Below are positions 1 to 64,000 of a stretch of 64,000 nt of DNA, one piece after another. Position 1 is the stretch's first letter. Every line of letters starts with the position of its first letter. Under the pieces are notes generated by a model. That model was not told the DNA's origin. It made no database searches and worked only from the letters and a program-made list of their open reading frames with translations. The position numbers and the translations under genes were made by a program. The stretch is from an uncultured bacterium (GTDB lineage: Bacteria > Arandabacterota > Arandabacteria > Arandabacterales > JALGWA01), in the NCBI GenBank assembly GCA_964604955.1, contig CAZSBE010000002.1, positions 194 through 64,193 of the forward strand. The letters run 5' to 3'.

Positions 1-27
1 CAACCATCACGCGCGGCAGGTCGACCG

Positions 28-813
28 TCATTCCCGCCCCCCGCGCCAGATCCTGATGAGCTCGGCGGTGATGCTGACTGCGATCTCCCCGGGCGTTTCC
101 GCATCTATGTCAAGCCCCACGGGAGCGTGCACGCTGTCCAGGAACTCCTGCGGCACGCCCCGTTGCCTGAGTGCCGAGTAAACACTCTCAATCTTCCGCC
201 GGCTTCCGACCATCCCGACATAGCGGAGCCCGAGACCGCTGAGCGCTTCGAGCCATTCCCCGTCGAGCGCGTGGGCGCGCGTCGCGATAACCGCGAAAGA
301 CCCCGCGTCCATGTCCAGCCGCCGCTCGAAATCACCCGGCGTTGCTTTGGTGCATCGCACGGTTGCCGGCAGGCCGGCGCCCGTCAGGAATTCATCACGA
401 TCGTCCATCAGCGTCACTGCAAAGCCGGCTGCATCCGCCGCCACCGCGAGCGCCCTCCCGACATGGCCGGCTCCCACGACGAAGAGATTCCGGTACTCTC
501 CAAGGGCCTCGAGAAAGACCTTCATGCCTCCGCCGCAAACCGAGTCGACCTCGCCGCTCTTGCCTGAAAGATCGAGATCGACGATCCGGGCCTCGCCTGT
601 TTTCAGAATCCCGGGCGCCGCGGCCAGCACCATCTTCTCGACGGCGCCTCCCCCGACAGTCCCGAAGGTCTCCCCGGTCGAGGCAATGACCATCTTCGCC
701 CCGGCCATGCGCGGCGTGGAGCCCCTCGCTTCGATGACGGTGGCGATGCACACTTTCCGCCCCACACGCAGCCACTCGCTTGCCTTCTCGAGGACCTTTT
801 CGATCTCACCCAA
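28..813 (-). CDS. XdhC/CoxI-family molybdenum hydroxylase accessory protein (YqeB-like)
   Basis: 261 aa. It has a Rossmann-like GxGxxG segment (VVGAGHVGRALA) and overall XdhC family similarity. It overlaps the downstream mocA-like stop by 8 nt. Confidence 0.8.
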   Translation of the reverse strand: MGEIEKVLEKASEWLRVGRKVCIATVIEARGSTPRMAGAKMVIASTGETFGTVGGGAVEKMVLAAAPGILKTGEARIVDLDLSGKSGEVDSVCGGGMKVFLEALGEYRNLFVVGAGHVGRALAVAADAAGFAVTLMDDRDEFLTGAGLPATVRCTKATPGDFERRLDMDAGSFAVIATRAHALDGEWLEALSGLGLRYVGMVGSRRKIESVYSALRQRGVPQEFLDSVHAPVGLDIDAETPGEIAVSITAELIRIWRGGRE

Positions 814-1417
814 TCTGATTCAGTCTCCTCTTTATCTCGTTGAAGTCGCCATGCGTATCCACATCGATGAGAATTCCGTCCGTATCGACGGGGACTTCCG
901 CGACGTCGTTCCCCTGTTTATCGATAAGGTCCCTGGCGCCCCGGTCGCCCTGAAGGCCGTAGACCTCGCTCTCCATATCCGCGCTCAGGATAACCGGGTG
1001 GCCGCGCTCGCCGCCATAAACCGGAACTCCTATCCTGCGCCCCGACGCGACGTACCCCGCGATCACCGAGTCGATGACCTCCGATGTGACCAGAGGTTTG
1101 TCGGCCAGCGATATCAGTATGGCATCCGGCCTCCACATCTCCGCCGCGCGCTTCCATCCAGCCTTGAGCGACTTGCTCATCTCGCACTCCCCGGCGAGGC
1201 TCACGAAATCGACACGGTCGCACCCGTTGCGCTGGATCACCCCATCAAACCCTTCGAGCCAGCCGGGTACGACGGCGCAGATGCGTCTCACCGAGCTCGC
1301 CAGGTGATTCCCGAGCACATGCTCGAAGAGAGTGCCGCTTCCCAGCCTTAGAAGCATCTTGGGCTCACCCATCCTCTTCGAACACCCGCCTGCCAGGAGC
1401 AGACAGTCGATATCCAC
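806..1417 (-). CDS. mocA: MobA/MocA-like molybdenum cofactor nucleotidyltransferase
   Basis: 203 aa. The N-terminal LLAGGCSKRMGEPKML motif is typical of MobA-like NTP transferases. It sits between XdhC and YqeC as in Se-dependent Mo hydroxylase clusters. Confidence 0.8.
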   Translation of the reverse strand: MDIDCLLLAGGCSKRMGEPKMLLRLGSGTLFEHVLGNHLASSVRRICAVVPGWLEGFDGVIQRNGCDRVDFVSLAGECEMSKSLKAGWKRAAEMWRPDAILISLADKPLVTSEVIDSVIAGYVASGRRIGVPVYGGERGHPVILSADMESEVYGLQGDRGARDLIDKQGNDVAEVPVDTDGILIDVDTHGDFNEIKRRLNQIG

Positions 1418-1424
1418 CTCTCTC

Positions 1425-2237
1425 TCACCTCATTACCGCGAAAGCCTCTTCAACCGCGCGGCCGACCGAACCGATGACGACGCCTTCCACTTCACCCGAG
1501 GAAACGAGCCGGTGGGCCAGCGAGACCACCGGGTTATCCTCCACGGGAGTACATTCATCACCCGCGGGCAGGACATCACCCGGAACCAGCTTGTTCACCA
1601 GGACCAGCATCCGCGCCCCGGCCGGCCTGCGGCCCAGGTACGAATCGGGTGACAGCACGGTGGCGGCGATCACCGCGTCGTCGATGAGCGCATCGACCGG
1701 CACGCCCGCGACTTTCGCCACAGCATCCGGGTTGTAGACGGCGGCCGAGTTTACTTTCTCCCCGATGCAGTCGGCGCCGACGACCACGACGTATACACTT
1801 GTCAAAGACGGCAGCGGCGGCTCGTGGGCCTCGGGCACCTTGAGGGATCTGCCCCGGGCGCCGTCGCACTCCGAAACCACCGCCCAATCAGGGTTCTCCC
1901 GCGACACCTGGTCGACGAACTCCGGACTGTGCCCGATTATCTTACCGCCGGCCTCCGACCTCCCCGTGAGGGCGAAGCCACGCGCCTCGACCATGCCCCT
2001 CAGGACCTCGATGTGGGACGCATTGCCTTCACCCAGCGCGACCTCCGGCATAGTCCCCTCGGCCGGCTCCATTATCCTGGTCGTCGTCGTCGCAATCACG
2101 GGGATACCCGACGCTGCGAACTCGCGGACCAGGCGGTACATGAGCGACGTCTTGCCGCCCGCGCCGACGATGCTGACGACATCTCCGGGACCCGCGTTCA
2201 GAGCGCCGCGGAGCGACGCCTTCCTGCCGATCATCAT
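1425..2237 (-). CDS. yqeC: YqeC-family putative selenium-dependent hydroxylase accessory protein
   Basis: 270 aa. It has a P-loop-like VSIVGAGGKTSLM segment and YqeC family architecture. It is adjacent to mocA and xdhC. Confidence 0.75.
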   Translation of the reverse strand: MMIGRKASLRGALNAGPGDVVSIVGAGGKTSLMYRLVREFAASGIPVIATTTTRIMEPAEGTMPEVALGEGNASHIEVLRGMVEARGFALTGRSEAGGKIIGHSPEFVDQVSRENPDWAVVSECDGARGRSLKVPEAHEPPLPSLTSVYVVVVGADCIGEKVNSAAVYNPDAVAKVAGVPVDALIDDAVIAATVLSPDSYLGRRPAGARMLVLVNKLVPGDVLPAGDECTPVEDNPVVSLAHRLVSSGEVEGVVIGSVGRAVEEAFAVMR

Positions 2238-3403
2238 TTCTTCAGACCGGCTACGATATTCTCAAAGCTCTTCAAGGCCTTCTTGATGTTCTCAATCGAG
2301 TTCGCGTACGAAAGCCTGAGATAGCCCTCTCCGAAGCTGCCGAAAGCGGTGCCCGGCAACACGGCCACGCCGCCCTCATTGAGGAGCTTGTCGGAGAGCA
2401 CCTGTGCGCTTACGCCCGTTCCCGTTATGTTGGGGAACACGTAGAACGCACCCTTGGGCAGCAGGCATGTTACGCCGTCTATGGCATTGAGCCCTTCGAC
2501 GATGACGTCGCGCCTCTTCTTGAACTCGGCTACCATGGCCCTTGAGGCGGCCTGGTCGCCCTTGATGCCTTCAATGCCGGCCATCTGCGTGAAAGTGCAT
2601 GTGCAGGACGTGGCGTTGATTTGAAGCTGCGTCATCGCCTGCGCCAGCTCTTCCGGCATCACGCCGTAGCCGAGCCTCCAGCCCGTCATGGCGTAAGTCT
2701 TGGAGTAGCCGTCGATGATGATGGTCCGCTCCCTCATTCCGGGGAACACCGCGATGCTGTTGTGCTCGCCTTCGTACACCATCTCCGAGTAAACCTCATC
2801 GGAAAGCACCCAGAAGTCTTTTTCAACGGCCAGCCCGGCTATGGTCTCGAGATCCTTCTTGGGAATCACACCCCCGGTGGGATTCTGCGGCGAATTGATG
2901 ATCATCATCTTGGTCTTGGAGGTCACCTTGTTCTTCAGCTCATCGACGTCAAGGGAGAAGCCCTTGCTTTCGTGAAGCTGAATGGGAACCGCCCTGGCCC
3001 CCAGGAACTCGATAACCGACTCGTAAATCGGGAAGCCCGGGTTCGGGTAGATCACCTCGTCGCCCTCATTGACTAGCGCGAGCATGCCGAAGAACATGAT
3101 GGGCTTGGCGCCGGGCGTTACAACCACCTGCTCGGGTTTTATGTCGATCTTCTTGCGCTTCGAATCGACTTCGGCTATGGCTTCACGGAGGTCGACGACG
3201 CCCTGCGCCGAGCAGTAATGCGTGTACCCGTCCCAGATGGCCTTCGCGGCCGCCTCCCTGATATTGTCGGGCGTGTCGAAGTCCGGCTCACCTATCTCGA
3301 GGTGAACCACTTCTTTCCCCTTGGCTTCGAGAGCTTTGGCCCTGGCCAGAACCTCGAAGGCGCTCTCGGTACCCAGTCTTGACATTCTCTCGGCAAGCTT
3401 CAT
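2234..3403 (-). CDS. PLP-dependent class I/II aminotransferase (aspartate aminotransferase family)
   Basis: Typical AspAT start MKLAERM. Motifs include EPDFDTP, NSPQNPTG and the lysine motif YSKTYAMTGWRLGY. A GGAGGAGG ribosome-binding site lies just upstream of the ATG at 3403. The ORF track shows an 11-codon longer alternative start. Confidence 0.85.
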   Translation of the reverse strand: MKLAERMSRLGTESAFEVLARAKALEAKGKEVVHLEIGEPDFDTPDNIREAAAKAIWDGYTHYCSAQGVVDLREAIAEVDSKRKKIDIKPEQVVVTPGAKPIMFFGMLALVNEGDEVIYPNPGFPIYESVIEFLGARAVPIQLHESKGFSLDVDELKNKVTSKTKMMIINSPQNPTGGVIPKKDLETIAGLAVEKDFWVLSDEVYSEMVYEGEHNSIAVFPGMRERTIIIDGYSKTYAMTGWRLGYGVMPEELAQAMTQLQINATSCTCTFTQMAGIEGIKGDQAASRAMVAEFKKRRDVIVEGLNAIDGVTCLLPKGAFYVFPNITGTGVSAQVLSDKLLNEGGVAVLPGTAFGSFGEGYLRLSYANSIENIKKALKSFENIVAGLKK

Positions 3404-3425
3404 TATCCTACCTCCTCCAACTCGC

Positions 3426-3851
3426 TCAGTCTTCAAACCGGAGCAGTTTGAGCCCTGTGTCTCCGTCCACCTCTCTTACCATGCGCGTACCCGAGACCAT
3501 TACGGCTATTTCGTTCGTCATATGGACATTCGCGGAAATCAGATGGCCCGCCACGGCGCTGCCGTCCTTGCGGCCCGCGGTGACGTGCATGTGGATGACC
3601 GGGTCCCCCTCGAAGGTGGAGATGTTGCCGCTTAAGGCACAGAGTTCCACCTCTTCCCCGACTTCGAAGGTCTCGTATTTCCCGTCACCGGCATAGTAGC
3701 CCAGCCGGGCGCCGCTCAGCATGCCCACACCGCCCAGCAGAATGCCCGAAGTCACTCCCTCACTTTCCAGCGCCGCCCTGAGGCACTCGAGAAGGTCATC
3801 GCCGTGACCCAGGCGTATCAAAACGAGATTGCCGCTTCTGCCCGTTACCAA
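3426..3851 (-). CDS. PPC/DUF296 domain protein
   Basis: 141 aa. It shows the DUF296 (PCC) fold signature with a glycine-rich core. Confidence 0.6.
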   Translation of the reverse strand: MVTGRSGNLVLIRLGHGDDLLECLRAALESEGVTSGILLGGVGMLSGARLGYYAGDGKYETFEVGEEVELCALSGNISTFEGDPVIHMHVTAGRKDGSAVAGHLISANVHMTNEIAVMVSGTRMVREVDGDTGLKLLRFED

Positions 3852-3854
3852 TTC

Positions 3855-4331
3855 CTAACTCCTTCCATCTTCGGCATGAGACTCCTCTATGGCGTCCACT
3901 ATCTTCCTGTAGCCGGTACACCTGCAGAGCACGCCCGAGATCGCCGCTCTTATCTCATCGCGTGTCGGGTCCGGGTTGGTTCTCAGGAACGACTCTCCGA
4001 CGAGTATCATCGCCGGAGTGCAGAAGCCGCACTGCACGGCTCCGCGTTCCACGAAAAGCTGCTGCATGCGGCTCAGGCGCTCGCCCTTGGCGATCCCCTC
4101 TATGGTGGTAATCGACTTGCCGTCGGCCTGGAAGGCGAAGGTTATGCACGAGAGAACGGGCCTGTCCTCGATGAGCACCGTGCAGCTCCCGCAGTCCCCC
4201 TTCCCGCAGCCCTGCCGGGTCCCGGTCAGGCCCAGCCTGTCCCGGAGGAAACTGAGCAGGCTCAGCGACGTCGCGACTTCGGCCTCGACCCTGTCGCCGT
4301 TCACCCTGAGATTGATCCTGACTGTTTCCAC
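3855..4331 (-). CDS. (2Fe-2S)-binding small subunit of a molybdenum hydroxylase (CoxS/XdhC-small-like)
   Basis: Cys motifs CGKGDCGSC and CGFCTPAM...CRCTGY. I took GTG at 4331 as the start because it avoids overlap with the upstream gene. AGGA sits upstream. An alternative ATG lies at 4394. Confidence 0.75.
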   Translation of the reverse strand: METVRINLRVNGDRVEAEVATSLSLLSFLRDRLGLTGTRQGCGKGDCGSCTVLIEDRPVLSCITFAFQADGKSITTIEGIAKGERLSRMQQLFVERGAVQCGFCTPAMILVGESFLRTNPDPTRDEIRAAISGVLCRCTGYRKIVDAIEESHAEDGRS

Positions 4332-4351
4332 ATCGGCCAATTCAGCCCGTC

Positions 4352-5578
4352 CTATTCTTGTCCCAGAGCGCGTTCCACTTCTGAAATGTCGCACCCGATG
4401 TCGGTCACGAGGTCGCGTGACTTCAGCGCCTCCGGGTCCTTGAGGCCGCTTCCCGTGACCAGGAATACGACCCTCTCTTCTCGCTTGATGATGCCGTCAC
4501 GCGAAGCGCTGAGGAGCCCCGCGAACGCGGTCGACCCCGCCGGTTCCGCGAATACCCCGGTGTGGCGGCCGAGAAGCTCTATCGCCGACACTATCTCCTC
4601 ATCACTCACCGTCACCGCGGTGCCGGCTGACTCCTTAAGACCTTTGAGCGCCTTTCTCCAGTTCCGGGGCTTTCCGACCCTTATGCTGTCGGCGAGCGTC
4701 CGCGGCTCCGCGCAGTAGGCCTCGCCCCTGCCGAGGAAGCACTCCACGACGGGGCTGCAGCCCTCGGCCTGCACGCCCAGTATTCTCGGGAGGCGGTCGG
4801 TGACGCCCGCGGCCATGAGATCCTTGAATGCCTTCCACTGCCCGCTCAGGATGCAGCCGTCCCCCACGGGAACGACCAGCCAGTCGGGCACGCAGTATCC
4901 CAGCTGTTCGTATATCTCGAGCGAACACGTCTTCTTGCCCTCGACCAGGTAGGGATTGATGGCGCAGTTTCGGTTGTACCAGCCCCATTTGTCGATGGCC
5001 GCGGTGGCGACATCGAAGGCGTCCTCGTAAGTACCCTTCACCCTGAAGACCTTCGTGGCGCAGGCGCCGATCTGGTAGAGCTTGGGCTCGGGGGCGCTTT
5101 CGGGAACGAATATGTAAGAGTCGACGCCTACCGACGCCGACAGCACCGCCAGCGAGGAGGCGGCGTTGCCCGTGGAGGCGCAGGCGATGGCGTCCCTCCC
5201 GTCCTCGACGGCCATGGCGATACCGACTGCGGACGCCCGGTCCTTGAGCGAGCTGCTCGGGTTGACCGTATCGTCCTTGAGGTAAACCTCGTCGATGCCT
5301 GTAAGATCGGTCAGCTTCTCGAACCTGTAGAGCGGAGTCATGCCGACCTTGAGCATGCCGGGAGGCGGCTGCGTCAGCGGCAGGAAGTCCTGGTACCTGA
5401 AGATATTGTTCACATGCCTCGACTGCAGCGGGCTCTCCTCGAGCGAACGGCGGAGCTCGTCATAGTCGTACTCCACATCGAAGATGCCCTCGATCCCGCA
5501 TTCGGGGCAGGTCACGAAGTCGCCTTTTTCATAGCGTTTCCCGCATTTGAGGCAGACGAGACCGGTCACCTTACCCAT
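4352..5578 (-). CDS. PLP fold-type II enzyme, threonine-synthase-like, with N-terminal Cys4 zinc ribbon
   Basis: PLP-lysine motif SSSLKDRAS. Zinc ribbon CLKCGKRY...CPECG. The glycine-rich GSTGNAASS is present. The start is at MGKVTGL. The large ORF-track N-terminal extension has no support. Confidence 0.75.
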   Translation of the reverse strand: MGKVTGLVCLKCGKRYEKGDFVTCPECGIEGIFDVEYDYDELRRSLEESPLQSRHVNNIFRYQDFLPLTQPPPGMLKVGMTPLYRFEKLTDLTGIDEVYLKDDTVNPSSSLKDRASAVGIAMAVEDGRDAIACASTGNAASSLAVLSASVGVDSYIFVPESAPEPKLYQIGACATKVFRVKGTYEDAFDVATAAIDKWGWYNRNCAINPYLVEGKKTCSLEIYEQLGYCVPDWLVVPVGDGCILSGQWKAFKDLMAAGVTDRLPRILGVQAEGCSPVVECFLGRGEAYCAEPRTLADSIRVGKPRNWRKALKGLKESAGTAVTVSDEEIVSAIELLGRHTGVFAEPAGSTAFAGLLSASRDGIIKREERVVFLVTGSGLKDPEALKSRDLVTDIGCDISEVERALGQE

Positions 5579-6959
5579 TGAGGTCACCTCCACCGGCATC
5601 CCGCTCGACAAACCTCCCGTCACCGGCCGCGCCCAGGAACTTACCATCCCGGACGATGACCCTGCCCCGCTGGACGGTGACGTCGGGGAACCCGGAGAGC
5701 GTGTCGCCCTCATAGGGCGAGTAGTCGCAATTCATGTGAAGCGTCCCGGGGCTTACCCTGACTTCTCTCGCGGGGTCAATGACGATGAGATCGGCGTCGC
5801 TCCCGACGCGAATCACTCCCTTGCGGGGGTAGAGCCCGAAAAGCCTCGCCGGATTCGAACACAGCACCTCCACCAGCCTTTCCAGAGGCAGCCGCCCTTC
5901 GTTGACGCCATGCGTCATGAGTATGGGTAGAAGCGTCTCCACCCCGGGCAGCCCGAAGGGTATCTTCCGGAAGTCCCCGCCCCACATGTCCTTCTGCTTG
6001 CGGGTGAAGCTGCAGTGGTCCGTGGAAACCACCTGTATGGAGCCGTCCGCCACGGCGCCCCACAGGTAGTCGCAGTCTTCCTGGTAGCGTATCGGCGGGC
6101 AGGTGGCGTAGAGGTGGCCGTCCGGACCCTCGAATGCCCCGTTGTTGAGCATGAGATACTGGGGGCAGGTTTCAGTGAAGACCGGGTATCCGCAGGCCTG
6201 CCACTCCTCGGTGACTCTCGCCGCGTCTGATGTGGACATATGCACTATGTATACCCGGGCGCCGCTGGCGGAGGCGAGGAATATGGCGCGCTGGACGGCC
6301 TCGCTCTCCGAGAAATTCGGCCTCGACAGCGCCTGCTGGACGGCGTCCGTCCTGCCGGCGTCCACCGAGCGCCTGGTAAAGACATCTATAATGTAGGGGT
6401 TTTCGGCGTGAACGCAGACGGTGGCCCCCAGCGACGCGGCTTCCTCGAAACACTCGAACATGATGCCGTCGTCGGCCATCCATCCCTCTTCCTTGTAGAT
6501 CATGAAGAGCTTGAAACTGGGTATGCCCGCGTCGACGAGCTCCTTCATCTCCCCGCGGGTCCTGTCATTCCAGTCGGTTATGCCGCAGTGGAGGCCGAAG
6601 TCTATCGCGCTCTTTGCCGCGGCGACTTCCTTTCTCCTGGCGACGGCCTCGGCGAGCGACTCGCCGGCGGTCTGAATCGCAAAGTCGATCATTGTGGTCA
6701 CACCGCCGAAGGCTGCGGCGATCGAGCCGGAAGTGAAGTCATCCGAGGACACCGTGCCGCAGAACGGGATCTCCATGTGGACATGCACGTCTATTGCGCC
6801 CGGCAGGATGAGCTTGCCGGCCGCGTCGACCGTCGAGGCGCCTTCGATGCCGACTGCCGGCGACTCGATGGCGGCGATCTTGCCGTCCCTTATGCCTATG
6901 TCGCCCCTGTACGTCCCGGACTCGCCGGCAATAGTCCCGCCCTTAAGCACCAGATCCAT
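5571..6959 (-). CDS. Dihydropyrimidinase / D-hydantoinase (cyclic amidohydrolase)
   Basis: It starts MDLVLKGGTI. The metal-binding motif is DVHVHMEIPF, with KLFM and D...H signatures of the hydantoinase family. Confidence 0.85.
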   Translation of the reverse strand: MDLVLKGGTIAGESGTYRGDIGIRDGKIAAIESPAVGIEGASTVDAAGKLILPGAIDVHVHMEIPFCGTVSSDDFTSGSIAAAFGGVTTMIDFAIQTAGESLAEAVARRKEVAAAKSAIDFGLHCGITDWNDRTRGEMKELVDAGIPSFKLFMIYKEEGWMADDGIMFECFEEAASLGATVCVHAENPYIIDVFTRRSVDAGRTDAVQQALSRPNFSESEAVQRAIFLASASGARVYIVHMSTSDAARVTEEWQACGYPVFTETCPQYLMLNNGAFEGPDGHLYATCPPIRYQEDCDYLWGAVADGSIQVVSTDHCSFTRKQKDMWGGDFRKIPFGLPGVETLLPILMTHGVNEGRLPLERLVEVLCSNPARLFGLYPRKGVIRVGSDADLIVIDPAREVRVSPGTLHMNCDYSPYEGDTLSGFPDVTVQRGRVIVRDGKFLGAAGDGRFVERDAGGGDLNG

Positions 6960-8166
6960 AGCGTTTCCCTTCTTCTTCTCCGCCGGCCTCGTCGGCGTCG
7001 ACCCTCTCCATGGTGATGCATCCGGGTGAGGGGCAGACCTGCATGCAGAGCGAACAGCCGAGGCATCTGGATTCGCTGACAACCGGGTAGCCGCCTGGTC
7101 CGATGCTGATGGCGTTGCCGCCCGCGTCCCTGCAGGAGATGTAGCAGAGGTCGTCCCTGAGGCACATCCCGGTTCTTATGCGGGGCACCGACCTGGTCGT
7201 CCCCAGGTCTTCGTATGTGACGATGTTCTTAAGCAGCCGTCCCTCCATCGCCCTGACGCCGGCGAAGCTGTTCCGCTTGAGGTAGTCCGTGAGGCCGCGG
7301 GCGAGGTCATCCACCATGGCAAACCCGTGGAACATGACTCCCGTGCAGACCTGTATCGCGCGTGCGCCGACGAGCAGGAACTCGCAGGCGTCCTGCCAGG
7401 CCATGATGCCGCCGACGCCGCTCACTTCAAGCGAAGTCGCCGCGCGCAGGTCCGCCACGACCCTCAGGGCCATTGGTTTCACCGGCGCCCCCGAAAGGCC
7501 CCCCGGCGAGGTGAGGCCGTCGATTGACGGATGTATTTCGAGGTTCTCGATGTCGATCCGGCCGAGACCCGGCACGGTGTTTATGGCGGAAACGCCCCGC
7601 GCGCCGGCGCTTTCGGCGACCTGCGCCACTGTGGCGACGTCGCCGGCGTTGGAGCCCAGTTTGACGATGATGGGAACGCGCGCGGCATCCCGGACGGCGG
7701 CAGTCACTTCCCGCGTCAGCTCCGGGTTCTGCCCGATCGAGAGGCCCATTTCATGGTTGCCGACTCCATGCGGGCACGACAGGTTGAGCTCGAGCGCGTC
7801 CGCGCCGGCCCGGCCGCACCTGTCGGCCATCAGTCTCCAGTCGGCGAGCTTGTAGGCGGGAGCGGCGATGCTCGCGATGAGCATCCTGTCCGGGAAGGTC
7901 TTCTTCACAGACTTGATGTCCTCGAGCCAGGCGTCGAGGTCGCGGTCGCTCAGGAGCTCGAGGTTGAGAAAGCCGCCACCCACGCTTGCGAACCTGGGGC
8001 TCAGGCGGACGCCCGAAGCGGGCTCAAGGGATATGGTCTTGGTCACGGCACCCGCCCAGCCGGCTTCGAAGCCGCGGGCGATATGACCCGCGTCCCGGGT
8101 GGCCGGGCCCGAAGCCAGGAGGAATGGGCTCCTCAGGGCGAATCCACAGAAATCGGTGCTGAGCAT
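6943..8166 (-). CDS. preA: PreA-like dihydropyrimidine dehydrogenase subunit (DHODH-like domain plus 2x[4Fe-4S] ferredoxin domain)
   Basis: Dihydroorotate-dehydrogenase-like TIM-barrel core. C-terminal CLGCSLCMQVCPSPGC ferredoxin motif. Confidence 0.8.
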   Translation of the reverse strand: MLSTDFCGFALRSPFLLASGPATRDAGHIARGFEAGWAGAVTKTISLEPASGVRLSPRFASVGGGFLNLELLSDRDLDAWLEDIKSVKKTFPDRMLIASIAAPAYKLADWRLMADRCGRAGADALELNLSCPHGVGNHEMGLSIGQNPELTREVTAAVRDAARVPIIVKLGSNAGDVATVAQVAESAGARGVSAINTVPGLGRIDIENLEIHPSIDGLTSPGGLSGAPVKPMALRVVADLRAATSLEVSGVGGIMAWQDACEFLLVGARAIQVCTGVMFHGFAMVDDLARGLTDYLKRNSFAGVRAMEGRLLKNIVTYEDLGTTRSVPRIRTGMCLRDDLCYISCRDAGGNAISIGPGGYPVVSESRCLGCSLCMQVCPSPGCITMERVDADEAGGEEEGKRYGSGA

Positions 8167-8187
8167 CTCCGAACTCCGCGTCTGCAG

Positions 8188-9051
8188 CTATTGCCGAGGT
8201 TTGACGAGTTCTTCGTAGGTGTCCGGTCTCCTACCCTCATAAAAATGCCAGAGACCCCTCACGCTTTCAATCAAAGAAAGATCCAGGTCGGCGACAATGA
8301 CATCGTCTCCGGAATCGCTTCCCTTTGCAAGGACTTTGCCCGCCGGGTCGCAGAAATAGCTCGAGCCGTAGTACTTGCCGCTCTCCCAGGGCTTCTCGAG
8401 ACCCACGCGGTTCAGCGCCCCCACGAAATAGCCGTTGGCGACGGCGTGGGCCCGCTGCTCTATATCCCAGAGATGGCGCGACAGCCCCTCGACGGTCGCC
8501 GACGGGTTGAAGACGATCTCGGCCCCTTTAAGACCGAGCGCCCTCGCCCCCTCGGGGAAGTGCCGGTCATAACATACGTAAATGCCCACGCGCCCGAACT
8601 CCGTGTCAAAGACGGGATAGCCCATGTCGCCGGGCTCGAAGTAGAACTTCTCGCGAAAGCCCTCCAGGTCCGGAAGGTGCATCTTCCTGTACTTGCCCAC
8701 GACTTCACCGTCGGTTCCTATGAGCACCGCCGTGTTGAAGTACTTGCCGCCTGCCTTCTCCGCGAGGGGAGCGACGAGCACAATGCCCAGCCGCCTGGCG
8801 ACGTTTCCCATCCTGGCCGTGGTCTCGCCGGGTACGGTCTCGGCGAGGTCAAGCCACCGCCGGTCCTCCCCGGCCGGAAAATAGGGCGCGTAGAAAAGCT
8901 CCTGAAGGCAGACGATGCTGGATCCGCGCGAAGCCGCCTCTTCTATCATGGGAATCTGCCTTGCGATCATGGCCTCTTTTACGGACTGGATCGGGCCCGA
9001 CGCATCGGGGCATCCCGTCTGGATCAAGGCGCATGTCACTGTCCTGGCCAT
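8188..9051 (-). CDS. N-carbamoyl-amino-acid / beta-ureidopropionase-type amidohydrolase (nitrilase superfamily)
   Basis: Nitrilase-superfamily catalytic cysteine context VCYDRHFPE and overall CN-hydrolase fold. It follows the hydantoinase and DPD genes. Confidence 0.8.
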   Translation of the reverse strand: MARTVTCALIQTGCPDASGPIQSVKEAMIARQIPMIEEAASRGSSIVCLQELFYAPYFPAGEDRRWLDLAETVPGETTARMGNVARRLGIVLVAPLAEKAGGKYFNTAVLIGTDGEVVGKYRKMHLPDLEGFREKFYFEPGDMGYPVFDTEFGRVGIYVCYDRHFPEGARALGLKGAEIVFNPSATVEGLSRHLWDIEQRAHAVANGYFVGALNRVGLEKPWESGKYYGSSYFCDPAGKVLAKGSDSGDDVIVADLDLSLIESVRGLWHFYEGRRPDTYEELVKPRQ

Positions 9052-9117
9052 CGCTTTCCTCTCCGGGGAAATGCGCGTACTGATCCCGGCCTGTCTGCCT
9101 TCGGAATCAGGGCTTGG

Positions 9118-9146
9118 CGCCTAAATTAAAGCCGCTACAGGGCGGC
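9118..9146 (-). terminator. Possible intrinsic terminator after the PMT-like gene
   Basis: On the minus strand there is GCCGC-CCUGUA-GCGGC, then UUUAAUUU. The stem is only 5 bp, so this is weak. Confidence 0.25.
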
Positions 9147-9204
9147 AGGATAGTATAACACCGGAGCGGAGGAGTGTCAATCGGGGCAGCGCCGGGGGCC
9201 GGGA

Positions 9205-11619
9205 CTAGGGGCCTTCGAGTCTCCCCAGGGCGGCCTGGGCCTGGTCGCGCGCCGTCCCCGGCGGGGCGGTCTCGAGGTATTTTCTGTACGTCTCGCGGGC
9301 GCGGGCCCCGTCGCCCGTTCTCTCGTATGCCACCGCCAGGTTGCCCCGGGCCGTGAGGAGCAGCGGGCTGGCCTCGAGGGCGCGCTCGAAATAACGGATT
9401 GCCGAATCGGGCTCGTCCGTCCTCAAGAAAGCCAGCCCCATGTCGGAGAGCAGGTTCGCATCATCCGGAGCGACTTCGAGTCCGGCCCTCACGGCACCGA
9501 ACGCCTCGTCGCAGCGTCCCAGACCCATGAGAACCGTAGCCTCCGAATGATAGGGGTGAGGACTGTGAGGCTGGATGTCCCGTGCCGTCCTGATCTGCTC
9601 GATGCCGAGGTCGGGGTTGCCGGTATAGGCCAGGGCTATGCCCAGGCCGATATGGGCGTTGACGGTTGCGTTGTCCCGCGACAGGGCCTCGCGGTAATAG
9701 TGCATGGCCGTGGTGTAATCGCGCTTCCTTGAATAGGCATTGCCCAGGTTGGAGTACATCGGAGCTGGATTCGGGTTGCCCCTGAGGGCCTTTTCGTACT
9801 CGGTGATGGCCAGGTCGACATTGCCGCCCATATAATAGAGGCTGGCGAGCATGTCATGGGCTTCGAAGAAGTCGGGGTCGATGGCGACGGCCCGCTCCGC
9901 CATCAGGAACGACTCGCGCGGCGAGCCCAGCTCGAGAAGAAGTCTGGAGGCGTATATATGCGTGCCCGCATCGTCGCCAGCCGCGGCAACCGCCGCTCCG
10001 ACCGATGCCCTCGCGCCCGCTGTATCCCCGGCCGCTATACACCATCTCGCCAGGTGAAGGTGATACGTGCCGCTGAGAAGCCTCGAGTTGTAGTCCCTCC
10101 TGTCGCCGTCGCGTCCGCGCACCTCAAAGCGCTCGGGCGGCAAGCACTCTCTGCCCTCGCTCTCAAGGGCATACACCATGCCGCAGATATCGGCGTCGTA
10201 CCCGGCGACCACCGGCGGCACGGGCCCCACAAGCGCGAGGTCCGCCGGGCCCAAGGCCTCCACGAACCACTGCACGCATTCATCCACGTTCCGGGGGCCC
10301 GCGGGAAGACCCGCCGCCCGCGGGTTGGACGAGCCCAGCACGAAGACCCGGGCCGGGGCGTTTTCCACAAGCGAGACGTAGAGCAGCGGAAAATCGAGGG
10401 CGCTGCCGCTTCCTATCAGCAACGGCTCCGGGGCGCTCTCATCGCGCGCGCTCTCGACCGCGGCCATCGCATAGTCATGTGCGAACCAGGCGTCATGCCG
10501 CCTCTCGAGCGAGACGAGGTTGGTAACGAATATGAGCGAAACGCCGGCGAGGACGGCCGGCCCCGCCGCCCTGTTGAGCCTCGCCAGTCTCTCGATGAGG
10601 AAGCCGGCGCCGAGGGCGGCGAAGACCCCTACCGTGATGAGGGCCGGGAAGACGTGGCTGTCGATATCCGGGATATTGTATGCGGCCGAGTGGACCCCGT
10701 AGAAAACGAAGACCAAAAGCGCGCCGGCCAGCAGTCTCCATCTCTTGATCGAGACGGCCAGCCCGAGAAGCGCCAGGGCCGAAAGCCACAGGCCCCCCTG
10801 CGCGAACATGAGCCGCAGATAGGCGCCGAAATCGGCGAGCCTCGCGCCGGCTTCGAGGGGTTTCACTCTCCACTTGTAGCCCTGAGCGGTAATGTGGGAG
10901 ATGAAACCGTCAAGCGTCGACGTCTCGCCCCAGGTCAGGGGCGGAGCCTGCGCCGAGCGTATGGGTATGTAAAGCCACACCGTGAGCCCGAGCATCAGAA
11001 AGAGCAGCGCGACGACGACCGCGTTGAGCCTCGGCCTCACCCCCGATACGAGAAGGCCTATTACGGCCGCGGCCAGCGCGTACACCAGGCTGAGGTGATG
11101 GGATACTGCGAGCCCGCCCGCGAGTCCCATGAGCACAAGCACGCTGTCACCGCGCCTCGCGCCGGCCAGGGCAATCAGCAGCAGAGCCGTGACGAAAACG
11201 GCGTTAAGCGTATAGACCTCCGCCCCGGTGGCCTGCAGCCACCAGGCTTCGCGCGTGGCGAGGCCCAGGGCCACCACGACCCCCGCCCACCTTCCGGCCC
11301 CGAGGCCCCTGGCGACCAGATAGACGAAAGCGGTGAGAACCGAGGCGAGAACCGCGGACATGAGATTGTAGCGGTATGCCACCGACCCGAAGGCGAAGAT
11401 GCTGGAGAATATCCTGCCCAGCATGAGATAGAGCGGATAGCCGGGCGGATGCGCGACGCTCAGCGTGCGCGACGCTGCGATCAGCTCCCCGGCGTCCCCG
11501 GGCAGCACGCTGGGCGCCAGCGTGACGATGTAGATGAGAAGGGTCACGAAGAAGATGCAGACACATGCAATAATGTCCGGGCGGGCGCCCGCATCCGGTC
11601 GTCCGGTCAAAGAAATCAT
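9205..11619 (-). CDS. Polytopic membrane protein (DUF2723 / PMT-like GT-C fold) with C-terminal TPR repeats
   Basis: About 11 predicted TM helices in the N-terminal 470 aa. The C-terminus has multiple TPR units (for example AYSRKRDYTTAMHYYREAL). Confidence 0.6.
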   Translation of the reverse strand: MISLTGRPDAGARPDIIACVCIFFVTLLIYIVTLAPSVLPGDAGELIAASRTLSVAHPPGYPLYLMLGRIFSSIFAFGSVAYRYNLMSAVLASVLTAFVYLVARGLGAGRWAGVVVALGLATREAWWLQATGAEVYTLNAVFVTALLLIALAGARRGDSVLVLMGLAGGLAVSHHLSLVYALAAAVIGLLVSGVRPRLNAVVVALLFLMLGLTVWLYIPIRSAQAPPLTWGETSTLDGFISHITAQGYKWRVKPLEAGARLADFGAYLRLMFAQGGLWLSALALLGLAVSIKRWRLLAGALLVFVFYGVHSAAYNIPDIDSHVFPALITVGVFAALGAGFLIERLARLNRAAGPAVLAGVSLIFVTNLVSLERRHDAWFAHDYAMAAVESARDESAPEPLLIGSGSALDFPLLYVSLVENAPARVFVLGSSNPRAAGLPAGPRNVDECVQWFVEALGPADLALVGPVPPVVAGYDADICGMVYALESEGRECLPPERFEVRGRDGDRRDYNSRLLSGTYHLHLARWCIAAGDTAGARASVGAAVAAAGDDAGTHIYASRLLLELGSPRESFLMAERAVAIDPDFFEAHDMLASLYYMGGNVDLAITEYEKALRGNPNPAPMYSNLGNAYSRKRDYTTAMHYYREALSRDNATVNAHIGLGIALAYTGNPDLGIEQIRTARDIQPHSPHPYHSEATVLMGLGRCDEAFGAVRAGLEVAPDDANLLSDMGLAFLRTDEPDSAIRYFERALEASPLLLTARGNLAVAYERTGDGARARETYRKYLETAPPGTARDQAQAALGRLEGP

Positions 11620-13736
11620 CTGCCTCTCGACACAACTGCGAACTTCGTATGGGCGGACAGGTCCGCTGTCTCGTCACGCACGTTCATCTTGAGGACGCAC
11701 ACATAGAGCCCCGGAGCGAGGTGCCCGGCGTTTCCAGAGAGGCTTGCGAGCGGCAACTTGAACTCGGGTGCATCGATCAGCCCCTCACCCCTGAGAACCC
11801 GGAGGCCCGTCACGTCAAAGACCTCGATGAGGTAGCTTGCAAGGAAGTTCGTCTGGCTCGTGAATATGTCGGCTGTTATGACCGCGTCGTTCGGACTCTC
11901 AACCGGATTGGGGTAGAAATGCAGGTTCTCGAGCCTGGCGGTCACCGGGCTTACAGTCAGCGTCACGGTCGCCTGGTTGTTGCCCACATCGCTTTCTACA
12001 TCTTCGTCCACCGGAACAAGTGATATGGAGTAATCGATGTCGCCGTAGTCGCTCAGGCTGGTTTTCCAGGTGGCGGCCGCCTCGGCGATGCCACCGGCGA
12101 CCGCTTCAAGCCCAACCGGGCCCTCATGAACCACCGGGCCCGTGCCGTCCCTGCCCTGCCTCACGGTGAACGTGTAGACGGCCGGCCCCGAAAGGGGGCC
12201 TCCCACGTTCAGCGCCCTGACGGTCGCTGTAAGATCGCTTCCGGCCACCAGCGGGTAGCCGCTCGACCGGCCCTCCCAGCCGAACTCAATGCTCGCGGGA
12301 GTCACCACGAGGTCGCTCAGGGAGTCCCCCGGAATGTCGGCAAAGCGGAGCATGTACGCAGCGACCAGCCGCACGTTGTCGGCGACCTGGTCGAAGTCGA
12401 CGTTGCCGAGCGTGTCGCCCAGCGTGTGATAATGGGGAGTCAACGGTTCGGGGAGATAGCCCAATGTCTGGGCTCCGATCATGAGGGCGGGAATCCCCTG
12501 CCACCAGAACGGTGCATGATCGCTGTTGTGGATCTCCGGGCGAAAGCGGTCTATGAATTGCGTCTGCAGGCCCAGGTTGTCCGCCGTCTCCTGAAGGGCC
12601 TCCGTAATCCAGCCATCGCGATATCCATATACGATCTCGATCCACTTCTCGGCTTCGGTGTATCCGACCATGTCGATGTTGATCACCCCTATTATCGTGT
12701 CATTCGCCGCGAGGTTTTCAGCATAGTAATCGCTGCCAAGCAGCCCGATCTCCTCGGCGGACCACAGGGCGAAAGTGATGCCGAAATCGAACTTCTGACC
12801 GGCGAGCAGCCGCGCGCACTCGAGTACCGTGGTCGCGCCCGAAGCGTTGTCATCCGCTCCCGGGGCAGCGTCTGTCCGCCAGTCCCAGCCCGGCTGCCTG
12901 ACTCCTATGGCGTCGTAGTGGCCACAGATGATATAACGGGCGCTCGTTCTGGTGCCGGGCAGGTCGGCGACTATGTTCACGAAAACAGTATCCTGACCCT
13001 TGTAATACTCGGGCAGCTCCGGTTCGAACTCCTGCTCCCATACCGCCCCGCCTGCGGGAAGAACGTACTGCTCCAGTCGCTGCCTTATATAGGGAGTAAT
13101 GTTCTGTTTGAGGTCATAACGAGCACAGAACCGCGACCTGTACCTGCCGGAGGAGCCATCGAAGTTCATGAAGTATATGGTCTTCTCCACGCTATCGGGA
13201 CTCGCCCCCTCGGTAATCGACCTGATAAAATGAGCGCGCGGCCGCGTCATCGGTCTCTCTGCAAGCAGCTTTTCATGTAGTTCCTCACCTGCAGGCCGGC
13301 CGAGGAGGGCGTTGACCGGGGTGAATTTCACTCGCGAGATAGAGTAGCCGCTGTCCAGGACCATGTAGGCCCGGTCGACTTCACCCGAGAAAACCGTGAT
13401 GCGCTCTGTGCGGTAAACGAGGTCCACGCCTGCCGCTCCCAGAATCTCATCCGGCACCGGATAGGGCGAGTTCCACAGGGGCGCGTCACCTCTGGACCCC
13501 AGCACGTGGACTCCTCCGGCCGAAAGAGCAGCCGGATCGCCTCCCGGCACATCGACAAGCAGCTCGCCGGGCCCGGTGAAAAACCCCCTGAGCGGCTCCA
13601 TACGCGCTTCCAGGATAGCCTCATCCGCCGTCATCACCACCAGCTGCGAACCCGGTTCACCTACCGGGGCTCCCCATATCAGCAGCGTGGCCAGAACCGC
13701 AAGACCGCATGAGACGAATTGCGCCGGCTTTTTCAT
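11616..13736 (-). CDS. Secreted M28-family zinc aminopeptidase with C-terminal FlgD-Ig/T9SS-type sorting domain
   Basis: Signal peptide MKKPAQFVSCGLAVLATLLIW. M28 motifs HYDAIG, DDNASG and SAEEIGLLGS. The tail FYPNPVES...YVCVLKMNVRDE resembles a Por/FlgD C-terminal domain. Confidence 0.75.
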   Translation of the reverse strand: MKKPAQFVSCGLAVLATLLIWGAPVGEPGSQLVVMTADEAILEARMEPLRGFFTGPGELLVDVPGGDPAALSAGGVHVLGSRGDAPLWNSPYPVPDEILGAAGVDLVYRTERITVFSGEVDRAYMVLDSGYSISRVKFTPVNALLGRPAGEELHEKLLAERPMTRPRAHFIRSITEGASPDSVEKTIYFMNFDGSSGRYRSRFCARYDLKQNITPYIRQRLEQYVLPAGGAVWEQEFEPELPEYYKGQDTVFVNIVADLPGTRTSARYIICGHYDAIGVRQPGWDWRTDAAPGADDNASGATTVLECARLLAGQKFDFGITFALWSAEEIGLLGSDYYAENLAANDTIIGVINIDMVGYTEAEKWIEIVYGYRDGWITEALQETADNLGLQTQFIDRFRPEIHNSDHAPFWWQGIPALMIGAQTLGYLPEPLTPHYHTLGDTLGNVDFDQVADNVRLVAAYMLRFADIPGDSLSDLVVTPASIEFGWEGRSSGYPLVAGSDLTATVRALNVGGPLSGPAVYTFTVRQGRDGTGPVVHEGPVGLEAVAGGIAEAAATWKTSLSDYGDIDYSISLVPVDEDVESDVGNNQATVTLTVSPVTARLENLHFYPNPVESPNDAVITADIFTSQTNFLASYLIEVFDVTGLRVLRGEGLIDAPEFKLPLASLSGNAGHLAPGLYVCVLKMNVRDETADLSAHTKFAVVSRGR

Positions 13737-13747
13737 CAGTAGTCTCC

Positions 13748-15616
13748 TTAGAACCTCACTCCGTAGTCGAACCTGAGGTCTTCTCTTCTCTCGCCGGTAT
13801 CGTAGGAAGTCGAACCGAACTTGAGCGTGGCCGACCCGGCGCTCCCCAGTTTGAGAACCCCTATAAGATACCACCGCGAGCCGTCGCTTTTCAACATCTC
13901 TAATGACGGGTAGTACGGGAGCCCGGGTTCGTACTGGAAGAGGCGCGCGGAGTAGTCTTCCACTCTGAATGCGTGAAAGCCGCCCTTGAGCGTGAACCGC
14001 CGGGCCGCCTCCAGGCGCGTATCGAGCCGCACCAGGTCCGAGTAGTAGCTCTCTCGGCGCCCCCCGGCCTCCACCCTGGACCGCTGGCCTTCGATGCGGA
14101 GCCTGAGCCAGAGGATTCTGTGCGGCCTGTACTCGAGGTCGAGCCGGGTGCGGTATCTTGACCTCTCCGACGTCACATCGTCGATCCCCTCGGGCGGCTC
14201 CTCGGCCGCAGTTATCTTCTCGGACGCCTCCATCCGGAAGTCTCCGAAGCCGATGCCGAGTTCGAAGAGCGTCTCAGAACCGGTCGGGTTCAGGCCCCTG
14301 CCGGCCCCGAGGTCTTTGCGGTGAATGTCATTGCTGATCGCGATCAGCGTGCGCGGAGCCGGTTTCAGCGTGAGGCGAAGGAGGAGCCCCTCCTCGCCCG
14401 CCGTCTCGCGCGCGTAGGACGAGAATGGCCGGGAGTGAAGGCTGAGATAAGTCCGCGCATACTTGCGGCCGAGCGCCAGAAGGTCCAGGCCGGGCCGCTC
14501 GAAAGCGATGCCCCCCAGGAAGGCCGTTCCTCCGGCCCCTGAGAAAGCGGCCTCCCCGAATACGCCGAAATCGTCACCCATGTAGGTGAGGTCCACGGAT
14601 GCCAGGCGGTTGGTCCTGCCTTCGACCCAGGGGAAGGCGCCGGCGGCGAATCCCCCGCCGAACCTCGCAAGCGAGAGGCTCATGCCCCCGCGCACCCGCC
14701 CGCGGCTTGAGCGCAGCGCGAATCCTGCAAGGTCTTCGCGGAGCGTATCCCTGCCTTCGGTCTCGGTCGGCGTTACGTGGATTCCCGAGGTCCGTATGTA
14801 CTCGACCTCGCCGTCTTCGTTTAAGGTGGCGTCCAGATGGGTGCTGGATAGCGCGACGCAGAATTCGATGCCGCGGGCCGCGAGCGAGAGCGCCGCCCCG
14901 CCGAGGGCGAAGTTCTCGACCGTCGAGGTGTAAGGCTTGAGCCCGAAAGCCCGGCGGCTCAGTCGCCACGGGCCTATGGTGGACGGCGAGTAGCCGTAAG
15001 GGCCCGAGAAAACGAGCCCGTAGCCCGAGTTCAGGAAGTAGCTGCCCGCCACGATATGCACCCTCGACCACCTCTTCTGCACATAGACGGACTGGAAATC
15101 GTTCAGGCGAGTCTCAAGCCGGTCTTTCTCGACCGTAAGGCCCAGTCCCAGGCCGGAGTAGTCACCTCGAACCGTAAAGTAGGTCTTGTTGGCTTCGATC
15201 GCTGACCGCGGGGGGCTGGATATGAACCTCAGCCTTGCGGTCCCCGTCGGGCGCAACGCTTTCTCAACCGGCTTCACCACGACGAACGGGGCAAGCAGTT
15301 CAACCGTCTCGGCCGTCACGCCTTCGATTCGCGTGAGGTCGTCAAGCGAGCCGAGTTCGCCCGCCTCCCTCAGGTCGACTATCCGGGCGGCAAGCCACGG
15401 GCTGACCCACGGAAGCGCGGCCATGGTTTCGGGGTCGGCGTCGGTCAGATTGATGGGGTCTTTAAGGGCGGCGTCCAGAATGCTGAGAAGGTCCAGGTAC
15501 TCCTCCTCGGACTCCACGTTCTTGAATATCTCATCGCCGGTTTGGCCGAAACACGGGCCGGAGGCTGCGAGGAGAATAAAGCACACTGCGAGCGGAAGGG
15601 GAATGAACGATCTCAC
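13748..15616 (-). CDS. Outer-membrane beta-barrel protein with N-terminal ComEA-like helix-hairpin-helix domain
   Basis: Signal peptide. The HhH motif is INLTDADPETMAALPWVSPWLAARIVDLREAGELGSLDDLTRIEGV. There is a long beta-rich region ending in the C-terminal aromatic ...DYGVRF. Confidence 0.65.
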   Translation of the reverse strand: MRSFIPLPLAVCFILLAASGPCFGQTGDEIFKNVESEEEYLDLLSILDAALKDPINLTDADPETMAALPWVSPWLAARIVDLREAGELGSLDDLTRIEGVTAETVELLAPFVVVKPVEKALRPTGTARLRFISSPPRSAIEANKTYFTVRGDYSGLGLGLTVEKDRLETRLNDFQSVYVQKRWSRVHIVAGSYFLNSGYGLVFSGPYGYSPSTIGPWRLSRRAFGLKPYTSTVENFALGGAALSLAARGIEFCVALSSTHLDATLNEDGEVEYIRTSGIHVTPTETEGRDTLREDLAGFALRSSRGRVRGGMSLSLARFGGGFAAGAFPWVEGRTNRLASVDLTYMGDDFGVFGEAAFSGAGGTAFLGGIAFERPGLDLLALGRKYARTYLSLHSRPFSSYARETAGEEGLLLRLTLKPAPRTLIAISNDIHRKDLGAGRGLNPTGSETLFELGIGFGDFRMEASEKITAAEEPPEGIDDVTSERSRYRTRLDLEYRPHRILWLRLRIEGQRSRVEAGGRRESYYSDLVRLDTRLEAARRFTLKGGFHAFRVEDYSARLFQYEPGLPYYPSLEMLKSDGSRWYLIGVLKLGSAGSATLKFGSTSYDTGERREDLRFDYGVRF

Positions 15617-16440
15617 TCGCCGGTTCCGGTAATGTAGAAGACATCGACCTGAGGCCGGCAGAGGAACCTGAATGGAAATATGTTGGTGCCGATGCCTTTG
15701 TTGACATTGAGGCGAAAATCGCCGAGATCGAAGAGGCCCGAGATATACTCGCTCCTGGAAGCGTAGGGGATCAGGCTCACAATGGCGGGCACTCCTATCT
15801 GACCGCCGTGGGTATGGCCGGACAGCACCAGGTCCACGCCGGCCTCCCTGAGGTCGTCGAGGATGTAATCGGGATGGAAGTGCGTAAGCACGATCACGGG
15901 TTTGGTTCCGTCCACCTCCGAGAGCGCGGTCCTGGGTCTGGCGCGGTGGGTCACGGGGTCGTCGAGTCCGACCAGCAGGAACTCGCCGCAGTCAACGCTC
16001 TCGTTGAAGAGGAATCGGATATTCGGCGAATCTTCCCAGAGCGCGCCTCTGCGCCTGGCGTCCTGAATGACGGCATCGGCATTGCCGCACACGGCGAATA
16101 TGCCCTTGCGAGCCCGCAGCATGGAGGTAAACGCGAGGCCTTCTGCGAGCGAGCTGCGCCCTTTAAGAAGGTCACCTGTGATGAAGACATAGTCAGGCCC
16201 GATCTCCCGCACTATCTTCACGAGTCTCCTCTCCCTCAAGCCGACCCGGGTCGTGTGAGTATCCGCTATATGGACAATGCACACGGGCTCGTCCGGGAAC
16301 CCCCGTATGGTGAGGTTGTGGGTCTCCACCCTTATCCAGTAGGGCTCGATGATGCCCGCGTAGATTAGAAAGCCGACGAGTAGGGACAGCCACCAGATGT
16401 TCTTCTTTGATATGCGCATTTCTTGGAGTGAAGCTAACAC
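15613..16440 (-). CDS. Membrane-anchored calcineurin-like metallophosphoesterase
   Basis: N-terminal TM helix. Motifs DTH, GDLL, GNAD and LSGHTHGGQ. Confidence 0.8.
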   Translation of the reverse strand: MLASLQEMRISKKNIWWLSLLVGFLIYAGIIEPYWIRVETHNLTIRGFPDEPVCIVHIADTHTTRVGLRERRLVKIVREIGPDYVFITGDLLKGRSSLAEGLAFTSMLRARKGIFAVCGNADAVIQDARRRGALWEDSPNIRFLFNESVDCGEFLLVGLDDPVTHRARPRTALSEVDGTKPVIVLTHFHPDYILDDLREAGVDLVLSGHTHGGQIGVPAIVSLIPYASRSEYISGLFDLGDFRLNVNKGIGTNIFPFRFLCRPQVDVFYITGTGE

Positions 16441-16552
16441 AGGCCCGGTTCGCGGTCAATAGAGCCTCCATGTCCGGACGGGCGGGTCGCCGGCAGGGGT
16501 TTGAAAGGCGGGCGGGATTATCAGCGCGGGAACCATCCGCCCGCCAGACAAA

Positions 16553-16577
16553 CTTGTTGCCTATATATGGCAACAAG
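16553..16577. promoter_or_regulatory. Perfect inverted repeat CTTGTTGCC-N7(TATATAT)-GGCAACAAG, candidate operator
   Basis: The 9-bp arms are exact reverse complements around an AT-only spacer. It lies in the 227-bp intergenic region about 110-135 bp upstream of the metallophosphoesterase start. Confidence 0.45.
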
Positions 16578-16667
16578 CGTGCCAGCGGGCAGGCGTACCT
16601 GTCGGTTCTCGGCGCGGGCATCGCCCTGAAACGTCCGAAACCTGACGGCGCCGTCCGTGGAGTGACG

Positions 16668-17519
16668 CTACTGCCATGAGTAGGCGATACCGGCTTCATG
16701 TGTCATCCCCAGATCGAAGTTGACGGTCGATGAAACGTCCAGGCCCAGCCCTCCGGCGCGAAGACCGAGGCCGAACGAGAACTCCATCGGGAAAGTCGAT
16801 GAGCCCAGCCTCACGAGTATTCCACGCATCGCACGCCACTCGAGGCCCGTGGCATAAGCCGTACGGAGGCCGTTCTCTTTCTCCAGCCGGAAGCCGCAGG
16901 CCGCCGACCCCGAGACCGCGTACCCGACGCCCGCGCCCACCCGCCGTGGAACGCCGCCACCCGCGACGCCCAGGCCGGAGGCGAAGGCGTTGCCGATATC
17001 GAAACTGACCCTGAGCCGGGGAGTGACGCGCGCGTATATGAGGAGGTCGAAAGCCATGCAGCGGCCTTCGTAGAGACCGGGAGATATGGCCTCGCCCAGC
17101 CTCAGCCCGGGCTGGAGCCAGAGGTCGCCGCGGCGGAGGGCAACTGAGAAAGCCGCGGTCTGCTCGAAGTAGCCGGGAGCCGCGAGGCCGCTATAGGAGA
17201 AACATGCCCCGGCCCGGCCGCCGCTCAGGGTGACTTTGCCGCGGAGAGCGACGACGTCGATGCCGGCGACGCCGAAAGGCCGGTAGCCGTACGCGTCCAC
17301 AACGCCTTCGGACCGGCGCGCGCCCGAAGCGTGAAAGACCGAGCTGGTCGAACCGTCCACGAGGCCCAGGGCTTCGGGACCCGAACAGCTTCGCTCCGCC
17401 GGGGAAAACGGCCTGAGTTCGAAGGCCGCCTCGGAGGGGGCGGCCAGGAAAAGGCATGAAACAAACAGGCCGGAGAGCGCCAGAGCCCCGCCGAGACGCG
17501 GACGGGCATGTTTCTCCAT
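16668..17519 (-). CDS. Secreted outer-membrane beta-barrel-like protein (hypothetical)
   Basis: Signal peptide LALSGLFVSCLFLAAPSEA. Gly/aromatic-rich alternating pattern. Aromatic C-terminal ...AYSWQ. Confidence 0.5.
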   Translation of the reverse strand: MEKHARPRLGGALALSGLFVSCLFLAAPSEAAFELRPFSPAERSCSGPEALGLVDGSTSSVFHASGARRSEGVVDAYGYRPFGVAGIDVVALRGKVTLSGGRAGACFSYSGLAAPGYFEQTAAFSVALRRGDLWLQPGLRLGEAISPGLYEGRCMAFDLLIYARVTPRLRVSFDIGNAFASGLGVAGGGVPRRVGAGVGYAVSGSAACGFRLEKENGLRTAYATGLEWRAMRGILVRLGSSTFPMEFSFGLGLRAGGLGLDVSSTVNFDLGMTHEAGIAYSWQ

Positions 17520-17524
17520 GACCC

Positions 17525-19219
17525 TCACCTCCGCACCAGCACGACAGGCATCTTCGAGTGAATCGTCCGCCCGCCGCCGGTGGGCGAGGCCTCCAGAAGG
17601 ACTATATAGACTCCGATCGGCGCCGGGCGCCCGTCCTTCACGCTGCCGTCCCAGAAGGTGATCCTTCTCTCCTCAACCAGGTCCCCGTCCAGAAGCGTCT
17701 TGAACGGCCGGCCGTTGATGTCGAACACCTTGAGCCTCACGACCGCCGGTGCCGGCATTTCAACCGAGACCGAGAGCAGGTCATCGGCGCCATCGCCGTC
17801 CGGCGAAAAAGTCCCCGGCCGGATCTTGAGATAGCCCCCGGGCTCGGAGAAAGTCACCGACACGCTGTTCGGCCGGCCCGGGCTTGCCGGCGACGACCCG
17901 TAGTGCGGCGACCAGTTGGAGGCACGCTCCGATTTAGCCTGGGAGTCGATCCTCTCGACGGAGCGCCCGGGCTTGCCCCAGGCCGCGCTGTATGCAACCG
18001 AATCCACGCGTGTCCCGAAGGCGTCCCGCAGGACGACCATGTCGGCGTAGCCGCGCGGGCCTTCTGTATCGTTGAGGGTCGGCCAGCCCCCGGCCGGCTT
18101 AAGTGCGGCGCAGCCCGCGCCCGGGTAGGCGGCCAGGAAGTCGTCCTCGTCCTCGACGAGCAGGAGATAACCTCCCGGCGCGAGCAGGGGGCCCGCTTCA
18201 GCCAGCTGCCTCCGCTTACCGCCCGAGTCCTCGAGCGTCCAGCCCTCGAGGCTTACGAACGATGCGCTTCTATTCAGGACCTCCACCCACTCGCATCCGC
18301 CTGAGGCCGGCTTGAAGATGAACTCGTTGACCACCACCGGCGCGGGCCAGATGAGGATGCTAGTCGCGAGCGTGTCGTTGTGATGCCACCTGTCGAGAGG
18401 GTGCGTCTGCCAGAGGCGGGCGCCGTGAAGTCCCTCTCCGACATTGGGGATGTCGACGGCGATCCTGCGGTATGCGCCCGGCTCGATGTCCGCATCGAGC
18501 CGCGACGAGTCCCGGCAGCCGCAACACGCCAGATGCACCCAGGCGCCGGCGCCGCACGAGCTCCCGCCGACATTCGCGATGTTCGAGATCACCTGAAGCG
18601 CGGCGTGGCCGGGTTGCGCATAGCGGGACAGGCAGGCCCTGGTTACGGCGAGGTCGAATGGCGGGTGATTGAAGTCGCCCGGGGAAGGCGCGGGGAACGG
18701 GGAGAAGTCAGCCGAGTTGTCGCCCGTGTCGATGCCGTCGGGGCTGCGGCCCAGGCTCGAGCCCGCCGCCGGCCCCGTTGCCGGAGAGCCTTCGTAGTAC
18801 TCTGCGAAGTCATGGGCGCCCCAGCCCACTACGTCCGCGGCGGACCCGGGCGAGTCGAGCCGGCAGGCGTCGGGTCCATTTTGAAGGTCAAGCGAGGTTA
18901 TGAAATCGGGCGCGGGCCGGACGGCCTCCTCCCCTATGACGAAGAAACCGCCTGCTCTTATGGTGTCAGCGCGCGTGCCCTGCCACTCGCTCTTCCACCT
19001 CCCGGCATGCGCGCCGTTCCCGGTCGCCACTTCATGATAGTGCAGACATATGTCGGCACCGGTTCCGTTGTAGAGCTCTATGAACTCCCGACCGGCGTCC
19101 GCCCCGTCGGGATCGTACAGTACTTCATTGATGACGACACCGGTGGAACCCGCGGAGCATACGCGGGGGAGCGTCAGAAGCAGCAGCGTTGCGATTGTCT
19201 TTTCCCATCCCATCATCAT
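17525..19219 (-). CDS. Secreted lamin-tail-domain (LTD) protein with two LTD repeats and C-terminal FlgD-Ig-like domain
   Basis: Start MMMGWEKTIATLLLLTL signal. LTD signatures are VVINEVLYDP...EFIELYN and VVVNEFIFKP...EWVEVLN. The C-terminal FSPDGDGADD motif fits a FlgD-Ig-like domain. The ORF-track N-terminal extension is translated repeat element. Confidence 0.7.
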   Translation of the reverse strand: MMMGWEKTIATLLLLTLPRVCSAGSTGVVINEVLYDPDGADAGREFIELYNGTGADICLHYHEVATGNGAHAGRWKSEWQGTRADTIRAGGFFVIGEEAVRPAPDFITSLDLQNGPDACRLDSPGSAADVVGWGAHDFAEYYEGSPATGPAAGSSLGRSPDGIDTGDNSADFSPFPAPSPGDFNHPPFDLAVTRACLSRYAQPGHAALQVISNIANVGGSSCGAGAWVHLACCGCRDSSRLDADIEPGAYRRIAVDIPNVGEGLHGARLWQTHPLDRWHHNDTLATSILIWPAPVVVNEFIFKPASGGCEWVEVLNRSASFVSLEGWTLEDSGGKRRQLAEAGPLLAPGGYLLLVEDEDDFLAAYPGAGCAALKPAGGWPTLNDTEGPRGYADMVVLRDAFGTRVDSVAYSAAWGKPGRSVERIDSQAKSERASNWSPHYGSSPASPGRPNSVSVTFSEPGGYLKIRPGTFSPDGDGADDLLSVSVEMPAPAVVRLKVFDINGRPFKTLLDGDLVEERRITFWDGSVKDGRPAPIGVYIVLLEASPTGGGRTIHSKMPVVLVRR

Positions 19220-19270
19220 CACCGCATCAATCGTCGCCCGCCGCCCCGCCCGAGTCAAGCTCCCCATGAG

Positions 19271-19318
19271 GGGGTCAGGTCTTAAAATGCACAAGGGGTC
19301 AGGTCTTGAAATGCACAA
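19271..19318 (+). repeat. REP-like element, two tandem 24-bp units (GGGGTCAGGTCTT[A/G]AAATGCACAA), upstream flank of the transposase gene
   Basis: Direct reading. The units are exact except for one A/G difference. Confidence 0.9.
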
Positions 19319-19372
19319 CACCCGGTGGCCCCACCATTCCCTCCGAATCTGGCACGGAGGTTGCAATTGTAA

Positions 19373-20236
19373 ATGCCCGCTATGGTAAGACCGATACGCA
19401 TTGAAGCCCCGGGAGGTGTCTACCACATCACTTCACGGGGAAACGCCAAACAGACGATCTTCCGGGACGCAGTGGATTACCGGTGTTTCTTCTCCATCCT
19501 GGGGGATGTCGCCGGCGACTGCGGGTGGCAGTGTTACGCCTATTGCCTCATGCCGAATCACTACCACCTGGTGCTGATGACACCCAGCGGAGCGCTCTCG
19601 AGGGGGATGCGGCAGATCAACGGGGTATACGCGCAGAGGTTCCATTGCCGCCATGCTTCCGTCGGCCACGTCTTCCAGGGAAGGTTCAAGTCCATTCTCG
19701 TCGACAGGGAGGCGTACCTGCTTGAAGTGTGCCGCTACGTCGTGCTCAACCCGGTGAGAGCGGGTCTTGTTCGAGAATGCGGCGACTGGCGCTGGTCCAG
19801 CTATCTTGCCACGTTGGGACGCGACCCGAAGCCCTCGTTCCTGGCCAGCGAATGGCTGCTCGGACAGTTCGCCAGGTCTCCGGCGAGGGCGCGGACCGCA
19901 TTCGTCAGATTCGTGGAGGACGGCCTCAAGGCCACCAGCCCGTTGGAGAACATCCGGGGAGGTGTCTTTCTGGGAAACGAGGCCTTTGTGTCCGGTTTCT
20001 CGGCGCAACTTGCCCGCAAGAGGGCCGAGCGCGACTTTCCCCGTGTGCAGCGCCACGCGGACCGGCCGCCGCTCTCGGAGATACTGCGCGCGACGGGGGG
20101 AAGCCCCCGGACAGGCCGGCAGATCGCGGAGGCGCGGGAGCGCTGGGGCTACACCATCACGGAGATTGCGCGGTATCTTCATCTGCACCGGAACACGGTC
20201 GCGGCTCTCGCAAGAAGAGCGGGCGAGCAGGACTGA
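19373..20236 (+). CDS. Y1 HUH tyrosine transposase, IS200/IS605-like and REP-associated (RAYT-type), with C-terminal HTH region
   Basis: 287 aa. HuH motif HYHLVL. Downstream catalytic Tyr region RWSSYLAT. It is the only plus-strand gene in the window. It is flanked by inverted copies of the short repeat. Confidence 0.75.
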   Translation: MPAMVRPIRIEAPGGVYHITSRGNAKQTIFRDAVDYRCFFSILGDVAGDCGWQCYAYCLMPNHYHLVLMTPSGALSRGMRQINGVYAQRFHCRHASVGHVFQGRFKSILVDREAYLLEVCRYVVLNPVRAGLVRECGDWRWSSYLATLGRDPKPSFLASEWLLGQFARSPARARTAFVRFVEDGLKATSPLENIRGGVFLGNEAFVSGFSAQLARKRAERDFPRVQRHADRPPLSEILRATGGSPRTGRQIAEARERWGYTITEIARYLHLHRNTVAALARRAGEQD

Positions 20237-20254
20237 CCCGGAGCAGCCCGGGCT

Positions 20255-20290
20255 TGTGCATTTTAAGACCTGACCCCGGGGTCTGACCCC
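20255..20290 (-). repeat. Inverted REP-like unit (TTGTGCATTTTAAGACCTGACCCC) plus palindromic tail GGGGTC-T-GACCCC, downstream flank of the transposase
   Basis: It is the exact reverse complement of the first unit at 19271. It also supplies the last codons and stop of gpmA. Confidence 0.9.
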
Positions 20291-21033
20291 GTGGGCCCGG
20301 CCTGGTCCGCGACAGACCGTTTGGCGCGCTCGACATCTTCCGGGTCACCGAGATAGCGGGACCTCAACGGCTTGAGTCCGTCGTCGAGTTCGTAGACGAG
20401 CGGTATGCCTGTCGGTATGTTCAGCCGTACGATCTCATCATCGGAGAGGCCGTCGAGGTACTTGACGAGCGCCCGCAGGCTGTTCCCATGGGCGGAGATG
20501 ATGGCGCGGCGGCCCGACTCGATCGCCGGGGCTATCGCCTCGTGCCAGTAGGGAAGAAAACGCGCGACGGTATCCGCCAGGCTCTCGGTCAGCGGTATGT
20601 CACTTTCATTCATGTCTCTGTAGCGCGGATCGTGCCCGGGATACCGCGGGTCCGATTTATCCAGGGGCGGCGGCTTCACGTCATAGCTGCGTCTCCACTC
20701 CATTACCTTTTCTGCGCCGAACTTCGCGGCCGTCTCGGCCTTGTTGAGGCCCTGGAGCGCGCCGTAATGCCGCTCGTTGAGTCTCCAGGACTTCTCCACC
20801 GGTATGTGCAGCAGCCCCATCTCCTCGAGCACGATGTCGAGGGTGTGTATGGCCCGTTTCAGAACTGAAGTGAAGGCGATGTCGAAAACGTAGCCTTCCT
20901 GTGAAAGGAGAGCCGCGGCTTTGTGGGCTTCCTCCACGCCCCTCGCCGAAAGGCCGACGTCGGTCCAGCCCGTGAACCTGTTCTCCTTATTCCAGGTGCT
21001 TTCACCATGTCTCAAGAGCACGAGTCTGTGCAT
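20263..21033 (-). CDS. gpmA: 2,3-bisphosphoglycerate-dependent phosphoglycerate mutase
   Basis: [10 protein letters not shown] phosphohistidine motif, length, and overall dPGM similarity. The C-terminal ...DPGVRS-stop is encoded inside the repeat element. Confidence 0.9.
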
Positions 21034-21034
21034 A

Positions 21035-22084
21035 TTACGCTATCGTCACCTCGTTCGAGAGATATACATCCTGTATGGCATTGAGGATCGCAATGCCGTC
21101 CGCCATCGGTTTTTGAAACGCCTTCCTCCCGGAGATAAGACCCATCCCTCCCGCGCGCTTGTTGATGACTGCTGTCCTCACCGCCTGGGCCATGTCGTTC
21201 TCGCCGGACGCGCCGCCGGAGTTTATGAGTCCCACCCTGCCCATGTAACAGTTCGCCACCTGGTAGCGCGTGAGGTCGATTGGATGGTCGCTCGTCAGCT
21301 CCGTATAGACCTTCTCATGGGTCTTGCCGAAGCCGACCGCCGTGAAGCCGCCGTTGTTCTCGGGCTGCTTCTGCTTGACGATGTCGGCCTCTATGGTCGC
21401 GGCGAGATGGTTGGCCTGGCCTGTAAGGTCGGCGGCCAGGTGATAGTCCTTGTCCTTTTTGAACGCTGGGTTCCGGAGATATGCCCAGAGTATGGTCATC
21501 ATGCCGAGCTCATGGGCGTATTCAAAAGATTCCGATATCTCGACGATCTGCCGGTTACTCTCCGCCGACCCATAGTATATAGTAGCCCCGACAGCGACCG
21601 CTCCCATATCGAAAGCCTGGTCCACGCTCGCAAACAGGATCTGGTCGTGTTTGTTGGGATAGGTCAGGAGCTCATTGTGGTTGATCTTGAGTATGAACGG
21701 GATTCTGTGGGCATACTTGCGCGCCACCGAGCCGAGAACCCCGAGGGTCGAGGCCACGCCGTTACAGCCGCCTTCAATTGCTAACCTTACAATGTTCTCG
21801 GGATCGAAGTACATTGGATTCGGGGCGAAGGACGCGCCCGCCGTATGTTCGATGCCCTGGTCGACCGGCAGGATGGAGACGTATCCGGTGCCGGCGAGCC
21901 TTCCGGTGCCGGCGAGCGCATGCATGCTGCGCATCACCTGAATCGGTCGGTCCGACTCCCTGACGACGCGGTCGATGAAGTCGCCGCCAGGAAGATGGAG
22001 GTTCTCCCTGGGGATTGTCTCACATTTGTGGCCCAGCAGGTAGTCGGCCTCCGGGCCCAGAAGCTTGCGTATCTCAGTTGCCAT
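21035..22084 (-). CDS. fbaB: Class I fructose-bisphosphate aldolase (FbaB/DhnA type)
   Basis: It matches E. coli FbaB closely along its length ([38 protein letters not shown]). Confidence 0.9.
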
Positions 22085-22104
22085 CTCAAAACCTCCTCAG
22101 GCGG

Positions 22105-22839
22105 CTAGCCCAGGTGGGGCTTGCCGACAACGCTCATGTAAACCACACTCTCTTCGGCCCCGTCCACGCCGATTATCTTATTCACCTCTTCGTCGAAGAG
22201 CGCGCCGATCTGGCACGAGCCCAGGCCGATCGCCGTCGCGGCCAGCGCCAGGTTCTCGCCGATGTGACCGGCATCGAGATATATGTATCTGTATGCGCGC
22301 TGCCCGTACTTCCACCTGGACCTCTGGAATATGCCCGTCCAGACTAGGATGGCCGCCGCCTCCATGCACATCTTCTGGCCCAGCGCGGCGATGGCGATCT
22401 CGCTCGAGAAGTCCCCCTCGCTGATGGCCTCCAGGCAGTGCTCCTTCACCGAGTAGTGGTAGACACCGGCCGGTATTCCCTCGACCCTGTTCACCACGAC
22501 ATATGTCTCAATCGGATAGAGCGCGCCCGCCGACGGCGCAGTCCGAAACTCGGAGCCCCGCTCGGTCCTCCGCACTCCGGTCGACGCCCAGAGCAGGTAT
22601 GAGAGGTCGTCGGGCGTGAGCGGGTCCTTCGCGTAGTGCCTTATGCTCTTGCGCTTGAGCAGAGCTTCATCCAGGGGCAGGGTCTCCCTCTTGCTCTTGC
22701 AGGCGAGTTCGATTCTCGGGGCATCCGGGTACTCTTTGTAGACTTCGGGCTTCGAGGCCCAGTCGAGCCCGCCGCCGGGCATCCTGTCGCGATGGTACTT
22801 GGTCTTCTCCTGAAACTCGTCCCCTACGCGTTCGGTCAT
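22105..22839 (-). CDS. SagB/ThcOx-type nitroreductase-fold dehydrogenase
   Basis: 244 aa. Nitroreductase-like fold with the SagB-type pattern RSIRHY...PSAGALYP. Confidence 0.65.
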   Translation of the reverse strand: MTERVGDEFQEKTKYHRDRMPGGGLDWASKPEVYKEYPDAPRIELACKSKRETLPLDEALLKRKSIRHYAKDPLTPDDLSYLLWASTGVRRTERGSEFRTAPSAGALYPIETYVVVNRVEGIPAGVYHYSVKEHCLEAISEGDFSSEIAIAALGQKMCMEAAAILVWTGIFQRSRWKYGQRAYRYIYLDAGHIGENLALAATAIGLGSCQIGALFDEEVNKIIGVDGAEESVVYMSVVGKPHLG

Positions 22840-22870
22840 TTCAAATCACCTCGTCTGGTTCCGGATGGCG

Positions 22871-22919
22871 TTGTGCATTTCAAGACCTGACCCCGTTGTG
22901 CATTTCAAGACCTGACCCC
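22871..22919 (-). repeat. REP-like element, two tandem units (TTGTGCATTTCAAGACCTGACCCC), overlapping the 3' end of sdhB
   Basis: Direct reading. A 1-nt spacer separates the units. Confidence 0.9.
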
Positions 22920-23687
22920 GTCGGGGGCTTTGCCGGCGTCGGATATCTCCCGGCGCGCGGCGCCTATCGCCATGTTCGGTGGAACCTGCTTGGGGCAGAC
23001 CTTCTTGCAGTTGGTATGGAATCGACAACTCCACCAGCCCCCCCGGTCGTTGGCGAGCATGAGCCGGGCATCGTCATCCGGCTCCCTGGTGTCGATGTGA
23101 AACCTGTAGAGCTTGGCGAGCGCGGCGGGGCCCATGTAGCCGGGATCCTCCGCGTTCACCGGGCATGCACCGAAGCACGCGGCGCACAGAATACAGTTGG
23201 TGTAGGGCTCGAGCGCGCGCACGGCCGCCGGGTCCATAAGGTACTCGCCCTCGCCCGGCCCGCGCGCGGGCTTGAGAACCGGCTCCACGGCGCGGTAGTA
23301 TTCGAAGAACCGGGTCATGTCCACGACAAGGTCCTTGATGACCGGAAGATGCGGAAGGGGTTCGATGAGGACCTCGCTCTCCGGGTCCCACTCGACCTTC
23401 GCTTCGAGCGCGGCATATGGCTTCAGGTCCACCTCTGCGGCGCCGGCAAGCAGCACCTCGACCTGCGTGCGGCAGGCGAGCCGCGGCACCCTGTTAATCA
23501 GCATGGCGCAGTTGCCGCAGACGGCCCCGCGGCAGGAATATCTCAGTGAGAGTGAGTCGTCGATCTCGTCCTGAACCTGAAAGAGGGCGCCCAGCACGGA
23601 CATGCCCGGCCGGGGCTCGATCTCGAAGGTATCGTAACGGCTCTTCCCCTCATCGGGGTCGAAACGGCGGATCTTGAGGATTATCAT
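22905..23687 (-). CDS. sdhB: Succinate dehydrogenase/fumarate reductase iron-sulfur subunit
   Basis: [2Fe-2S] CRGAVCGNCAM and [4Fe-4S] CILCAACFGACP motifs. The C-terminal ...GVRS-stop comes from the repeat. Confidence 0.9.
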   Translation of the reverse strand: MIILKIRRFDPDEGKSRYDTFEIEPRPGMSVLGALFQVQDEIDDSLSLRYSCRGAVCGNCAMLINRVPRLACRTQVEVLLAGAAEVDLKPYAALEAKVEWDPESEVLIEPLPHLPVIKDLVVDMTRFFEYYRAVEPVLKPARGPGEGEYLMDPAAVRALEPYTNCILCAACFGACPVNAEDPGYMGPAALAKLYRFHIDTREPDDDARLMLANDRGGWWSCRFHTNCKKVCPKQVPPNMAIGAARREISDAGKAPDGVRS

Positions 23688-25411
23688 CAGTAGACACGCT
23701 CCTTCACCGGGAACCTTCCGAGCCTGACGGGCGCGTACTCGAGTTCGGCCTGCCCGTCGCGGAGATAGGTCATGGTGTGCACGAGGAAGTTCACGTCGTC
23801 GCGCCCGGGGTAGTCATCACGTGCGTGCGCGCCGCGGCTCTCTTCTCTGGCAAGCGCGCCCATCGCCACGACCTCACCGATTTCCATCATGGCCTGGAGC
23901 TCCAGAGCGTATACAAGCGCCTGGTTGAAGACCCGGGACTTGCTGTCGATATAGACTTTTCTGCATCGCTCCTTGAGGTCCCGCACCTCCGCCAGGCCCT
24001 TCTCCATCTTCGCCCCGCTCCGGTACACGCCGAAGTTCTCGAACAGGGTATTCCTGATAGCCGCCCTGAGTCCGGCGACGTGTTCGCCCCCGCGTCGGCC
24101 CAGAAGCTCGTCAATCCGGGAGCGTTCACCCGCGACCTTCGCCTTCGCGGCCTCCCCGGAGGGCGCCCCGGCTTGCGCGCAGGCCGCTGCCATCGCCGCC
24201 CCGGAGAGCTTCCCGAAGACCACGGTCTCGAGAAGCGAGTTTCCCCCGAGGCGGTTGGAGCCGTGGACACTCACGCATGCGCATTCGCCGCCAGCGTATA
24301 GCCCTGGAATCGCAGTCGCTCCGTCGTTACCGCAGGCCACACCGCCCATGGAGTAGTGCTGGCCGGGCTGGACGGGAATGGGCGAGGCGACCGGGTCGAC
24401 TCCCGCGAAGTCCAGTGCGATCTGCCGTATGCCCGGCAGCCGCTCGGTGATCTTCTCGCGCCCCAGATGCGTGAGGTCGAGATGAACGTATTCGTCTTCG
24501 AATCCCCGGCCCTCGTTTACTTCGGTCTGTATCGCCCTCGCCACGATGTCGCGCGGCGCGAGTTCCATGGCCTCGGGGGCATAGTCCCTCATGAAGCGTT
24601 CGTGCCTGTTGTTGTAAAGGTAGCCGCCTTCGCCCCTCGCGCCCTCCGTGATGAGGATATTGGTGCCGAAGAGCGTGGTCGGATGGAATTGAATGAACTC
24701 CATGTCCTTCAGCGGCACGCCGGCGCGGAAGGCCAGCGCCGCGCCGTCGCCGGTGTTAATCAGGGCGTTGGTCGAGCGCGCGAAAAGGCGGCCGTAGCCT
24801 CCCGTGGCCAGGAGCACGGCCTTCGCCCGGAAACCGTGCAGCGTCCCGTCGGCGATGTTCATGGCCACGAGGCCGGTGCACCTCCCGTCTTCCAGCACAA
24901 GCGATGTAGCGAAGTACTCGTCATAGTACGTGATGTCCACCGCCGTCAGTTGCTCGTAAAGGGTGTGGAGAAGGTTCCGGCCGGTGCGGTCCGCGGCATA
25001 ACAGGTACGGGGGAACCCGGCTCCCCCGAACGGGCGCTGGGCGATCCGGCCGTCGTCGAAGCGCGAGAAGACGGTGCCCATGTGCTCCATCTCGATTACT
25101 GCGCCCGGGGCCTCCCTCGTCATTATCTCCACAGAGTCCTGGTCGGCGAGATAGTCCGAGCCCTTCACGGTATCGAAGGCGTGGAGTTCCCAGGAGTCGT
25201 CCTCGCCCCCGGGGGAGTTGGCCAGCGATGCGTTGATGCCTCCTTGGGCGGCGACCGAGTGGGACCGAAGCGGATGCACTTTGGACACGACCGCTACTGA
25301 GCAACCGCCTCTTGCTGCTTCTAGGGCCGCCCTCAGTCCGGTCAGCCCTCCGCCGACTGTGATCACATCGTAAGAGTGCAGCGTATGGTCATTCATGTCG
25401 TCCCACTCCAC
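23687..25411 (-). CDS. sdhA: Succinate dehydrogenase/fumarate reductase flavoprotein subunit
   Basis: FAD motif VITVGGGLTGLRAALEAA, the covalent-FAD histidine context SHSVAAQGG, and overall SdhA/FrdA similarity. The start could be 15 nt downstream. Confidence 0.9.
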   Translation of the reverse strand: MEWDDMNDHTLHSYDVITVGGGLTGLRAALEAARGGCSVAVVSKVHPLRSHSVAAQGGINASLANSPGGEDDSWELHAFDTVKGSDYLADQDSVEIMTREAPGAVIEMEHMGTVFSRFDDGRIAQRPFGGAGFPRTCYAADRTGRNLLHTLYEQLTAVDITYYDEYFATSLVLEDGRCTGLVAMNIADGTLHGFRAKAVLLATGGYGRLFARSTNALINTGDGAALAFRAGVPLKDMEFIQFHPTTLFGTNILITEGARGEGGYLYNNRHERFMRDYAPEAMELAPRDIVARAIQTEVNEGRGFEDEYVHLDLTHLGREKITERLPGIRQIALDFAGVDPVASPIPVQPGQHYSMGGVACGNDGATAIPGLYAGGECACVSVHGSNRLGGNSLLETVVFGKLSGAAMAAACAQAGAPSGEAAKAKVAGERSRIDELLGRRGGEHVAGLRAAIRNTLFENFGVYRSGAKMEKGLAEVRDLKERCRKVYIDSKSRVFNQALVYALELQAMMEIGEVVAMGALAREESRGAHARDDYPGRDDVNFLVHTMTYLRDGQAELEYAPVRLGRFPVKERVY

Positions 25412-25557
25412 ATGAGTATTCGGGTGTCACAGGATCCGCGCGGTTCTCCCCTTTGGATGACGGCAAGGGGCAGCAGGTTCCCACGCGTGGTCGATTCATA
25501 TCACCCGGTCGCCGCGAGGTCAAGAACGGGAGCCGGCGGACGGAAAGAGGGGCCAGG

Positions 25558-25626
25558 TGTGCAATTCAAGACCTGACCCCTGTGCAATTCAAGACCTGAC
25601 CCCTGTGCAATTCAAGACCTGACCCC
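25558..25626 (-). repeat. REP-like element, three tandem 23-bp variant units (TGTGCAATTCAAGACCTGACCCC)
   Basis: Direct reading. Three exact copies lie between the cytochrome c gene end and the sdhA start. Confidence 0.9.
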
Positions 25627-25633
25627 ATCCGGG

Positions 25634-26083
25634 CTACTTTGTTTTCTCCACCTTGGCCGGCTTCACAGAAGCGCAATATGCGACCAGGTCCGTAAGCCTC
25701 TGGTCGTCCCACGCCAGCGCCTGGCCCTTAAGAGGGTTCGTGATACAGTAATTCACGACCTGATCCAGCGTCATGACCCTCTTGGCCCCCGCCATAAACA
25801 TGGGGTACTTGGCCCCGAGATTGTCGAACGCCTTCAGGGTCATGTCGCCCATCTTGGCGTCCTTCATGCCACCGTTCATGTGACAGTCATTGCAGGTCTT
25901 CCCCGACGTACCCAGCTTCTTGTCGCTGAAGAGAGCGAAGCCCCGCTCGACTGACTTCGCCAGCTCAGTCACCGGATCCATCTTTGCCATCTCCTCTTTC
26001 TTCTCCTGGGCATAACTCACCACGACACTGCCGACCATGACGGCCAGCAATAGGAAGATCACCATCCTGTTCATTTTCGTCAC
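25634..26083 (-). CDS. Secreted mono-haem c-type cytochrome
   Basis: Signal peptide. Single CNDCH haem-binding motif. 149 aa. Confidence 0.75.
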   Translation of the reverse strand: MTKMNRMVIFLLLAVMVGSVVVSYAQEKKEEMAKMDPVTELAKSVERGFALFSDKKLGTSGKTCNDCHMNGGMKDAKMGDMTLKAFDNLGAKYPMFMAGAKRVMTLDQVVNYCITNPLKGQALAWDDQRLTDLVAYCASVKPAKVEKTK

Positions 26084-26158
26084 CTCCCTTCACCGAAAAA
26101 GTATCGAGTCGAGAGCCCCGGGCTATCTGAATCCTTGAGCCGGACCCCGAAGCCCCGG

Positions 26159-26917
26159 CTAGAGCGTCTTAAGATACTCGACGAGGTCGGCGGTCTCCTT
26201 CCCGGAGAGCGAGTTAAAGGACGGCATCGTGCCGACCGGTTCCCTGAGCTGGCTTATCACGTTCTCCACGGTGGCCGGCCTGCCGCTCTCCGGAAGCGCG
26301 TCCTTCTTTAAGAAGCCCTTCAGGCCGGGCGCATAGCCGGACTCGTCATTGTCGGTCGCGTGGCATGAGCTGCAGTGAGCCTCGAAAACCAGGCGCCCGG
26401 CGGCCGCCTCTCCCAGGGCTGATCCTCCCGCGGCCGTTCCGACCGCACCCTCACCTGCCGCGCCCTCACCCACCGCGACTTCACCTTCCGCGCCGGCGCC
26501 GCCGGAGGCGGCTTCCCGCACGAAGAAATAGCCCGCTGAAGTGCCTGCGACGACTACGGCCAGCACGAAAGCGATAATGCCCATTGGCGGCACGAAGTTG
26601 AGCAGGCCCTTGAACCACCTGACGATCGTTATCTTCACCGCCAGCACGCCGATCAGGGCAAGCGCCGCAACGCCGTGCAGGGCGGCGCGATTCGAGATCC
26701 GGTCGCCGACACGCGCCACATAATGAATGCAGATGATACTGGTTACGATCAGCAGGATTATGAAGATCCACCCCATGGCCCTGTGCAGCCTGCGGAGCGA
26801 CAGCGGACTCGTTTTGTGCTCCGTCACTCCCATGAGGCTCAGCATCGCGAGTACGGCCGCGGCGCCCGCAGCCATGAAGACGACCGCGAGAATGGATTTA
26901 AGCATGAACATCGACAT
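26159..26917 (-). CDS. Four-TM membrane protein with C-terminal c-type cytochrome domain
   Basis: Four hydrophobic helices containing conserved His residues, a Gly/Ala/Glu-rich linker, and a CSSCH haem motif. Confidence 0.65.
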   Translation of the reverse strand: MSMFMLKSILAVVFMAAGAAAVLAMLSLMGVTEHKTSPLSLRRLHRAMGWIFIILLIVTSIICIHYVARVGDRISNRAALHGVAALALIGVLAVKITIVRWFKGLLNFVPPMGIIAFVLAVVVAGTSAGYFFVREAASGGAGAEGEVAVGEGAAGEGAVGTAAGGSALGEAAAGRLVFEAHCSSCHATDNDESGYAPGLKGFLKKDALPESGRPATVENVISQLREPVGTMPSFNSLSGKETADLVEYLKTL

Positions 26918-27060
26918 GGGCCCTCACCTCCGTGTCTCCGGCGGAGTAATCCACTGCTTCCAGTTACTCTCTTGGATGCTCGCCGTGATTATCCGGATGG
27001 TAACGTCCCTGAGTGCCAATCGCCCCGCAACCCCAGTATGAGGCGAGGCCCTGTCAGGAA

Positions 27061-28218
27061 TCAAGGTGTTTTTCGGCCGGTGTGCTCTCGCGGCTGGGTC
27101 TTCTCGGGCTCGGGTTCGAACCAGTGGCCGACTATGCGCTGGCCGCAATGGGCGCAGACTCCGTCCAGCGGCTTGCCGCTGGCTGACCTGTGACCGCCAT
27201 AAGCGTCGTCGGCATCGCGCTCGCGTATGTAGTTGGCGAACACCGCCCTGTTGGCCCGGCCCACGACAACGCGACCGCATTTGGGACAGTAGGTGTTCTC
27301 GCCGGGATAGCCAGGCACGTTTCCCGTGTAGACATAAAGCAGCCCGACGTCGATTCCTATTCTGCGCGCCCGGTCCAGGGTCTCGACCGGGGTCTCGGGC
27401 ACGCCGGGCAGCCCGGGCTGCGGAACGAAGCGCGTGACATGCCAGGGGGTCCGCTTACCGAGCCTCGTGGCTATCCAGGTCGCAAGTCTCCCGAGCTCGA
27501 TGTCCGCGTCGTTTATGCCGGGAATCACGTTGGTCACGACTTCGACGTGAGCCTTGTACCTGCTCTTGATCCTCAGGGCGTTCTCCAGGATGATCTCATA
27601 GTCGTCTATTCCCGCTATCTTCGAGTAAGACTCGGCCGAGAATCCCTTGAGGTCGAACCTGTAGACGTCCAGGTGGCGCCCGATGAGATCGAGAGCGTCA
27701 TGCGTCATGTAACCGTTCGTCACGTAACTGGTGTAGAGGTTCTCCCTCCGGGCCAGGTCGCTGGTCTCGATCGTGTATTCGAGCCACATGGTCGGCTCGT
27801 TATAGGTCCAGGATATGCCCTGGCAGCCCTTGGCGAGGGCTTCATCCACGACCTCTCCCGGTTCCATGTACCTGGCTTGCCCGAGACCGTCCGCGCAGGG
27901 GTCGGCGCATGCGATTTCATGATTCTGGCAGCCGGAGCATCTGAAGTTGCAGCCCAGGCCTCCGAGCGAAAGCCACCTGGAGCCGGGGAGGAAATGGAAG
28001 ATGGGCTTGGCCTCGATCGGGGCCACGGCAATAGTCGAGACCGCGCCGTGGACTATGCCCCTGACCGTTCCCCTGTCGTTCCGCCTGGTCCTGCAGAACC
28101 CGCACTCGCCCGGCGCAATGACGCAATGTCGCCCGCACATCATGCAACGGGCGCTCCCGTCCTGGAGCGTCTCCTGAAGAGCGGTCTTCACTTCCGTCCT
28201 GGGATCGGTCTTTTCCAT
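27061..28218 (-). CDS. Radical SAM enzyme, PflA-like (AmmeMemoRadiSam-type core) with N- and C-terminal Cys-rich zinc-ribbon-like segments
   Basis: CNFRCSGCQN (CX3CX2C) radical SAM cluster motif. N-terminal CMMCGRHC...CGFC. C-terminal CPKCG...CAHCG. Confidence 0.7.
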   Translation of the reverse strand: MEKTDPRTEVKTALQETLQDGSARCMMCGRHCVIAPGECGFCRTRRNDRGTVRGIVHGAVSTIAVAPIEAKPIFHFLPGSRWLSLGGLGCNFRCSGCQNHEIACADPCADGLGQARYMEPGEVVDEALAKGCQGISWTYNEPTMWLEYTIETSDLARRENLYTSYVTNGYMTHDALDLIGRHLDVYRFDLKGFSAESYSKIAGIDDYEIILENALRIKSRYKAHVEVVTNVIPGINDADIELGRLATWIATRLGKRTPWHVTRFVPQPGLPGVPETPVETLDRARRIGIDVGLLYVYTGNVPGYPGENTYCPKCGRVVVGRANRAVFANYIRERDADDAYGGHRSASGKPLDGVCAHCGQRIVGHWFEPEPEKTQPREHTGRKTP

Positions 28219-28244
28219 TCCTGTTTCCCTGAGTGATCTCGCCG

Positions 28245-28814
28245 TCAGAGCGGGCGCGCCCTGAGGATCACCACCCTGTACAGACCTCCATAATACCTCA
28301 GTATCTCCTTGTTCGCCCCCAGTTTCTCGATATATGCATAATCGAGGTTCCTGGAACCGTAGAGGGTGCGCCCCAAGCGGTTGATGACGTGGTCCCAGAT
28401 GAAACGCGGGATATAGAAGGGCCTGTCATAGTCAATGATCACCACTCTCGAAGAAACCCTCAGGGCTTCCCTGACGGCGTCTGCAGGGCTCTTGAGCCCG
28501 CGAAGCACATAGCAGAACACCGACGTATCGAAACTCCCGTCCCTCAGCGGAAGCCGCGCGGCGTCACCGGCGACAAGCCCCACCTCCCGGAACCTGGATC
28601 GCGTGAACTCCAGCATATCGAGCGAAGTGTCCACCCCGACCCGCACGGGAGCGGCCAGGAGATTCATGTTCTTGCCGGATCCCACGCCGATCTCAAGCAG
28701 CGAAGAAGACTCGAGCCGCGGGAAGACCTTGCCCCTCACCCTGTCCGCAAGCGACAGGGAGAGCGCGGAGTCCAGGAAGTTGTAAACGCAGGGATGTCTG
28801 TAAATCCATCTCAT
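28245..28814 (-). CDS. Class I SAM-dependent methyltransferase
   Basis: Motif I LEIGVGSGKN with a downstream acidic motif. The start is MRWIYRHP. It is translationally coupled to the GNAT gene. Confidence 0.7.
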   Translation of the reverse strand: MRWIYRHPCVYNFLDSALSLSLADRVRGKVFPRLESSSLLEIGVGSGKNMNLLAAPVRVGVDTSLDMLEFTRSRFREVGLVAGDAARLPLRDGSFDTSVFCYVLRGLKSPADAVREALRVSSRVVIIDYDRPFYIPRFIWDHVINRLGRTLYGSRNLDYAYIEKLGANKEILRYYGGLYRVVILRARPL

Positions 28815-28840
28815 GCTTCTGCCTGCCCCCGCCGGAAGCG

Positions 28841-29722
28841 TCACCTGCGGCGAAGCCGCTCGCCGCCGAGCTCGTATATGACCTGGCCGGCCGTCTCGCT
28901 CTTATCGTAGACGGACCGACGCAACAGTCTCGCATAGTACGTGGTCGGCACGGCGGCCGAGCAGTACTTGAGGCCGCCGGCGGCCGCCATGTAGAACGCG
29001 TTTCTCGCGAGCGCCTTTATGGCGGTCACGTTGCCGTCCACGAACCCGAGCGATACCAGGTCTGAATCCTCCTCCTGGTCGATCGTGTAAACAGCGAGGC
29101 CCGATATCCCGCCCTTCCCGTCAATGATCGTGACCGCCCCGCTCTTGATATAGTCCCTCAGGAGGCGGGCGGAGAACTCGCGGAACACCCAGCCCTCGGC
29201 GATCAGTCCCCTGGAGGCCTTCAGAAACTTCGAGCTCTTCATGAAATCATAGACAGCCTCGAAGTCGTCCATGCCCGCGACCCTTCCCCTCACTCTGCCC
29301 TTCCGCGACCTGACCCAGAAGAAACGAAAGCGCGCCACCAGCTCGAATCCGAACTTCTCGCCTATGCGCCGGCTGGCCCGGTTACGCGTATTGGTGCAGA
29401 AGCGGACTGCGCGCGGGTTCATGCGTTTCACCGTGCGCAGCACCTCGTTGTTTATTTCGTTCGCAATCCCCTTCTTCCTGAGGTGCGGCGCGACCCTCAG
29501 GCCCTGAAGCCACACTTCCCCCTTCGCAAACTCGCTTACCTTCGCGATGCCGACCGGTTTCCCTTCGAGCTCCGCCAGAATGAACCTGCCGCCCTTTTCC
29601 TTGATCCACCTGTCCCAGACCAGCTGGATGTAGTCACCGAAACCCGGCCACGTGTTCCTGCAGAAATCAAACACGGCCTCCCGGTCGGAAGGGCGCGCGT
29701 CTCTCAGTTCAAGATATTTCAT
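28841..29722 (-). CDS. GNAT-family N-acetyltransferase (tandem acyl-CoA N-acyltransferase fold)
   Basis: 293 aa. GNAT motif A-like segment QGLRVAPHLRKKGIANE. It overlaps the methyltransferase gene by 4 nt. Confidence 0.6.
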   Translation of the reverse strand: MKYLELRDARPSDREAVFDFCRNTWPGFGDYIQLVWDRWIKEKGGRFILAELEGKPVGIAKVSEFAKGEVWLQGLRVAPHLRKKGIANEINNEVLRTVKRMNPRAVRFCTNTRNRASRRIGEKFGFELVARFRFFWVRSRKGRVRGRVAGMDDFEAVYDFMKSSKFLKASRGLIAEGWVFREFSARLLRDYIKSGAVTIIDGKGGISGLAVYTIDQEEDSDLVSLGFVDGNVTAIKALARNAFYMAAAGGLKYCSAAVPTTYYARLLRRSVYDKSETAGQVIYELGGERLRRR

Positions 29723-29736
29723 GTGCCTCTCTTGCC

Positions 29737-30600
29737 TCAGTCCGCGGCGCCTTTCCGCGTGAGAAGCGAATAGACGTCGCCTCGCCTGAGCCCGTATCTC
29801 GCCGCAATCGTCTTCGCGGCCTCAGACTTTCTCATTCCGCTCTCTATGAGCCCGACAGCTTCATCGCGCAGGGCATCGAAGTCGACTCGCCCTCCCGGGC
29901 CGGCACGGGTGCCTGCGCCCGCCCCCTCGCAGACGATCACGAACTCTCCCCGCGGCCTCGTCTGGGAGTACTCCCGCGCGAGACCGGCGAGCCTGCCCCT
30001 CGACATCTCCTCATACATCTTAGTGATTTCGCGTGCAACAAGGCAATTCCTGTCGCCAAGCACCTCCGCCATATCCGCAAGGCAGGCGGCCAGCCGGTGC
30101 GGCGCCTCGAAAAACACAAGCAGCCTGTCGTCATCGGCGAGCTCGGCGAGTCTCTTCAGGCGCCTGGCCCTCCGGCGCGGAAGGAAGCCCTCGAAAACGA
30201 AGCGCGCCTCGCCCATGCCCGCCGCCGAGACGGCGGCGACTGCGGCGCTCGCGCCGGGCACGGGTACGACCGCGAATCCCCCGCGGTACGCCGCGTCGAC
30301 CAGGTCCCTGCCCGGGTCGGATATCCCGGGCGTGCCGGCCTCCGCCACAAGGGCGACGCTCTCCCCGCCGGCGAGGGTCTCCATGATCTTCGGAATGGCC
30401 CGACGGGAGTTGGCCTCCCTGTAGCTCCTCACAGGGGTCCTGAGGCCGTAATGGGAGAGAAGGTTCTTCGTCTTCCTGACGTTTTCGGAAACGATGAAGG
30501 TGACGCTACCGAGAACCTCTATTGCTCTGTAGGTTATGTCGCTGAGATTGCCAATGGGGGTGGCGACAACAAAAAGCGAAGCCTGTTTTCTGCGAGGCAT
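29737..30600 (-). CDS. rsmI: 16S rRNA (cytidine1402-2'-O)-methyltransferase
   Basis: N-terminal LFVVATPIGNLSDIT tetrapyrrole-methylase motif, overall RsmI similarity, and the C-terminal ...EFVIV segment. Confidence 0.85.
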   Translation of the reverse strand: MPRRKQASLFVVATPIGNLSDITYRAIEVLGSVTFIVSENVRKTKNLLSHYGLRTPVRSYREANSRRAIPKIMETLAGGESVALVAEAGTPGISDPGRDLVDAAYRGGFAVVPVPGASAAVAAVSAAGMGEARFVFEGFLPRRRARRLKRLAELADDDRLLVFFEAPHRLAACLADMAEVLGDRNCLVAREITKMYEEMSRGRLAGLAREYSQTRPRGEFVIVCEGAGAGTRAGPGGRVDFDALRDEAVGLIESGMRKSEAAKTIAARYGLRRGDVYSLLTRKGAAD

Positions 30601-30613
30601 AAGTGTAGGCGTC

Positions 30614-30820
30614 CTACGCCGGTCCCTTGAAAAGCATCAGGTGATCCAGAAGTCGCTCCTGTTCCTCCGCGAGCTGCTTGGCTGCGTCAAAATCCCCTTT
30701 CTCGAGCGCGGCCTGCATCCTCCGGTCTATTCCCTCAATCTTCCGTGCAAGCGACCTGGTATTTTTGCTGGCGCCGGATTTGTTCGCCTTAGAAGCTCTG
30801 GCGGTCCTAGTGCTTGGCAT
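30614..30820 (-). CDS. Small basic/coiled hypothetical protein (68 aa)
   Basis: It is tightly packed between rsmI and recJ on the same strand. I could not recognise a family. Confidence 0.3.
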   Translation of the reverse strand: MPSTRTARASKANKSGASKNTRSLARKIEGIDRRMQAALEKGDFDAAKQLAEEQERLLDHLMLFKGPA

Positions 30821-30844
30821 TCTCGTGAGCCTGAACCCCCCTTC

Positions 30845-32509
30845 CTACGACGACTTCTTGAAGTCGATCATGTCGATCAGCCTTACACTTCCTTCACTGA
30901 ACGGACTGAACGCGAGACTCACCTTCTCTCCCGACTTCAAGAAATCCATAGCTCCGGAATCCTCGCTCGATACTGCGACTTCCCCAAGCCTCCACTGCCC
31001 ATCAATCTCTTTAAACACACTTCGGTCCAAAGATTCAAGCACAAAAACCGGGCGCGGGTTGCATTCCCCGAAAGGTTCGAGGCGCATTAGCGCCCTGAAG
31101 GTGTCGATCCGCATGTCATCATGTTTGAGTTTAGCTTCAATGCTGATTTCTTTAATGAGAATCCTGGGATCGATCCTCGCCTCGAGAAAAGAAGAGAAAC
31201 CTTCGAGCATTGCGCCGGCGTTAGCGGGGTCGATAGAGAAACCCGCCGCCTGCTTATGGCCGCCATAACCGAGGAGGAGACTCTTGTTCGCGGTCAGGGC
31301 CTCAACGAGGTCGATTCCCTTGGGGGCGCGGGCCTCGCCGATGCTCTTGTCACCCTTGGTGGCGATTATGAGAACGGGCTTGTTCTCCCGGTCCGCGATT
31401 CTCGAGGCGCAGTACCCGACGGTCTTGTCGGGGAGGTTATCGACGCTGAAGGCGATCACCTTCGCATCGCCGAAATCGCGCGCCTCGAACTCCTCTATCA
31501 CCCTGCTGAACGCCCTGCGCGCCTTCTCCTTCTTCCGCTCCCGCTCCAGAACCAGCGTGCCGAATATCTCCTCGGCGTCCTCTTCCTCCGTCGAGAGCAG
31601 GAGTTCGCATCCGAGGTTGCCGCCCTCGCTGGAACGCGAAGCCCCGATCAGCGGAACGATCTTGGCGAGAATCTCCGTCATGGTCGAGTCCTCGTCGACC
31701 CATATGTGGGACCGCAGGGTGACGAAAGGCGTGATCTTCCTGCTGGCGATCTGCCGCACTCCGTGATAGACGATGATGCGGTTTTCGCCGACCAGGGGGA
31801 CGCGGTCGGCGAAAGTTCCGAGCGCGGCCATGCCGAGCATCCCGTCCATGGAAGGGGGGCTGCCGGTCTTCCGGTATGACTCGGCGAAGATCTCCATGAA
31901 CCTGTAGGCAACGCCGCATCCGGCAAGGTCCCGGAATCCGTACTTCGAGTCGGAGCGCTTCGGGTCTATCACGGCAACCGCAGGCGGTATCTCCGCGGGG
32001 GGTTCGTGGTGGTCTGTGATGATAGTGTCTATTCCGAGCTCGCTGGCGTACGCGACCTCATCCCTGCAGGAGACGCCGCAGTCGACCGTGATTATGAGCG
32101 AGACGCCCATCCCTTTGAAACGGTCGATGAGATGCCTGGAAAGCCCGAGGCCCTCGGTGGGCGAGTCCGGAATGTAATACGACACGTCCGCGCCGATTTC
32201 TTTCAAGGACCCGAAGACGATGGTCGTGGCCGTTATGCCGTCCGCGTCGTCATGGCCGAGAACGGCGATGTGCTCATCGTCGAATACCGCTTTCATGAGC
32301 CTCTCGACCGCCGCCGCCGCGTCCGGAAGCAGCATGCCGTCCGACAAGTCCGCGAGCGCCGGGTCGAGAAAGCTCCGCGCACCGGACTCGTCTACGATGC
32401 CGCGCGCGGCCATCACCGTCGCCGTTATCGGAGTCACGTCGAGAGAATATTCGAGTCTCTTTATGTCGGCGGGCTCCGGTTTTTCTATCTTCCAGCGGTA
32501 CTTTGCCAT
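30845..32509 (-). CDS. recJ: Single-stranded-DNA-specific exonuclease RecJ
   Basis: DHH motifs VLGHDDADGITA and IITDHHEPP. DHHA1 region GGHKQAAG. Confidence 0.9.
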   Translation of the reverse strand: MAKYRWKIEKPEPADIKRLEYSLDVTPITATVMAARGIVDESGARSFLDPALADLSDGMLLPDAAAAVERLMKAVFDDEHIAVLGHDDADGITATTIVFGSLKEIGADVSYYIPDSPTEGLGLSRHLIDRFKGMGVSLIITVDCGVSCRDEVAYASELGIDTIITDHHEPPAEIPPAVAVIDPKRSDSKYGFRDLAGCGVAYRFMEIFAESYRKTGSPPSMDGMLGMAALGTFADRVPLVGENRIIVYHGVRQIASRKITPFVTLRSHIWVDEDSTMTEILAKIVPLIGASRSSEGGNLGCELLLSTEEEDAEEIFGTLVLERERKKEKARRAFSRVIEEFEARDFGDAKVIAFSVDNLPDKTVGYCASRIADRENKPVLIIATKGDKSIGEARAPKGIDLVEALTANKSLLLGYGGHKQAAGFSIDPANAGAMLEGFSSFLEARIDPRILIKEISIEAKLKHDDMRIDTFRALMRLEPFGECNPRPVFVLESLDRSVFKEIDGQWRLGEVAVSSEDSGAMDFLKSGEKVSLAFSPFSEGSVRLIDMIDFKKSS

Positions 32510-32516
32510 TAGTTGT

Positions 32517-33563
32517 CTATGCGGGTCCAGCGAAGACCTTTTCGAACGCCATAGTCGCCCGGTCTATGTCATCATCGTCTATGTCAAGATGCGTGACCGC
32601 TCTTATCGTAGTGCCGCCAAACGGTAGCACGAGGATTCCCTCTTCCTCAAGCCTTAAAATCGCCTCGTCCATACCCAGACCGCTGCCCGCGACGTCAACC
32701 ACGACGATGTTAGTCTGCACCGTCTCGAGATCGATGGCGACGCCCGGAACCCCGGAGACGGACTCGGCGAGCCTGCGCGCGCGCGCGTTGTCATCCGCGA
32801 GGCGCCCGATGTTGTTCTCGAGCGCGTAGACGCCCGCGGCGGCGATAATGCCCGCCTGTCTCATGCCGCCGCCCAAGAGCTTCCTGTTCCGGTGGGCCCG
32901 CTTTATGAAATCCCGGTCGCCGACCACCACCGACCCTATCGGCGCGCCGAGGCCCTTCGATAGACAGAACATCATTGAATCGCAGAGCGCGCAGTATTCC
33001 CCCGCATCGATTCCCGAAGCCACGGCCGCGTTGAATATTCTCGCGCCGTCGAGATGCACCTTGAGGCCCCTCGCCTCCGCCAGGCCATAGATCTCGCGCA
33101 TTGTCTCCAGCGGATAGACCACTCCGCCCGCCCTGTTGTGAGTATTCTCCAGACAGATGAGACGGGTTACGGGCTCGTGCGGGTCATCGGGGCGTATGGC
33201 CTTCTCGATCCTTGCGGCCGTGAGTATGCCCATCTCCCCGGTGAGCGGAGCCAGCTGCACACCGCACAGTACGGCGGGCCCTGCCGCCTCATAGTTGTAA
33301 ATGTGCGAGCCCGTCTCGACGATAGCTTCGTCGCCGCGCCTCGTGTGAGCCATGACGGCGACTTCATTCCCCATGCTTCCGCTCGGCACGAAAAGGGCGG
33401 CTTCACGGCCGGTTATCTCGGCGGCACGGCGCTCGAGCTCGTTGACGGTCGGATCGTCGCCGAAGACATCGTCGCCTACGACGGCCTCCGCGATGGCCCG
33501 GCGCATCTCAGGCGTCGGCCTCGTGACGGTATCGCTTCTCAAATCCACGGGATTATGCGGCAT
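32517..33563 (-). CDS. ltaE: Low-specificity L-threonine aldolase (beta-eliminating lyase family)
   Basis: It starts MPHNPVDLRSDTVTRPTPEM. PLP-lysine context CLSKGLGAPIGS. The longer ORF-track start has no support. Confidence 0.85.
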   Translation of the reverse strand: MPHNPVDLRSDTVTRPTPEMRRAIAEAVVGDDVFGDDPTVNELERRAAEITGREAALFVPSGSMGNEVAVMAHTRRGDEAIVETGSHIYNYEAAGPAVLCGVQLAPLTGEMGILTAARIEKAIRPDDPHEPVTRLICLENTHNRAGGVVYPLETMREIYGLAEARGLKVHLDGARIFNAAVASGIDAGEYCALCDSMMFCLSKGLGAPIGSVVVGDRDFIKRAHRNRKLLGGGMRQAGIIAAAGVYALENNIGRLADDNARARRLAESVSGVPGVAIDLETVQTNIVVVDVAGSGLGMDEAILRLEEEGILVLPFGGTTIRAVTHLDIDDDDIDRATMAFEKVFAGPA

Positions 33564-33616
33564 CGGATATCCTTTCCAGAAAACACTACAGGGGGAAGTA
33601 TACGAATCGCGGCCGC

Positions 33617-34687
33617 CTATGTCAACGCGGCCGCTCTCTCTCCTTCCCGGCCGGTGGCGATGTGGAAACACGTTTCGGCGAGACTGACGAGCTCGTGATA
33701 ACTCCAGTCGCCGCGGTCGTTGACGATCGTAAGCAGGTGCCCGGGCAGGCCCTCGAGCCCGAGATATGCGCCGCTTATCGCGCCTGCCATGGCGGCGGTG
33801 GTATCTACGTCCCCGCCGCAGCCGATCGATGTCTTGATCGTGGTCCAGTAGTCTTCCGGAGTTCTAAGGAAGGAGTAGAGGCTCCAGAGCACGCTCGGGA
33901 TCACGAAAGGAGATATGTACTTCCAGGCGTCTACGTGATCGGCCGCCACGCCGCACCTCGAGATCGGAATGACGGCCACTTCCGGCTCGAGCCTCGTCCA
34001 GATGGCCAGCTCCTCGATGTAGAGGGCGAACTCCTCATGATAGACCTGTACCCACTCGCCGAGCGTGCCCAGAAAAGCACCCATGTCCAGAGGATACGAG
34101 CGGGACGCCAGCGCGACCGCTCCGGCGATAGCCACCGACCCGGCGGAGCAGCGCTTGTCCATGTGAGTGATGCGCCCCTGATCGTATGCGACCTCAATCA
34201 TCCTCGCCGGGTCGTCGCCGTATATGAGCCCCACGGGGCCCGCCCGCATGGCCGTTCCGTTACCCGCGGACGGCGCGGGCTCCGCCGCCTCCGTCCAGGG
34301 AATGCCGCTCCTCAGGCGAAGAGCCGCCTGGAGGGTCGCGATCCCCGAACCGACCACGCGGTGTTCGGCGAAGATCTCGCAGATCCTCCTCGCGTAGTCC
34401 TCCGGAACGAATTCGCCGCAGGTCGCGTAGCTGATCATGAGCTCCCGCGCCAGCTGGGAGTCGTCGGTGTATTGCCCGAGGGTGTACGGCGAAATATCCA
34501 TCTTCTCGGGGCCGAAATCCCGGTTCATGAGCCCCTCCAGCACCTTCTCCACATACAGCGAGCAGGCGTCGGGCAGGGTTCCTTCAACCGGAAACCCGAG
34601 AGCGTCTCCCAGGCACTGGCCCAGCAGGCAACCCGCAAAGAGATCCTTCGAAGGGGTGCGCTTCCCCGGCTCTTTCTTCCCGTGCAT
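33617..34687 (-). CDS. ADP-ribosylglycohydrolase family protein
   Basis: GDALG motif near the N-terminus and DVDTTAAMAGA near the C-terminus. Confidence 0.8.
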   Translation of the reverse strand: MHGKKEPGKRTPSKDLFAGCLLGQCLGDALGFPVEGTLPDACSLYVEKVLEGLMNRDFGPEKMDISPYTLGQYTDDSQLARELMISYATCGEFVPEDYARRICEIFAEHRVVGSGIATLQAALRLRSGIPWTEAAEPAPSAGNGTAMRAGPVGLIYGDDPARMIEVAYDQGRITHMDKRCSAGSVAIAGAVALASRSYPLDMGAFLGTLGEWVQVYHEEFALYIEELAIWTRLEPEVAVIPISRCGVAADHVDAWKYISPFVIPSVLWSLYSFLRTPEDYWTTIKTSIGCGGDVDTTAAMAGAISGAYLGLEGLPGHLLTIVNDRGDWSYHELVSLAETCFHIATGREGERAAALT

Positions 34688-34877
34688 GGCCGCAGCTCCT
34701 GGCTTTCCCTGCCGCTAGATTCTCTACCGAGGGCTCGGGCGCGGATGGGCGTGAAGATCTCCGGGCCGGGCGCCTCAGGAATCCACAGGCGGGATTATAG
34801 CACATTCAGCGTCAATCCTCAATCCCGGCATTCCACGCGCAATACCCGACGTTTCAGTGGGGACGGGGAGCCGGTGC

Positions 34878-36767
34878 CTAGACCAGCCTGCGCTTGTCGG
34901 CCGCCCGGCGGGTCACTCCCAGGCGGTCGAGGTGCTCGAGTATGGGGACGGCGTACTTGCGGGTGGTGTCGAGGGCGTTCTTGAGTTCGCTCACCGTGGC
35001 CTCTCCGTGTTCGTTGAGATATTCGGTGACCCTCCTTGTGGCCTCCTCGATTGCCCGCCCGTGCACGTAGAGGCCGGCATCGAGTTTGACCACGGTCCCC
35101 TCCTCCACCAGGAGGCGCATGACCTTGTTCAGGGTCGCGCCGTCTGTATGAGCGGCTCTGGCAATGTCGCTCTCTGAGGGAGTCTGGAACATGCGGTCTT
35201 CAAGCAGACGCAGCACGGTGTCCCTCGCCGCCTTCTCCCCCGGGCCGAGCTCAACGTCGCTCGAACCCATCCTCACCCTGCCCTTCCGCGCGAACACGCC
35301 GCCCTCGCCGGCGAGCCTGTCGAGAACCCAGTTGAGCAGGCCGTCCGGAAGCCCGGTCTTCTCCCTCAGCTCTTCCTTGGACATGCCCCACTCGAGCTTG
35401 TTGCGAGACTGGTAGGCCGCAAGCGTCTCCGCGATGCCCCTCTCCAGGCCGTCGAGCACGTCCGCGTGAATGAACGCTCCCGGGGCGGTCTCGCAGAGCC
35501 GGCCCCTCTCGACGAGCGACACCGCTACCGACGCGGCTTCGGGGCGGGTGAGCGTGAGGCGTTTCCTGACGTCCTCCAGCGAAGCGTCGTGGGCGTATCT
35601 CCTGAAATGGGCTTCGACTATTTCATCGGGCGTCCCGGCCGCAAGCAGACCCAGAAACTCGCCGACTTGGGAGTCCTTCTTCCTGTGCCTGCCCGCTCTC
35701 GTGTCGAGGACCCGGCCTCCCCCGATTGTGGCCGGCGGCGAATAGGTCCTTACGACGAACCGGTCGCCGAAGGCGGCCACGACCGGCTTCTCGAGCCTTA
35801 CCTGTACGAAAGTCTTCTCCCCCGGGTTTGCCTGGTTCGCGCCCACTACGAATGCCCGCCCCAGGGTCTCGCTCGAGCCGAGATGAAAGCGTATGCGCGC
35901 GCCGTCCCGCAACTTCCTCTTATATGACGGCAGAAGGTAGAGCTCGGTATCGACCATGGACGTCACTTCGAATTCACCCGGGGTAACGACGCATGCGCCG
36001 CGGTCGACGCCGTCCCTGTCCACCCCGTGAAGGGCGACAGCCGTCCGCTGCCCGGCGTAGGCCCGCTCGACCTTCTCGTCGTGCACTTCAACGCCCCGCA
36101 CTCGCACGCTCACGCCACCGGGGAGCACATCGAGCCGGTCGTCCCTCGCAATGGCCCCCGACCAGAGCGTCCCCGTTACCACGGTGCCGAAACCGGTCAT
36201 GGAAAAGACCCTGTCCACCGGAAGGCGCGCGGCTTCGCCTATTGACCGGTCTTCGATCTTCCCCACCACGTCGATCATGGCCTGCATGAGCTCGTCCAGG
36301 CCCTCGCCCGTGGTCGCGGAAGTAGCGACCACCGGAGCGTCCTCGAACGGGGTGTTCTCGACGAATTTCTCCACCTCTTCGCGCACCAGCTCCACCATCT
36401 CTGGCCCGGCTAGATCGGTCTTGGTGAGCGCGAAGACGGCATGCCTGATGCCGAGCAAAGAGATGATGTCGAAGTGCTCCCTGGTCTGGGGCATTATGCC
36501 CTCATCGGCGGCGACGACGAAGAGAACGGCGTCAATCCCGCCCACGCCCGCCAGCATGTTCTTGACGAAGCGCTCGTGCCCCGGAACGTCGACGATTCCC
36601 ATTCGGGTTCCGTCGGGAAGGTCGATCCGCGCGAAGCCCAGGTCGATGGAAATGCCGCGTTCTTTCTCTTCCTTCAGGCGGTCGGTGTCGACGCCGGTCA
36701 GCGCCTTGATGAGAGCGGTCTTGCCGTGGTCGATATGTCCGGCTGTGCCCAGGACGATTCTTCGCAC
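34878..36767 (-). CDS. selB: Selenocysteine-specific translation elongation factor SelB
   Basis: GTP-binding [17 protein letters not shown] and TKTD. The long C-terminal winged-helix extension (629 aa) is typical of bacterial SelB. Confidence 0.9.
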
Positions 36768-36784
36768 TTCCGGTCCTCCGTGCC

Positions 36785-38038
36785 CTATTCGGGCACTCTC
36801 TCGATGTCGGCGCCGAGGCCGCGCAGCTTCTCCTCTATTGCCTCATAGCCGCGGTCTATGTGATACACGCGCGAAACGTGCGTTTCGCCCTCCGCGACGA
36901 GCCCTGCCAGTACGAGGGCGGCGCTTGCCCTCAGGTCGGTCGCCATCACCGGGGCCCCGCTCAGCGTCTTCACGTACCCGACCTGGGCGGTGCTTCCGCT
37001 GAGCTTGATATCGGCGCCCAGGCGCCTGAGCTCGGGCACATGCGTGAACCGGTCCCGGAATATGGTTTCACTTATTATGCTCGTGCCCCTGGCGACGGTC
37101 ATGAGTGCCATGAACTGGGCCTGCATGTCGGTGGGGAAGCCCGGATATGGCGCGGTCACGACATCCACCGAGTTCAGGAGCTTCTTGCCGTTGATCTGGA
37201 GCCGCGTCCTCGAGACCTCCACTCCGACTCCGCACTGGACCAGCTTGACCGTAACCGACTCGACATGCTCGGGAACGCAGTCGACGATCTCGATCCGGCC
37301 GGCGGTTATCGCTCCGGCAACCATATAGGTGGCCGTCTCGACGCGGTCCGGCACTATCTTGAATTCCGCGGGAGAGAGCTCGTCCACGCCGTCGATTGTT
37401 ATGACGTCGCTGCCAGCTCCGCTTACTTTCCCGCCCATCAGGTTCAGGAAATCGGCGAGGGCCGTGATCTCGGGCTCCCTGGCCGCGTTGGTGATGACGG
37501 TCTGTCCCCTGGCGCGGCTCGCCGCCATCATGGTATTGGCGGTGGCTCCCACGCTGGGCGAGGAAAAGGTGACATGGCTGCCCTTGAGCCGCCGCACGTC
37601 TGCCTTGATATAGCCGTGGTCTATGTCGACATTCGCTCCCAGTTCGCGCATCGCTCTTATGTGAAGGTCGACCGGCCGCGGCCCCCAGGCGCAGCCGCCG
37701 GGAAGCGAAACCCTGGCCTTGCCCACGGACGCGAGCAGAGGGCCAAGCACGTATATGGATGCCCGCATCTTCCTCACGAGATCGTAGGGCGCCTCGTGGC
37801 TCACGACCTCGCTCGAGTCTATAGTGAGAACGTCGCCATCCCACCGGGACTTGACCCCGAGCTGCTCCAGCACCGCGGCCATGGAGGCCACGTCTTTGAG
37901 CCGCGGAACGTTCCTTATCACCGAAACGCCCCGCGTGAGAAGACACGCGGTCATCACGGGAAGCACGGCGTTCTTGGCGCCGCCTATCTTCACCCGGCCC
38001 TTGAGCCTCTTGCCGCCTCTCACTACGATCTTGTCCAT
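36785..38038 (-). CDS. murA: UDP-N-acetylglucosamine 1-carboxyvinyltransferase
   Basis: MurA start [12 protein letters not shown]...GAKNA, the catalytic Cys context, and length 417 aa. Confidence 0.95.
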
Positions 38039-38917
38039 TTACGCCATCCTCGCGGTTATGACCCTGTCTCTTCCCGAGAGGTCCTTGACGACCCCGACGG
38101 CAGCCGCGCCCGCCCCTTCAAGCAGCCGGCCTACGGCTTCGCCCTGGTCCGGCGCCACCTCGAGCGCCACCAGCGCCCCCCTCGACAATATAGACGGAAG
38201 GGCCGGGATGATTCTTCTTACGAATTCCAGGCCGTCCTCTCCCCCGTCCAGGGCTGCCCGGGGCTCGTGGTCCCGGACTTCGGGTTCAAGGCCGGCGATG
38301 TCGGCGGCGCGGACATAAGGAGGATTGCAGACGAAGATGTCGAAGCCTCCCCCGCCGTCGGTCTCTCTCAAGAAACTTATACCATCTCCCACGATGAACT
38401 GCATGAGGTTTTCGACGCCGTGCCTGGAGGCATTCGCCCTGGCCGTATCGACCGAAACCGCCGAAACGTCCGTCGCGACCATGCTGAGGAGGGCGCCTCT
38501 CTCCATGCCGAGCACGCAGGCGAGGCTCACGCAGATGACGCCCGAGCCCGTGCCCATCTCGATAATCTTCAGCCGGCCGGCGCCTGCCGCTTTCGCCTTC
38601 TCAATAACGCACTCGACGAGCACCTCCGTTTCCGGGCGCGGGATGAACACACCTTCGCGCAGCCCGAAGGCGAGCGACATGAATTCGCACTCCCCCGTTA
38701 TGTACTGCAGCGGATATCTCCCGGCCCGCCGCCGCGCGAGCTCCAGCAACCGCTCCGCGTCCCCCGGTGAGACATCCCGCTCGCCATCGAGATAGAGGCC
38801 GGTCCTGGTGAGACCGAGAACGTGACCGGCGATGATCTCGGCCTCGGTCCTGGCCGTGGATATGCCCGCCCCGGAGAGTATATGCTCGACCGAGGTTACG
38901 AGAGCGACAATAGACAA
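38039..38917 (-). CDS. prmC: Release factor glutamine N5-methyltransferase
   Basis: NPPY motif (FVCNPPYV), SAM motif IEMGTGSG, and position downstream of prfA. Confidence 0.9.
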   Translation of the reverse strand: MSIVALVTSVEHILSGAGISTARTEAEIIAGHVLGLTRTGLYLDGERDVSPGDAERLLELARRRAGRYPLQYITGECEFMSLAFGLREGVFIPRPETEVLVECVIEKAKAAGAGRLKIIEMGTGSGVICVSLACVLGMERGALLSMVATDVSAVSVDTARANASRHGVENLMQFIVGDGISFLRETDGGGGFDIFVCNPPYVRAADIAGLEPEVRDHEPRAALDGGEDGLEFVRRIIPALPSILSRGALVALEVAPDQGEAVGRLLEGAGAAAVGVVKDLSGRDRVITARMA

Positions 38918-38948
38918 CGTGGTGCCTTCCTTTACCTGAAGGCCGGCA

Positions 38949-40019
38949 TCAGAAGCCGGTGGACTCTATTCTCTGCTGAGTGTCATGGACCCTGAGGGCA
39001 TCGATTATCTCGTCGAGGTCTCCGTCGAGCACCCCGTCGAGCTTATGGAGGGTGAGGCTTATCCTGTGGTCGGTGACCCTTCCCTGCGGGTAGTTGTATG
39101 TCCGGATCTTCTCGCTGCGGTCGCCCTTGCCCACCTGCTGCTTGCGCTCCCTGGCCCGTTCCCGCTCCTGTTCGACCCTGGCCATTTCATAGAGGCGCGA
39201 CCTCAGGACCTTAAGGGCCTTCGCCTTGTTCTTATGCTGCGACTTCTCGTCCTGGCACTGCACTACCATCCCCGTGGGAATGTGCGTGACTCTGACCGCC
39301 GAGTCCGTGGTGTTCACGCTCTGCCCTCCCGGACCCGATGAGCGGAACACGTCGATCCTGAGTTCTTCGGGCCTGATGTCCACGTCGACTTCCCCTGCCT
39401 CCGGCAGAATGGCTACGGTCACCGCGGAAGTGTGTATGCGCCCTGATGACTCGGTGGCCGGGACCCTCTGGACGCGATGGACGCCGCTTTCGTACTTCAG
39501 CCTGCTGTATGCGCCCCGGCCCTCGACCAGGAATATGACTTCCTTGAAACCGCCGACGCCGGTGGGGCTGGAACTCAGTATCTCGGTACTCCAGTTGTTG
39601 CCCTCGGCATACTTGGAATACATGCGGTAGAGGTCGGCGGCGAAAAGCGCGGCTTCCTCCCCGCCCGTTCCGGCCCGTATCTCCACCAGCGTGTTCTTCT
39701 CATCATTGGGGTCTTTGGGAATCAGCATCTCCTGGAGAGCCAGCTCTATCGCCTCCGCCGAAGCCTCCAGGCCCTCTATTTCCTGGCGCGCAAGCTCGGC
39801 GAGCTCGTGGTCCGCGGACGACTCTATTATCTCCTCGGCCTCGGCGATGCCCGTTTTCACCCGCTCGTACTCGCCGGCCTTCCTGACGATGCCCTCGAGT
39901 TCGCTCATCTCCCTGGAATACTCCATGAGGAGCTTGGGCTTGCTGACGATTTTCTCGTCCGAGAGCAGTTTGCCGAGCTCTTCGTACCGCTCGCAAGCTC
40001 TTCTGAGCGCGTCCCGCAT
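38949..40019 (-). CDS. prfA: Peptide chain release factor 1
   Basis: PxT-like and GGQ ([11 protein letters not shown]) motifs. The start is MRDALRR. Its ATG overlaps the TAA of the upstream DUF1385 gene (TAATG). Confidence 0.95.
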
Positions 40020-40981
40020 TACTCGGCTTCCTCCATGTGCAGCGCGCGCTTCAGGGCGTCGAGCGCGACCTCTATCTGGTCGTCGCTCGGCTCGCGCGTC
40101 GTGAACTTCTGCAGGAGCAGTCCAGGCGCCGTGATTATCCTGAGCAGAGCACCGCCCGTCTGCCGGCCCGCCCATCGCGTTATCTCGAACGAGATGCCCG
40201 CTATGAGCGGTACCAGCGCGAACCTGCGGAGCCTGTCGCTGACGCTTTCGGGCCGCCCCAGGAATATGAAAACGACTATGGCTATGACCATTACGATCAG
40301 GAGAAAGCTGGTCCCGCACCGCCTGTGCCTCGTAGTATGGCTCCTGGCGTTCTCCAGCGTCAGTTCCTGCCCGTCCTCGTAGGTCGTGATGCACTTGTGC
40401 TCGGCGCCGTGGTATTCGAAGACCCTCCGCATGTCCCGCCACATCGAGATGAGCCCGAGGTACAGGAAGAAGATCGCCAGGCGCACCAGGCCGTCGACTA
40501 TGTTGAAGAGTATGCTTCCCTTCACGCCGACGTACTCCGCGATGACGAGCGGCAGCCAGAAGAAGAGAAGCATACCTAGGACCAGCGCGATCACGATGGT
40601 GCCGCCCATTGAGAGATTCGCCTTCCATCCGCCGGACCCGGGCCCGCTCCCGGCCGCTTCGGCGGCCGGCGGCTCCGCCTCCTGCTCCGCGGGCTCTCCT
40701 GCATCAGCGGCCTTGTCCTTCGCGGCTTCCGCGGATGCTATCTCGGCGGAATAGGAGAGCGACTTGATGCCGATGAACAGGGTCTCGAAGAGCGAGATCG
40801 CTCCCCTCAGGACCGGTATGCCGAGGACCCTGTTCCTCTTGGTCACCGAGACATAGGGTTCGGTCCTGTGTATTATCCGGCCGTCGGGCTTGCGCACGCT
40901 GGTCACTACGAGATTGGGGGACCGCATCATCACGCCTTCGATGACAGCTTGTCCCCCTATAGTGAGGCTATCGTTCTTCAA
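40019..40981 (-). CDS. DUF1385 (YqhQ-like) membrane protein
   Basis: It sits in the conserved rpmE / DUF1385 / prfA / prmC gene order. It has a metal-site-like HGAEHK motif and hydrophobic segments. Confidence 0.75.
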
Positions 40982-40991
40982 ACGATGTCAC

Positions 40992-41237
40992 CTATTTCTC
41001 TTCTGCCGTCCCTGTTTCCTCTGCGTCCTCGTCGTCCGCCTTGAGGCCGTATTTCTTCCTGAACCTCTCCACCCTGCCGGCTGAGTCGACGAGCTTCTGC
41101 TTGCCGGTGAAGAAGGGATGGCAGGCTGAACAGATGTCGACGCGAATCTCGGGGGAAGTCGAACGCGTCTCGACCACGTTCCCGCATACGCATATTATCT
41201 TCGACGGTACGTACTTGGGATGAATGCCTTTCTTCAC
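40992..41237 (-). CDS. rpmE: 50S ribosomal protein L31
   Basis: MKKGIHPKY start and a CxxC...CxxC zinc ribbon. There is an acidic C-terminal extension. Confidence 0.95.
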
Positions 41238-41314
41238 TTCGTGACCCTCCTCAATCGCTCATAAAGTACGGCGGGCGGCAAAGGCCGCCCACCCATCGCT
41301 CAATCTATGCTAAC

Positions 41315-42583
41315 CTAAGTGTTCATCGTCTTCAAGAACATCTTGTTGGACTTGGCCTTGGCGAGCCTTCCGACCAGGAACTCCATGGCCTCGATCTGGT
41401 TCTTGTCGCTCAGGAACTTACGCAGTATCCAGACCTTGTTGAGCTCCTCGGGGCTCAGGAGCAGCTCCTCCTTGCGCGTGCCGGACCGGTTCAGGTCTAT
41501 GGCCGGGAACACTCTCCGGTCGGCGATCTTCCTGTCCAGCACGAGTTCCATGTTGCCCGTACCCTTGAACTCCTCGAAAATGACGTCGTCCATGCGGCTG
41601 CCCGTGTCGATGAGCGCCGTCGCTATGATGGTGAGGCTCCCGCCCTCTTCGATGTTCCGCGCGGCTCCGAAAAAGCGCTTGGGCCACTGCAGGGCGTTCG
41701 AGTCTATACCGCCGGAGAGAATCTTCCCGCTGTGCGGAATCACCGCGTTATTCGCGCGGGCCAGCCTGGTGATACTGTCTAAGAGAATCACCACGTCCTT
41801 GCCGTGCTCGGTCAGGCGCTTGGCCTTCTCCATCACCATATTGGCTACCTGCACGTGCCTCTGGGGCGGCTCGTCGAAGGTAGAGGAGATGACCTCGCCC
41901 TTGACGCTTCGCTCCATGTCCGTCACCTCTTCGGGACGCTCGTCAATGAGAAGCACGATAAGTTCGATCTCGGGGTGGTTGGTGGTCATCGCGTTGGCGA
42001 TGCTCTGCAGAAGCATGGTCTTGCCGGCCCGGGGGGGCGAGACGATGAGCCCGCGCTGGCCCTTCCCGATCGGTATGAACAGATTTACGATCCTCGTCGA
42101 GAGGTCTTTCGGGTTCCATTCGAGTTCGACCCGCTGATCCGGATACAGGGGCGTCAGGTTGTCGAACAGAATCCTCTCCTTCGCCACGTCGGGATTCTCC
42201 ATGTTGACGGCTTCAACCCTCAGGAGGGCGAAGTAGCGCTCGTTGTCCTTGGGCGGCCTGACCTGCCCCGAGACTGTGTCGCCGGTCCTCAGGTCGAATT
42301 TCTTTATCTGCGACGGAGAAACATATATGTCGTCGGGGCCCGGCAGGTATGAGTAGTCCGGGCTTCTCAAGAACCCGTACCCGTCATCCAGTATCTCGAG
42401 CACGCCCTGCGAGAAGATCAGTCCGTTCTTCTCCGTCTGTGCCTCCAGGATCTTGAAAATCAACTCCTGCTTGCGCAGACCTGTGATGCCGTCGATCTTG
42501 AGATCTTTCGCGAACCCTACAAGATCCGACATGGTCTTGGTTTTCAACTCGGCAATATCCATGTTATCTACATCTTTAGGCAT
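41315..42583 (-). CDS. rho: Transcription termination factor Rho
   Basis: Full-length similarity to Rho. It has the N-terminal OB region, Walker A PPRAGKT and the Q/R loops. Confidence 0.95.
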
Positions 42584-42835
42584 AATGCTCCACCACCCCC
42601 AGGTGTTAGAATCTGTGTCGACAGCTCATGAGTGAGTCTTCCGGCGAATCTCTTCATCCGATGAATTCAGTTCCTTCCCCTGCGGGCAGTCCGCGCACGC
42701 CGACGACATTGATTGCCATGCTGAGACTCTTAACAAGGGTCGGATGTCAATTAATGAGATACCGATTAGGAATGCGTGTTTCTGACTCTGTAATAATGCT
42801 AAATCAGTCTCGCTGTATTGTCAAGACCTAAGAGA

Positions 42836-43885
42836 CTACTCTCCTCGCATCTCCTTTGCCTTCGTGAATTCCGCGACAGCCTCGGCCGTCCTACCGGACT
42901 TGGTATATGCCGTCCCCAGCAGCTCGTGGTATTCAGCCTTGTCACTGAAGGCGATCAGCTGCGTCAGCGTCTCGATCGCGGCGTCGTAGTTCTCCGTCTT
43001 CACGTACGAGAACCCGAGCCTGTACAGCGAATCCTCGTAAAGCTCGGGACTGGCATCCTTCGACCCCGCGGCGGCCTTCTGGAAAGCCATCCCGGCCTCC
43101 GCGTACATCTTGCGGTTGAAGTAGGCCGCGCCGAGGCTGAACTGAAGATCGTAGTCCTCAGGCTCTAAATCGGCAGCCCTGGCAAAGCTCTCAAGCGCTT
43201 TGTCGTAATCTTCGAGAGTAAAGGAAACATCGCCCAGCGCCATGAGCCCGTCGACGTCATCCGGCGCGACTTCGACGATCTTGGCGAAGGCTTCCTGCGC
43301 CTTGGCCAGGTTGCCGGCGTTGCGGTAGCTGATCCCCAGATTCCTCCAGCCCTCCACATATGTCGGGTCGACCTCCACTGCCTTCTGGAACGCCTCCAGC
43401 GCCTTGACCTGGGGTTCCGGCACGGCGTCCGTGGCCTCGGAATTGGAGTAGGCCACGCCCAGATTCACCCATCCGACCGGGTCCTCATCGTATATCGACG
43501 TGGCCATATCGAACTGGTAAATCGCCTCCTTGAAGTTATCCGTGGAGAGAGCCGTGATCCCGTACTTGGCGTGCTCGACGAAGTAACCCCTCTGCATCTC
43601 CTTCACCTGCATTCTCTTCTCGTCGTCCGGGGCTTTCTCCCGCGCGGCTTCGAAATAGACTTTGGCCTCCGCGTACTTGTCCTGCTCTGCAAGGGAGCGC
43701 GCCAGGAAGGTGAGGGCCTCCCAGTTGTCGGGGTCTTCCTCAACGGCCTGCCTGAAGGCGGTCTCGGCCTGCTTGTAGTCCTTGTGCTGGAAGAAGTAGG
43801 TTTTTCCGCTCCTGAAGGCCGTGGAACCGCCGCAGCCTATGGCGATAATCGTAGCCAGAATTATGACGAACTTCACCGTCCTCAT
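42836..43885 (-). CDS. TPR-repeat protein, probable lipoprotein
   Basis: Signal with a lipobox-like ...IAIGCGG, followed by about 8 TPR units. Confidence 0.7.
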   Translation of the reverse strand: MRTVKFVIILATIIAIGCGGSTAFRSGKTYFFQHKDYKQAETAFRQAVEEDPDNWEALTFLARSLAEQDKYAEAKVYFEAAREKAPDDEKRMQVKEMQRGYFVEHAKYGITALSTDNFKEAIYQFDMATSIYDEDPVGWVNLGVAYSNSEATDAVPEPQVKALEAFQKAVEVDPTYVEGWRNLGISYRNAGNLAKAQEAFAKIVEVAPDDVDGLMALGDVSFTLEDYDKALESFARAADLEPEDYDLQFSLGAAYFNRKMYAEAGMAFQKAAAGSKDASPELYEDSLYRLGFSYVKTENYDAAIETLTQLIAFSDKAEYHELLGTAYTKSGRTAEAVAEFTKAKEMRGE

Positions 43886-43990
43886 TGTTCCCTCCTTTTC
43901 AATCGCTATACTCCGTACGACACTATCGTACAAAGAAAATGGCTTGTCAAGCTAATAGGATTTTGGGCGCGTTCGGCCCCTGAGAGGCCT

Positions 43991-46234
43991 TTAGATCATG
44001 TTTTCCGGGTCCACGTCTATGCCGAAGCGCACCTGCTCACCGCTCGAGTTCTTCCTGAAAGCATCGAGGCATGCACTTACGAAAGCCGGTATATTGCGGT
44101 TCCTGCTCCCCTTGAGGATGAGATGCCACCTCTGGACGTTCTTTATCCGCGGTATGGGCGCCCGCGACGGCCCCAGGACCTCGACCTCGATGCCCGATTC
44201 CCGTGAGATCTTCCGCGCGAGCCGCGCGAAACCGTAGGCCGCCTGCCGGGCCGACTCCTCGCCGCGCGACTCGGCCACGACTCTCACGAGCCTCGCGAAC
44301 GGCGGGTACGACAGCTCCTCCCGTATCTCGACCTCCTCGGCGAAGAAGCCCTTGAAGTCGTGGTCCGCCGCGAAGTGCAGGGCATGGTGCTCGGGATTGA
44401 ACGTCTGGATTATGACGCGCCCCGGGAACTCGCCCCTGCCCGCGCGCCCGGCCACCTGGGTCAGGATCTGGAACGTGCGCTCGCCGGAGCGGAAGTCGGG
44501 GAGATTCATGCTGACGTCGGCGTTGACGACCACCACCAGCCCCACTCCCTTGAAGTCATGCCCCTTGGCGACCATCTGGGTCCCGACAAGCATGCTCACC
44601 AGGCCGCTGTCGAAGTCGGTGAGGAGTACCTCAGCCGAGCCCTTGAGCCTGGTGGAGTCGCGGTCGAACCTGGCAGCCGGCGCGTCCGGGAACCGCTCCG
44701 CGATGTAGTCCTCTATCTTCTGAGTGCCGGAACCCACGAACTCTATGTTGGCCCCGCCGCATTTCGGGCACGTGTCGCTGCCGGCCTCGCGGTAATCGCA
44801 GTAATGGCATTTGAGCTGCTTCTGCCTTATATGGTAGGTAAGCGTCACATGGCAATTCCGGCACCTGGGTACGAAACCGCAGTCCCTGCACTGTACGAAA
44901 TTCGCGAAACCCCTGCGGTTCAAGAACAGGACCACCTGCTCGCCGCGGCCCAGCGCCTCCTCGACGGCCTTCTCGGCCTCCGGGGAGATGGGGGCGCGGC
45001 CCGCCACGGTCTTCATATCGACGACGGTGACCTCGGGCAGCGATCCGCCGGCTATCCTGTCGGGCATCTCGTAGAGCTCGTACTTGCCGTTCAAGGCGTT
45101 GAAATAGGTCTCGAGCCTCGGAGTGGCGCTCCCCAGGACCACCACCGCCCCCTCTGTCTTGCCCCGCATCAGGGCGACTTCGCGCGCATTGTATCTCGGC
45201 GCGTCCTGCTGCTTGTAGGATGAATCGTGCTCTTCATCGACAACGATGATGCCGACGTTCGTGAAGGGAGTGAATACCGCCGACCTCGCGCCCACGACGA
45301 CGTCTATGGCGCCCGCGATCGCGTCGGTCCAGGTCTGGTATCGCTCTCTGGGGGTCATGCGGCTGTGAAGAAGCGCACAGCGGTCGCCGAAGTAGTTCCG
45401 GACGCGCGCCATCACCTGCGGGGTCAGGCCTATCTCCGGAACAAGGTATATGGCCTTCCCGCCCGAGCTGACCACCTCGGCTATCGCCCTTAAGTAGACC
45501 TCCGTCTTCCCGCTCCCCGTGACCCCGTGGAGGAGAAATGCCTTGAAACCGCCCGCCGCGGCCGCCGCGGTGATCGACCTCAAGGCCCTGTCCTGATGCG
45601 GCGTGAGGTTGTGCGCACCAGGTTCCGGCTCGCCGTGGTCGCGGACTGCAGCGCCGGCGTCAGCGTCCCTTATACCGCGCTTCCTTCCCCTGCGCGGCAC
45701 GACTTCTGTTCCGACGACGCCCGCCTTCTCCAGGGCGTTTACCGAGCCCGCGACGTCGTCCGAGGCGACCTTGCGCTTAAGCGTGTCAAGCCCAAGCGGC
45801 TTGCCTCCGTCCAGTGCTTCGATTATTGCCGCCCGGTCCGGATGCGTGGAGCGGATCACCTCGAGCTCCAGCTGGCTGGGGCGCGATATCAACTTCACGA
45901 CCTGCCTGAAACCCGCGTGCGGCGGGGACATGGCCCCCAGCACCTCTCCCAGGGGGGCAAGATAGTAGTCCGACATCCAGCGCGCCAGTTTCATGAGGAC
46001 GGGGGTTATGATGGGCTCCTCGTCCAGGATGCCCCTTACCGCTTTGAGCTTTCCGTCCCCCGGGCCGGCATGGCCCAGGCCGACGACTACGCCGGCCATG
46101 AGCCGCGTCCTCACCTCGACGGCGACTCGCATGCCGACCGCCAGCCTATCACGAAGGCCGGGCGGGACCGAATAGGTAAGCGTCTTGTCAATGGGAATGG
46201 GAACGGCCACTTCGGCCTTGAGCGCGTTCTGCAA
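43991..46234 (-). CDS. priA: Primosomal protein N' (replication restart helicase PriA)
   Basis: DEXH helicase motifs GVTGSGKT and DEEHD. Cys4 zinc-binding CxxC pairs (CRDCG...CRNC...CHYCD...CPKCG). Confidence 0.95.
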   Translation of the reverse strand: MQNALKAEVAVPIPIDKTLTYSVPPGLRDRLAVGMRVAVEVRTRLMAGVVVGLGHAGPGDGKLKAVRGILDEEPIITPVLMKLARWMSDYYLAPLGEVLGAMSPPHAGFRQVVKLISRPSQLELEVIRSTHPDRAAIIEALDGGKPLGLDTLKRKVASDDVAGSVNALEKAGVVGTEVVPRRGRKRGIRDADAGAAVRDHGEPEPGAHNLTPHQDRALRSITAAAAAGGFKAFLLHGVTGSGKTEVYLRAIAEVVSSGGKAIYLVPEIGLTPQVMARVRNYFGDRCALLHSRMTPRERYQTWTDAIAGAIDVVVGARSAVFTPFTNVGIIVVDEEHDSSYKQQDAPRYNAREVALMRGKTEGAVVVLGSATPRLETYFNALNGKYELYEMPDRIAGGSLPEVTVVDMKTVAGRAPISPEAEKAVEEALGRGEQVVLFLNRRGFANFVQCRDCGFVPRCRNCHVTLTYHIRQKQLKCHYCDYREAGSDTCPKCGGANIEFVGSGTQKIEDYIAERFPDAPAARFDRDSTRLKGSAEVLLTDFDSGLVSMLVGTQMVAKGHDFKGVGLVVVVNADVSMNLPDFRSGERTFQILTQVAGRAGRGEFPGRVIIQTFNPEHHALHFAADHDFKGFFAEEVEIREELSYPPFARLVRVVAESRGEESARQAAYGFARLARKISRESGIEVEVLGPSRAPIPRIKNVQRWHLILKGSRNRNIPAFVSACLDAFRKNSSGEQVRFGIDVDPENMI

Positions 46235-46279
46235 CTTGGTCCTCTTCCGGATGGGTGAAGTCAGGTAGTTCCTGAGGTA

Positions 46280-47395
46280 TTATAATTCCGTCGCGGTGCC
46301 TACTTCAACCGGAACTTCCTCCGGCCGGGGCATGGCGGAGCCGAGTCTCAGGAACTCGGCGGCGATGAGGGGATCGAAATCCCTGCCAATACCCTCCTTT
46401 ATGAACAGCAGGGTCTGCTCGGTGGAGAACGCAGACCTGTAGGGCCGCTCGGATGTGAGGGCGTCATAGAAGTCGACCACCGCTACAATCCTGGCCAGAA
46501 ACGGTATCTCCTCGTCGCGCAGGCCGTCGGGATAGCCCGTTCCCCCGAACCTTTCATGGTGGCTTCTTACGACCGGCTTGGCCCCCTGCAGGAAATCGAC
46601 GCGGTCTATGATGCGCTCGCCGATGATGGGATGCCGCTTGATGATCTTGTACTCCTCCGGCGTGAGCCTCCCGCGCTTGTTCAGAATCTGCCCCCGGACG
46701 CCGATCTTGCCGATGTCGTGAAGCATGGCTCCGTACTGGAGGTCCCTCATCCCGGCCCGCGAAACCCCGAACCTCTCGGCCAGAACGATGGCGTACTGGG
46801 TCACGCGCTTGGAGTGACCCCGCGTATAGGGGTCCTTCGCCTCGACGGCGGCCGCCAGCGCCTCGACGGTTGAGAAATAATTCTTCTCGATGCGATTGAC
46901 CAGCTGGGAGTTCTCGACGATGGTCGCGGCCACGTCTGCGACAAGCGATACGATGGGGATCAGGCTGTCGGAGACATGTGAGCGGTCCCGCATGAAGATG
47001 CTGAGCATGCCGACGCTGCGCTTGCGGTAGGTGAGCGGCGCGCCCACCATGGACTTGAAGCCCTCGCGCCGTACGTACCCGGGCAGGGATGGAGATTCGG
47101 GCGTGATCTCGTCGATTACGGTCGGGCCGCCTTCGGCAAATACCCTCCCGGCGAAACCCCTTTCGTCCAGGATGCGGCTGGCGTAGACGATCTCCCGCTT
47201 GAAGCCCTCCGGGACGCGAAGCAAGAGCAATTCCTCTGCGAATCCGCTGATCTTCAGCGATAGCCCGTCTATTCGCACAAGCGGGTCGAGCGCGAGCGCA
47301 AGCCGCTCGAGAATGCTCTCTATGTCGGCATTTGCCAGAATGCCTTCAGTGGAGAGAAACGGTGCGACCCCGCCGGTCAGGTCGTTGTTTTCCAT
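46280..47395 (-). CDS. GAF domain / HD-GYP phosphodiesterase
   Basis: N-terminal GAF-like domain. HD motif LHDIGKIGV and HHERFGGTGYP. Confidence 0.8.
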   Translation of the reverse strand: MENNDLTGGVAPFLSTEGILANADIESILERLALALDPLVRIDGLSLKISGFAEELLLLRVPEGFKREIVYASRILDERGFAGRVFAEGGPTVIDEITPESPSLPGYVRREGFKSMVGAPLTYRKRSVGMLSIFMRDRSHVSDSLIPIVSLVADVAATIVENSQLVNRIEKNYFSTVEALAAAVEAKDPYTRGHSKRVTQYAIVLAERFGVSRAGMRDLQYGAMLHDIGKIGVRGQILNKRGRLTPEEYKIIKRHPIIGERIIDRVDFLQGAKPVVRSHHERFGGTGYPDGLRDEEIPFLARIVAVVDFYDALTSERPYRSAFSTEQTLLFIKEGIGRDFDPLIAAEFLRLGSAMPRPEEVPVEVGTATEL

Positions 47396-47403
47396 TTTAC
47401 GAC

Positions 47404-47775
47404 CTACCTGTTGAGTATCCCCTCGACCCTTTCTATCAGCCTGCCGGGACTGAACGGCTTGACGACGTAGTCGTCCGCTCCGGCCTCTTTGCCGAGCTTC
47501 CTGTCCACGTCTCTGCCCTTGGCGGTGAGCAGGATCACGGGGATGTTCTTGGTCTGCGGATCGCTCTTCAGCTTCTTACATGTCTGATACCCGTCCATCT
47601 TGGGCATCATTATGTCGAGGACGATCACGTCCGGGCGTTCCTGTCTGGCTTTCTTAATGGCCTCATCGCCGTCCGAGGCAGTCATCACGTCATAGCCTTC
47701 GGCGCAGAAACTGAAGTTCAAGATGTGCTGAATGTACTCTTCGTCGTCCACGACGAGAATCTTTGTCTTGGACAT
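47404..47775 (-). CDS. Single-domain response regulator (CheY-like receiver)
   Basis: DD...D57 context (VIVLDIMMPKMDG) and K (VKPF). 123 aa. Confidence 0.85.
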   Translation of the reverse strand: MSKTKILVVDDEEYIQHILNFSFCAEGYDVMTASDGDEAIKKARQERPDVIVLDIMMPKMDGYQTCKKLKSDPQTKNIPVILLTAKGRDVDRKLGKEAGADDYVVKPFSPGRLIERVEGILNR

Positions 47776-47793
47776 CCTGTCACCTCCCGGTGT

Positions 47794-50361
47794 CTATAGT
47801 GCCGCCACGCTGAGTTCGTTCTGTTTCATGAGTTCATCTTTGCCGATTATCTCGATGAAGTGCTCCACGACGTCCGGGTCGAACTGGGTGCCGCTGCAAC
47901 CCATGAGCTCCTCAATCGCCTCTTCGCGTTTCATCGCCTCCCTGTATGGCCGCTTCGTAACCATCGATTCATATGCGTCGACGACGGCCAGTACCCGGGC
48001 CGCAAGCGGTATCTGGTCGCCGGCCATGCCGCCCGGATAGCCCTTCCCGTCGAAGCGCTCATGGTGATGGAGTATGACTTCCTTGACCTTCTCGAGGAAC
48101 TCGATGGGTGCCAGGATGTCGACGCCGTTCTCGGGGTGGCGCTTGATGTTCTCGAATTCACACGGTCTCAGTTCACCGCGCTTCCGGAGGACCTCGTCTC
48201 CGACCCTTACCATACCGACGTCGTATATGCGGGAAACGTACCTGAGGAGCCTCAAGTCCTCTTCCGGGAGCCCCAGGGACCGGCCGAGTTTCACGACCAG
48301 CCTCGCGGTTTCCTCTCCCCTCTTTGTGAAAGCGAAACGCCGCGATTCGATGAGGCACTGGAGCGAATTCACTATGGAACCGAACTCGCCGCGCACCGCC
48401 CTGTAGTCTCTGAGTTTCTCCAGTATGTAGGCTGCCCGGTCTGCGAGTATTTCAAGGATCTCGGCGTCATTTTCGCCGAAGGGCGTAAGGCTTATCTTGT
48501 TGGTGACGTTGAGTACGCCGATAACGCGCCCGTCCCTCTTCAAGGGCACACTCACCAGCGAGCGCGATTCATAATTGGACCTGTTGGGGCGTCCGAAGCT
48601 GGAGTCGGCTTCGATGTCGCGTATCAGGAGCGGCTTTCCGGTCTGGGCCACCCAGCCCGATATGCTTTCGCCGACCTTCACCCTGGTATTCTTCATGGTC
48701 GCCTCGTCAAGGCCCATCGCGGCGCCGACGTAGAGCTCGTCTCTCTCCTCGCTCACTAGCATGAGTGAAGCCGTCTTGGCTCCCATGACCTCCGCGATCA
48801 TGTCGACGATCAGTTCCGGCACCTCCCTGTCCGCTTCGCTTCCCGCGGGTTCGCCGACAATCTCATTGCTCGTCGGAGCCACGGCCTTCCTCTTGGGCAG
48901 GTTCACGGTGAAACGCGTGCCGCTGCCTTCCTCGCTCTCCACCCAGATCTTGCCGTCATGCCATTCGACGATGTTGTTCACTATGGCGAGGCCCAGCCCC
49001 ACGCCGCCGTAGCGGCGCGTCGCCGAGGAGTCGACCTGGTAGAACCCGTCGAAAATCCTGTCGATCTCCGACTGCGGGATGCCGATGCCGCTGTCTTCGA
49101 CAACTATCTCCACGGCGGAGTCCCCGTCGCTTACGGCTGCGGCGACGCGGCCGCCCTCGGGCGTGAACTTGACGGCATTGGTCACCAGGTTGAGTAGCAG
49201 CTGCTGCAGCATGCCCTCGTCGGCGTAGATGGTGACAGGCCCTTCGCCGAGCTTCAGTTCCAGGTGAATGGCTTTCTTCTCTATGGTCGGCGACAGGATC
49301 TGGCCGACGTGGCGGGCCACCTGGTTGAGGTCGACGGTGCACTTGGCCAATCGCACCTTACCGGACTCCAGATGCGAGAGCTCGAGCATGTTGTCCACTA
49401 TGCTCGTCAACCTCTTCGCCTCCTGCTCGATGATATGCAGGAATTCCAGCTCGGTTTCGCGCGGCGTGTCGCCAAGGTCGTTGGACAGCGTCTCGGCGTA
49501 GGCCCTGATCGAGGTCAGCGGCGTCCTCAGCTCGTGTGATACGGTCGCAACGAAGTTGGACTTTATCTCGTTGAGCTCCTTGAGCCGCTTGGTCGCATCA
49601 CGCAGCTCGACAATATGTTCTTCCAGTTTGCCGTAGAGCCTGGCGTTCTCTATCGCGGTGACGGCCTGGTTGGCGAAGATCTCCAGCGTTTCGATGGTCT
49701 CGGCGCCCGGTACCCTGCGGTCCAGAGGGTCGTCGACCGAGAGGTAGCCTATGAGGCGCTGGTCGCGCGTCCAGAGGGGCACGAAAAGGCTGTCCATGGG
49801 ATGCCACTCGCCGTTGGACCGCTCCCCCAGGTCGGGCACGTAGACTTCGTCTTCCATGTTCCGCCAGAACTCGTGTTCGTGGCCTATGAAGTATGACCCC
49901 GAAACCTCGAATTCGGGCGTCATCCAGGTCTTGAAGGTCTCGAGCGGCACCTCATTGGAGCTCAGTTTCTCGATGGCGTCGGCGGCGAGGCCTGCAAAGG
50001 CCCTGGCCTCGAAGCAGCCGGTGTCCTCGTTGAGGATCCTGAGCAGGACCATCCCGAAGCCCAGGCTCTCCCGGACGGCCCCGACTATCTGGTTGAGAAG
50101 CGGCTGGAGTTCGAGGTTGGCGTTTATCCTGTTGGATATCTCGAGTATCCGGGCGAGGTTGCTGGCGCGGGCGCGCGCGATATGGTCCATCTCCGCCGCC
50201 TTCTGCTTCACCCGCGCGGCCGACCGGTTGGCGCTGAGCTGGCGCCGGATTGCGACAAAAGCGATCTCCGCCAGTATGAGCGCACCTGCTGCGATTGCCA
50301 CGGCGACCGCTGCGGACAGGCCGTGGCCCGAGTGCAACGCGGCAACAAAGTCAGGGATCAT
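47794..50361 (-). CDS. Hybrid sensor: TM / GAF / histidine kinase (HisKA+HATPase) / GAF / HD-GYP-like domain with degenerate HD (YD)
   Basis: H-box VSHELRTPLTSI. HATPase motifs NLVTNAVKF, DSGIGI and GGVGLGLAIV. The C-terminal HD-GYP has HHERFDGKGYP but carries IYDVGM in place of LHDIGK. Confidence 0.8.
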   Translation of the reverse strand: MIPDFVAALHSGHGLSAAVAVAIAAGALILAEIAFVAIRRQLSANRSAARVKQKAAEMDHIARARASNLARILEISNRINANLELQPLLNQIVGAVRESLGFGMVLLRILNEDTGCFEARAFAGLAADAIEKLSSNEVPLETFKTWMTPEFEVSGSYFIGHEHEFWRNMEDEVYVPDLGERSNGEWHPMDSLFVPLWTRDQRLIGYLSVDDPLDRRVPGAETIETLEIFANQAVTAIENARLYGKLEEHIVELRDATKRLKELNEIKSNFVATVSHELRTPLTSIRAYAETLSNDLGDTPRETELEFLHIIEQEAKRLTSIVDNMLELSHLESGKVRLAKCTVDLNQVARHVGQILSPTIEKKAIHLELKLGEGPVTIYADEGMLQQLLLNLVTNAVKFTPEGGRVAAAVSDGDSAVEIVVEDSGIGIPQSEIDRIFDGFYQVDSSATRRYGGVGLGLAIVNNIVEWHDGKIWVESEEGSGTRFTVNLPKRKAVAPTSNEIVGEPAGSEADREVPELIVDMIAEVMGAKTASLMLVSEERDELYVGAAMGLDEATMKNTRVKVGESISGWVAQTGKPLLIRDIEADSSFGRPNRSNYESRSLVSVPLKRDGRVIGVLNVTNKISLTPFGENDAEILEILADRAAYILEKLRDYRAVRGEFGSIVNSLQCLIESRRFAFTKRGEETARLVVKLGRSLGLPEEDLRLLRYVSRIYDVGMVRVGDEVLRKRGELRPCEFENIKRHPENGVDILAPIEFLEKVKEVILHHHERFDGKGYPGGMAGDQIPLAARVLAVVDAYESMVTKRPYREAMKREEAIEELMGCSGTQFDPDVVEHFIEIIGKDELMKQNELSVAAL

Positions 50362-50401
50362 ATTCGCGGTCGTCCCCCCCGTTATCGGCCTGACTCAGGC
50401 G

Positions 50402-52777
50402 TCAGTGGGCGGCCCTGCTGGGCTCGAGCCCGGGCTTGTTCTCCCCGGCGCCGCCCCTTGCCTCGAGCACCCACCTGACCGACTCCATAACGCTGACCAG
50501 CTGGTTCCTTGCGCTCTCGTAGCCGGTGGCCCGGTCAAAGGCGACACCTATCCTGTCAGCGAGAGCCACCAGGAGCGCGAGCTCCTCCCGGTCGAAGACC
50601 CGCGCGCGCTGTTTCCCGCCCTCCACGCCGATTACGCCGATTACGCGCTCCCCGGCGCGAATGGGCGCGAAGGCGCATGGGTACTCTCCAATCGGCGAAT
50701 CCGCGCCTACTTCTAATTCGGCTGCTTCGGCTTCACAGTTGAGGAGAATGGGCCGGCCCCTGTCGAAGACCTCTCTTGCCGGTCCGGCCAGAGTTCCGGC
50801 CTCCCCGGCGGTCCCGCCGGAGGGATCGCCTGAGCCGCCCTCCAGGGCCAGTTCACCGGTGGCGGTGTCTTCGAGGTATATATGGCAGCCGGCCGCTTCC
50901 ATGGTCTTCGAGACCATGTCGGCGACGAGATCCAGCATCTTCCTGATGTCCGGCCGCGAGCTCATGGTATCGAACATGAGGTCGGACGGAACGACCGGCC
51001 TCTGGCTCTTGCCGAAGAGCACGTTCAGGGTCCAGGAGGCCGGGTCATGGGTTTCGGCCCAGATCCTGCCGCCGTGCCTGAGGACTATGTTCCGGGATAC
51101 CTGCAGCGACAGCCCGAGCGAACCCGAATCCGGCGGCGCCTTTTCGTCTCCCCAGACGGCGTTCAGTATGCCCGCGGCATCGATAGACGGGGGCGAGGGC
51201 TGGAAGGACATGCGGATTTTCAGGAAAGACTCTTCCTCGCCGAGACTTATCCTCACGGAAGTGGATTTTTTGGCGAAGCTCACACTGATCTCGACGAGGT
51301 TTCTCAGGAGTAGGTACATCATATCCTTATCTGCATACGCGCTCGGATCGCCTTCGCCGCCCTCGACCACCACGTCTATCTCTCTGTCAACACAGATGGG
51401 TTCATGAATTGCACAGACATCCCTGATGAGCTCGCGAACGCCGACGTTCTCCTGGCGGAGGTCCCCCTCTCCGAACTCCATCCGCGAGAGGTCGACGACG
51501 CTGTTCACCGTGCTTAAGAGTTTTGCGGACTCCTCCACGACCGCGCCCAGGAACTTCCTCTTGAGCGGGAATCCCTGGTCGTCTATACGCTGCAGCAGCG
51601 TCTGCGAATAGCTCTTTATGGCGTCGAGAGGCATCCTCATCTGGCTCGTCACCGTCGATATGAACTCCGACTTGAGCTGGTCGCTGCCGACCAGTTCCCT
51701 GTGGGCGCGCTCGAGTTCGGAGAGTTTCCTCTGGAGCTCCTCGGCCAGCCGCGCCTCCATGATGGAAACGGCCGCGTGGTTGGCGAGTATGGCCAGCAGC
51801 ATGACATCGTGCTCCCCGAACTCCCGCTTCCTGGTGTCTCCGACGTAGAGAACGCCGAAGGGCTCCCCCCTGGCCATGAGCGGGACGGCGAGTATGGACT
51901 TGAGCTTGCCGTAGGTTACGGCCGATGACTGGCTCGACCTGGCGTCTGCCGATGTATCGTTGATTACGAGATGTTCGCCGTTGGTGAGCACCCAGTCCGT
52001 CATGCCGCCCTTACGCACCCTCCACTTGAGCTTACGCTTGAACTCGCTTGCGATGCCCACGGTCACGCTGGACAGAAGGTCCTTCTCGAGAAAGAGCGCG
52101 ACGCTGGCGGTCTCGACGCCGAGAAGCGCCCTGGCATCGCGGGCGAGAATATCCATGATGCCGCCCTGCTCGGTCTCCTGGGAGGTGGCGAGGCTGGTCC
52201 GGTAGAGCTGCACGATGTTGTCCTCGAGCGGGGCGCCTTCAGGGCCGGCCCCGTAGGCGCCGGCCGGAAAGAACTCGGTAGCCCGGGACCCGGCGCGCCG
52301 CGACGTAAGGGACCTGGCGACGGCCGTGAATCCGACGGCGCAAAGCGGTATGGAGAAAAGGAAGTTGTTCGAGTAGCTGCCCAGGTAGGACGCCAGGCCG
52401 CTTCCCATGACAAGCAGCGAGGCGACGACGAGATAGCCGAGTGTGCCGGCCCTTCCGGTGTGTATCAGAAACCCCAGCTGGACCATCACCACGAACCCGA
52501 GCCAAAGTGCCGTATTGAATGAGAAGATCGACAGCAGCGCGAAGGTCGCGGCCAGGTCCAGGCCCAGGAGGTTATGGCAGGTGTCTTTCTTAATGCCGCC
52601 GTCGAGATAGACGCGCCGGGGCACTACAGCCAGCGTGACCACGGCCAGCGCGGTGCTCACGGCGAGATACGTGCCCCTCTCGGCACCGAAGAACGCCGCT
52701 GACGCGGCTATAAAGAGAAGAACGTACGTTCTCGCTTCCAGGAAGAGCCGGGAGCGGGTCATGCGAGATTGTGTCAC
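50402..52777 (-). CDS. Multi-TM GAF-domain sensor with histidine-kinase-like core lacking the phosphoacceptor His (pseudokinase-like)
   Basis: N-terminal TM helices and two GAF-like regions. The dimerisation box reads ISTVTSQMRMPLDAIKSY (Q in place of the conserved H). The HATPase region has the N box but poor D/G boxes. Confidence 0.6.
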   Translation of the reverse strand: MTQSRMTRSRLFLEARTYVLLFIAASAAFFGAERGTYLAVSTALAVVTLAVVPRRVYLDGGIKKDTCHNLLGLDLAATFALLSIFSFNTALWLGFVVMVQLGFLIHTGRAGTLGYLVVASLLVMGSGLASYLGSYSNNFLFSIPLCAVGFTAVARSLTSRRAGSRATEFFPAGAYGAGPEGAPLEDNIVQLYRTSLATSQETEQGGIMDILARDARALLGVETASVALFLEKDLLSSVTVGIASEFKRKLKWRVRKGGMTDWVLTNGEHLVINDTSADARSSQSSAVTYGKLKSILAVPLMARGEPFGVLYVGDTRKREFGEHDVMLLAILANHAAVSIMEARLAEELQRKLSELERAHRELVGSDQLKSEFISTVTSQMRMPLDAIKSYSQTLLQRIDDQGFPLKRKFLGAVVEESAKLLSTVNSVVDLSRMEFGEGDLRQENVGVRELIRDVCAIHEPICVDREIDVVVEGGEGDPSAYADKDMMYLLLRNLVEISVSFAKKSTSVRISLGEEESFLKIRMSFQPSPPSIDAAGILNAVWGDEKAPPDSGSLGLSLQVSRNIVLRHGGRIWAETHDPASWTLNVLFGKSQRPVVPSDLMFDTMSSRPDIRKMLDLVADMVSKTMEAAGCHIYLEDTATGELALEGGSGDPSGGTAGEAGTLAGPAREVFDRGRPILLNCEAEAAELEVGADSPIGEYPCAFAPIRAGERVIGVIGVEGGKQRARVFDREELALLVALADRIGVAFDRATGYESARNQLVSVMESVRWVLEARGGAGENKPGLEPSRAAH

Positions 52778-53757
52778 TCGTCCTCAATCCTTCCGACCGG
52801 GGCCGGATTCCCCTCCTTCCTCCTCTCCTTCACCACCACACTGCCATCGAGCGTCTTGCCGTAGCGTTTGAGCTCCGAGGCTATGTCGCTCAGCCGGGCC
52901 AGGTGGGCGATAGAACCGTTCTCGCTGGAGACGATCGCTATCGTCATGGTGAGCAATGGGAATCTGTCCACCGTCCCCTTGCGGTTTATGACTTCCACGA
53001 AACCTTTCTCGATGTCCTTCTGGTCGAAAAGGCGCGTGATGGTCTTGTCGAAGGTCCTGGTTATCTCCCGGGCGACGAGGTCGCTCTTGTCGGGCGAGGT
53101 GATTACGACGAAGTCGTCGCCGCCGATATGCCCGATGAAGTCGTCGGGGTTGCCGCAGGTCTTGGCGGCGTCGATGAGTATCTCGGCCGTGATCTTGATG
53201 GCATCGTCGCCCCGGCTGTAGCCGTAATAGTCATTGAACGCTTTGAAGTTGTCTATGTCGGCGTACATGAAAGAGAAATCGCCGTTGGACTGGAAACGCC
53301 GTTCGATTTCGCGCTCGATGGAGACATTGCCGGGAAGCCCGGTGAGCGGGTTGGCCTGCCGCTGCAGCTGGCTCCACTGGAGCACGTTCTTGACGCGCAC
53401 CAGAAGCTCCGTTATTGCAAAAGGCTTGGTGATATAGTCATTGGCGCCGTCCTCGAAGCCCTGCAGCCTGTTCTCGAGCTCCGCCTTGGCCGTGACCATG
53501 ATGATGGGTATGTGGCTCGTCTGGTAATTGGACTTGAGGCGCTTGCACAACTCGTAGCCGTCCATGTTGGGCATCATCACGTCGAGCAGGATCAGGTCGG
53601 GCTCGCGTTCGGCCACCCTGCGCAGCGCAATCTCGCCGTCGGCGCAGGTGCATACGTCGTACCCGGCTTTCTCGAGCTGGAAAGTCACTATCTTGCGGAT
53701 GGGTTCCTCATCGTCAACGACGAGTAACCAGGGCTTCCGCGAAGGCCCGTCTTCCAT
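52774..53757 (-). CDS. Response regulator with GGDEF-family domain (signature GGDDF)
   Basis: Receiver with DD...D (LILLDVMMPNMDG). C-terminal GGDEF fold carrying NPLTGLPGN and HIGGDDFVV. Confidence 0.8.
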   Translation of the reverse strand: MEDGPSRKPWLLVVDDEEPIRKIVTFQLEKAGYDVCTCADGEIALRRVAEREPDLILLDVMMPNMDGYELCKRLKSNYQTSHIPIIMVTAKAELENRLQGFEDGANDYITKPFAITELLVRVKNVLQWSQLQRQANPLTGLPGNVSIEREIERRFQSNGDFSFMYADIDNFKAFNDYYGYSRGDDAIKITAEILIDAAKTCGNPDDFIGHIGGDDFVVITSPDKSDLVAREITRTFDKTITRLFDQKDIEKGFVEVINRKGTVDRFPLLTMTIAIVSSENGSIAHLARLSDIASELKRYGKTLDGSVVVKERRKEGNPAPVGRIEDE

Positions 53758-53910
53758 AGTCCCCTACTCCTGATATCTACGGTCTTACCCTGTCTCGCCC
53801 TACGATTCGCAATAAGCGTGCCATCCACGCCGGAACCGTGGTAACAGGGGGTGGTGCGATTAACCCTTTAGAATCAAAGGATTAGGCCCCGAGGCGGCGC
53901 CTCTCAGAAA

Positions 53911-53924
53911 GCGGAGCCGGGGCC
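53911..53924 (-). terminator. Possible short hairpin terminator downstream of tsaD
   Basis: AGCCG-GGGC-CGGCT palindrome with a U-rich tract (CUUUCUG) following on the minus strand. Weak. Confidence 0.2.
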
Positions 53925-53965
53925 GGCTGGCGCAGGGTGCATTGCAGATCGCAACGACGGTTGCA

Positions 53966-54976
53966 TCATGCAAGATGCGCGCGCTCATAGCGCCTTGTCG
54001 AATAGGGGGTTGCCGAGAGGCCGGTAGTCTCGCCCGCCATGAGTTTCAGGTAGCCCGCCTCCGCGATTATGGCGCCGTTGTCTGTGCAGAACTCGGCCGG
54101 GGGCAGCAGCACCCGGAGGCCCACCGCCCCGCCTTCCTTCTCCAGCCTGGCGCGAAGGCGGGAGTTGGAGGCCACGCCTCCAACGGCCGCTATGGTGTCG
54201 ACCCCCGCCGCCCGGGCCGCCGCGATGGTCTTTATGACGAGAACGTCAACGGCCGCCTCCTGGAAGCTGGCGGCTATGTCGGACGCGGACTCCGCGGTCA
54301 TCTCGCCCTTCGTGTCATCGATGAAGTACCTCACCGCCGTCTTGAGGCCGCTGAAAGAGAAGTCGTAGGCCTTATCGAGGATGGGCCGCGGGAAGTCGAT
54401 GGCGTCGGGACGGCCGCGCGCCGCCACCCTGTCGACTTCAGGCCCCCCGGGATAAGGCAGGCCGAGCATCTTGGCCACCTTGTCGAAGGCCTCGCCCGCG
54501 GCGTCATCGCGGGTCGCTCCGATGAGCGACATCCGGAGACCCTCTTCAACAAGGAACAGATGCGTGTGCCCGCCGGAGGCGACGAGGCTGACGAAGGGCT
54601 TTTCGATTTCGCCGAATGAGAGGTACACGGCCGCCACATGGGCCTCGATATGGTCGACCCCGGCCAGGGTCTTGCCCGTCGCGAAACACAGGCTCTTGGC
54701 GAAGGAAACGCCAACGATGAGCGCGCCGATGAGACCCGGGCCGAGCGTAACGGCGACGGCGTCGATTGAATCCAGGTCCGCGCCGGCCTCCCTGAGGGCC
54801 TCATTCATTATGGGAACGATCGCCTTGATGTGCGCGCGGGATGCGATCTCGGGAACGACCCCGCCGAACTCGCCGTGAATCGCCTGTGAGAGGACGATGT
54901 TGGACAGGAGCCTGCCGTCTTCCAGCACGGAAGCGGCGGTCTCGTCGCAGGAAGTCTCTATTCCGAGGATTCTCAT
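53966..54976 (-). CDS. tsaD: tRNA N6-adenosine threonylcarbamoyltransferase TsaD
   Basis: RILGIETSCDETA start and HxEAH metal motif (HIEAHVAAV). Full-length Kae1/TsaD similarity. Confidence 0.9.
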   Translation of the reverse strand: MRILGIETSCDETAASVLEDGRLLSNIVLSQAIHGEFGGVVPEIASRAHIKAIVPIMNEALREAGADLDSIDAVAVTLGPGLIGALIVGVSFAKSLCFATGKTLAGVDHIEAHVAAVYLSFGEIEKPFVSLVASGGHTHLFLVEEGLRMSLIGATRDDAAGEAFDKVAKMLGLPYPGGPEVDRVAARGRPDAIDFPRPILDKAYDFSFSGLKTAVRYFIDDTKGEMTAESASDIAASFQEAAVDVLVIKTIAAARAAGVDTIAAVGGVASNSRLRARLEKEGGAVGLRVLLPPAEFCTDNGAIIAEAGYLKLMAGETTGLSATPYSTRRYERAHLA

Positions 54977-54994
54977 CGCGGACACGTCATAGAG

Positions 54995-56050
54995 CTACCG
55001 TATCACCAGGCCGATATCGATCGGCGTCACGGAAACGAAGCGGAAGCGGTATGGAGCCTCCAGGCGGACCCTCACGACGAACGGTTGAATCTCCTCCTGG
55101 TTCCTCGCCACGACTCTCCCTTCGAAGTGCAGGACGTTGCCATCGACAGCAGGCGTGAGTACGATCTGCCCCCTGGGAAGGTCCCCAAGGTCCACGAGGA
55201 GCCGGACGTCCTCCGGGTTGAGCGAGTCCACCTGGGAGGCGGCGCCGGATATCACTATGTCCATGGCCTCCGGGGTGAACTTGACCCTCAGCGACTTGTC
55301 GGCCACCGGCGCAATGGGAACCGAGGGAATGCCGAGTTCTTTTCTGTCCTCGATTCGGGCGCTGATCCGCACCTTCTCGGGATCGCTCTGGACGAAGGCC
55401 CAGGGCGAGAGGTCCACACTCGTCTCGGCGTACTCGTGCCTGGCGAGCTGGTTTATGTCCACCGGCTGGGTGGTGATCCCCTTGAGGCCGCCGACGATCT
55501 TCTCGGCCCCGGCCACGACGACCTTGGCGGGGTCCGACCGCGGAGTCCCTATGAGGACCTTGTCGTGATCGAGTTCGCCTCTCATCACCGGTTCCACCCG
55601 GATCTCGCGGGTGGTCAGCCTGTCGAGCTCCACGCGGATGGCCTTGGGCTCGATGACCTCGAGCACTTCCACGTCGTCCTTGTCCGGAGGGATTATGGCC
55701 TCGCCCGGACTCACGACATGCGTCACTATGCCTTCGCCGGCCGCCGACAGGTCGATTCCGAAATAGACGTCATCGAGCTGCCACTTGAGAAACCTGCCCC
55801 TTCCCCGCACCCTGGCCTTCGCCTCGCCCGGAACGCCCTCTACGAAGGTCATGTCGGTGGGCATGTTCGTATAGCGCACCGGGAGACTGACGACCACCTC
55901 GATCTCTCTTCTCCCGGCGATATTGAACCAGAGAAAAAGCGAGAACGCCAGGGCCGCGATCTTCATCCCGGCGCTGCGCCTCATCACATCCGGCAATCTC
56001 ATTTCGCCTCCTACCGCCCGCAGCATAACGGAATAAACGGCCCGAGACAA
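54995..56050 (-). CDS. YbbR-like repeat domain protein (CdaR-like), membrane anchored
   Basis: N-terminal TM segment IAALAFSLFLWFNIA, followed by three repeated beta-rich YbbR-like modules. The start codon is uncertain (candidates at 56050, 55984 and 55966). Confidence 0.5.
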   Translation of the reverse strand: MSRAVYSVMLRAVGGEMRLPDVMRRSAGMKIAALAFSLFLWFNIAGRREIEVVVSLPVRYTNMPTDMTFVEGVPGEAKARVRGRGRFLKWQLDDVYFGIDLSAAGEGIVTHVVSPGEAIIPPDKDDVEVLEVIEPKAIRVELDRLTTREIRVEPVMRGELDHDKVLIGTPRSDPAKVVVAGAEKIVGGLKGITTQPVDINQLARHEYAETSVDLSPWAFVQSDPEKVRISARIEDRKELGIPSVPIAPVADKSLRVKFTPEAMDIVISGAASQVDSLNPEDVRLLVDLGDLPRGQIVLTPAVDGNVLHFEGRVVARNQEEIQPFVVRVRLEAPYRFRFVSVTPIDIGLVIR

Positions 56051-56064
56051 CAGGTAATTCCGAG

Positions 56065-56108
56065 GGGGTCAGGTCTTCTCCGAGGGGGTCAGGTCTTGAA
56101 ATGCACAA
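56065..56108 (+). repeat. REP-like element: one truncated unit (GGGGTCAGGTCTTCTCCGA) plus one full unit (GGGGTCAGGTCTTGAAATGCACAA)
   Basis: Direct reading. It lies in the intergenic region between holB and the YbbR-like gene. Confidence 0.9.
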
Positions 56109-56112
56109 TGCC

Positions 56113-57477
56113 TCACGACCCCGCCGCCACCCTGAGCAAGGTGGCGTCGAGGAGGAGGCTGAGGTCGACGTTATAGGGGAGGATGCCGAAGGTGTCTTCG
56201 ATCTGGCGGGAAATGGAGAGGAGCGCCTGTTCGTCGAGAGACCTTGCGTGGTTTTGCATGGCAGTCAGGTACTTGTCGGGAAGCAGACTTCCAGTGACCC
56301 CCGATTTCACCCTGAGGGTTTCCACTATCCAGAAGATCAGAAGCTCGAACGTCGTCCGCACCTCATCGCGGAGCTTGCGCCTGTGGGCCACTCCCTCCCC
56401 CAGCACCGCCCGGGAGAAGGCGAACACGTGCTCGGGCCTGCCCGCCACTATGTGATCGAGAAGCGCGCGCACGGCGTCGAGTCTCTCTTCGACTCTCGAC
56501 AGGCTGAGCTCCAGCGCCCGGCCCGGGCAGTTACCCGAGAGCGCGGCGATCACCCCGGCCCGGTCTCCCGTATCCCCGACCAGGGATCCCAGGGCCTCGG
56601 CCATCTCCTGCGCCGTGAGCCGCTTGAAGCGCACCACCTGGCAGCGGGAGACGATGGTCGAGAAGAGGCTCCCGGCATCCGAAGTCACGAGGATTATTAC
56701 CGAGTCCTCCGGGGGCTCTTCCAGCGTCTTCAGCAGGCAGTTCTGGGCCTGCGGCGTCATCTTATGGGCGTCGTCTATGATCACCACTTTCTTGCCGTCA
56801 ATCAGGCTGCGCCTGGCGAGAAAGGACTGTACCGGTCTTGTGAATTGCCAGCCCTGGCGTTGAGTGACATATGCGATAGGTATGGCGCCGCGATAGGGCA
56901 TAAGCGAAAGAGGGTATTCGTAGAGAAGCCTCAAGAGGCGATACTCCTGCTCGGTCAGTTTGCCCTGATCGTAGGACTTCCTTATCGTCTCGGTGATCCG
57001 CGCCGGCGTGTAGCATTCCCTTGAGGGCACGCTGCCTTTCCCGAAGAGGTTGTCGCTTACGATGTTGAATCCGTCCACCGCCGGGTCGCGCTCAATATCG
57101 GGAAGGGGCTCCTCCAGGTACTCCCCCTCGGCGAGCGCTGCGACGGTCTGGCCGTAGCGTTCGCGCCAGTCTTCGCCCGTAAGCCCCAGGCTCGCTTTAA
57201 CAAACTCCCGGCCCAGCCAGCGCGGCTTGTTGGCATCGGCGATGAGAAGCAGCTCCGGGTGGTTGAGCGTGTCCATGGCCCGGCACGACTCGCAGCTGCC
57301 GGCGCCTTCGCAGGTGCAGTTGACGGCCCGCGCGAAATCAAGGGCCGCCTGCTTCTTGCCGACGCCGTCGGGCCCGAGAAGAAGATATGCGTGCCCCAGG
57401 CTCCTCGACGTCGCGACCCTTTCCAGGAGACCGAAGACCCTGCTGTTCCCTATTACCTTCCGCCCATTGTGCTGCAA
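56113..57477 (-). CDS. holB: DNA polymerase III subunit delta' with about 100-aa inserted region
   Basis: AAA+ P-loop GPDGVGK, and the SRC motif within TIVSRCQVVRF. There is an insertion between Walker A and the DEAD-like VVIIDDAHKM. Confidence 0.8.
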   Translation of the reverse strand: MQHNGRKVIGNSRVFGLLERVATSRSLGHAYLLLGPDGVGKKQAALDFARAVNCTCEGAGSCESCRAMDTLNHPELLLIADANKPRWLGREFVKASLGLTGEDWRERYGQTVAALAEGEYLEEPLPDIERDPAVDGFNIVSDNLFGKGSVPSRECYTPARITETIRKSYDQGKLTEQEYRLLRLLYEYPLSLMPYRGAIPIAYVTQRQGWQFTRPVQSFLARRSLIDGKKVVIIDDAHKMTPQAQNCLLKTLEEPPEDSVIILVTSDAGSLFSTIVSRCQVVRFKRLTAQEMAEALGSLVGDTGDRAGVIAALSGNCPGRALELSLSRVEERLDAVRALLDHIVAGRPEHVFAFSRAVLGEGVAHRRKLRDEVRTTFELLIFWIVETLRVKSGVTGSLLPDKYLTAMQNHARSLDEQALLSISRQIEDTFGILPYNVDLSLLLDATLLRVAAGS

Positions 57478-58536
57478 GCCTCAACCCCCAGCGTTGAGAT
57501 GAGCCGCTCGAGTACTATCTTATGAGGCACCGACGTGCTCACGAGTTCGACATTCGCTTCCAGAAGCCCGCCCAGGAACCGGACCAGCGCGCCCACCTCG
57601 AAACCCGAGCCCTCCTTGAACCGCATGTAGATCGCGTACGGCCGCATCCACATATAAGAATCGCGCCGCGAGATGCCCGCGTCCTTCGTCCATGCGTCGA
57701 AGCGCGGGAAGACCATGTTCTTGAAAGCGCCGAACTGCATGTTCTCGTCCCAGCCGCTGACGGTATTGTCCAGAAACAGCCTCACCTGGATCAGGCAGCG
57801 GATCTCCCGCGAGATCCTGTAGAGCAGACCGATGGCAGACTCGTCCGGCCGGTCCAGCAGCTCCGCGAGCAGCGCCATCGCGGCCGCCGAATCCCTTGTT
57901 ATCACCGCGCGCGTAAGTTCGTACACCTTCTCATGCCTGGACTTTCCCACCACGGCCTCTATGTCCGCGGCCGTGACCTCGCCGGCGTCGCCCACATAGG
58001 TCACGACCTTTTCGATCTCCGTGCCTATGGCCCGCAGGTCGTCCTTCAGGTCCAGGAGCAGTTGGGCTACGTCGCGGTTTGCCGCCTTGCCGAGGTCCCT
58101 GAATTTCCTGAGTACATAGCGCTCCATGGCTTCGGCGTCCATCACCGGCACTTCCATGAGCCCGCCCATCCTGTTCACGGTCTTCACGAGCTTGAGGCGC
58201 TTGTCGACGTCCTTTGTCACCAGTATTAGTATCTGCCCGGGAACGAGGCCCTCGGAGACGCATTTCTCGATCTCGGAGATGAGCTTCCTCTGCTTCCCGA
58301 ACCTGAGATGTTTGAGCACCGTCACCTTGTTGGCGGAGAACAGGGAGGGCGATACGATCTCGGCCAGAACGTCGTCGGTCCGCCCTTCCTCGCAGTCGAC
58401 GGTTTCAATGGCCGGATCTTCACCGACCGCCGCCCGAAGTTTCACCAGAAGAGTGGCAAGCATCTCCTCGACAAGGAACTCATCCTCGCCGAAGACCAGA
58501 TAGACATTGCTCGGCACATCGCTGCGGGGGCTCAAG
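57453..58536 (-). CDS. holA: DNA polymerase III subunit delta
   Basis: The conserved N-terminus is VYLVFGEDEFL. There is no in-frame ATG or GTG near it. A TTG at 58536 gives M-SPRSDVPSNVYLVFGEDEFL and overlaps the upstream TGA stop (TTGA). The ORF-track start at 58898 would overlap the upstream gene by about 370 nt. Confidence 0.7.
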
Positions 58537-59827
58537 CGGCCTCCTGAAGCGGATAGGACACGTATTGATCGAGAAACGAAACCCTGTAGAGCTCCACGAG
58601 ACTCTTGACGGCCTCGTCGTCGAACTTGGTGGACGCCCCTTTCACGATCTTGCCCACGGCCTGGTCTATTTTCATGGCGTCCCTGTATGGCCTGTCCGAG
58701 GTCATGGCGACGAAGGCGTCTGCCACCCTGAGGAGGCCCGCTTCCCGCGGTATCTCCTCGGCCCGGAGCCCGCGGGGATAGCCCCTCCCGTCGGGCCGCT
58801 CGTGATGGGCGCGCACTATCTCGCTCACGCGCTCGAGGGAGCGTACCCTGCCGATTATGTCGGCGCCGATCTCGGCATGCTGCCTTACCCTCATCCACTC
58901 GACCGGCGTCAGCGGCTCAGGCTTGGAAAGGGAACGCTTGGCCAGCGAGAGATACCCAATGTCATGCAGCAGCGCCGCGTACTCCAGTGCCTGTATTCTC
59001 CAACCGGAGAGACCCGAGCGCTTGGCGAGCTCCACGGCGAGGCCGGCGACGCGCTCCGACTCCCCGCCCATGAAGGGCGTCGTTGAATCTACCGTGCTCG
59101 CGAGGGCTGCAACCGTCTCCCTCTGGCTGCTGAGGAGATCGAGGTTCACCTTCGAGCTCCTGGCGTAGTAGACCAGCCACAGGAAAAACACCACGACCAG
59201 CAGGGTAGAGAAACCCGAATACAGGAATGCCAGCGTCGTTCCCACGACCGGGGCCGCGAACGACTGGGGCAGCAGATAGAGGTAATTGGCCCGCCAGGCC
59301 GTGACCGGGAACCTCTTCAGGTTGAGCGAGGACCAGACCGTTACAAGACCGGTATTCATCGAGAAGTAGGTCAGGTGGCACAGCACGATAGGCAGGATGA
59401 GGCCGGTGCCGGTCGAGAGGGTATAGCCGGCCCCCAGCAGCGGGACGCCTCCCGCCAGGCGGTAAACCGTCCCGGCCAGGAAGAGCGAGACCACCATCTG
59501 GGACACATTGAAAACCGCCCGCGGCACGCCGAAGCGGAGATAGAACTTCAGGAGTATGAGCATCGCTACGGCCCCGACCCACGCGGCCACGCTCGCACCG
59601 TACGTGATGATGACGGCGAAGTTGACGACGGCCGTTCCTATCACGCCCCCGCCGCTCTGGAGTGACACATAGGTCAGGATGCCGGCCACGACGAGGAGCG
59701 AGAACCAGATGAGGAGCCCGAAGGAGTCGGTCGAAAGAGCGGCAGCAAACCCGGGAATCGAGTAAGCGAGAATGAGCCCCGCGATTACAGCGAGCGCGAG
59801 TGCGAACGCAGATCCTCTGCTCTTCAT
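58532..59827 (-). CDS. Polytopic membrane (about 7 TM) HD-GYP domain protein
   Basis: N-terminal 230 aa are hydrophobic helices. HD-GYP motifs LHDIGY and HHERPDGRGYP. Confidence 0.8.
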   Translation of the reverse strand: MKSRGSAFALALAVIAGLILAYSIPGFAAALSTDSFGLLIWFSLLVVAGILTYVSLQSGGGVIGTAVVNFAVIITYGASVAAWVGAVAMLILLKFYLRFGVPRAVFNVSQMVVSLFLAGTVYRLAGGVPLLGAGYTLSTGTGLILPIVLCHLTYFSMNTGLVTVWSSLNLKRFPVTAWRANYLYLLPQSFAAPVVGTTLAFLYSGFSTLLVVVFFLWLVYYARSSKVNLDLLSSQRETVAALASTVDSTTPFMGGESERVAGLAVELAKRSGLSGWRIQALEYAALLHDIGYLSLAKRSLSKPEPLTPVEWMRVRQHAEIGADIIGRVRSLERVSEIVRAHHERPDGRGYPRGLRAEEIPREAGLLRVADAFVAMTSDRPYRDAMKIDQAVGKIVKGASTKFDDEAVKSLVELYRVSFLDQYVSYPLQEAA

Positions 59828-59981
59828 CCCTGAATGCTTCCCGTTCCGACCGGCCCGTTGTCAGCCGATCACGTCCCAGAAACCGAATGTCCTCATCAGC
59901 CCGAGCATGGTGCTCAGGAACTGTCCCAGTGGTGCTCTAAGCATCGCTCTCCGCCTGAGGTACAGACTGAGTCCGCGGCTG

Positions 59982-61280
59982 TCAGCCGCAGGCCACCTTC
60001 TTGTCCTCTATCATACGCATAAGGTACTCGACGACTACCGGATCGAACTCGCTTCCAGACCCCTCCGAGAGTTCATTCACGGCATCCTCCAGGCTCCGTC
60101 TCTTCCTGTACGGGCGGTCGGTGGTCATGGCGTCGAAGGCGTCGGCGACGTTGAGTATCCTCGCGCCCACCGATATCTCGTGCCCCATGAGCCCTTCCGG
60201 ATAGCCCCGGCCGTCCGGCCGCTCGTGATGCTGCGCGACTATCTCGGCGGATTCACGGAGCAGCCTCAGCCGCGAGATAATGTCGGCGCTCGACCGGGGA
60301 TGCTGTCTTATCATCTCCATTTCGTCTTCATCCAGCGGCCCGGGCTTCGACAGCACCTCGGTATCCACGCCTATCTTGCCGATGTCGTGAAGCAGCGCGC
60401 CGCCCTCGATCTTCTCGACCGTGACTTCAGGGAAACCCATCTCCCTTGCGAGCCTGCAGGCCAGGCGCGACACCCGGTTGGAGTGGTCGTGCGTGTATCT
60501 GTCTCGAGCATCGACCGAGGAGGACAGAGCCCTGACAGCCTCTATTCTCGAAGCCCGGAGGTCGAGGCCGCGCTTGAACGCGTCCCTCGTAAGGAGAACC
60601 GGAAACGCGAAAGCCACGAAGGCCGCCGGACCCGCGGCGCGGTAAACGACGCAGGCCAGGGCGCCCAGCACGACCGTGAAGAAGTGATGGTGCAGGGTCC
60701 GGCCGTAGTTGAGCAGCCAGTACTCGCCGAGGTCATACTCCGTTCGCTTCCGGAACAGCGTATCGACCATCGAACTCATGACGAGATAACCGAGCGAGCT
60801 CAGAAGCAGCGCAGGCACGGCGGCAGCCGAGAATATCCATGAGTCGAGAAGACCGGAATCGCGGGTGATGAGCACGGCCTGGCTCTCGTTCAGGAGAATC
60901 ATCCACGTGGGAACGAGGGCGCGCCACAACCCGAGCGCCGTGAACAGCGCGACGACGTTGCGCAGAGCCATGACCGGCACGGCGCGCATGGGCCTGCCCC
61001 TGACTGCGGCGGACGCTATGGCCGCCGCGATACCCAACGGAGCTATCCTCGCACCGCCCGCGAGAAGACACAGCGCCAGCAACACACTGTCGGAAGGAGA
61101 CAGGAAGCCCCCCCACGGAAGTTCCAGCGTAAAGAGGCATAGAGTTGCGACGACCGCGGTTATTGCGACGGTGTGGAGCGCGGGGAAACCGAGATAGGAA
61201 ATCGATGCTCCTATGAGCAAAGTACCGGCAAGGAAAGCCAACACCCGCAAAATTGTATATGGTCTGAGGCCCGATCTCAT
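59982..61280 (-). CDS. Polytopic membrane HD-GYP domain protein (paralog of the upstream gene)
   Basis: Same architecture as the gene at 58532. Motifs LHDIGKIGV and HHERPDGRGYP. Confidence 0.8.
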   Translation of the reverse strand: MRSGLRPYTILRVLAFLAGTLLIGASISYLGFPALHTVAITAVVATLCLFTLELPWGGFLSPSDSVLLALCLLAGGARIAPLGIAAAIASAAVRGRPMRAVPVMALRNVVALFTALGLWRALVPTWMILLNESQAVLITRDSGLLDSWIFSAAAVPALLLSSLGYLVMSSMVDTLFRKRTEYDLGEYWLLNYGRTLHHHFFTVVLGALACVVYRAAGPAAFVAFAFPVLLTRDAFKRGLDLRASRIEAVRALSSSVDARDRYTHDHSNRVSRLACRLAREMGFPEVTVEKIEGGALLHDIGKIGVDTEVLSKPGPLDEDEMEMIRQHPRSSADIISRLRLLRESAEIVAQHHERPDGRGYPEGLMGHEISVGARILNVADAFDAMTTDRPYRKRRSLEDAVNELSEGSGSEFDPVVVEYLMRMIEDKKVACG

Positions 61281-61392
61281 TGCCTCGGGATATCCTCCTC
61301 ACTTATCAAATCCACATGCGCGCCGTGTAGCAGTCCACATGTTACACCAATTCCCGGGATTTTCACACCTTTTCTTGACATCATTTTGCTCC

Positions 61393-62295
61393 CTAATGAT
61401 AAACCCTCTGGAGTCCCGCCTGATGGGCCGCCGCGAGCGCCGCCTCGAATTCGCGCCGGCTGAGGCCGCCGGAGATTTCCTCGAATCCAGCCGACTTGTA
61501 GCAGGGCCTGTACTGGGCCATGACGTTTACGAAAGCCCGGGGAGAGAGTCTGCCGGCGATGAACTCGAAGATCCTGGCGGCGTCCGCCAGGCCCCCGGGC
61601 ATGACCAGATGCCGTATGATGAGACCGCGCAACGCTATGCCGTCTCTTATGATAAGGTCGCCGACCTGGCTCTGCATCTCGGCGACGGCGCGCGTTGCCA
61701 CCTCGCGGTAGTCGGGGGCTTCGCAGTAGGAACGCGCGGGCTTGTCGCTCCAGAACTTGAAGTCCGGCATGTAAATATCAACCACCCCCCTGAGAAGCCT
61801 CATGGCTTCGCCTCCTTCATAGCCGCCGCAGTTATAGACAAGCGGTACCGACAGGCCGTCGCGCGCGGCGATGAGGGTCGCTTCCAGTATTTGCGGAAGA
61901 TAATGCGTGGGCGTTACGAGGTTGATGTTATGGCAACCGTCGCGCTCCAGACCGCACATCACGGCTGCCAGGTCCACCGGCTCGACTTCCCCGCCGCGAC
62001 ACTCGTGGCTTATGTCGTAGTTCTGGCAGAAGCAGCACTTGAGGTTGCAGCCTGAGAAGAAAATGGTCCCCGAGCCATCACGCCCCACGAGCGGAGACTC
62101 CTCGCCGAAGTGGGGCCCGAAGCTGGCCACGGCTGCAAGTGCTCCGCCCCCGCAATAACCCCGTTCCCCCTTCGACCTGTCCACTCCGCAGCGCCGGGGG
62201 CACAGGGCGCAACTCGAGAGCATCGCTTTGGCCGCAGAAACGCGCCTTTCGAGCTCGCCTGATTCCAAGAGATCCCTATAGGCGGGAAAGCCCAT
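61393..62295 (-). CDS. Radical SAM protein (PflX/activase-like)
   Basis: CNLKCCFCQN cluster motif. Additional upstream CxxC(x)C (CALCPRRCG). Confidence 0.7.
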   Translation of the reverse strand: MGFPAYRDLLESGELERRVSAAKAMLSSCALCPRRCGVDRSKGERGYCGGGALAAVASFGPHFGEESPLVGRDGSGTIFFSGCNLKCCFCQNYDISHECRGGEVEPVDLAAVMCGLERDGCHNINLVTPTHYLPQILEATLIAARDGLSVPLVYNCGGYEGGEAMRLLRGVVDIYMPDFKFWSDKPARSYCEAPDYREVATRAVAEMQSQVGDLIIRDGIALRGLIIRHLVMPGGLADAARIFEFIAGRLSPRAFVNVMAQYRPCYKSAGFEEISGGLSRREFEAALAAAHQAGLQRVYH

Positions 62296-62298
62296 AGG

Positions 62299-63228
62299 TC
62301 AGTCGACGATTACGTCGGAGGGGAGTATATACTTGAGCGGGTTCTGCGCTACGCCGCTTATTCTCACTTCGTAGTGGAGATGCGGGGCTGTCGACCGGCC
62401 CGTATTCCCGACATAGGCGATGACATCGCCGCGCTTCACGTTCTTGCCGACCCGTACGAGGTTCTTGGCGTTGTGGGCGTACCGCGTGACCATGCCGTTG
62501 CCGTGATCGATCTCCACCGTATATCCGTATCCGCGACTGTATTTCGAGACGACGACAACGCCGTCGGCGGTCGCGTACACTTTGGCGCCGCTTCTGGTCT
62601 GGAAGTCGAGGCCTTCATGGCGGCTGATGCGCTTGGTGAAGGGATCCCGCCGCTTGCCGAAGCCGCTCGAGATGAAGCCGCCGTCAACGGGCCTCAGCGA
62701 CGGGATGTACTTGAGGTCCTCGGTCTTCTGGCGGAGTTGCTCGTAGATCTCGTCGAAAGAGTGGCGCTGGAGTTTCATCTGTCTCAGGAGCTTCTCGATG
62801 TCGCTGTCCAGCAGCGAGATTCTCTCCCCCAGGGGGCCGTCGGGCAGCGTGTAGCCCGTCTCCGGACCACCGATACCCACTTCCCACACATCCTTGTCGA
62901 TGGGCTCGAGGTCGGCCATTATCCTCATTCTCTCTTCGAAGACGACGTGTTCATTCATATCGCCCTCGAGCGAGGTGACCTTCTCGGTCAGCCGGTCCAG
63001 CTCGGCCCTCAGGGTCTCGTTCTCACTGGAAAGGCCGGCCAGGCGGGCGTGGTCTATCCTCTCGGAGACCCCGCACAGCCCCGCGTACAGCGAGAACGCG
63101 AATAGCGAACCGATACCAATAGCTACAAATACAAGCAAGGTCCGGGGTATGGATATGGTCCTGGGCTTTGCTTTCGCTGACTGCATGACGATGACTGTAA
63201 ACCTCTCAGAGAGCACTCCAACCCCCAA
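62299..63228 (-). CDS. M23-family metallopeptidase with N-terminal TM anchor and coiled-coil region (EnvC/NlpD-like)
   Basis: LytM motifs HEGLDF and HLHYEVR. The start could instead be MQSAK at 63186. Confidence 0.8.
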   Translation of the reverse strand: MGVGVLSERFTVIVMQSAKAKPRTISIPRTLLVFVAIGIGSLFAFSLYAGLCGVSERIDHARLAGLSSENETLRAELDRLTEKVTSLEGDMNEHVVFEERMRIMADLEPIDKDVWEVGIGGPETGYTLPDGPLGERISLLDSDIEKLLRQMKLQRHSFDEIYEQLRQKTEDLKYIPSLRPVDGGFISSGFGKRRDPFTKRISRHEGLDFQTRSGAKVYATADGVVVVSKYSRGYGYTVEIDHGNGMVTRYAHNAKNLVRVGKNVKRGDVIAYVGNTGRSTAPHLHYEVRISGVAQNPLKYILPSDVIVD

Positions 63229-63290
63229 ACGCAGACGTACAGCGTCGGAGGGTAGAGAATCGCGGCCTGGTTGTCAAGTAAATTATCGGC

Positions 63291-63959
63291 TCAGTTCAGA
63301 TAGGCCTTGAGGTGAACGCTCCTCGAGGCATGTCTCAGCCTCTGTATGGCCTTTTCCTTGATCTGCCTGACCCGCTCGCGGGTTAATCCCAGGATCCTTC
63401 CGATTTCCTCGAGCGTGAGGGCCTCCTCGCGACCGATCCCGAAATACAGCGTCAGGATCTTGGCCTCGCGGGCGCCCAGCATCTCGAGCGCTTCTGCCAC
63501 ATCCTCCTGGAGCGACCTGTCGATGACGCTCTTATCCGGCGAAGGCGCGTCCTCATCCGGGAGAACCTCCCGGAGCGAACTGTCGTCCTCATCGGTGGTA
63601 GGGGCATCGATCGAGAGATGCGGTATCGACACCTTGAGGGTATCCGATACCTCCTTCTCGCTGATATCAAGATGCTCGGCGATCTCGTGGGCCGTAGGCT
63701 CCCTGCCGAGCTCGTGACCCAGCTCACCCGATGTCTTGCCTATGCGGCTCAGCGTACCCGCCCTGTTGAGCGGCAGCCTGACGATTCTCGACTGCTCCGC
63801 CAGGGCCTGGAGTATGCGCTGCCTTATCCACCAGATCGCATAGGAAATGAACTTGCAGCCCTTCTTCTCATCAAAGGTCGTCGCCGCGCGTACGAGACCC
63901 GCGTTGCCTTCGCTGATGAGATCGGCAAGGCTCAAGCCCCTGTTCCTGTACTGCCTGGC
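63291..63959 (-). CDS. Sigma-70 family sigma factor, regions 2.2-4.2 only; the reading frame is closed by TAG immediately upstream of conserved region 2.2
   Basis: It aligns with the RpoD C-terminal two thirds (RQYRNRGLSLADLISEGNAGL, KFISYAIWWIRQ, EIGRILGLTRERVRQIKEKAIQRLRH). No in-frame region 2.1 precedes it within the remaining 40 nt of the window. Confidence 0.65.
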   Translation of the reverse strand, partial: ARQYRNRGLSLADLISEGNAGLVRAATTFDEKKGCKFISYAIWWIRQRILQALAEQSRIVRLPLNRAGTLSRIGKTSGELGHELGREPTAHEIAEHLDISEKEVSDTLKVSIPHLSIDAPTTDEDDSSLREVLPDEDAPSPDKSVIDRSLQEDVAEALEMLGAREAKILTLYFGIGREEALTLEEIGRILGLTRERVRQIKEKAIQRLRHASRSVHLKAYLN

Positions 63960-64000
63960 CTATGTATTTCCTCACATTTAACACCTCATCATCACGTACT

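Follow-up and report, generated by a model that had tools for sequence, protein, structure and literature searches.

In Escherichia coli, the genes ygeW-ygeX-ygeY-hyuA-yqeA / yqeB-yqeC / mocA-ygfK-ssnA-ygfM-xdhD encode the reductive uric acid (2,8-dioxopurine) pathway (10.1101/2025.05.19.654654; 10.1101/2025.04.24.650524). SsnA is a robust marker of uricolytic clusters, a PydA/PreA-family reductase (UacX) can substitute for YgfK and hydrolases for YgeW, and reductases of the PreA family, like hydantoinases, are recognized components of the purine pathway; UacX from Clostridioides difficile was reported to depend on an alternative electron donor (10.1101/2025.05.19.654654). The published marker trio of selenium-dependent hydroxylases consists of YqeB (TIGR03309), YqeC, and YgfJ/MocA, and selD is distant in genomes that also use selenocysteine (PMC2276186). 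All gut strains carrying the uricolytic cluster possess YqeBC and SelD, and DOPDH requires SelD.

The array described here is conserved and operon-like, and belongs to uncultured bacteria related to Candidatus Eisenbacteria. We favor, at a probability of approximately 0.55, a function in the anaerobic breakdown of purines by a selenium-dependent route of the "2,8-dioxopurine / reductive uric acid" type, in which the molybdenum subunit is unlinked, a CN-hydrolase and a distinct PreA-type reductase took the place of SsnA in this sublineage, and an aminotransferase and RarA belong to the genomic backbone. The array would thus be a variant of the pathway described in 2025 in gut bacteria.

Organization and conservation of the array

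The window (the whole stretch of DNA that was analyzed, 64 kb) contains ten ORFs at 28-9051, every one on the minus strand (transcription from 9051 to 28); with Pfam matches and NCBIfam curated cut-offs, the ten gene calls and single co-directional block of the original prediction were confirmed. Inter-gene spacing was -17 to +22 nt, in agreement with the proposed "overlap-coupled" arrangement, and three genes started internally to the longest ORF: HyuA (6959), the ThrC-like enzyme (5578), and the aminotransferase (3403). An eleventh gene starts at position 31. In the order of transcription, the features are:

9152..9180, minus strand: sigma-70-like promoter, TTGACA-17 nt-TG-TATACT (11/12 consensus matches, extended -10), in front of the first gene (CN-hydrolase)
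9131-9146, minus strand: leader hairpin and T-tract, 3' of the promoter
8188..9051, minus strand: CN-hydrolase, N-carbamoyl (ureido) amidohydrolase (PF00795, 214 bits)
6943..8166, minus strand: PreA-type FMN / 2x[4Fe-4S] reductase (DHO_dh and Fer4_21; NF006183, 398 > 335)
5571..6959, minus strand: HyuA-type D-hydantoinase/dihydropyrimidinase (Amidohydro_1; TIGR02033, 487 > 393)
4352..5578, minus strand: threonine-synthase-like fold-II PLP enzyme with an N-terminal CxxC...CxxC zinc ribbon (PALP; TIGR00260, 212 > 167)
3855..4331, minus strand: CoxS/XdhC-type 2x[2Fe-2S] small subunit of molybdenum hydroxylase (Fer2 and Fer2_2; alternative start 4394)
3426..3851, minus strand: PCC/DUF296 protein (PF03479)
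2234..3403, minus strand: class I (aspartate-type) aminotransferase (Aminotran_1_2; all equivalog models under cut-off)
1425..2237, minus strand: YqeC, selenium-cofactor accessory protein with P-loop GAGGKTS (PF19842, 128 bits; TIGR03172, 140 > 73)
806..1417, minus strand: MocA/YgfJ-like molybdenum cofactor cytidylyltransferase (NTP_transf_3; best match TIGR03310)
28..813, minus strand: XdhC-family Moco insertion chaperone (XdhC_CoxI and XdhC_C)
1..31, minus strand: YqeB-domain gene (TIGR03309), first 10 codons MTVDLPRVMV, cut by the window edge

The promoter and leader, which had no match in Rfam, were identical between loci L001 and L010, and the architecture GATTGACAC...TGTTAT(C/T)AT recurred ahead of the cluster's first gene in L009, L012, and L015. 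The core gene order recurred in at least 14 species-level GTDB genomes and several metagenome contigs, indicating that the arrangement is not due to chance. In the syntenic relatives, the YqeC proteins of which were 39-76% identical to that of the window, the region beyond position 1 holds a YqeB domain, FAD subunit, YgeY, RarA, carbamate kinase, adenine deaminase, and BMP-type ABC transporter. The whole co-directional array thus spans ~19 kb, and the ten genes make up its promoter-proximal two-thirds.

The members differed in conservation: 70-91% for RarA, the aminotransferase, adenine deaminase, and Bmp, and 40-50% for YqeC/MocA (aminotransferase versus YqeC across the clade: 70-91% and ~40% identity, respectively). 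Since the aminotransferase immediately adjoins RarA and Bmp in locus L095, where selenium and purine genes are absent, it is probably a housekeeping passenger, in correction of the original account. RarA looks like another, and the pathway genes appear to be interleaved into this older backbone. If extended to the whole block, conserved gene order would mainly remain, in which housekeeping genes (ThrC-like, aspartate-type aminotransferase, RarA, and, in some lineages, cysteine synthase) and unrelated catabolic genes co-travel and the predicted "fusion" is meaningless as a pathway; a CysK-type (cysteine synthase) gene in the array of some lineages is consistent with this. However, counterparts of at least nine array genes are known from purine clusters of E. 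coli and Clostridium that were defined by experiment, genes overlap by 4-17 nt behind one common conserved promoter, and the ThrC-like protein itself is modified. Its NF006050 score was below the cut-off (291 < 303), and alignment with solved structures (2zsj, 6cgq, 2d1f, and 1uim) revealed replacements of residues conserved in threonine synthases in all 19 clade copies: STGNT to STGNA, and N-SVNPxR(I/L)EGQKT to NRNCAINPYL(V/A)EGKKT. Such clade-wide substitutions at invariant sites indicate that the protein is not an ordinary ThrC, and we regard gene order without a common function as improbable.

The PCC/DUF296 protein, the solved relatives of which are all uncharacterized (2h6l, 3htn, and 2dt4), was found in 22/24 clade loci, always after the Fe-S subunit, versus 0/66 YqeC loci of other lineages.

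Selenium and molybdenum genes

The YqeC call passed the profile search, its P-loop columns were invariant, and the proposed link to the labile-selenium molybdenum hydroxylase accessory system was upheld. The TIGR03310 score of MocA/YgfJ was 119, below the NCBIfam cut-off of 186, an observation that counts against a purine function. The marker trio had been given as XdhC, MocA, and YqeC; the published trio contains YqeB instead of XdhC, and the XdhC-like gene (28-813) is a generic XdhC with no match to TIGR03309. Residues 19-250 of E. coli YqeB aligned to this gene and residues 271-524 to the next gene in L001; judged from this alignment, YqeB of the E. coli type is split here, the XdhC-like gene being its N-terminal half and the next gene carrying the diagnostic domain. 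The ATG of the YqeB-domain gene and the XdhC stop codon overlap in the sequence ATGA, and 9 of its 10 residues in the window were identical to the L001 orthologue, which passes TIGR03309 (281 > 220). SelB is encoded at 34878-36767, indicating that the organism uses selenium.

The molybdopterin large subunit and PreT had been expected past position 1. Syntenic relatives hold other genes there, and neither of the two nor SelD was detected for ~20 kb downstream in three relatives or in the 55 kb of the window upstream of the array; the large subunit was found in 0/24 clade loci within 10 kb on either side. This lack of a large subunit near the array (clade loci, window, and three genomes) also counts against a purine function. 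By the terms set with the original prediction, it speaks against that prediction, while the YqeC call, another of those terms, stands. The 2Fe-2S subunit, with 4-hydroxybenzoyl-CoA reductase gamma subunit and XDH Fe-S subunit as the best NCBIfam matches (both under cut-off), was present in 22/24 clade loci, and throughout the clade intact Fer2 and FAD subunits were retained with no linked catalytic subunit, the unusual feature of the array, while Fer2 near YqeC in other lineages was accompanied by a large subunit in 17/17 loci. On the favored reading, the catalytic subunit is unlinked and must be encoded elsewhere.

Alternatively, the unlinked 2Fe-2S (CoxS-like) and FAD (CoxM-like) subunits may provide NAD(P)H-to-Fe-S electron input for a PreT-less PreA-type reductase, as a new three-component architecture. 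Their intact conservation, PreA without PreT, and the dependence on another electron donor reported for C. difficile UacX are in line with this. However, most clade loci possess Fer2 and FAD with no PreA nearby, L008 has a normal PreT-PreA pair besides both, and MocA, XdhC, YqeB, and YqeC are sensible only given a Moco enzyme, making such a role unlikely.

Purines versus pyrimidines as substrates

The block had been described as reductive pyrimidine/hydantoin catabolism, whereas the evidence points to purines. In L001, YgeY (441 > 321), carbamate kinase (393 > 358), and adenine deaminase (632 > 472) passed curated cut-offs, and SsnA from sister lineages passed NF005540 (481 and 457 vs 444), with the hydantoinase present alongside it in a purine-type array. 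Together with the nucleoside transporter, these genes suggest a purine rather than pyrimidine context. The curated family calls in the window, the recurring core order, the conserved promoter, SelB, and the gene set of locus L045 (see below) further support the purine reading. SsnA, YgeW, and YgeX were all lacking in the window's own sublineage, and this counts against the purine reading.

The adjoining and overlapping CN-hydrolase, PreA, and hydantoinase genes match the classical trio of reductive pyrimidine catabolism exactly, except that PreT is missing, a further point against purines. They may be a genuine module converting uracil/thymine to beta-amino acids, co-transcribed ahead of the selenium-molybdenum accessory/purine set in a composite nucleobase operon. 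PreA passed the equivalog model for PreA of NAD-dependent DPD, and the hydantoinase passed that for dihydropyrimidinase; the best solved relatives of the CN-hydrolase were beta-ureidopropionases (2vhh, E 9e-54; 6ftq, 1.5e-50), followed by N-carbamoylputrescine amidase and D-carbamoylase (1erz, 1e-35), and it passed none of the NCBIfam equivalog cut-offs. The sublineage has also lost SsnA, the purine-specific ring opener, and its PreA resembles generic PreA (41-47%) more closely than it does the UacX-like protein (31%) of L045, a Firmicutes locus with XdhA-like, HyuA, and PreA-like genes beside YqeB, YqeC, and MocA; this proximity likewise counts against purines. However, no PreT/GltD-like gene was found in the 64-kb window and no PreT in L001, and the hydantoinase, conserved across many clade loci, is ancestral to the purine-type array, where it occurs together with SsnA. 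A search with PreA gave 16 proteins at 71-100% identity, followed by a fall to <=47% (41% with the PreT-linked PreA of L008); PreA belongs to a tight, distinct subfamily that is restricted to this array. The CN-hydrolase was limited to the window's sublineage (4/24 clade loci) and present where the OTC-type carbamoyltransferase is missing, as expected of a ureido-cleaving substitute. The purine pathway is itself known to include PreA-family reductases and hydantoinases. A separate pyrimidine module is possible but less probable.

The analysis establishes the identities of the genes, the operon structure, the synteny, and the family memberships; for the favored purine pathway, we infer the substrates, the order of steps, and what the CN-hydrolase, PreA-type, and ThrC-like proteins do, as follows. 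The BMP-type ABC transporter would import purines/nucleosides, with adenine deaminase producing hypoxanthine. A molybdenum hydroxylase, the 2Fe-2S and FAD subunits of which are encoded in the array, may oxidize purine to the dioxopurine level; MocA would make its MCD cofactor, XdhC would insert it, and split YqeB and YqeC would supply it with labile selenium, with SelD encoded elsewhere. The PreA-type flavoprotein may reduce the ring in the role of YgfK or UacX, the hydantoinase may open it, and the CN-hydrolase and YgeY may remove ureido groups. Carbamate kinase may harvest ATP. The C3 skeleton would be released by a PLP enzyme, possibly the remodeled threonine-synthase-like protein.

Comparison with known systems

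Reductive pyrimidine catabolism (PreT-PreA / PydA, PydB, PydC) shares the adjoining, overlapping PreA, dihydropyrimidinase, and beta-ureidopropionase-like CN-hydrolase genes; however, the array lacks PreT, its first gene encodes the last enzyme of that pathway, the trio sits within a purine/selenium array, and PreA belongs to a separate subfamily. Compared with the selenium-dependent molybdenum hydroxylase accessory set TIGR03309/TIGR03172/TIGR03310 (Haft & Self 2008, PMC2276186), the extended locus lacks the hydroxylase large subunit and MocA is under the equivalog cut-off, whereas YqeC passes its model, as does the YqeB domain of the orthologous neighbour, a MocA-like gene lies next to an XdhC gene, and selD would be distant, as in genomes that also use selenocysteine.

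Similar to the UacX-UacY clusters of C. difficile and Clostridium sporogenes (10.1101/2025.05.19.654654; PMC11448449), a PF01180 FMN/Fe-S reductase with no FAD/NAD(P)H domain would replace YgfK, a plain hydrolase would replace the carbamoyltransferase and carbamate-kinase step, and there is YqeB and SelD trait dependence. The likeness to UacX is a putative one of role, and the PreA of the window is only 31% identical to the UacX-like protein of L045. The array hydrolase is a CN-hydrolase and the clostridial one a D-aminoacylase-type amidohydrolase, and clostridial loci retain the molybdenum subunit inside the cluster.

Comparing the array with the ygeW-xdhD cluster of E. coli, as originally suggested, was apt: the array has homologues of HyuA (38% identity over 459 aa), YqeC (31%), MocA, the XdhC-type Fe-S subunit (44%), and YqeB (35-48% over both halves); relatives past the window edge have YgeY (39%), YqeA carbamate kinase (47%), and the YgfM/XdhB-type FAD subunit (31%); and sister lineages have SsnA. 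On the other hand, the array lacks the XdhD/XdhA large subunit, YgfK, YgeW, and YgeX, its YqeB is split over two genes, its Fe-S domain forms a subunit by itself instead of being fused to the molybdenum domain, and its genes are all co-directional. It additionally contains the CN-hydrolase, PreA-type reductase, ThrC-like PLP enzyme, PCC protein, adenine deaminase, and BMP transporter, and its host is an environmental FCB-type lineage rather than Enterobacteria or Firmicutes.

Gene layout, leader and breadth of the array

Ten ORFs, all on the minus strand and transcribed from 9051 down to 28, occupied the region at 28-9051, and every domain call of the original prediction was matched by Pfam. 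With corrected starts, the inter-gene distances were -17 to +22 nt. The domains, the leader element and the retained upstream neighbor were as follows.

Features of the array (28-9051, minus strand; genes in array order) and of its upstream region
Gene 1: CN_hydrolase
Gene 2: DHO_dh + Fer4_21 (PreA-type)
Gene 3: Amidohydro_1
Gene 4: PALP
Gene 5: Fer2 + Fer2_2
Gene 6: PCC/DUF296
Gene 7: Aminotran_1_2
Gene 8: YqeC
Gene 9: NTP_transf_3
Gene 10: XdhC_CoxI + XdhC_C
9131-9146, minus strand: GC hairpin with T-tract (GCCGC-CCTGTA-GCGGC TTTAATTT) in the leader of the first gene, directly downstream of the promoter
11616-13874, minus strand: M28-family peptidase (700-750 aa), a conserved upstream neighbor with an equivalent in 10 loci of the clade

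The first gene was preceded by a 153-nt gap containing a near-consensus promoter (TTGACA-17-TG-TATACT), and the genes farther upstream, for a TPR/TMEM260-like protein and the M28 peptidase, were unrelated to the array. The leader of approximately 50 nt was 100% identical in L001 and L010, the two relatives of the same sublineage, versus a 10-25% difference at the protein level in the coding regions. Its hairpin and T-tract may act as an attenuator or mark the site of a regulator; an Rfam search that covered the 5' leader together with all 9.6 kb revealed no riboswitch and no other Rfam family. In the sister locus L008, a PreT-PreA pair was located just upstream of the M28 peptidase gene.

Two further regions of the window were observed: a dense c-di-GMP signaling neighborhood, as judged from the domains of its HD-GYP, GAF kinase, and GGDEF genes, and a release-factor ORF, the true start of which is probably internal, unless a prfB-type frameshift joins two frames.

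Other features of the window
46280-47395, 47794-50361, 58532-59827 and 59982-61280, minus strand: four proteins of the HD-GYP type (HD_5), some of which also carry GAF and histidine-kinase domains
50402-52777: GAF histidine kinase, in the same stretch
52774-53757: response regulator with a GGDEF domain, in the same stretch
38949-40628, minus strand: release-factor ORF (PCRF + RF-1), 559 aa, domains starting at residue 213

A query of the GTDB species genomes with a YqeC alignment (profile) identified a clade of "bacterium" and Candidatus Eisenbacteria MAGs sharing the array, which a single YqeC sequence did not match. Gene maps of at least 14 loci gave the following core order (optional genes in brackets): (ThiS/MoaD-like)-(HyuA)-(SsnA)-ThrC-like-(CysK-like)-Fer2-PCC-aminotransferase-YqeC-MocA-XdhC-YqeB-FAD-YgeY-(OTC)-RarA-(carbamate kinase)-adenine deaminase-Bmp. 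The sublineage of the window, L001, and L010 opened with CN-hydrolase, PreA, and HyuA, and had no SsnA. In sister lineages, a ThiS/MoaD-family gene of 74-76 aa headed the array (L006, 3559-3789; L008, 3706-3930; also L014, L017, L019, and L020), and a CysK-type cysteine synthase (369, cut-off 351) followed the ThrC-like gene in L009, L012, L015, and L016. A link of these genes to the ThrC-like enzyme through a sulfur or selenium carrier is conceivable.

A RarA/MgsA AAA+ recombination-factor gene was found amid the array in every relative (73-79% identity): at 15119-16474 in L001 and at the same position in L004, L006, L008, L009, L012, L013, L017, L019-L021, and L094. In L095, which is more distantly related, the RarA gene lay directly between those for the aminotransferase and Bmp, and the selenium and purine genes were lacking. 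These three were 70-91% conserved, far above YqeC or MocA, and look like a housekeeping backbone. Since PCC, the ThrC-like protein, and the aminotransferase accompanied YqeC only in this clade, they were rejected as general partners of selenium-dependent molybdenum hydroxylases.

Selenium accessory genes and the split YqeB

The link to a selenium/molybdenum-cofactor accessory system was borne out: the YqeC gene exceeded the cut-offs of TIGR03172 (140.4 bits versus 73) and PF19842 (128.5 versus 27.6 bits). The MocA/YgfJ-like gene had TIGR03310 as its best NCBIfam match, with 119 bits, under the cut-off of 186. On the other hand, XdhC, which the original prediction had counted with MocA and YqeC as a marker trio, was a generic XdhC without a match to the NCBIfam YqeB model; the required member is YqeB, encoded by the next gene. 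The region past position 1 was deduced from syntenic relatives, chiefly the 224-kb metagenome contig L001, in which the gene order was the same, YqeC was 75% identical, and Rho fell within one 90%-identity cluster with that of the window.

Genes following XdhC in L001, in order (score > cut-off)
1: YqeB domain, 273 aa (TIGR03309, 281 > 220)
2: XdhB/CoxM-type FAD subunit
3: YgeY M20 hydrolase (441 > 321)
4: RarA
5: YqeA carbamate kinase (393 > 358)
6: adenine deaminase (632 > 472)
7: BMP-family binding protein

The FAD subunit, one of the components sought beyond position 1, was thus located in L001, and YgeY and YqeA, neither of which is encoded within the window, passed their models in this relative, just past the point that corresponds to the window edge. 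E. coli YqeB aligned to two consecutive genes, with residues 2-250 on that for XdhC and residues 271-524 on the following one; therefore, YqeB is split here. Furthermore, window bases 31-1 encoded MTVDLPRVMV (10 codons), 9 of whose 10 residues were those at the N-terminus of the L001 YqeB-domain protein, indicating, by synteny, that the true marker gene begins inside the window and is truncated at position 1. In two Eisenbacteria MAGs, the XdhC and YqeB domains lay in one frame with only TGA-GCA-ATG between them (junctions at 3160-3260 in L013 and 9400-9500 in L014), one mutation short of a fused E. coli-type YqeB. Selenocysteine insertion or read-through at this in-frame TGA was rejected; it is an ordinary stop with an ATG two codons later.

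A gene for the selenocysteine-specific elongation factor was also present in the window:

34878-36767, minus strand: SelB (GTP_EFTU and SelB winged-helix domains)

On its two sides were genes for EPSP synthase and for an ADP-ribosylglycohydrolase. It had no adjoining selA, selD, or tRNA-Sec gene, no tRNA was detected anywhere in the window, and tblastn with E. coli SelD gave no match in the 64 kb or in the clade loci. Since the presence of SelB means that the organism uses selenocysteine, SelD should be encoded elsewhere, and this agrees with the report that selD is located far from yqeB in the genomes of such selenocysteine users (PMC2276186).

Unlinked catalytic molybdenum subunit

The molybdenum large subunit, SelD, PreT, SsnA, YgeX, and YgeW were searched for by Pfam on large ORFs, tblastn with E. 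coli references, gene maps of the loci, and downstream walking. None of them was found in the 55 kb upstream of the array (Pfam on large ORFs and tblastn), and the large subunit and PreT, which had been expected just beyond position 1, were absent there in the syntenic relatives. Tblastn with E. coli XdhA and XdhD placed a large subunit no more than 10 kb from YqeC in 17 of the 66 other-lineage loci and in none of the 24 clade loci. A Fer2 subunit near YqeC was accompanied by the large subunit in 17/17 cases in the other lineages; in the clade, Fer2 was present in 22 of the 24 loci, none of which had a large subunit. No unassigned ORF of at least 250 aa was left in the gene maps of the clade arrays. 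Downstream, no large subunit was found through the Bmp homologues and over approximately 10 kb in three genomes (L091, L092, and L094), in which the approximately 10 kb past Bmp contained a transporter ATPase and permeases and otherwise unrelated genes.

Throughout a clade of candidate-phylum level, the Fe-S and FAD subunits are kept together with the full selenium/molybdenum-cofactor maturation set and are never linked to the catalytic subunit. This steady unlinking is the one unexplained feature of the array; it is unusual for the enzyme family and poses a well-defined question at the whole-genome level. In a rather improbable reading, the Fe-S/FAD pair would feed either the PreT-less PreA-type reductase, making up a dioxopurine/dihydropyrimidine reductase of a new three-component type, or several unlinked molybdenum subunits, for which it would be a shared module.

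Purine or pyrimidine catabolism

[quoted passage not shown] The array has in common with this pathway HyuA, YqeC, a MocA-like protein, and the Fe-S subunit and, as judged from the syntenic relative L001, YqeB, the FAD subunit, YgeY, and YqeA; the comparison with the E. coli cluster was apt. SsnA, the marker enzyme, was found in the sister lineages only (481 and 457 in L008 and L009 versus the NF005540 cut-off of 444); the window, L001, and L010 lacked it. In a Sporomusaceae locus (L045), XdhA-like, HyuA, and PreA-like genes adjoined YqeB, YqeC, and MocA. The common genes, this locus, the adenine deaminase, and the nucleoside-type transporter suggest that the substrates are more likely purines than pyrimidines.

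A role of the front module (CN-hydrolase, PreA, and HyuA) in pyrimidine catabolism, as originally predicted, nevertheless remains a serious rival, because these first three genes correspond to the classical pyrimidine trio without PreT and the CN-hydrolase resembles β-ureidopropionase. The hydantoinase passed the dihydropyrimidinase model (TIGR02033, 487 > 393) and shared 38% identity with E. coli HyuA along the entire protein. The closest solved relatives of the CN-hydrolase were β-ureidopropionases (E 9e-54), and it passed no equivalog model. The PreA-type protein (PF01180 + Fer4_21) passed the PreA model (398 > 335); no PreT/GltD-like sequence was found in the 64-kb window or in L001. PreA of the sublineage belonged to a compact subfamily of 16 proteins with 71-100% identity, beyond which identity fell to 47% or less; it shared 41% identity with the PreA of L008, which is linked to PreT. 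Overall, a purine pathway is the likelier assignment.

With regard to the remaining steps of a purine pathway, tblastn detected no YgfK in the window, and the PF01180 + Fer4_21 protein is a candidate dearomatizing reductase that may correspond to UacX. YgeX (diaminopropionate ammonia-lyase), YgeW, and UacY also gave no tblastn match, and the ThrC-like PLP enzyme and CN-hydrolase were present instead. The OTC of some relatives was rejected as YgeW because it is ArgF-type.

The ThrC-like protein passed the broad TIGR00260 model (212 > 167). When it was aligned with four solved threonine synthases (2zsj, 6cgq, 2d1f, and 1uim), the invariant STGNT was replaced by STGNA, and N-SVNPxR(I/L)EGQKT by NRNCAINPYL(V/A)EGKKT, in 19 of 19 clade copies, so that Thr and Ser each become Ala and Arg becomes Leu. 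The T. thermophilus counterparts are Thr88, Ser155, and Arg160, which presumably bind the substrate phosphate, an assignment supported by their invariance in the four structures. Since these conserved residues are replaced, the protein is probably no ordinary threonine synthase, and we infer that it may stand in for YgeX, which is absent, at the terminal PLP step. We regard it as rather improbable that both parts of a combined reading hold, namely, that the free-standing Fe-S/FAD pair feeds a non-canonical partner and that the ThrC-like enzyme with its rebuilt pocket took over the C-N lyase step of YgeX.

The locus represents a recognizable yet rearranged version of the pathway in uncultured environmental relatives of Eisenbacteria. 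Its natural substitutions may help to define which pathway steps can be exchanged: SsnA, YgfK, and YgeW give way to CN-hydrolase and a PreA-type reductase, a remodeled ThrC-like enzyme stands at the place of YgeX, and YqeB is divided into two genes. The biology of the array is an extension of known systems rather than a new kind.

Follow-up and report, generated by a model that had tools for sequence, protein, structure and literature searches.

The window, a 64 kb stretch of DNA from an uncultured Eisenbacteria-like bacterium, was analysed entirely by computation. Five consecutive open reading frames, all on the minus strand, form a module of secreted and envelope proteins, Table 1; their limits and their common direction agree with those given by an earlier, sequence-only reading. 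The module begins at an ATG triplet at 19219 with a gene for a lamin-tail domain (LTD) protein and continues with genes for a small barrel, a phosphoesterase, a barrel carrying a helix-hairpin-helix (HhH) domain and an M28 peptidase. In domain scans the Pfam thresholds were exceeded by M28, HHH_3, Metallophos and both LTD domains, upholding the HhH and LTD assignments, and the FlgD-Ig and sorting tails gave sub-threshold matches only.

Table 1. Genes and regulatory features of the module and its catabolic neighbours in the window.
Feature	Coordinates	Strand	Remarks
Dihydropyrimidinase	5571-7082	-	487 bits; NCBIfam cutoff 393
PreA	6943-8166	-	398 bits; NCBIfam cutoff 335
CN_hydrolase	8188-9051	-	214 bits
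Sigma-70-like site	9180-9152		
GT-C glycosyltransferase (TMEM260-like)	9205..11619	-	TMEM260-like 86.5 bits; TPR families (C-terminal TPR repeats); 4-bp overlap with M28 gene
Secreted M28 aminopeptidase	11616..13739	-	signal peptide; C-terminal tail resembling T9SS type A sorting domain
HhH-barrel outer-membrane protein	13748..15616	-	signal peptide; N-terminal ComEA-type HHH_3; ~24-strand barrel; OMP-like end ...DYGVRF
Calcineurin-like metallophosphoesterase, YaeI/LpxG type	15613..16440	-	one N-terminal hydrophobic helix as anchor
Conserved leader element	16495..16545	-	downstream of promoter; inverted repeat GGG(Y)GGA...YCC(R)CCC around near-invariant GGTTCCCGCGC
Sigma-54-type promoter TGGCACGCTTGTTGC	16570..16584	-	in 227-bp gap upstream of phosphoesterase gene
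Small outer-membrane beta-barrel	16668..17528	-	PorV/PorQ/FadL-like fold, ~14 strands; LTD gene overlapped by 4 bp
Secreted LTD protein	17525..19219	-	signal peptide; two lamin-tail domains; middle Ig-like region; C-terminal Ig-like tail

The double LTD was confirmed, with 94.3 bits to PF00932 over two stretches against a Pfam gathering cutoff of 34.3. The FlgD-Ig tail previously assigned to the same protein proved weaker than had been stated. With a cutoff of 27 bits, FlgD_ig (PF13860) reached 13 on the full-length protein and 15.6 on the isolated tail, and solved FlgD chains matched the tail weakly (E=0.001). CHU_C (PF13585, T9SS type B) was a better fit at 21.3 bits, also below its cutoff of 27, and TIGR04131 gave 13.9 bits with a cutoff of 35. 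For one relative, L097, CHU_C is on record at E<=1e-5. The LTD gene is kept upstream of the small barrel in nine loci. The LTD protein of the window has no nuclease domain. In ExeM the LTD is dispensable for nuclease activity in vivo (PMC6085458).

The small barrel was correctly recognised beforehand as a beta-barrel protein, its PorV-like character having been overlooked. No Pfam or NCBIfam family matched it, and it has the FadL-like 14-strand barrel fold of the PorV/PorQ family. Nothing was found at E<=0.01 with the PorV/PorQ profiles NF033709, NF033710 (T9SS_OM_PorV) and NF033711 (T9SS_PorQ), whose cutoffs are 90, 250 and 220 bits. Two of 13 close relatives matched the family at E about 0.03, and the homologue in L003 scored 66.8 bits against the cutoff of 90. 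PorV and PorQ, the FadL-fold, 14-strand shuttle and anchor proteins of the T9SS (NF033709), are 345-390 residues long whereas the small barrel has 286, and its conserved partner is not SprA, PorU or PorZ but a ~24-strand barrel with an HhH domain.

The phosphoesterase matched Metallophos (PF00149) with 45.2 bits against a cutoff of 21.5 and has an N-terminal hydrophobic helix, in line with its earlier description as membrane-anchored. The motifs DxH, GD, GNxD, H and GHxH are kept in 11 relatives, motif III reading GNAD in place of GNHD. YaeI and LpxG were the best NCBIfam matches, nearly full length, and resemble it in the single N-terminal helix and the metal-binding motifs. However, the scores of 93.2 bits for YaeI (NF008460, cutoff 188) and 87.3 bits for LpxG (NF033458, cutoff 350) are about half and about a quarter of the respective cutoffs, and motif III differs. 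No solved structure matched at E<=0.001. The side of the membrane on which the enzyme lies is predicted solely from the positive-inside rule. That both of its nearest named families fall below cutoff was counted against a role in nucleic-acid use.

The fusion of a ComEA-type HhH domain to an outer-membrane barrel, as first proposed, was found again: residues 54-112 matched HHH_3 (PF12836) with 31.8 bits against a gathering score of 27, and an AlphaFold model (mean pLDDT 71) shows a helical domain at the N-terminus followed by ~24 long strands. The N-terminal 60 residues align to the solved ComEA domains 2duy and 8dss. The protein is unlike ComEA (HHH_3, TIGR01259) in the fusion of this domain to a large barrel of the outer membrane and in the sequence of its hairpins, which read PWVSP and EGVTA where 2duy has PGIGP and KGIGP, GIG thus being replaced by WVS and GVT. 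Hairpin 1 is without glycines in 165 of 166 family members. For the window the net charge of the domain comes to -8, and the family median lies at -3 to -4; of the two solved ComEA domains, the Thermus one (2duy) has +1 to +2 and 8dss has -2. The comEA subfamily model TIGR01259 gave 19.5 bits with a whole-protein cutoff of 152, and the pair of G-h-G hairpins by which a ComEA receptor contacts DNA phosphates is absent. The sequence-only reading had taken the HhH and LTD domains as evidence of DNA binding; with the hairpin glycines lost, the domain acidic and the role of bacterial LTDs unsettled, that reasoning is weak.

The M28 protein was assigned from a Peptidase_M28 score of 127.1 bits together with the co-catalytic zinc ligands H, D, E(E), D, H, which lie in the motifs C.H.DA, APG.dDN, S.EE, N.DM and P.YH...D conserved in 11 sequences. 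Its nearest solved proteins are bacterial leucyl aminopeptidases. The enzyme itself thus stood as described (127 bits), and its sorting-type C-terminal domain was weaker than stated (16 bits, sub-threshold): the tail gave 16.0 bits with Por_Secre_tail PF18962 and 16.4 bits with TIGR04183, the cutoffs being 27 and 23. The tail motifs H..PNP and PGLY are conserved and are consistent with a type A sorting tail. As a peptidase and not a nucleic-acid enzyme, this protein was counted against a nucleic-acid role for the module.

At least two transcription units make up the module. The first consists of the LTD and small-barrel genes, which overlap by 4 bp, and a 227-bp gap with a sigma-54-type promoter separates the small-barrel gene from the second, which holds the phosphoesterase, HhH-barrel, M28 and GT-C/TPR genes with 4-bp overlaps or an 8-bp gap at the junctions. 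The stop/start overlaps indicate co-translation. The promoter sequence, TGGCACGCTTGTTGC, is an exact match to TGGCAC-N5-TTGC, with GG at -24, GC at -12 and exact spacing, and is thus a predicted sigma-54-dependent promoter; 10 related loci have this element at the equivalent position. Downstream of the promoter lies the leader element, whose 11-mer GGTTCCCGCGC recurs in 11 related loci, either unaltered or differing at one position. RNAalifold predicted a stem in the leader with one compensatory pair, UA to CG, and no Rfam family matched the element, which may act as RNA or as a DNA operator. The E. coli rut pyrimidine operon is sigma-54/NtrC dependent.

The five-gene neighbourhood is no chance arrangement. 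The order LTD - small barrel - phosphoesterase - HhH-barrel - M28 is syntenic in ~16 related loci, down to 30% identity. It recurs in 12 loci found through homologues of the HhH-barrel (L001, L002 and L004-L013), is continued in L014 and recurs again in three more distant loci of 30-38% identity (L097-L099). The loci with this order come from Candidatus Eisenbacteria and from unclassified MAGs. What follows the M28 gene varies. The GT-C gene belongs to the operon in some lineages only: it occupies this position in L001, L004, L005, L006, L008 and L012 and is lacking from L002, L007, L010, L097 and L098. In L002 and L014 the M28 gene is followed by one for an LTD joined to Endonuclease_1 (229.6 bits) and Por_Secre_tail, the tail of the L002 nuclease being a bona fide one. 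Endonuclease I was found in only two of the ~16 loci, and the module of the window contains no nuclease.

The module heads a catabolic operon, a feature that the first reading did not see. PreT/PreA-like genes stand between the HhH-barrel and M28 genes in L005, L006, L012, L097 and L098, and in L097 and L098 the stops and starts around these embedded genes overlap or abut; in L099 a PreA-type gene alone follows the HhH-barrel. Selenium-cofactor genes come after the module, and amidohydrolase, PALP and aminotransferase genes follow it in the window and in L001, L002, L004, L007, L010 and L097, the loci with enough downstream sequence. Among the genes directly downstream of the module, NCBIfam cutoffs were passed by PreA, dihydropyrimidinase and YqeC in the window and by SsnA in L007. 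PreA and dihydropyrimidinase belong to reductive pyrimidine catabolism (PreT/PreA, dihydropyrimidinase, beta-ureidopropionase), and YqeC and SsnA, in the window or in relatives, to the neighbourhood of selenium-dependent molybdenum hydroxylases (YqeB/XdhC, YqeC, YgfJ, SsnA). PreT is absent from the window. A sigma-70-like site ahead of the catabolic genes of the window suggests that they have a separate promoter in this genome. To our knowledge, pyrimidine-catabolic and selenium-hydroxylase clusters have not been described with an embedded module of outer-membrane and secreted proteins, and a literature search found no such catabolic cluster. The lack of a nuclease in the module of the window, the acidic HhH domain without glycines, the absence of PreT and the seemingly independent promoter of the catabolic genes were counted against a nucleic-acid reading.

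The above results are tentatively explained, with somewhat less than even confidence, by the five genes being the envelope front end of a nucleobase-catabolic island in this Eisenbacteria-like member of the FCB superphylum. The module probably harvests extracellular nucleic-acid material. The LTD protein and the M28 aminopeptidase would be exported and, by means of their Ig-like C-terminal tails, presented on the cell surface, joined in some relatives by the LTD-Endonuclease I protein, and the PorV/PorQ-like small barrel would probably anchor these proteins at the surface or shuttle them there. The displayed proteins may bind and trim extracellular nucleoprotein or nucleic-acid material, fragments of which would pass inwards across the outer membrane via the ~24-strand HhH-barrel acting together with the PorV-like barrel. 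Phosphate could then be removed in the periplasm by the membrane-anchored phosphoesterase and the bases broken down by the co-located PreT/PreA, dihydropyrimidinase, carbamoyl-amidase, SsnA and selenium-dependent hydroxylase. Expression of the operon from phosphoesterase to M28 would be driven by sigma-54, as in nitrogen-scavenging operons. Of the extracellular DNA capture or degradation suggested in the sequence-only reading, the link to nucleic-acid breakdown is retained on the evidence of the neighbours (PreT/PreA, PreA/dihydropyrimidinase/SsnA/YqeC and LTD-Endonuclease I), and the arguments from HhH and LTD and the role in competence are not.

Co-located DNA-degradation loci that include an LTD-nuclease protein provide a precedent (PMC8289736). 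The likeness to Shewanella ExeM, an extracellular LTD-bearing nuclease, and to the DNA-degradation loci of Ca. Izemoplasmatales lies in secreted LTD proteins found with phosphoesterases, nucleases and nucleobase catabolism, and in the LTD-Endonuclease I fusion of L002 and L014. Unlike these, the LTD protein of the window is without a nuclease domain, the organism is diderm, the locus is built on two outer-membrane barrels and neither nucleoside transporter nor phosphate ABC genes were found at it. The SusC/SusD polysaccharide utilisation loci of Bacteroidota follow the same logic, with proteins for binding and hydrolysis at the surface, a barrel in the outer membrane and catabolic enzymes encoded downstream, all regulated together at a single locus. 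However, no TonB-dependent SusC, plug/TonB box or SusD lipoprotein was identified here and the barrels are of other families.

An alternative, which we consider rather unlikely, is that the PorV/PorQ-like barrel and the HhH-barrel form a T9SS-related complex that exports or tethers the tailed LTD and M28 proteins without any specific nucleic-acid role, the catabolic neighbours being lineage synteny. The resemblance of the LTD and M28 tails to type B and type A sorting domains, the genuine Por_Secre_tail of the L002 nuclease and the occurrence of the family in FCB lineages would all fit, and genes for type B cargo often have a cognate barrel gene after them, e.g. sprB-sprF. However, the tails in the window are all sub-threshold, no T9SS core gene (sprA/sov, porK, L, M, N) was found among the scanned genes of the 64-kb window and in 61 of 63 Bacteroidota-like loci the barrel pair has no adjacent cargo gene. 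The phosphoesterase between the barrel genes and PreT/PreA between the HhH-barrel and M28 genes would also be left unexplained.

Remodelling of envelope lipid or LPS is improbable. Such a scheme would bring together a pyrophosphatase like LpxG, a FadL-fold barrel that takes hydrophobic molecules and a GT-C enzyme like ArnT that acts on lipid A or outer-membrane components, but the LpxG score of 87 bits is far under its cutoff of 350 and a little lower than that of YaeI, several of the loci listed above have no GT-C gene in the module and the LTD, M28 and PreT/PreA genes do not fit. Even less probable is that the HhH-barrel is an outer-membrane DNA pore with a ComEA-like ratchet, serving transformation in lineages without a PilQ secretin. 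A ComEA-type HHH_3 at the N-terminus of a wide barrel, expected on the periplasmic side, would suit such a pore, and the way in which Bacteroidota bring DNA through their outer membrane is unsettled (PMC8459023, PMC11532111). However, the hairpin glycines are gone and the domain is acidic family-wide, no ComEC, DprA or ComF was found among the window genes scanned, and the neighbours are catabolic rather than recombination genes. The earlier proposal of a competence role is without support. The transformation genes of Riemerella and P. gingivalis encode other proteins, namely a small ComEA and a CarboxypepD_reg barrel with a DUF5689 protein, and the ComEA proteins on which transformation in Bacteroidota depends appear different, in Riemerella by domain position only, the length not being given (PMC11532111, PMC8459023). 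The least probable explanation, that the genes are no functional unit and are neighbours by inherited synteny, is in keeping with the origin of all full five-gene loci in one phylum-level lineage and with the split into at least two transcription units, but it is opposed by an order that holds to 30% identity despite rearranged flanks, by the co-translation of overlapping genes and by the conservation of the barrel pair across phyla.

The small barrel and the HhH-barrel are an ancient, uncharacterised pair present in thousands of related bacteria, which the sequence-only reading did not recognise. Eisenbacteria, KSB1 and Calditrichota are among the FCB lineages that have the family. In the Bacteroidota-like and KSB1 loci the pair shows no linkage to nucleases, phosphoesterases or M28, and its ancestral role may therefore be general. 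In 20 of 81 Bacteroidota-like loci the gene immediately upstream of the pair is purE, and those 20 span the full divergence of the set. This position of purE, the conserved catalytic motifs of the phosphoesterase and M28 proteins and the sigma-54-type promoter were counted in favour of the nucleic-acid reading.

All five genes that the sequence-only reading had described as co-directional were found as ORFs on the minus strand within 11616-19219, and the features of the locus are collected in the table. The domain assignments of that reading, the tails excepted, were also correct when examined by HMM scans (LTD, HHH_3, Metallophos and M28), with 94.3 bits for the lamin-tail domains (cutoff 34.3) and 31.8 bits for HHH_3 (cutoff 27). 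Both enzymes, the phosphoesterase and the M28 aminopeptidase, keep their catalytic motifs in 11 relatives each. Searches of solved structures gave no relative for the phosphoesterase or for the barrel part of the HhH-barrel protein, and the small barrel had no match in Pfam or NCBIfam. The sorting-type and FlgD-Ig tails are less secure: a weak resemblance to sorting and Ig families was observed but every score was below threshold. The tail of the LTD protein resembled CHU_C (21.3 bits) more than FlgD_ig (15.6 bits) and matched solved FlgD chains at E=0.001, and the M28 tail gave 16 bits with Por_Secre_tail.

Features of the module and its surroundings, with positions in the window
Feature	Coordinates	Strand	Remarks
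LTD protein	17525-19219	-	ATG triplet start at 19219; signal-peptide-like N-terminus; two lamin-tail domains
Small barrel	16668-17528	-	286 aa; 4-bp overlap with LTD gene
Calcineurin-like metallophosphoesterase	15613-16440	-	Metallophos 45.2 bits; single N-terminal hydrophobic helix
HhH-barrel	13748-15616	-	622 aa; 4-bp overlap with phosphoesterase gene; HHH_3 at residues 54-112
M28 aminopeptidase	11616-13739	-	8 bp after HhH-barrel gene; 127 bits
Sixth gene, TMEM260-like GT-C glycosyltransferase with TPR repeats	9205-11619	-	4-bp overlap with M28 gene
Sigma-54-type element TGGCACGCTTGTTGC	16570-16584	-	Upstream of phosphoesterase gene
Second TGGCAC-N5-TTGC match	19350-19364	+	9 nt before annotated start of Y1 transposase ORF
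Third TGGCAC-N5-TTGC match	53809-53823	-	Upstream of ORF 52774-53757
Leader inverted repeat	16495-16545	-	Around GGTTCCCGCGC
IS200-like Y1 transposase	19373-20236		Y1_Tnp 42 bits; divergent from LTD gene
GTGCATTTYAAGACCTGACCCC repeat copies	19271-19316, 20256-20277, 22873-22919, 25559-25626, 56085-56106
Selenium-related genes	28-8166, 34878-36767

The gene order LTD, small barrel, phosphoesterase, HhH-barrel, M28 was traced through HhH-barrel homologues. It is repeated, within contig limits, in 12 loci, the named genomes among which are Candidatus Eisenbacteria MAGs, and it is kept in three more distant loci, L097-L099 (30-38% identity), so that the synteny by which the sequence-only reading was to be checked does recur in relatives. 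L014, the second contig of the L013 genome, continues the module order. In L005, L006, L012, L097 and L098 the HhH-barrel and M28 genes are separated by genes for a PreT-like protein (Pyr_redox_2 + Fer4_20) and a PreA-like protein (DHO_dh + Fer4_21), with overlapping or abutting stops and starts in L097 and L098; L099 has a PreA-type gene only. Among loci with enough downstream DNA, amidohydrolase, PALP and aminotransferase genes were found 3' of the module in the window, L001, L002, L004, L007, L010 and L097, one amidohydrolase of L007 being SsnA (475 against a cutoff of 444). The window genes downstream of the module that exceed their NCBIfam cutoffs are PreA, 398 (335), dihydropyrimidinase, 487 (393), and the selenium-cofactor protein YqeC, 140 (73), which is followed by XdhC-like and MocA/YgfJ-like genes. 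No PreT homologue was found anywhere in the window, leaving PreA without its partner there. A gene combining LTD, Endonuclease_1 (229.6 bits) and Por_Secre_tail directly follows M28 in L002 and also in L014, there at the end of the contig; no Endonuclease I homologue was found in the window. The ten largest remaining window ORFs are housekeeping genes (PriA, Rho, RF, SelB, RecJ, pol III delta, MurA-like and GAF/HD sensors), with no T9SS core gene or nucleoside transporter among them.

A gap of 227 bp separates the small-barrel and phosphoesterase genes. Aligning this gap revealed TGGCACGCTTGTTGC, an exact sigma-54 consensus, and an element of this type is found at the same place in 10 relatives. 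The presence of this promoter in the gap means that the five genes form at least two transcription units, the second of which, running from the phosphoesterase gene through M28 and further, seems to depend on sigma-54. Nitrogen-scavenging operons, E. coli rut for example, typically show sigma-54 control. About 30 nt downstream of the promoter is a conserved inverted repeat around the near-invariant GGTTCCCGCGC, of the form GGG(Y)GGA-N-GGTTCCCGCGC-N5-7-YCC(R)CCC, which is also present in L001 (9009-9077), L005, L006, L007, L009-L013 and L098. In RNAalifold the element folds into a predicted hairpin of 12 pairs, of which only one is compensatory. It has no counterpart in Rfam, and when 9000-19600 was scanned with Rfam (E<=1) for riboswitches in the intergenic gaps, the only result was a chance miRNA match. 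The leader element may act as a DNA operator or as a new cis-regulatory RNA. Exact matches to TGGCAC-N5-TTGC number three in the 64 kb.

The HhH-barrel is not confined to the module. An exhaustive profile search at E<=1e-30 gave 3,697 cluster representatives, mostly full-length at 660-720 aa; counted at 50% identity, the family has about 3,700 clusters. A profile search with a further alignment, A3, returned the same 23 proteins and nothing further. No member of this very large family has been characterised, its barrel lacks a Pfam model, and its members are consistently accompanied by a PorV-like barrel. Two competence proteins of Bacteroidota fitted it poorly: P. gingivalis ComEA (PGN_0421), whose domain at residues 94-165 implies a small protein, and, less surely, Riemerella RA0C_RS02645, by its HhH position (236-301) and its homologues in Firmicutes and Proteobacteria. 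In the low-GC locus L003 a 273-aa protein with a PorV/PorQ family match (E=2.4e-18) abuts the HhH-barrel gene and is homologous to the small barrel of the window (BLAST 4e-9; hhalign 95.9%). A set of 80 metagenome loci was found with a Bacteroidota-type alignment, and composition and PorV-family matches suggest that these are Bacteroidota. The small barrel is directly upstream of the HhH-barrel gene in 61 of the 63 loci of this set with enough upstream DNA, the median gap being -1 nt. The same pair is present in the KSB1 locus, L095, where a DUF4835 gene (5804-6688, minus strand) lies divergently upstream of it and a Big_5 protein gene lies beside.

The barrel pair of the Bacteroidota-like and KSB1 lineages has no linked phosphoesterase, M28 or LTD gene, and the pair is much older than the five-gene module. 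The only conserved neighbours of the pair found in the Bacteroidota-like loci were housekeeping genes (purE, purK, aroA, aroB and mgsA). Of these, purE is the immediate upstream neighbour of the pair, in the same orientation, in 20 of 81 loci (L027, L030, L031 and 17 others), often with purK, and the 20 loci span 35-85% identity of the HhH-barrel, the full divergence of the set. The purE neighbourhood associates the barrel pair with nucleotide metabolism for a second time and independently.

We tentatively explain the module as the envelope part of a scavenging route for nucleic acids or nucleotides, supplying the nucleobase catabolism encoded beside it; this is the reading that we prefer, while giving it somewhat less than even weight. 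The surface LTD and M28 proteins, and Endonuclease I in some relatives, would be held through their Ig-like tails, the two-barrel unit would offer a route across the outer membrane and a periplasm-facing phosphoesterase would dephosphorylate fragments; the transport and display steps are our proposal. The link to catabolism is drawn because of the conserved and partly translationally coupled gene order, the nuclease variant and the sigma-54 promoter. A precedent is provided by the co-located DNA-degradation loci with an LTD-nuclease protein in Ca. Izemoplasmatales (PMC8289736).

The main rival, in which the module is a T9SS-related export or anchoring system for the two tailed proteins, LTD and M28, is somewhat less likely than the scavenging reading. 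The PorV-like fold of the small barrel and the sorting-like tails speak for it, but it leaves unexplained the embedded phosphoesterase and PreT/PreA genes as well as the cargo-free pairs in Bacteroidota-like loci. For the pair itself, an unrecognised FCB-wide two-barrel outer-membrane transport system (Bacteroidota-like, KSB1, Calditrichota and Eisenbacteria) is conceivable, though less likely than not. In it the PorV-like 14-strand barrel would serve the HhH-tipped barrel of about 24 strands as a cap or gate, the part that PorV plays for SprA, with the difference that the substrates, derived from nucleic acids or otherwise anionic, would be imported. Eisenbacteria would have recruited the pair, together with the phosphoesterase and surface proteins, to a locus for nucleic-acid utilisation under sigma-54 control.

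The sequence-only reading had also linked the HhH and LTD domains to DNA binding at the cell surface. The ComEA-type assignment of the HhH domain stands, and the window domain aligns to ComEA domains, but in its two phosphate-binding hairpins PWVSP and EGVTA replace PGIGP and KGIGP. Across 166 family members hairpin 1 is almost free of glycine and hairpin 2 keeps the first glycine only, its second position often being Asp. The net charge of the domain is -8 in the window and -3 to -4 at the family median, compared with +1 to +2 for the Thermus ComEA domain (2duy) and -2 for a second ComEA domain (8dss). Given the altered hairpins and negative charge, DNA binding by the HhH domain appears doubtful. 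The LTD of ExeM is dispensable in vivo and helpful only in vitro, and LTDs are generally associated with membrane-associated hydrolases, including calcineurin-like phosphoesterases (PMC6085458). Competence, which would make the module a DNA-uptake apparatus, is less likely than scavenging or export. So too is lipid A remodelling, the best named relatives of the phosphoesterase being YaeI, 93 bits (cutoff 188), and LpxG, 87 bits (cutoff 350), and so is mere synteny, that is, gene order without shared function.

Taken one by one, the enzyme domains are unremarkable, and nutrient-utilisation loci are a known concept. What is new is the composition of the five-gene module, the fact that it sits within a pyrimidine/purine catabolic operon and the recognition that a PorV-like barrel and an HhH-barrel, an uncharacterised pair of very wide distribution, make up its core. 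The earlier statement that the combination is not a described system agrees with the open-access text, in which no description was found; searchable open-access literature likewise held no relevant description of the HhH-barrel or of the PorV-like and HhH pair. Extracellular DNA and RNA are major N and P pools in soils and sediments, and how nucleic-acid fragments pass the outer membrane in diderms other than Proteobacteria is poorly known. The locus is a concrete candidate, being a conserved envelope module within a pyrimidine/purine catabolic operon with a sigma-54-type promoter. The barrel pair also occurs in lineages related to the well-studied Bacteroidota, and its role, once known, would fill a gap in FCB outer-membrane biology, be it nutrient import, T9SS-related export or DNA uptake.

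Several further observations were made. Within the HhH-barrel family conservation is highest in GYGLVFSGPYGYSPST...PYTSTVENF and TSGIHVT..E (window protein residues 198-240 and 276-290). These stretches are non-strand, lowest-confidence parts of the structure model and could form a plug, or an active site, within the barrel; invariant residues in the conserved stretches include E234, S257, D262 and H280. The GT-C glycosyltransferase gene is found in some lineages only. In animals, TMEM260 enzymes carry out O-mannosylation of Ig-like domains, and the Ig-like domains in the secreted proteins of the module are possible glycosylation targets of the window enzyme. Several selenium-related genes lie in the window (YqeC, XdhC-like, MocA/YgfJ-like maturation genes, PreA, dihydropyrimidinase and the selenocysteine elongation factor SelB), which suggests selenium-dependent purine/pyrimidine catabolism. 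The 22-nt repeat GTGCATTTYAAGACCTGACCCC occurs in 9 copies where 0 are expected; all are intergenic and often arranged in tandem. Two of them lie between the LTD gene and the Y1 transposase gene. These repeats look like REP elements with their RAYT transposase, and a Y1_Tnp gene adjoins the LTD gene in L001, L009 and L097 as well.

Follow-up and report, generated by a model that had tools for sequence, protein, structure and literature searches.

The window, a 64,000-nucleotide stretch of DNA from an uncultured bacterium, carries on its minus strand an open reading frame which starts with GTG and encodes a protein of 622 residues; its span of 13748..15616, stop codon included, is exactly the one given in the original prediction, and entry P0001 of the protein collection is 100% identical to the product. 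This gene, which encodes a helix-hairpin-helix (HhH) domain joined to a predicted beta-barrel, and the gene of a second, predicted small barrel form a pair that lies in an apparent six-gene operon in this clade. The features of the locus are the following.

9131..9146, minus strand: terminator-like hairpin with T-run, immediately past the end of the gene block (consensus scan, pattern match only)
9205..11619, minus strand: final gene of the apparent operon, for a TPR-containing glycosyltransferase of the GT-C type, TMEM260-like (Pfam TMEM260-like, E=2.4e-24, and many TPR families)
11616..13736, minus strand: M28 peptidase gene (Pfam Peptidase_M28, E=1.1e-36)
13748..15616, minus strand: gene for the 622-residue predicted HhH and beta-barrel outer-membrane protein (ORF listing)
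13751..15247, minus strand: predicted 24-stranded beta-barrel, residues 124-622, with the beta-signal ...YGVRF at its end (AlphaFold2 strands)
13883..13960, minus strand: loop L11 (residues 553-578), conserved, with the family motif R-x-Y-x-Y-E...YYP (conservation, deeper model)
14744..15124, minus strand: outer-side loops L2-L4 with the strands S4-S7 between them, residues 165-291, putative plug or constriction (conservation, DSSP loop assignment)
15281..15457, minus strand: degenerate (HhH)2 domain of the ComEA/EEPD1/Tex type, residues 54-112, hairpin 1 LPWVSP, hairpin 2 IEGVT (Pfam HHH_3, PDB matches)
15461..15535, minus strand: conserved acidic N-terminal helix, residues 28-52 (both AlphaFold2 models)
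15545..15616, minus strand: signal peptide, residues 1-24, MRSFIPLPLAVCFILLAASGPCFG followed by QT (read directly from the sequence)
15613..16440, minus strand: membrane-anchored calcineurin-like metallophosphoesterase, YaeI/LpxG-like (Pfam Metallophos, E=1.9e-11)
16668..17528, minus strand: partner gene, a 286-residue signal-peptide protein and predicted small beta-barrel related to PorV/PorQ (FadL-type; homology to Bacteroidota partners)
17525..19426, minus strand: gene for a protein with two lamin-tail domains (LTD; Pfam LTD, E=1.1e-26)

Several of these genes overlap. The stop codon of the LTD gene overlaps the start of the partner gene by 4 bp, that of the phosphoesterase gene overlaps the start of the barrel gene by 4 bp, and a further 4-bp overlap joins the TMEM260-like gene to the M28 gene, whose probable start (position 13736, MKKPAQF...) lies 11 nt after the barrel gene stop, its open frame extending to 13874. 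The true start of the LTD protein is probably downstream of the first start codon of its ORF. In related loci the LTD gene is conserved upstream and the M28 gene downstream, and the TMEM260-like gene is conserved in L001, L005-L007, L009 and L013; the phosphoesterase also matches the NCBIfam models YaeI (1.7e-26) and LpxG (1.1e-24), both below cut-off, and its conservation at this place is confined to the Eisenbacteria-like clade. The C-terminal domain of the LTD protein resembles the T9SS type B signal: its last 115 residues match CHU_C with E=3.4e-4 and 21.1 bits against a gathering score of 27 (E=0.0097 with the whole protein) and FlgD_ig with 0.018, again below the gathering score, and the C-terminal 115 residues of the M28 peptidase give a weak match, of the T9SS type A kind, to Por_Secre_tail (E=0.02, below the gathering score). 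BLAST of these two C-terminal domains against the Por_Secre_tail domain of the nuclease in locus L002 gave no match. The block is flanked by pyrimidine-catabolism-like genes, DeoC and a histidine phosphatase. Taken together, the LTD, phosphoesterase, M28 and GT-C neighbours point to the display or processing of cell-surface proteins.

HhH domain and loss of the ComEA DNA-contact residues

The signal peptide of the barrel protein is without a lipobox and is the poorest-conserved region in the family alignment (mean identity 0.15). It is followed by an N-terminal module which in both AlphaFold2 models begins with helices at residues 28-31 and 37-52; in the acidic helix a Glu (K32 in the target), an Asp (E39 in the target) and L47 are conserved in 85-90% of the family. 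The original prediction had placed a ComEA-type HhH domain at about residues 50-115, and this assignment is upheld by profile searches: residues 54-112 match Pfam HHH_3 significantly (E=1.5e-7, 31.8 bits with a gathering score of 27) and the solved ComEA-related protein 2duy with E=1e-4. A profile built from 138 family sequences matches the ComEA structures 8dss (1.5e-7) and 8dfk (1e-6) as well as EEPD1 (4e-11), and a Pfam scan of 43 diverse family members detected HHH_3 in 41 of them. The full-length ComEA model TIGR01259 gives the barrel protein only 19.5 bits, against a cut-off of 152.35. Like ComEA, the barrel protein would be exported by Sec and carry its HhH domain, homologous to the (HhH)2 DNA-binding domain of ComEA, on the periplasmic side; it differs in that ComEA is soluble or anchored in the inner membrane, whereas here the HhH domain is joined to an outer-membrane barrel of about 500 residues. 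Weak matches to GspK of the T2SS and to PsbU provide examples of HhH-like domains without DNA binding.

The residues by which ComEA holds DNA have been substituted family-wide. In ComEA-type HhH domains the backbone amides of two G-h-G hairpins touch the DNA phosphates. Hairpin 1 of the target reads W70-V71-S72, with glycine in 0-1% of 291 family members, and hairpin 2 reads G99-V100-T101, where the first glycine is retained in 82% of the family and the second in 1%. Mutagenesis has shown that the lysine which follows hairpin 1 of ComEA (K164 in B. subtilis, K166 in G. stearothermophilus, K63 in V. cholerae) is essential for DNA binding and transformation (PMC9747964). At the position equivalent to K164/K63, 80% of the 291 members have Gln, 12% have Leu and 1% have Lys or Arg, and the other ComEA lysine positions, those of the second HhH, hold Lys or Arg in 9-29% of the family; at the four positions the target has L75, E103, L107 and A109. 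The net charge of the target domain is -8. We have largely withdrawn charge as an argument against DNA binding, because solved ComEA domains themselves carry about -2 to +1 as counted from alignments, which makes charge alone a weak argument and leaves only the -8 of the target as unusual. Since the hairpin-1 glycines are absent and the ComEA lysine is replaced by Gln or Leu, DNA binding by the HhH domain appears doubtful from sequence, and names such as 'DNA uptake protein ComE-like' should be read with caution, as they rest on fold homology to a protein whose DNA-binding residues are gone here.

Architecture and conservation of the barrel

Two AlphaFold2 models of the protein (pLDDT 76.6 and 82.4) agree on 24 long strands between residues 124 and 621. 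By DSSP, the turns on the side of the N- and C-terminus are 2-5 residues long in both models, and the loops on the opposite side have 2-41 residues, the longest being L3 (41), L4 (30), L11 (26) and L7 (21). Averaged over the family, the 24 strands have a dyad amphipathicity of 1.99, compared with 1.10 +/- 0.16 and a maximum of 1.70 in 2000 shuffles. The C-terminus, ...FDYGVRF, is of the aromatic beta-signal type; the terminal position is 80% identical across the 291 members, and F622 is nearly invariant (at least 90%) in the 138-sequence alignment. The signal peptide, strand pattern and beta-signal of the modelled protein are those of BAM-dependent outer-membrane barrels, and the protein is predicted to be a large outer-membrane beta-barrel of 24 strands. 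The modelled topology also places the HhH domain, in all likelihood, on the periplasmic side of the membrane, because it is N-terminal, the number of strands is even and the short turns are on the side of the termini. The beta-rich region of roughly 500 residues and the aromatic C-terminal residue described in the original prediction were thus both recovered, and its picture of a ComEA-type HhH domain on an outer-membrane barrel stands as regards the fusion, the homology and, from the modelled topology, the periplasmic side; the DNA-binding role which it gave to the domain is not supported.

Conservation within the family peaks in loops L2, L3, L4 and L11 and at charged strand residues, and the conserved barrel residues are more often acidic than basic. 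Per-element conservation is 0.78 for L2, 0.58 for L3 and 0.56 for L4, against 0.14-0.29 for L1, L5 and L9, and residues D165, E168, D173, G198, G200, E234, S257, D262, G278 and H280 of the segment 165-291 are invariant. In the deeper model L11 (conservation 0.67) folds as an additional beta-hairpin (strands 559-566 and 569-575), and its R558, the Tyr at 560 (Phe in the target) and E563 are conserved at 97-100%. From conservation and loop lengths only, we infer that L2-L4 and L11 may turn inward and plug or narrow the lumen.

Two known classes of large barrel were considered and set aside. Similarity to TonB-dependent transporters is of the generic barrel kind, with no Plug or TonB_dep_Rec profile and no fitting neighbours, and a chaperone-usher usher was rejected as Pfam gave no match to Usher, PapC_N or PapC_C and the neighbourhood has no chaperone or pilin genes. 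The ushers PapC and FimD do have 24 strands and an internal plug, but that plug is an inserted Ig-like domain whereas the putative plug of the HhH barrel is made of loops, and sequence identity to them is 10-11% with TM-scores of at most 0.38.

The predicted small-barrel partner and the family

The barrel gene is genetically tied, in two phyla, to a gene for a PorV/PorQ-like barrel of 273-286 residues. In seven of seven Bacteroidota loci the gene immediately upstream of the barrel gene encodes a partner of 273-283 residues, and the partner is present in every Eisenbacteria-like locus which extends upstream to its position. An hhalign comparison of the window partner with those of the Bacteroidota gives a probability of 98.5% and E=2.7e-15, and hmmsearch finds the window protein at 2.2e-11, with 1e-11 to 1e-25 across both directions. 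Three Bacteroidota partners scanned (L003, L016 of Vicingus serpentipes, and L018) match the PorV/PorQ model NF033709 at E=1e-15 to 1e-18 (55-67 bits, with a curated cut-off of 90 bits). No Pfam or NCBIfam model matches the 286-residue protein of the window, so that its probable relationship to the PorV/PorQ family passes through the profile-profile step only. The Metallophos gene was rejected as the conserved partner, as the gene upstream in Bacteroidota matches the 286-residue gene and gives E=0.12 to Metallophos. Among the surroundings of the pair, OmpA-domain proteins adjoin it in L003 and L021, and PagL and PAP2 lie near it in L017.

The HhH-barrel fusion is not rare or a one-off. A profile search for homologues returned 3,692 cluster representatives at E<=1e-30 with end-to-end matches, so that the same fusion occurs full-length in thousands of clusters; a word-index search with a mixed alignment returned only the 23 proteins already known. 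The members come from Bacteroidota and from Eisenbacteria-like MAGs and bear generic names only. This very large, conserved family is uncharacterised: we found neither a curated family that covers the barrel nor a relative of solved structure, nor any publication on an HhH domain with a 24-strand barrel and a PorV/PorQ-like partner, a literature search for T9SS and HhH found no T9SS paper mentioning an HhH barrel, and one for Eisenbacteria and T9SS gave nothing relevant. PG0534/PorF was rejected as a relative, being a 92-kDa TonB-receptor-like protein.

Possible functions of the two-barrel pair

Our tentative proposal, which we consider a fair way short of certain and somewhat below an even chance, is that the large barrel and its FadL-type partner form a two-barrel complex of the outer membrane, gene adjacency being the only basis for the partnership. 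The barrel protein would be exported by Sec and then inserted into the outer membrane by BAM. Its periplasmic N-terminal module, composed of the acidic helix and an (HhH)2 domain without the DNA-contact residues of ComEA, would act as a docking or gating element and not as a DNA clamp; the 24-strand barrel would be a gated conduit or a platform, with its conserved outer-side loops folded into the lumen as a plug; and the small PorV/PorQ-like barrel would serve it as cap, shuttle or surface anchor. The operon products, namely an LTD surface protein whose C-terminal signal is type B-like, a phosphoesterase, a secreted peptidase and a glycosyltransferase, would serve the display or processing of surface proteins. 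The data show the domain make-up, the fold class of the barrel, the size of the family, the linkage to the partner gene and the loss of the ComEA determinants, whereas we infer not only the plug but also complex formation, transport direction and substrate.

The role given to the small barrel is modelled on type IX secretion (T9SS), where PorV serves SprA and PorP/SprF serves type B cargo. SprA has 36 strands and about 2,400 residues, in contrast to the 24 strands and 622 residues of the HhH barrel; the partner, at 273-286 residues, is shorter than PorV/PorQ and falls below the family cut-off, and T9SS component models do not match the HhH barrel. The likeness to the pairs SprA/Sov-PorV, PorP/SprF with type B cargo, and PorQ-PorZ is that here, too, a large barrel is co-encoded with a FadL-type barrel of the PorV/PorQ family, that the phyletic ranges overlap (Bacteroidota and relatives), and that the related locus L002 has a T9SS signal domain. 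T9SS cargo is bound by PorV and PorP-like proteins, FadL-type barrels of 14 strands, and type B cargo genes adjoin their cognate porP-like genes (PMC9143113). The gene order of this clade mirrors that arrangement, the LTD gene, whose product has a CHU_C-like C-terminus, standing immediately before the small barrel gene. In Bacteroidota no cargo gene adjoins the pair, so that the resemblance to T9SS in role is to be read as an analogy and not as a finding.

The barrel could instead be an outer-membrane conduit for DNA or its breakdown products, with the periplasmic HhH domain binding incoming nucleic acid as a ComEA-like ratchet, for transformation or for the use of extracellular DNA (eDNA) as nutrient. 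The HhH domain is truly homologous to the nucleic-acid-binding domains of ComEA, EEPD1 and Tex, the operon of this clade encodes a phosphodiesterase and an LTD protein, Xds and ExeM are examples of extracellular nucleases with LTD domains, and two genes from a relative with 41% identity lies a nuclease of the architecture LTD-Endonuclease_1-Por_Secre_tail. To these can be added the nucleotide-related genes beside the block and, in Bacteroidota, purE directly upstream of the pair in three of seven loci with other purine or nucleotide genes near it in most, but such a neighbourhood may be inherited synteny. We nevertheless regard this conduit as quite unlikely, given the family-wide absence of the ComEA determinants and, as a weak argument alone, the charge of the target domain; the conserved barrel residues are moreover acidic more often than basic, unlike the polyanion exporter AlgE. 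In Riemerella anatipestifer, from the same phylum as most HhH-barrel family members, a transposon screen for transformation named other components, the HhH protein RA0C_RS02645 and the outer-membrane barrel RA0C_RS04915, both of which are needed for DNA uptake (PMC8459023). These are two separate proteins, the barrel having a carboxypeptidase-regulatory-like domain; RA0C_RS02645 was rejected as a family member since it has three HhH motifs, is periplasmic and lacks a barrel.

A plugged and closed anchor without transport, in which the HhH domain tethers the outer membrane, or the FadL-type partner with its cargo, to a periplasmic structure, is also rather unlikely. Its comparators are OmpM (SLH and porin), PorP-PorE and the accessories BamG/BamH of the Bacteroidota BAM complex, and FadL-type barrels do anchor partner proteins in Bacteroidota, both in BamG-BamH (PMC12611786) and in PorP-cargo-PorE (PMC9143113). 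The wide spread in Bacteroidota and the housekeeping neighbourhoods would suit envelope maintenance, as would the adjoining OmpA-domain proteins suit an anchor, and the GspK and PsbU matches show that HhH-like domains need not bind DNA. However, a 24-strand barrel with elaborate invariant charged residues exceeds the needs of an anchor, the analysis turned up no periplasmic binding partner, and in tethers of the OmpM/OmpA type the periplasmic module is SLH or OmpA_C instead of HhH, the barrel here being much larger and having no evident link to peptidoglycan. Least probable, and very unlikely in our estimate, is an outer-membrane enzyme like PagL, OMPLA or OmpT which would act on lipid, LPS or surface proteins with a putative catalytic site made of polar residues of the inward loops (S257, D262, H280, E234 and others). 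The Ser, Asp, His and Glu residues in S7, L3 and L4 are 97-100% conserved, and there are lipid A-related neighbours, the LpxG/YaeI-like phosphoesterase here and PagL with PAP2 in L017, but the known outer-membrane enzymes are small barrels of 8-12 strands, and no sequence or fold match to such enzymes rises above generic barrel similarity.

An outer-membrane barrel with a periplasmic accessory domain is a familiar design; the combination for which we found no precedent is that of a ComEA-type HhH domain, 24 strands with conserved and putatively inward loops, and a constant PorV/PorQ-like partner. It is conceivable, if unlikely, that the HhH barrel and its FadL/PorV-like partner are a previously unrecognised outer-membrane translocon of Bacteroidota and related phyla, moving a polymer independently of the known machines; the polymer could then be a nucleic acid, taken up as DNA or scavenged as eDNA by means of a diverged ratchet of the ComEA kind, or else surface proteins or lipoproteins. 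To our knowledge several transport steps across the Bacteroidota-type envelope, such as the passage of DNA through the outer membrane, still lack an assigned outer-membrane component, and the barrel pair is therefore a reasonable candidate for test. The family counts thousands of clusters from Bacteroidota and Eisenbacteria-like bacteria, a group with major gut, oral, marine and soil organisms, and to assign it a function would close a true gap in what is known of their cell envelope.

The HhH-barrel protein and its family

The target of this analysis, the gene at 13748..15616 (-), consists of one ORF, 622 codons long, with a GTG start; its product is 100% identical to P0001 of the public protein collection. 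The ComEA-type HhH domain of the original prediction passed the profile significance check; residues 54-112 score 31.8 bits with Pfam HHH_3 (E=1.5e-7; gathering score 27) and also align with the ComEA-related structure 2duy (E=1e-4), and a PDB search with a family profile of 138 sequences returned HhH proteins only (EEPD1, 4e-11; ComEA 8dss, 1.5e-7; ComEA 8dfk, 1e-6; Tex, 1e-3). Outside this domain the target matched no Pfam or NCBIfam family, and in a scan of 43 family members the barrel part drew nothing beyond stray weak matches to the outer-membrane families DUF481 and OMP_b-brl_3.

Word-index searching recovered only 23 relatives; exhaustive profile search raised this to 13,791 cluster representatives with E<=1e-3, of which 3,692 reach E<=1e-30; nearly all of the top 150 align end to end, with lengths of 614-740 aa. 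One Bacteroidota member used as query produced 1,756 matches from Flavobacteriales, Bacteroidales, Vicingus serpentipes and other Bacteroidota, and the nearest relatives of the target (39-70% identity) come from unclassified MAGs and MAGs of Candidatus Eisenbacteria. The fusion of HhH domain and barrel that had been predicted is thus widespread and, given this breadth and the presence of HHH_3 in 41 of 43 diverse members, it is ancient and conserved and no local accident. The target is an ordinary member of this large family, on which a literature search found no paper.

The predicted beta-barrel was supported, at the level of the fold class, by AlphaFold2 models from alignments of 19 sequences (pLDDT 76.6, pTM 0.67) and 138 sequences (pLDDT 82.4, pTM 0.78), both of which place 24 long antiparallel strands in residues 124-621. 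In these models the strands are joined through 2-5 residues on the side where both termini lie, and the longest connections on the opposite side are the loops L3 (41 residues), L4 (30), L11 (26) and L7 (21). As modelled, this layout is the classical outer-membrane-protein pattern, which would give the N-terminal HhH module a periplasmic position. No solved structure is a close relative (Foldseek TM-scores <=0.40), though the fold class is clear. Independently of AlphaFold, the hydrophobicity of alternate residues in the 24 strands was averaged over the family; the two strand faces differ by 1.99 units, whereas 2000 shuffles gave 1.10 +/- 0.16 (maximum 1.70). The C-terminus reads ...FDYGVRF, its terminal Phe being approximately 80-90% conserved.

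The best-conserved elements of the barrel are not the lipid-facing strands but the outer-side loops, with mean identities of 0.78 for L2 and 0.67 for L11 and with L3 and L4 also ranking high, together with charged strand residues. Conservation reaches 93-100% over 291 sequences at K164, D165, E168, D173, E234, S257, D262, H280, E285, E355, R384, E408, D430, R489, R507, E509, D532, R558, E563 and R581. In outer-membrane proteins it is normally the exposed surface loops that vary most, whereas these are highly conserved; we therefore infer that they turn inward and plug or constrict the lumen, held there by salt bridges.

DNA-contact positions of the HhH domain

ComEA contacts DNA through the backbone amides of its G-h-G hairpins and a few lysines, the most conserved being K164 in B. 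subtilis (K63 in V. cholerae), loss of which lowers transformation more than 100-fold (PMC9747964). These positions were transferred to 291 family members by HMM alignment with the ComEA structures.

ComEA contact positions in the target and the family
Hairpin 1 (G-I-G): target W70-V71-S72; family [LFW]-L-[NST], Gly 0-1%
K164 equivalent: target L75; family Q 80%, L 12%, K+R 1%
Hairpin 2 (G-I-G): target G99-V100-T101; family first Gly 82%, second Gly 1%
Three other lysines: target E103, L107, A109; family K/R 9-29%

Judged from this alignment, the homology of the domain to ComEA holds at the level of the fold, but the known DNA-binding determinants are not kept, which speaks against the DNA-binding role originally predicted for it. 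Weak matches to GspK and PsbU, neither of them known to bind DNA, point the same way. The net charge of the domain (-8 in the target, family mean -3.6) was not relied on, because solved ComEA domains themselves carry about -2 to +1.

The gene block and the PorV/PorQ-like partner

The target lies within a tight co-directional gene block, which is kept, whole or to the edge of the contig, in the Eisenbacteria-like loci of relatives L001, L005-L008, L010, L011, L013 and L014.

Genes of the block
19426..17525 (-), LTD (lamin-tail domain) protein; 4-bp overlap with the partner gene
17528..16668 (-), 286-aa partner; 228-bp gap before the metallophosphoesterase gene
16440..15613 (-), metallophosphoesterase; 4-bp overlap with the target
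15616..13748 (-), target barrel; 11 nt to the probable M28 start at 13736
to 11616 (-), M28 peptidase; 4-bp overlap with the glycosyltransferase gene
11619..9205 (-), TMEM260-like/TPR glycosyltransferase; then a terminator-like hairpin at 9146..9131

The C-terminal domain of the LTD protein, whose gene directly precedes that of the partner, has a sub-threshold match to the T9SS type B signal CHU_C (E=3.4e-4), and the M28 peptidase weakly matches the type A signal Por_Secre_tail (E=0.02). In L002, where the barrel relative is 41% identical to the target, the M28 peptidase gene is followed at 4775-7513 by a gene for a 912-aa LTD + Endonuclease_1 + Por_Secre_tail protein, a predicted T9SS-secreted nuclease.

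The partner gene is the only neighbour that persists across phyla. In 7/7 Bacteroidota loci examined (L003, L016-L021) the barrel gene is directly preceded by a gene of 273-283 aa, whose product is homologous to the 286-aa protein of the window (hhalign probability 98.5%, E=2.7e-15; hmmsearch E=1e-11 to 1e-26). All three Bacteroidota partners scanned match the PorV/PorQ family NF033709 of NCBIfam (E=1e-15 to 1e-18, below the curated cut-off of 90 bits); PorV, PorQ and PorP/SprF are FadL-type 14-strand barrels (PMC9143113).

Around the Bacteroidota pair, purE is the next gene upstream, in the same orientation, in three of the seven loci (L017, L018, L019), and other purine or nucleotide genes occur within a few kb in most of them (purH in L019; purA and prs in L020; prs in L016; phosphoribosyltransferase and adenylate kinase in L017), surroundings which may be a clue to function or else a matter of inherited synteny. 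Genes for OmpA-domain proteins adjoin the pair in L003 (1-1626, DUF5723 + thrombospondin repeats + OmpA) and L021 (7997-9925, DUF6624 + OmpA), recalling the porP-porE adjacency of T9SS (PMC9143113).

Directly after the block in the window is a set resembling reductive pyrimidine catabolism (5571-9051, -), parts of which adjoin the barrel block in related MAGs (L001, L004-L007, L013).

Genes following the block
8188-9051 (-), CN_hydrolase
6943-8166 (-), PreA-like DHO_dh + 4Fe-4S protein
5571-7082 (-), dihydropyrimidinase-like amidohydrolase
4352-5713, PALP enzyme, after the set

The LTD gene has an IS200-like Y1 transposase gene close upstream on the other strand (19373-20236, +; Pfam Y1_Tnp E=9.6e-11); a Y1_Tnp gene occupies the corresponding place in L001 (barrel 70% identical to the target; region 42% identity by tblastn), which suggests that the copy is fixed, and perhaps domesticated (RAYT-like), and did not insert recently. 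Opposite this transposase gene, an ORF of 251 aa at 19433-20188 is probably spurious. Further upstream (20263-22839, -) are a histidine phosphatase, a DeoC/LacD-family aldolase and a nitroreductase, the first and last of which are kept in L001.

Elsewhere, a release-factor ORF (PCRF + RF-1 domains; 38949-40628, -) is 559 aa long with PCRF starting only at residue 213, and is either over-extended upstream or a gene with an unusual N-terminal extension. A 636-aa ORF at 36860-38770 (+), opposite to most genes, had no Pfam match at E<=1e-4 and could be a real gene or a high-G+C artefact. GAF, HisKA/HATPase and HD_5 (HD-GYP-type) signalling proteins cluster at 46280-52777 and 59982-61280 (-), at least four such genes falling within 15 kb.

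Possible functions of the pair

The best-supported reading, which we put forward tentatively, is a two-barrel outer-membrane complex of the target and its PorV/PorQ-like partner, in which the 24-strand plugged barrel would be a gated conduit or platform, the smaller barrel its cap, shuttle or anchor, and the degenerate HhH module a docking or gating element in the periplasm. In the clade of the target such a complex would be tied to surface-protein display or processing. A structural tether or biogenesis factor is an unlikely alternative to this complex, and a nucleic-acid channel with a ComEA-like ratchet is somewhat less likely again; the LTD, nuclease and phosphodiesterase context and the nucleotide-metabolism neighbours would suit such a channel, but the DNA-contact residues are lost. 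That the target is an outer-membrane enzyme seems very improbable, and the remaining probability is kept for explanations outside the two-barrel complex and these three rivals. The target is not a ComEA; it was tested for three defining features of that protein and shows none of them. It was also rejected as an usher and as a TonB-dependent transporter.

The target and its partner resemble the outer-membrane pairs of T9SS in logic and phyletic range but are not among its described components. A barrel with a periplasmic accessory domain is known as a design; the domain combination and the partner are undescribed. Should the pair prove to be a new translocon, the finding would be of greater interest.
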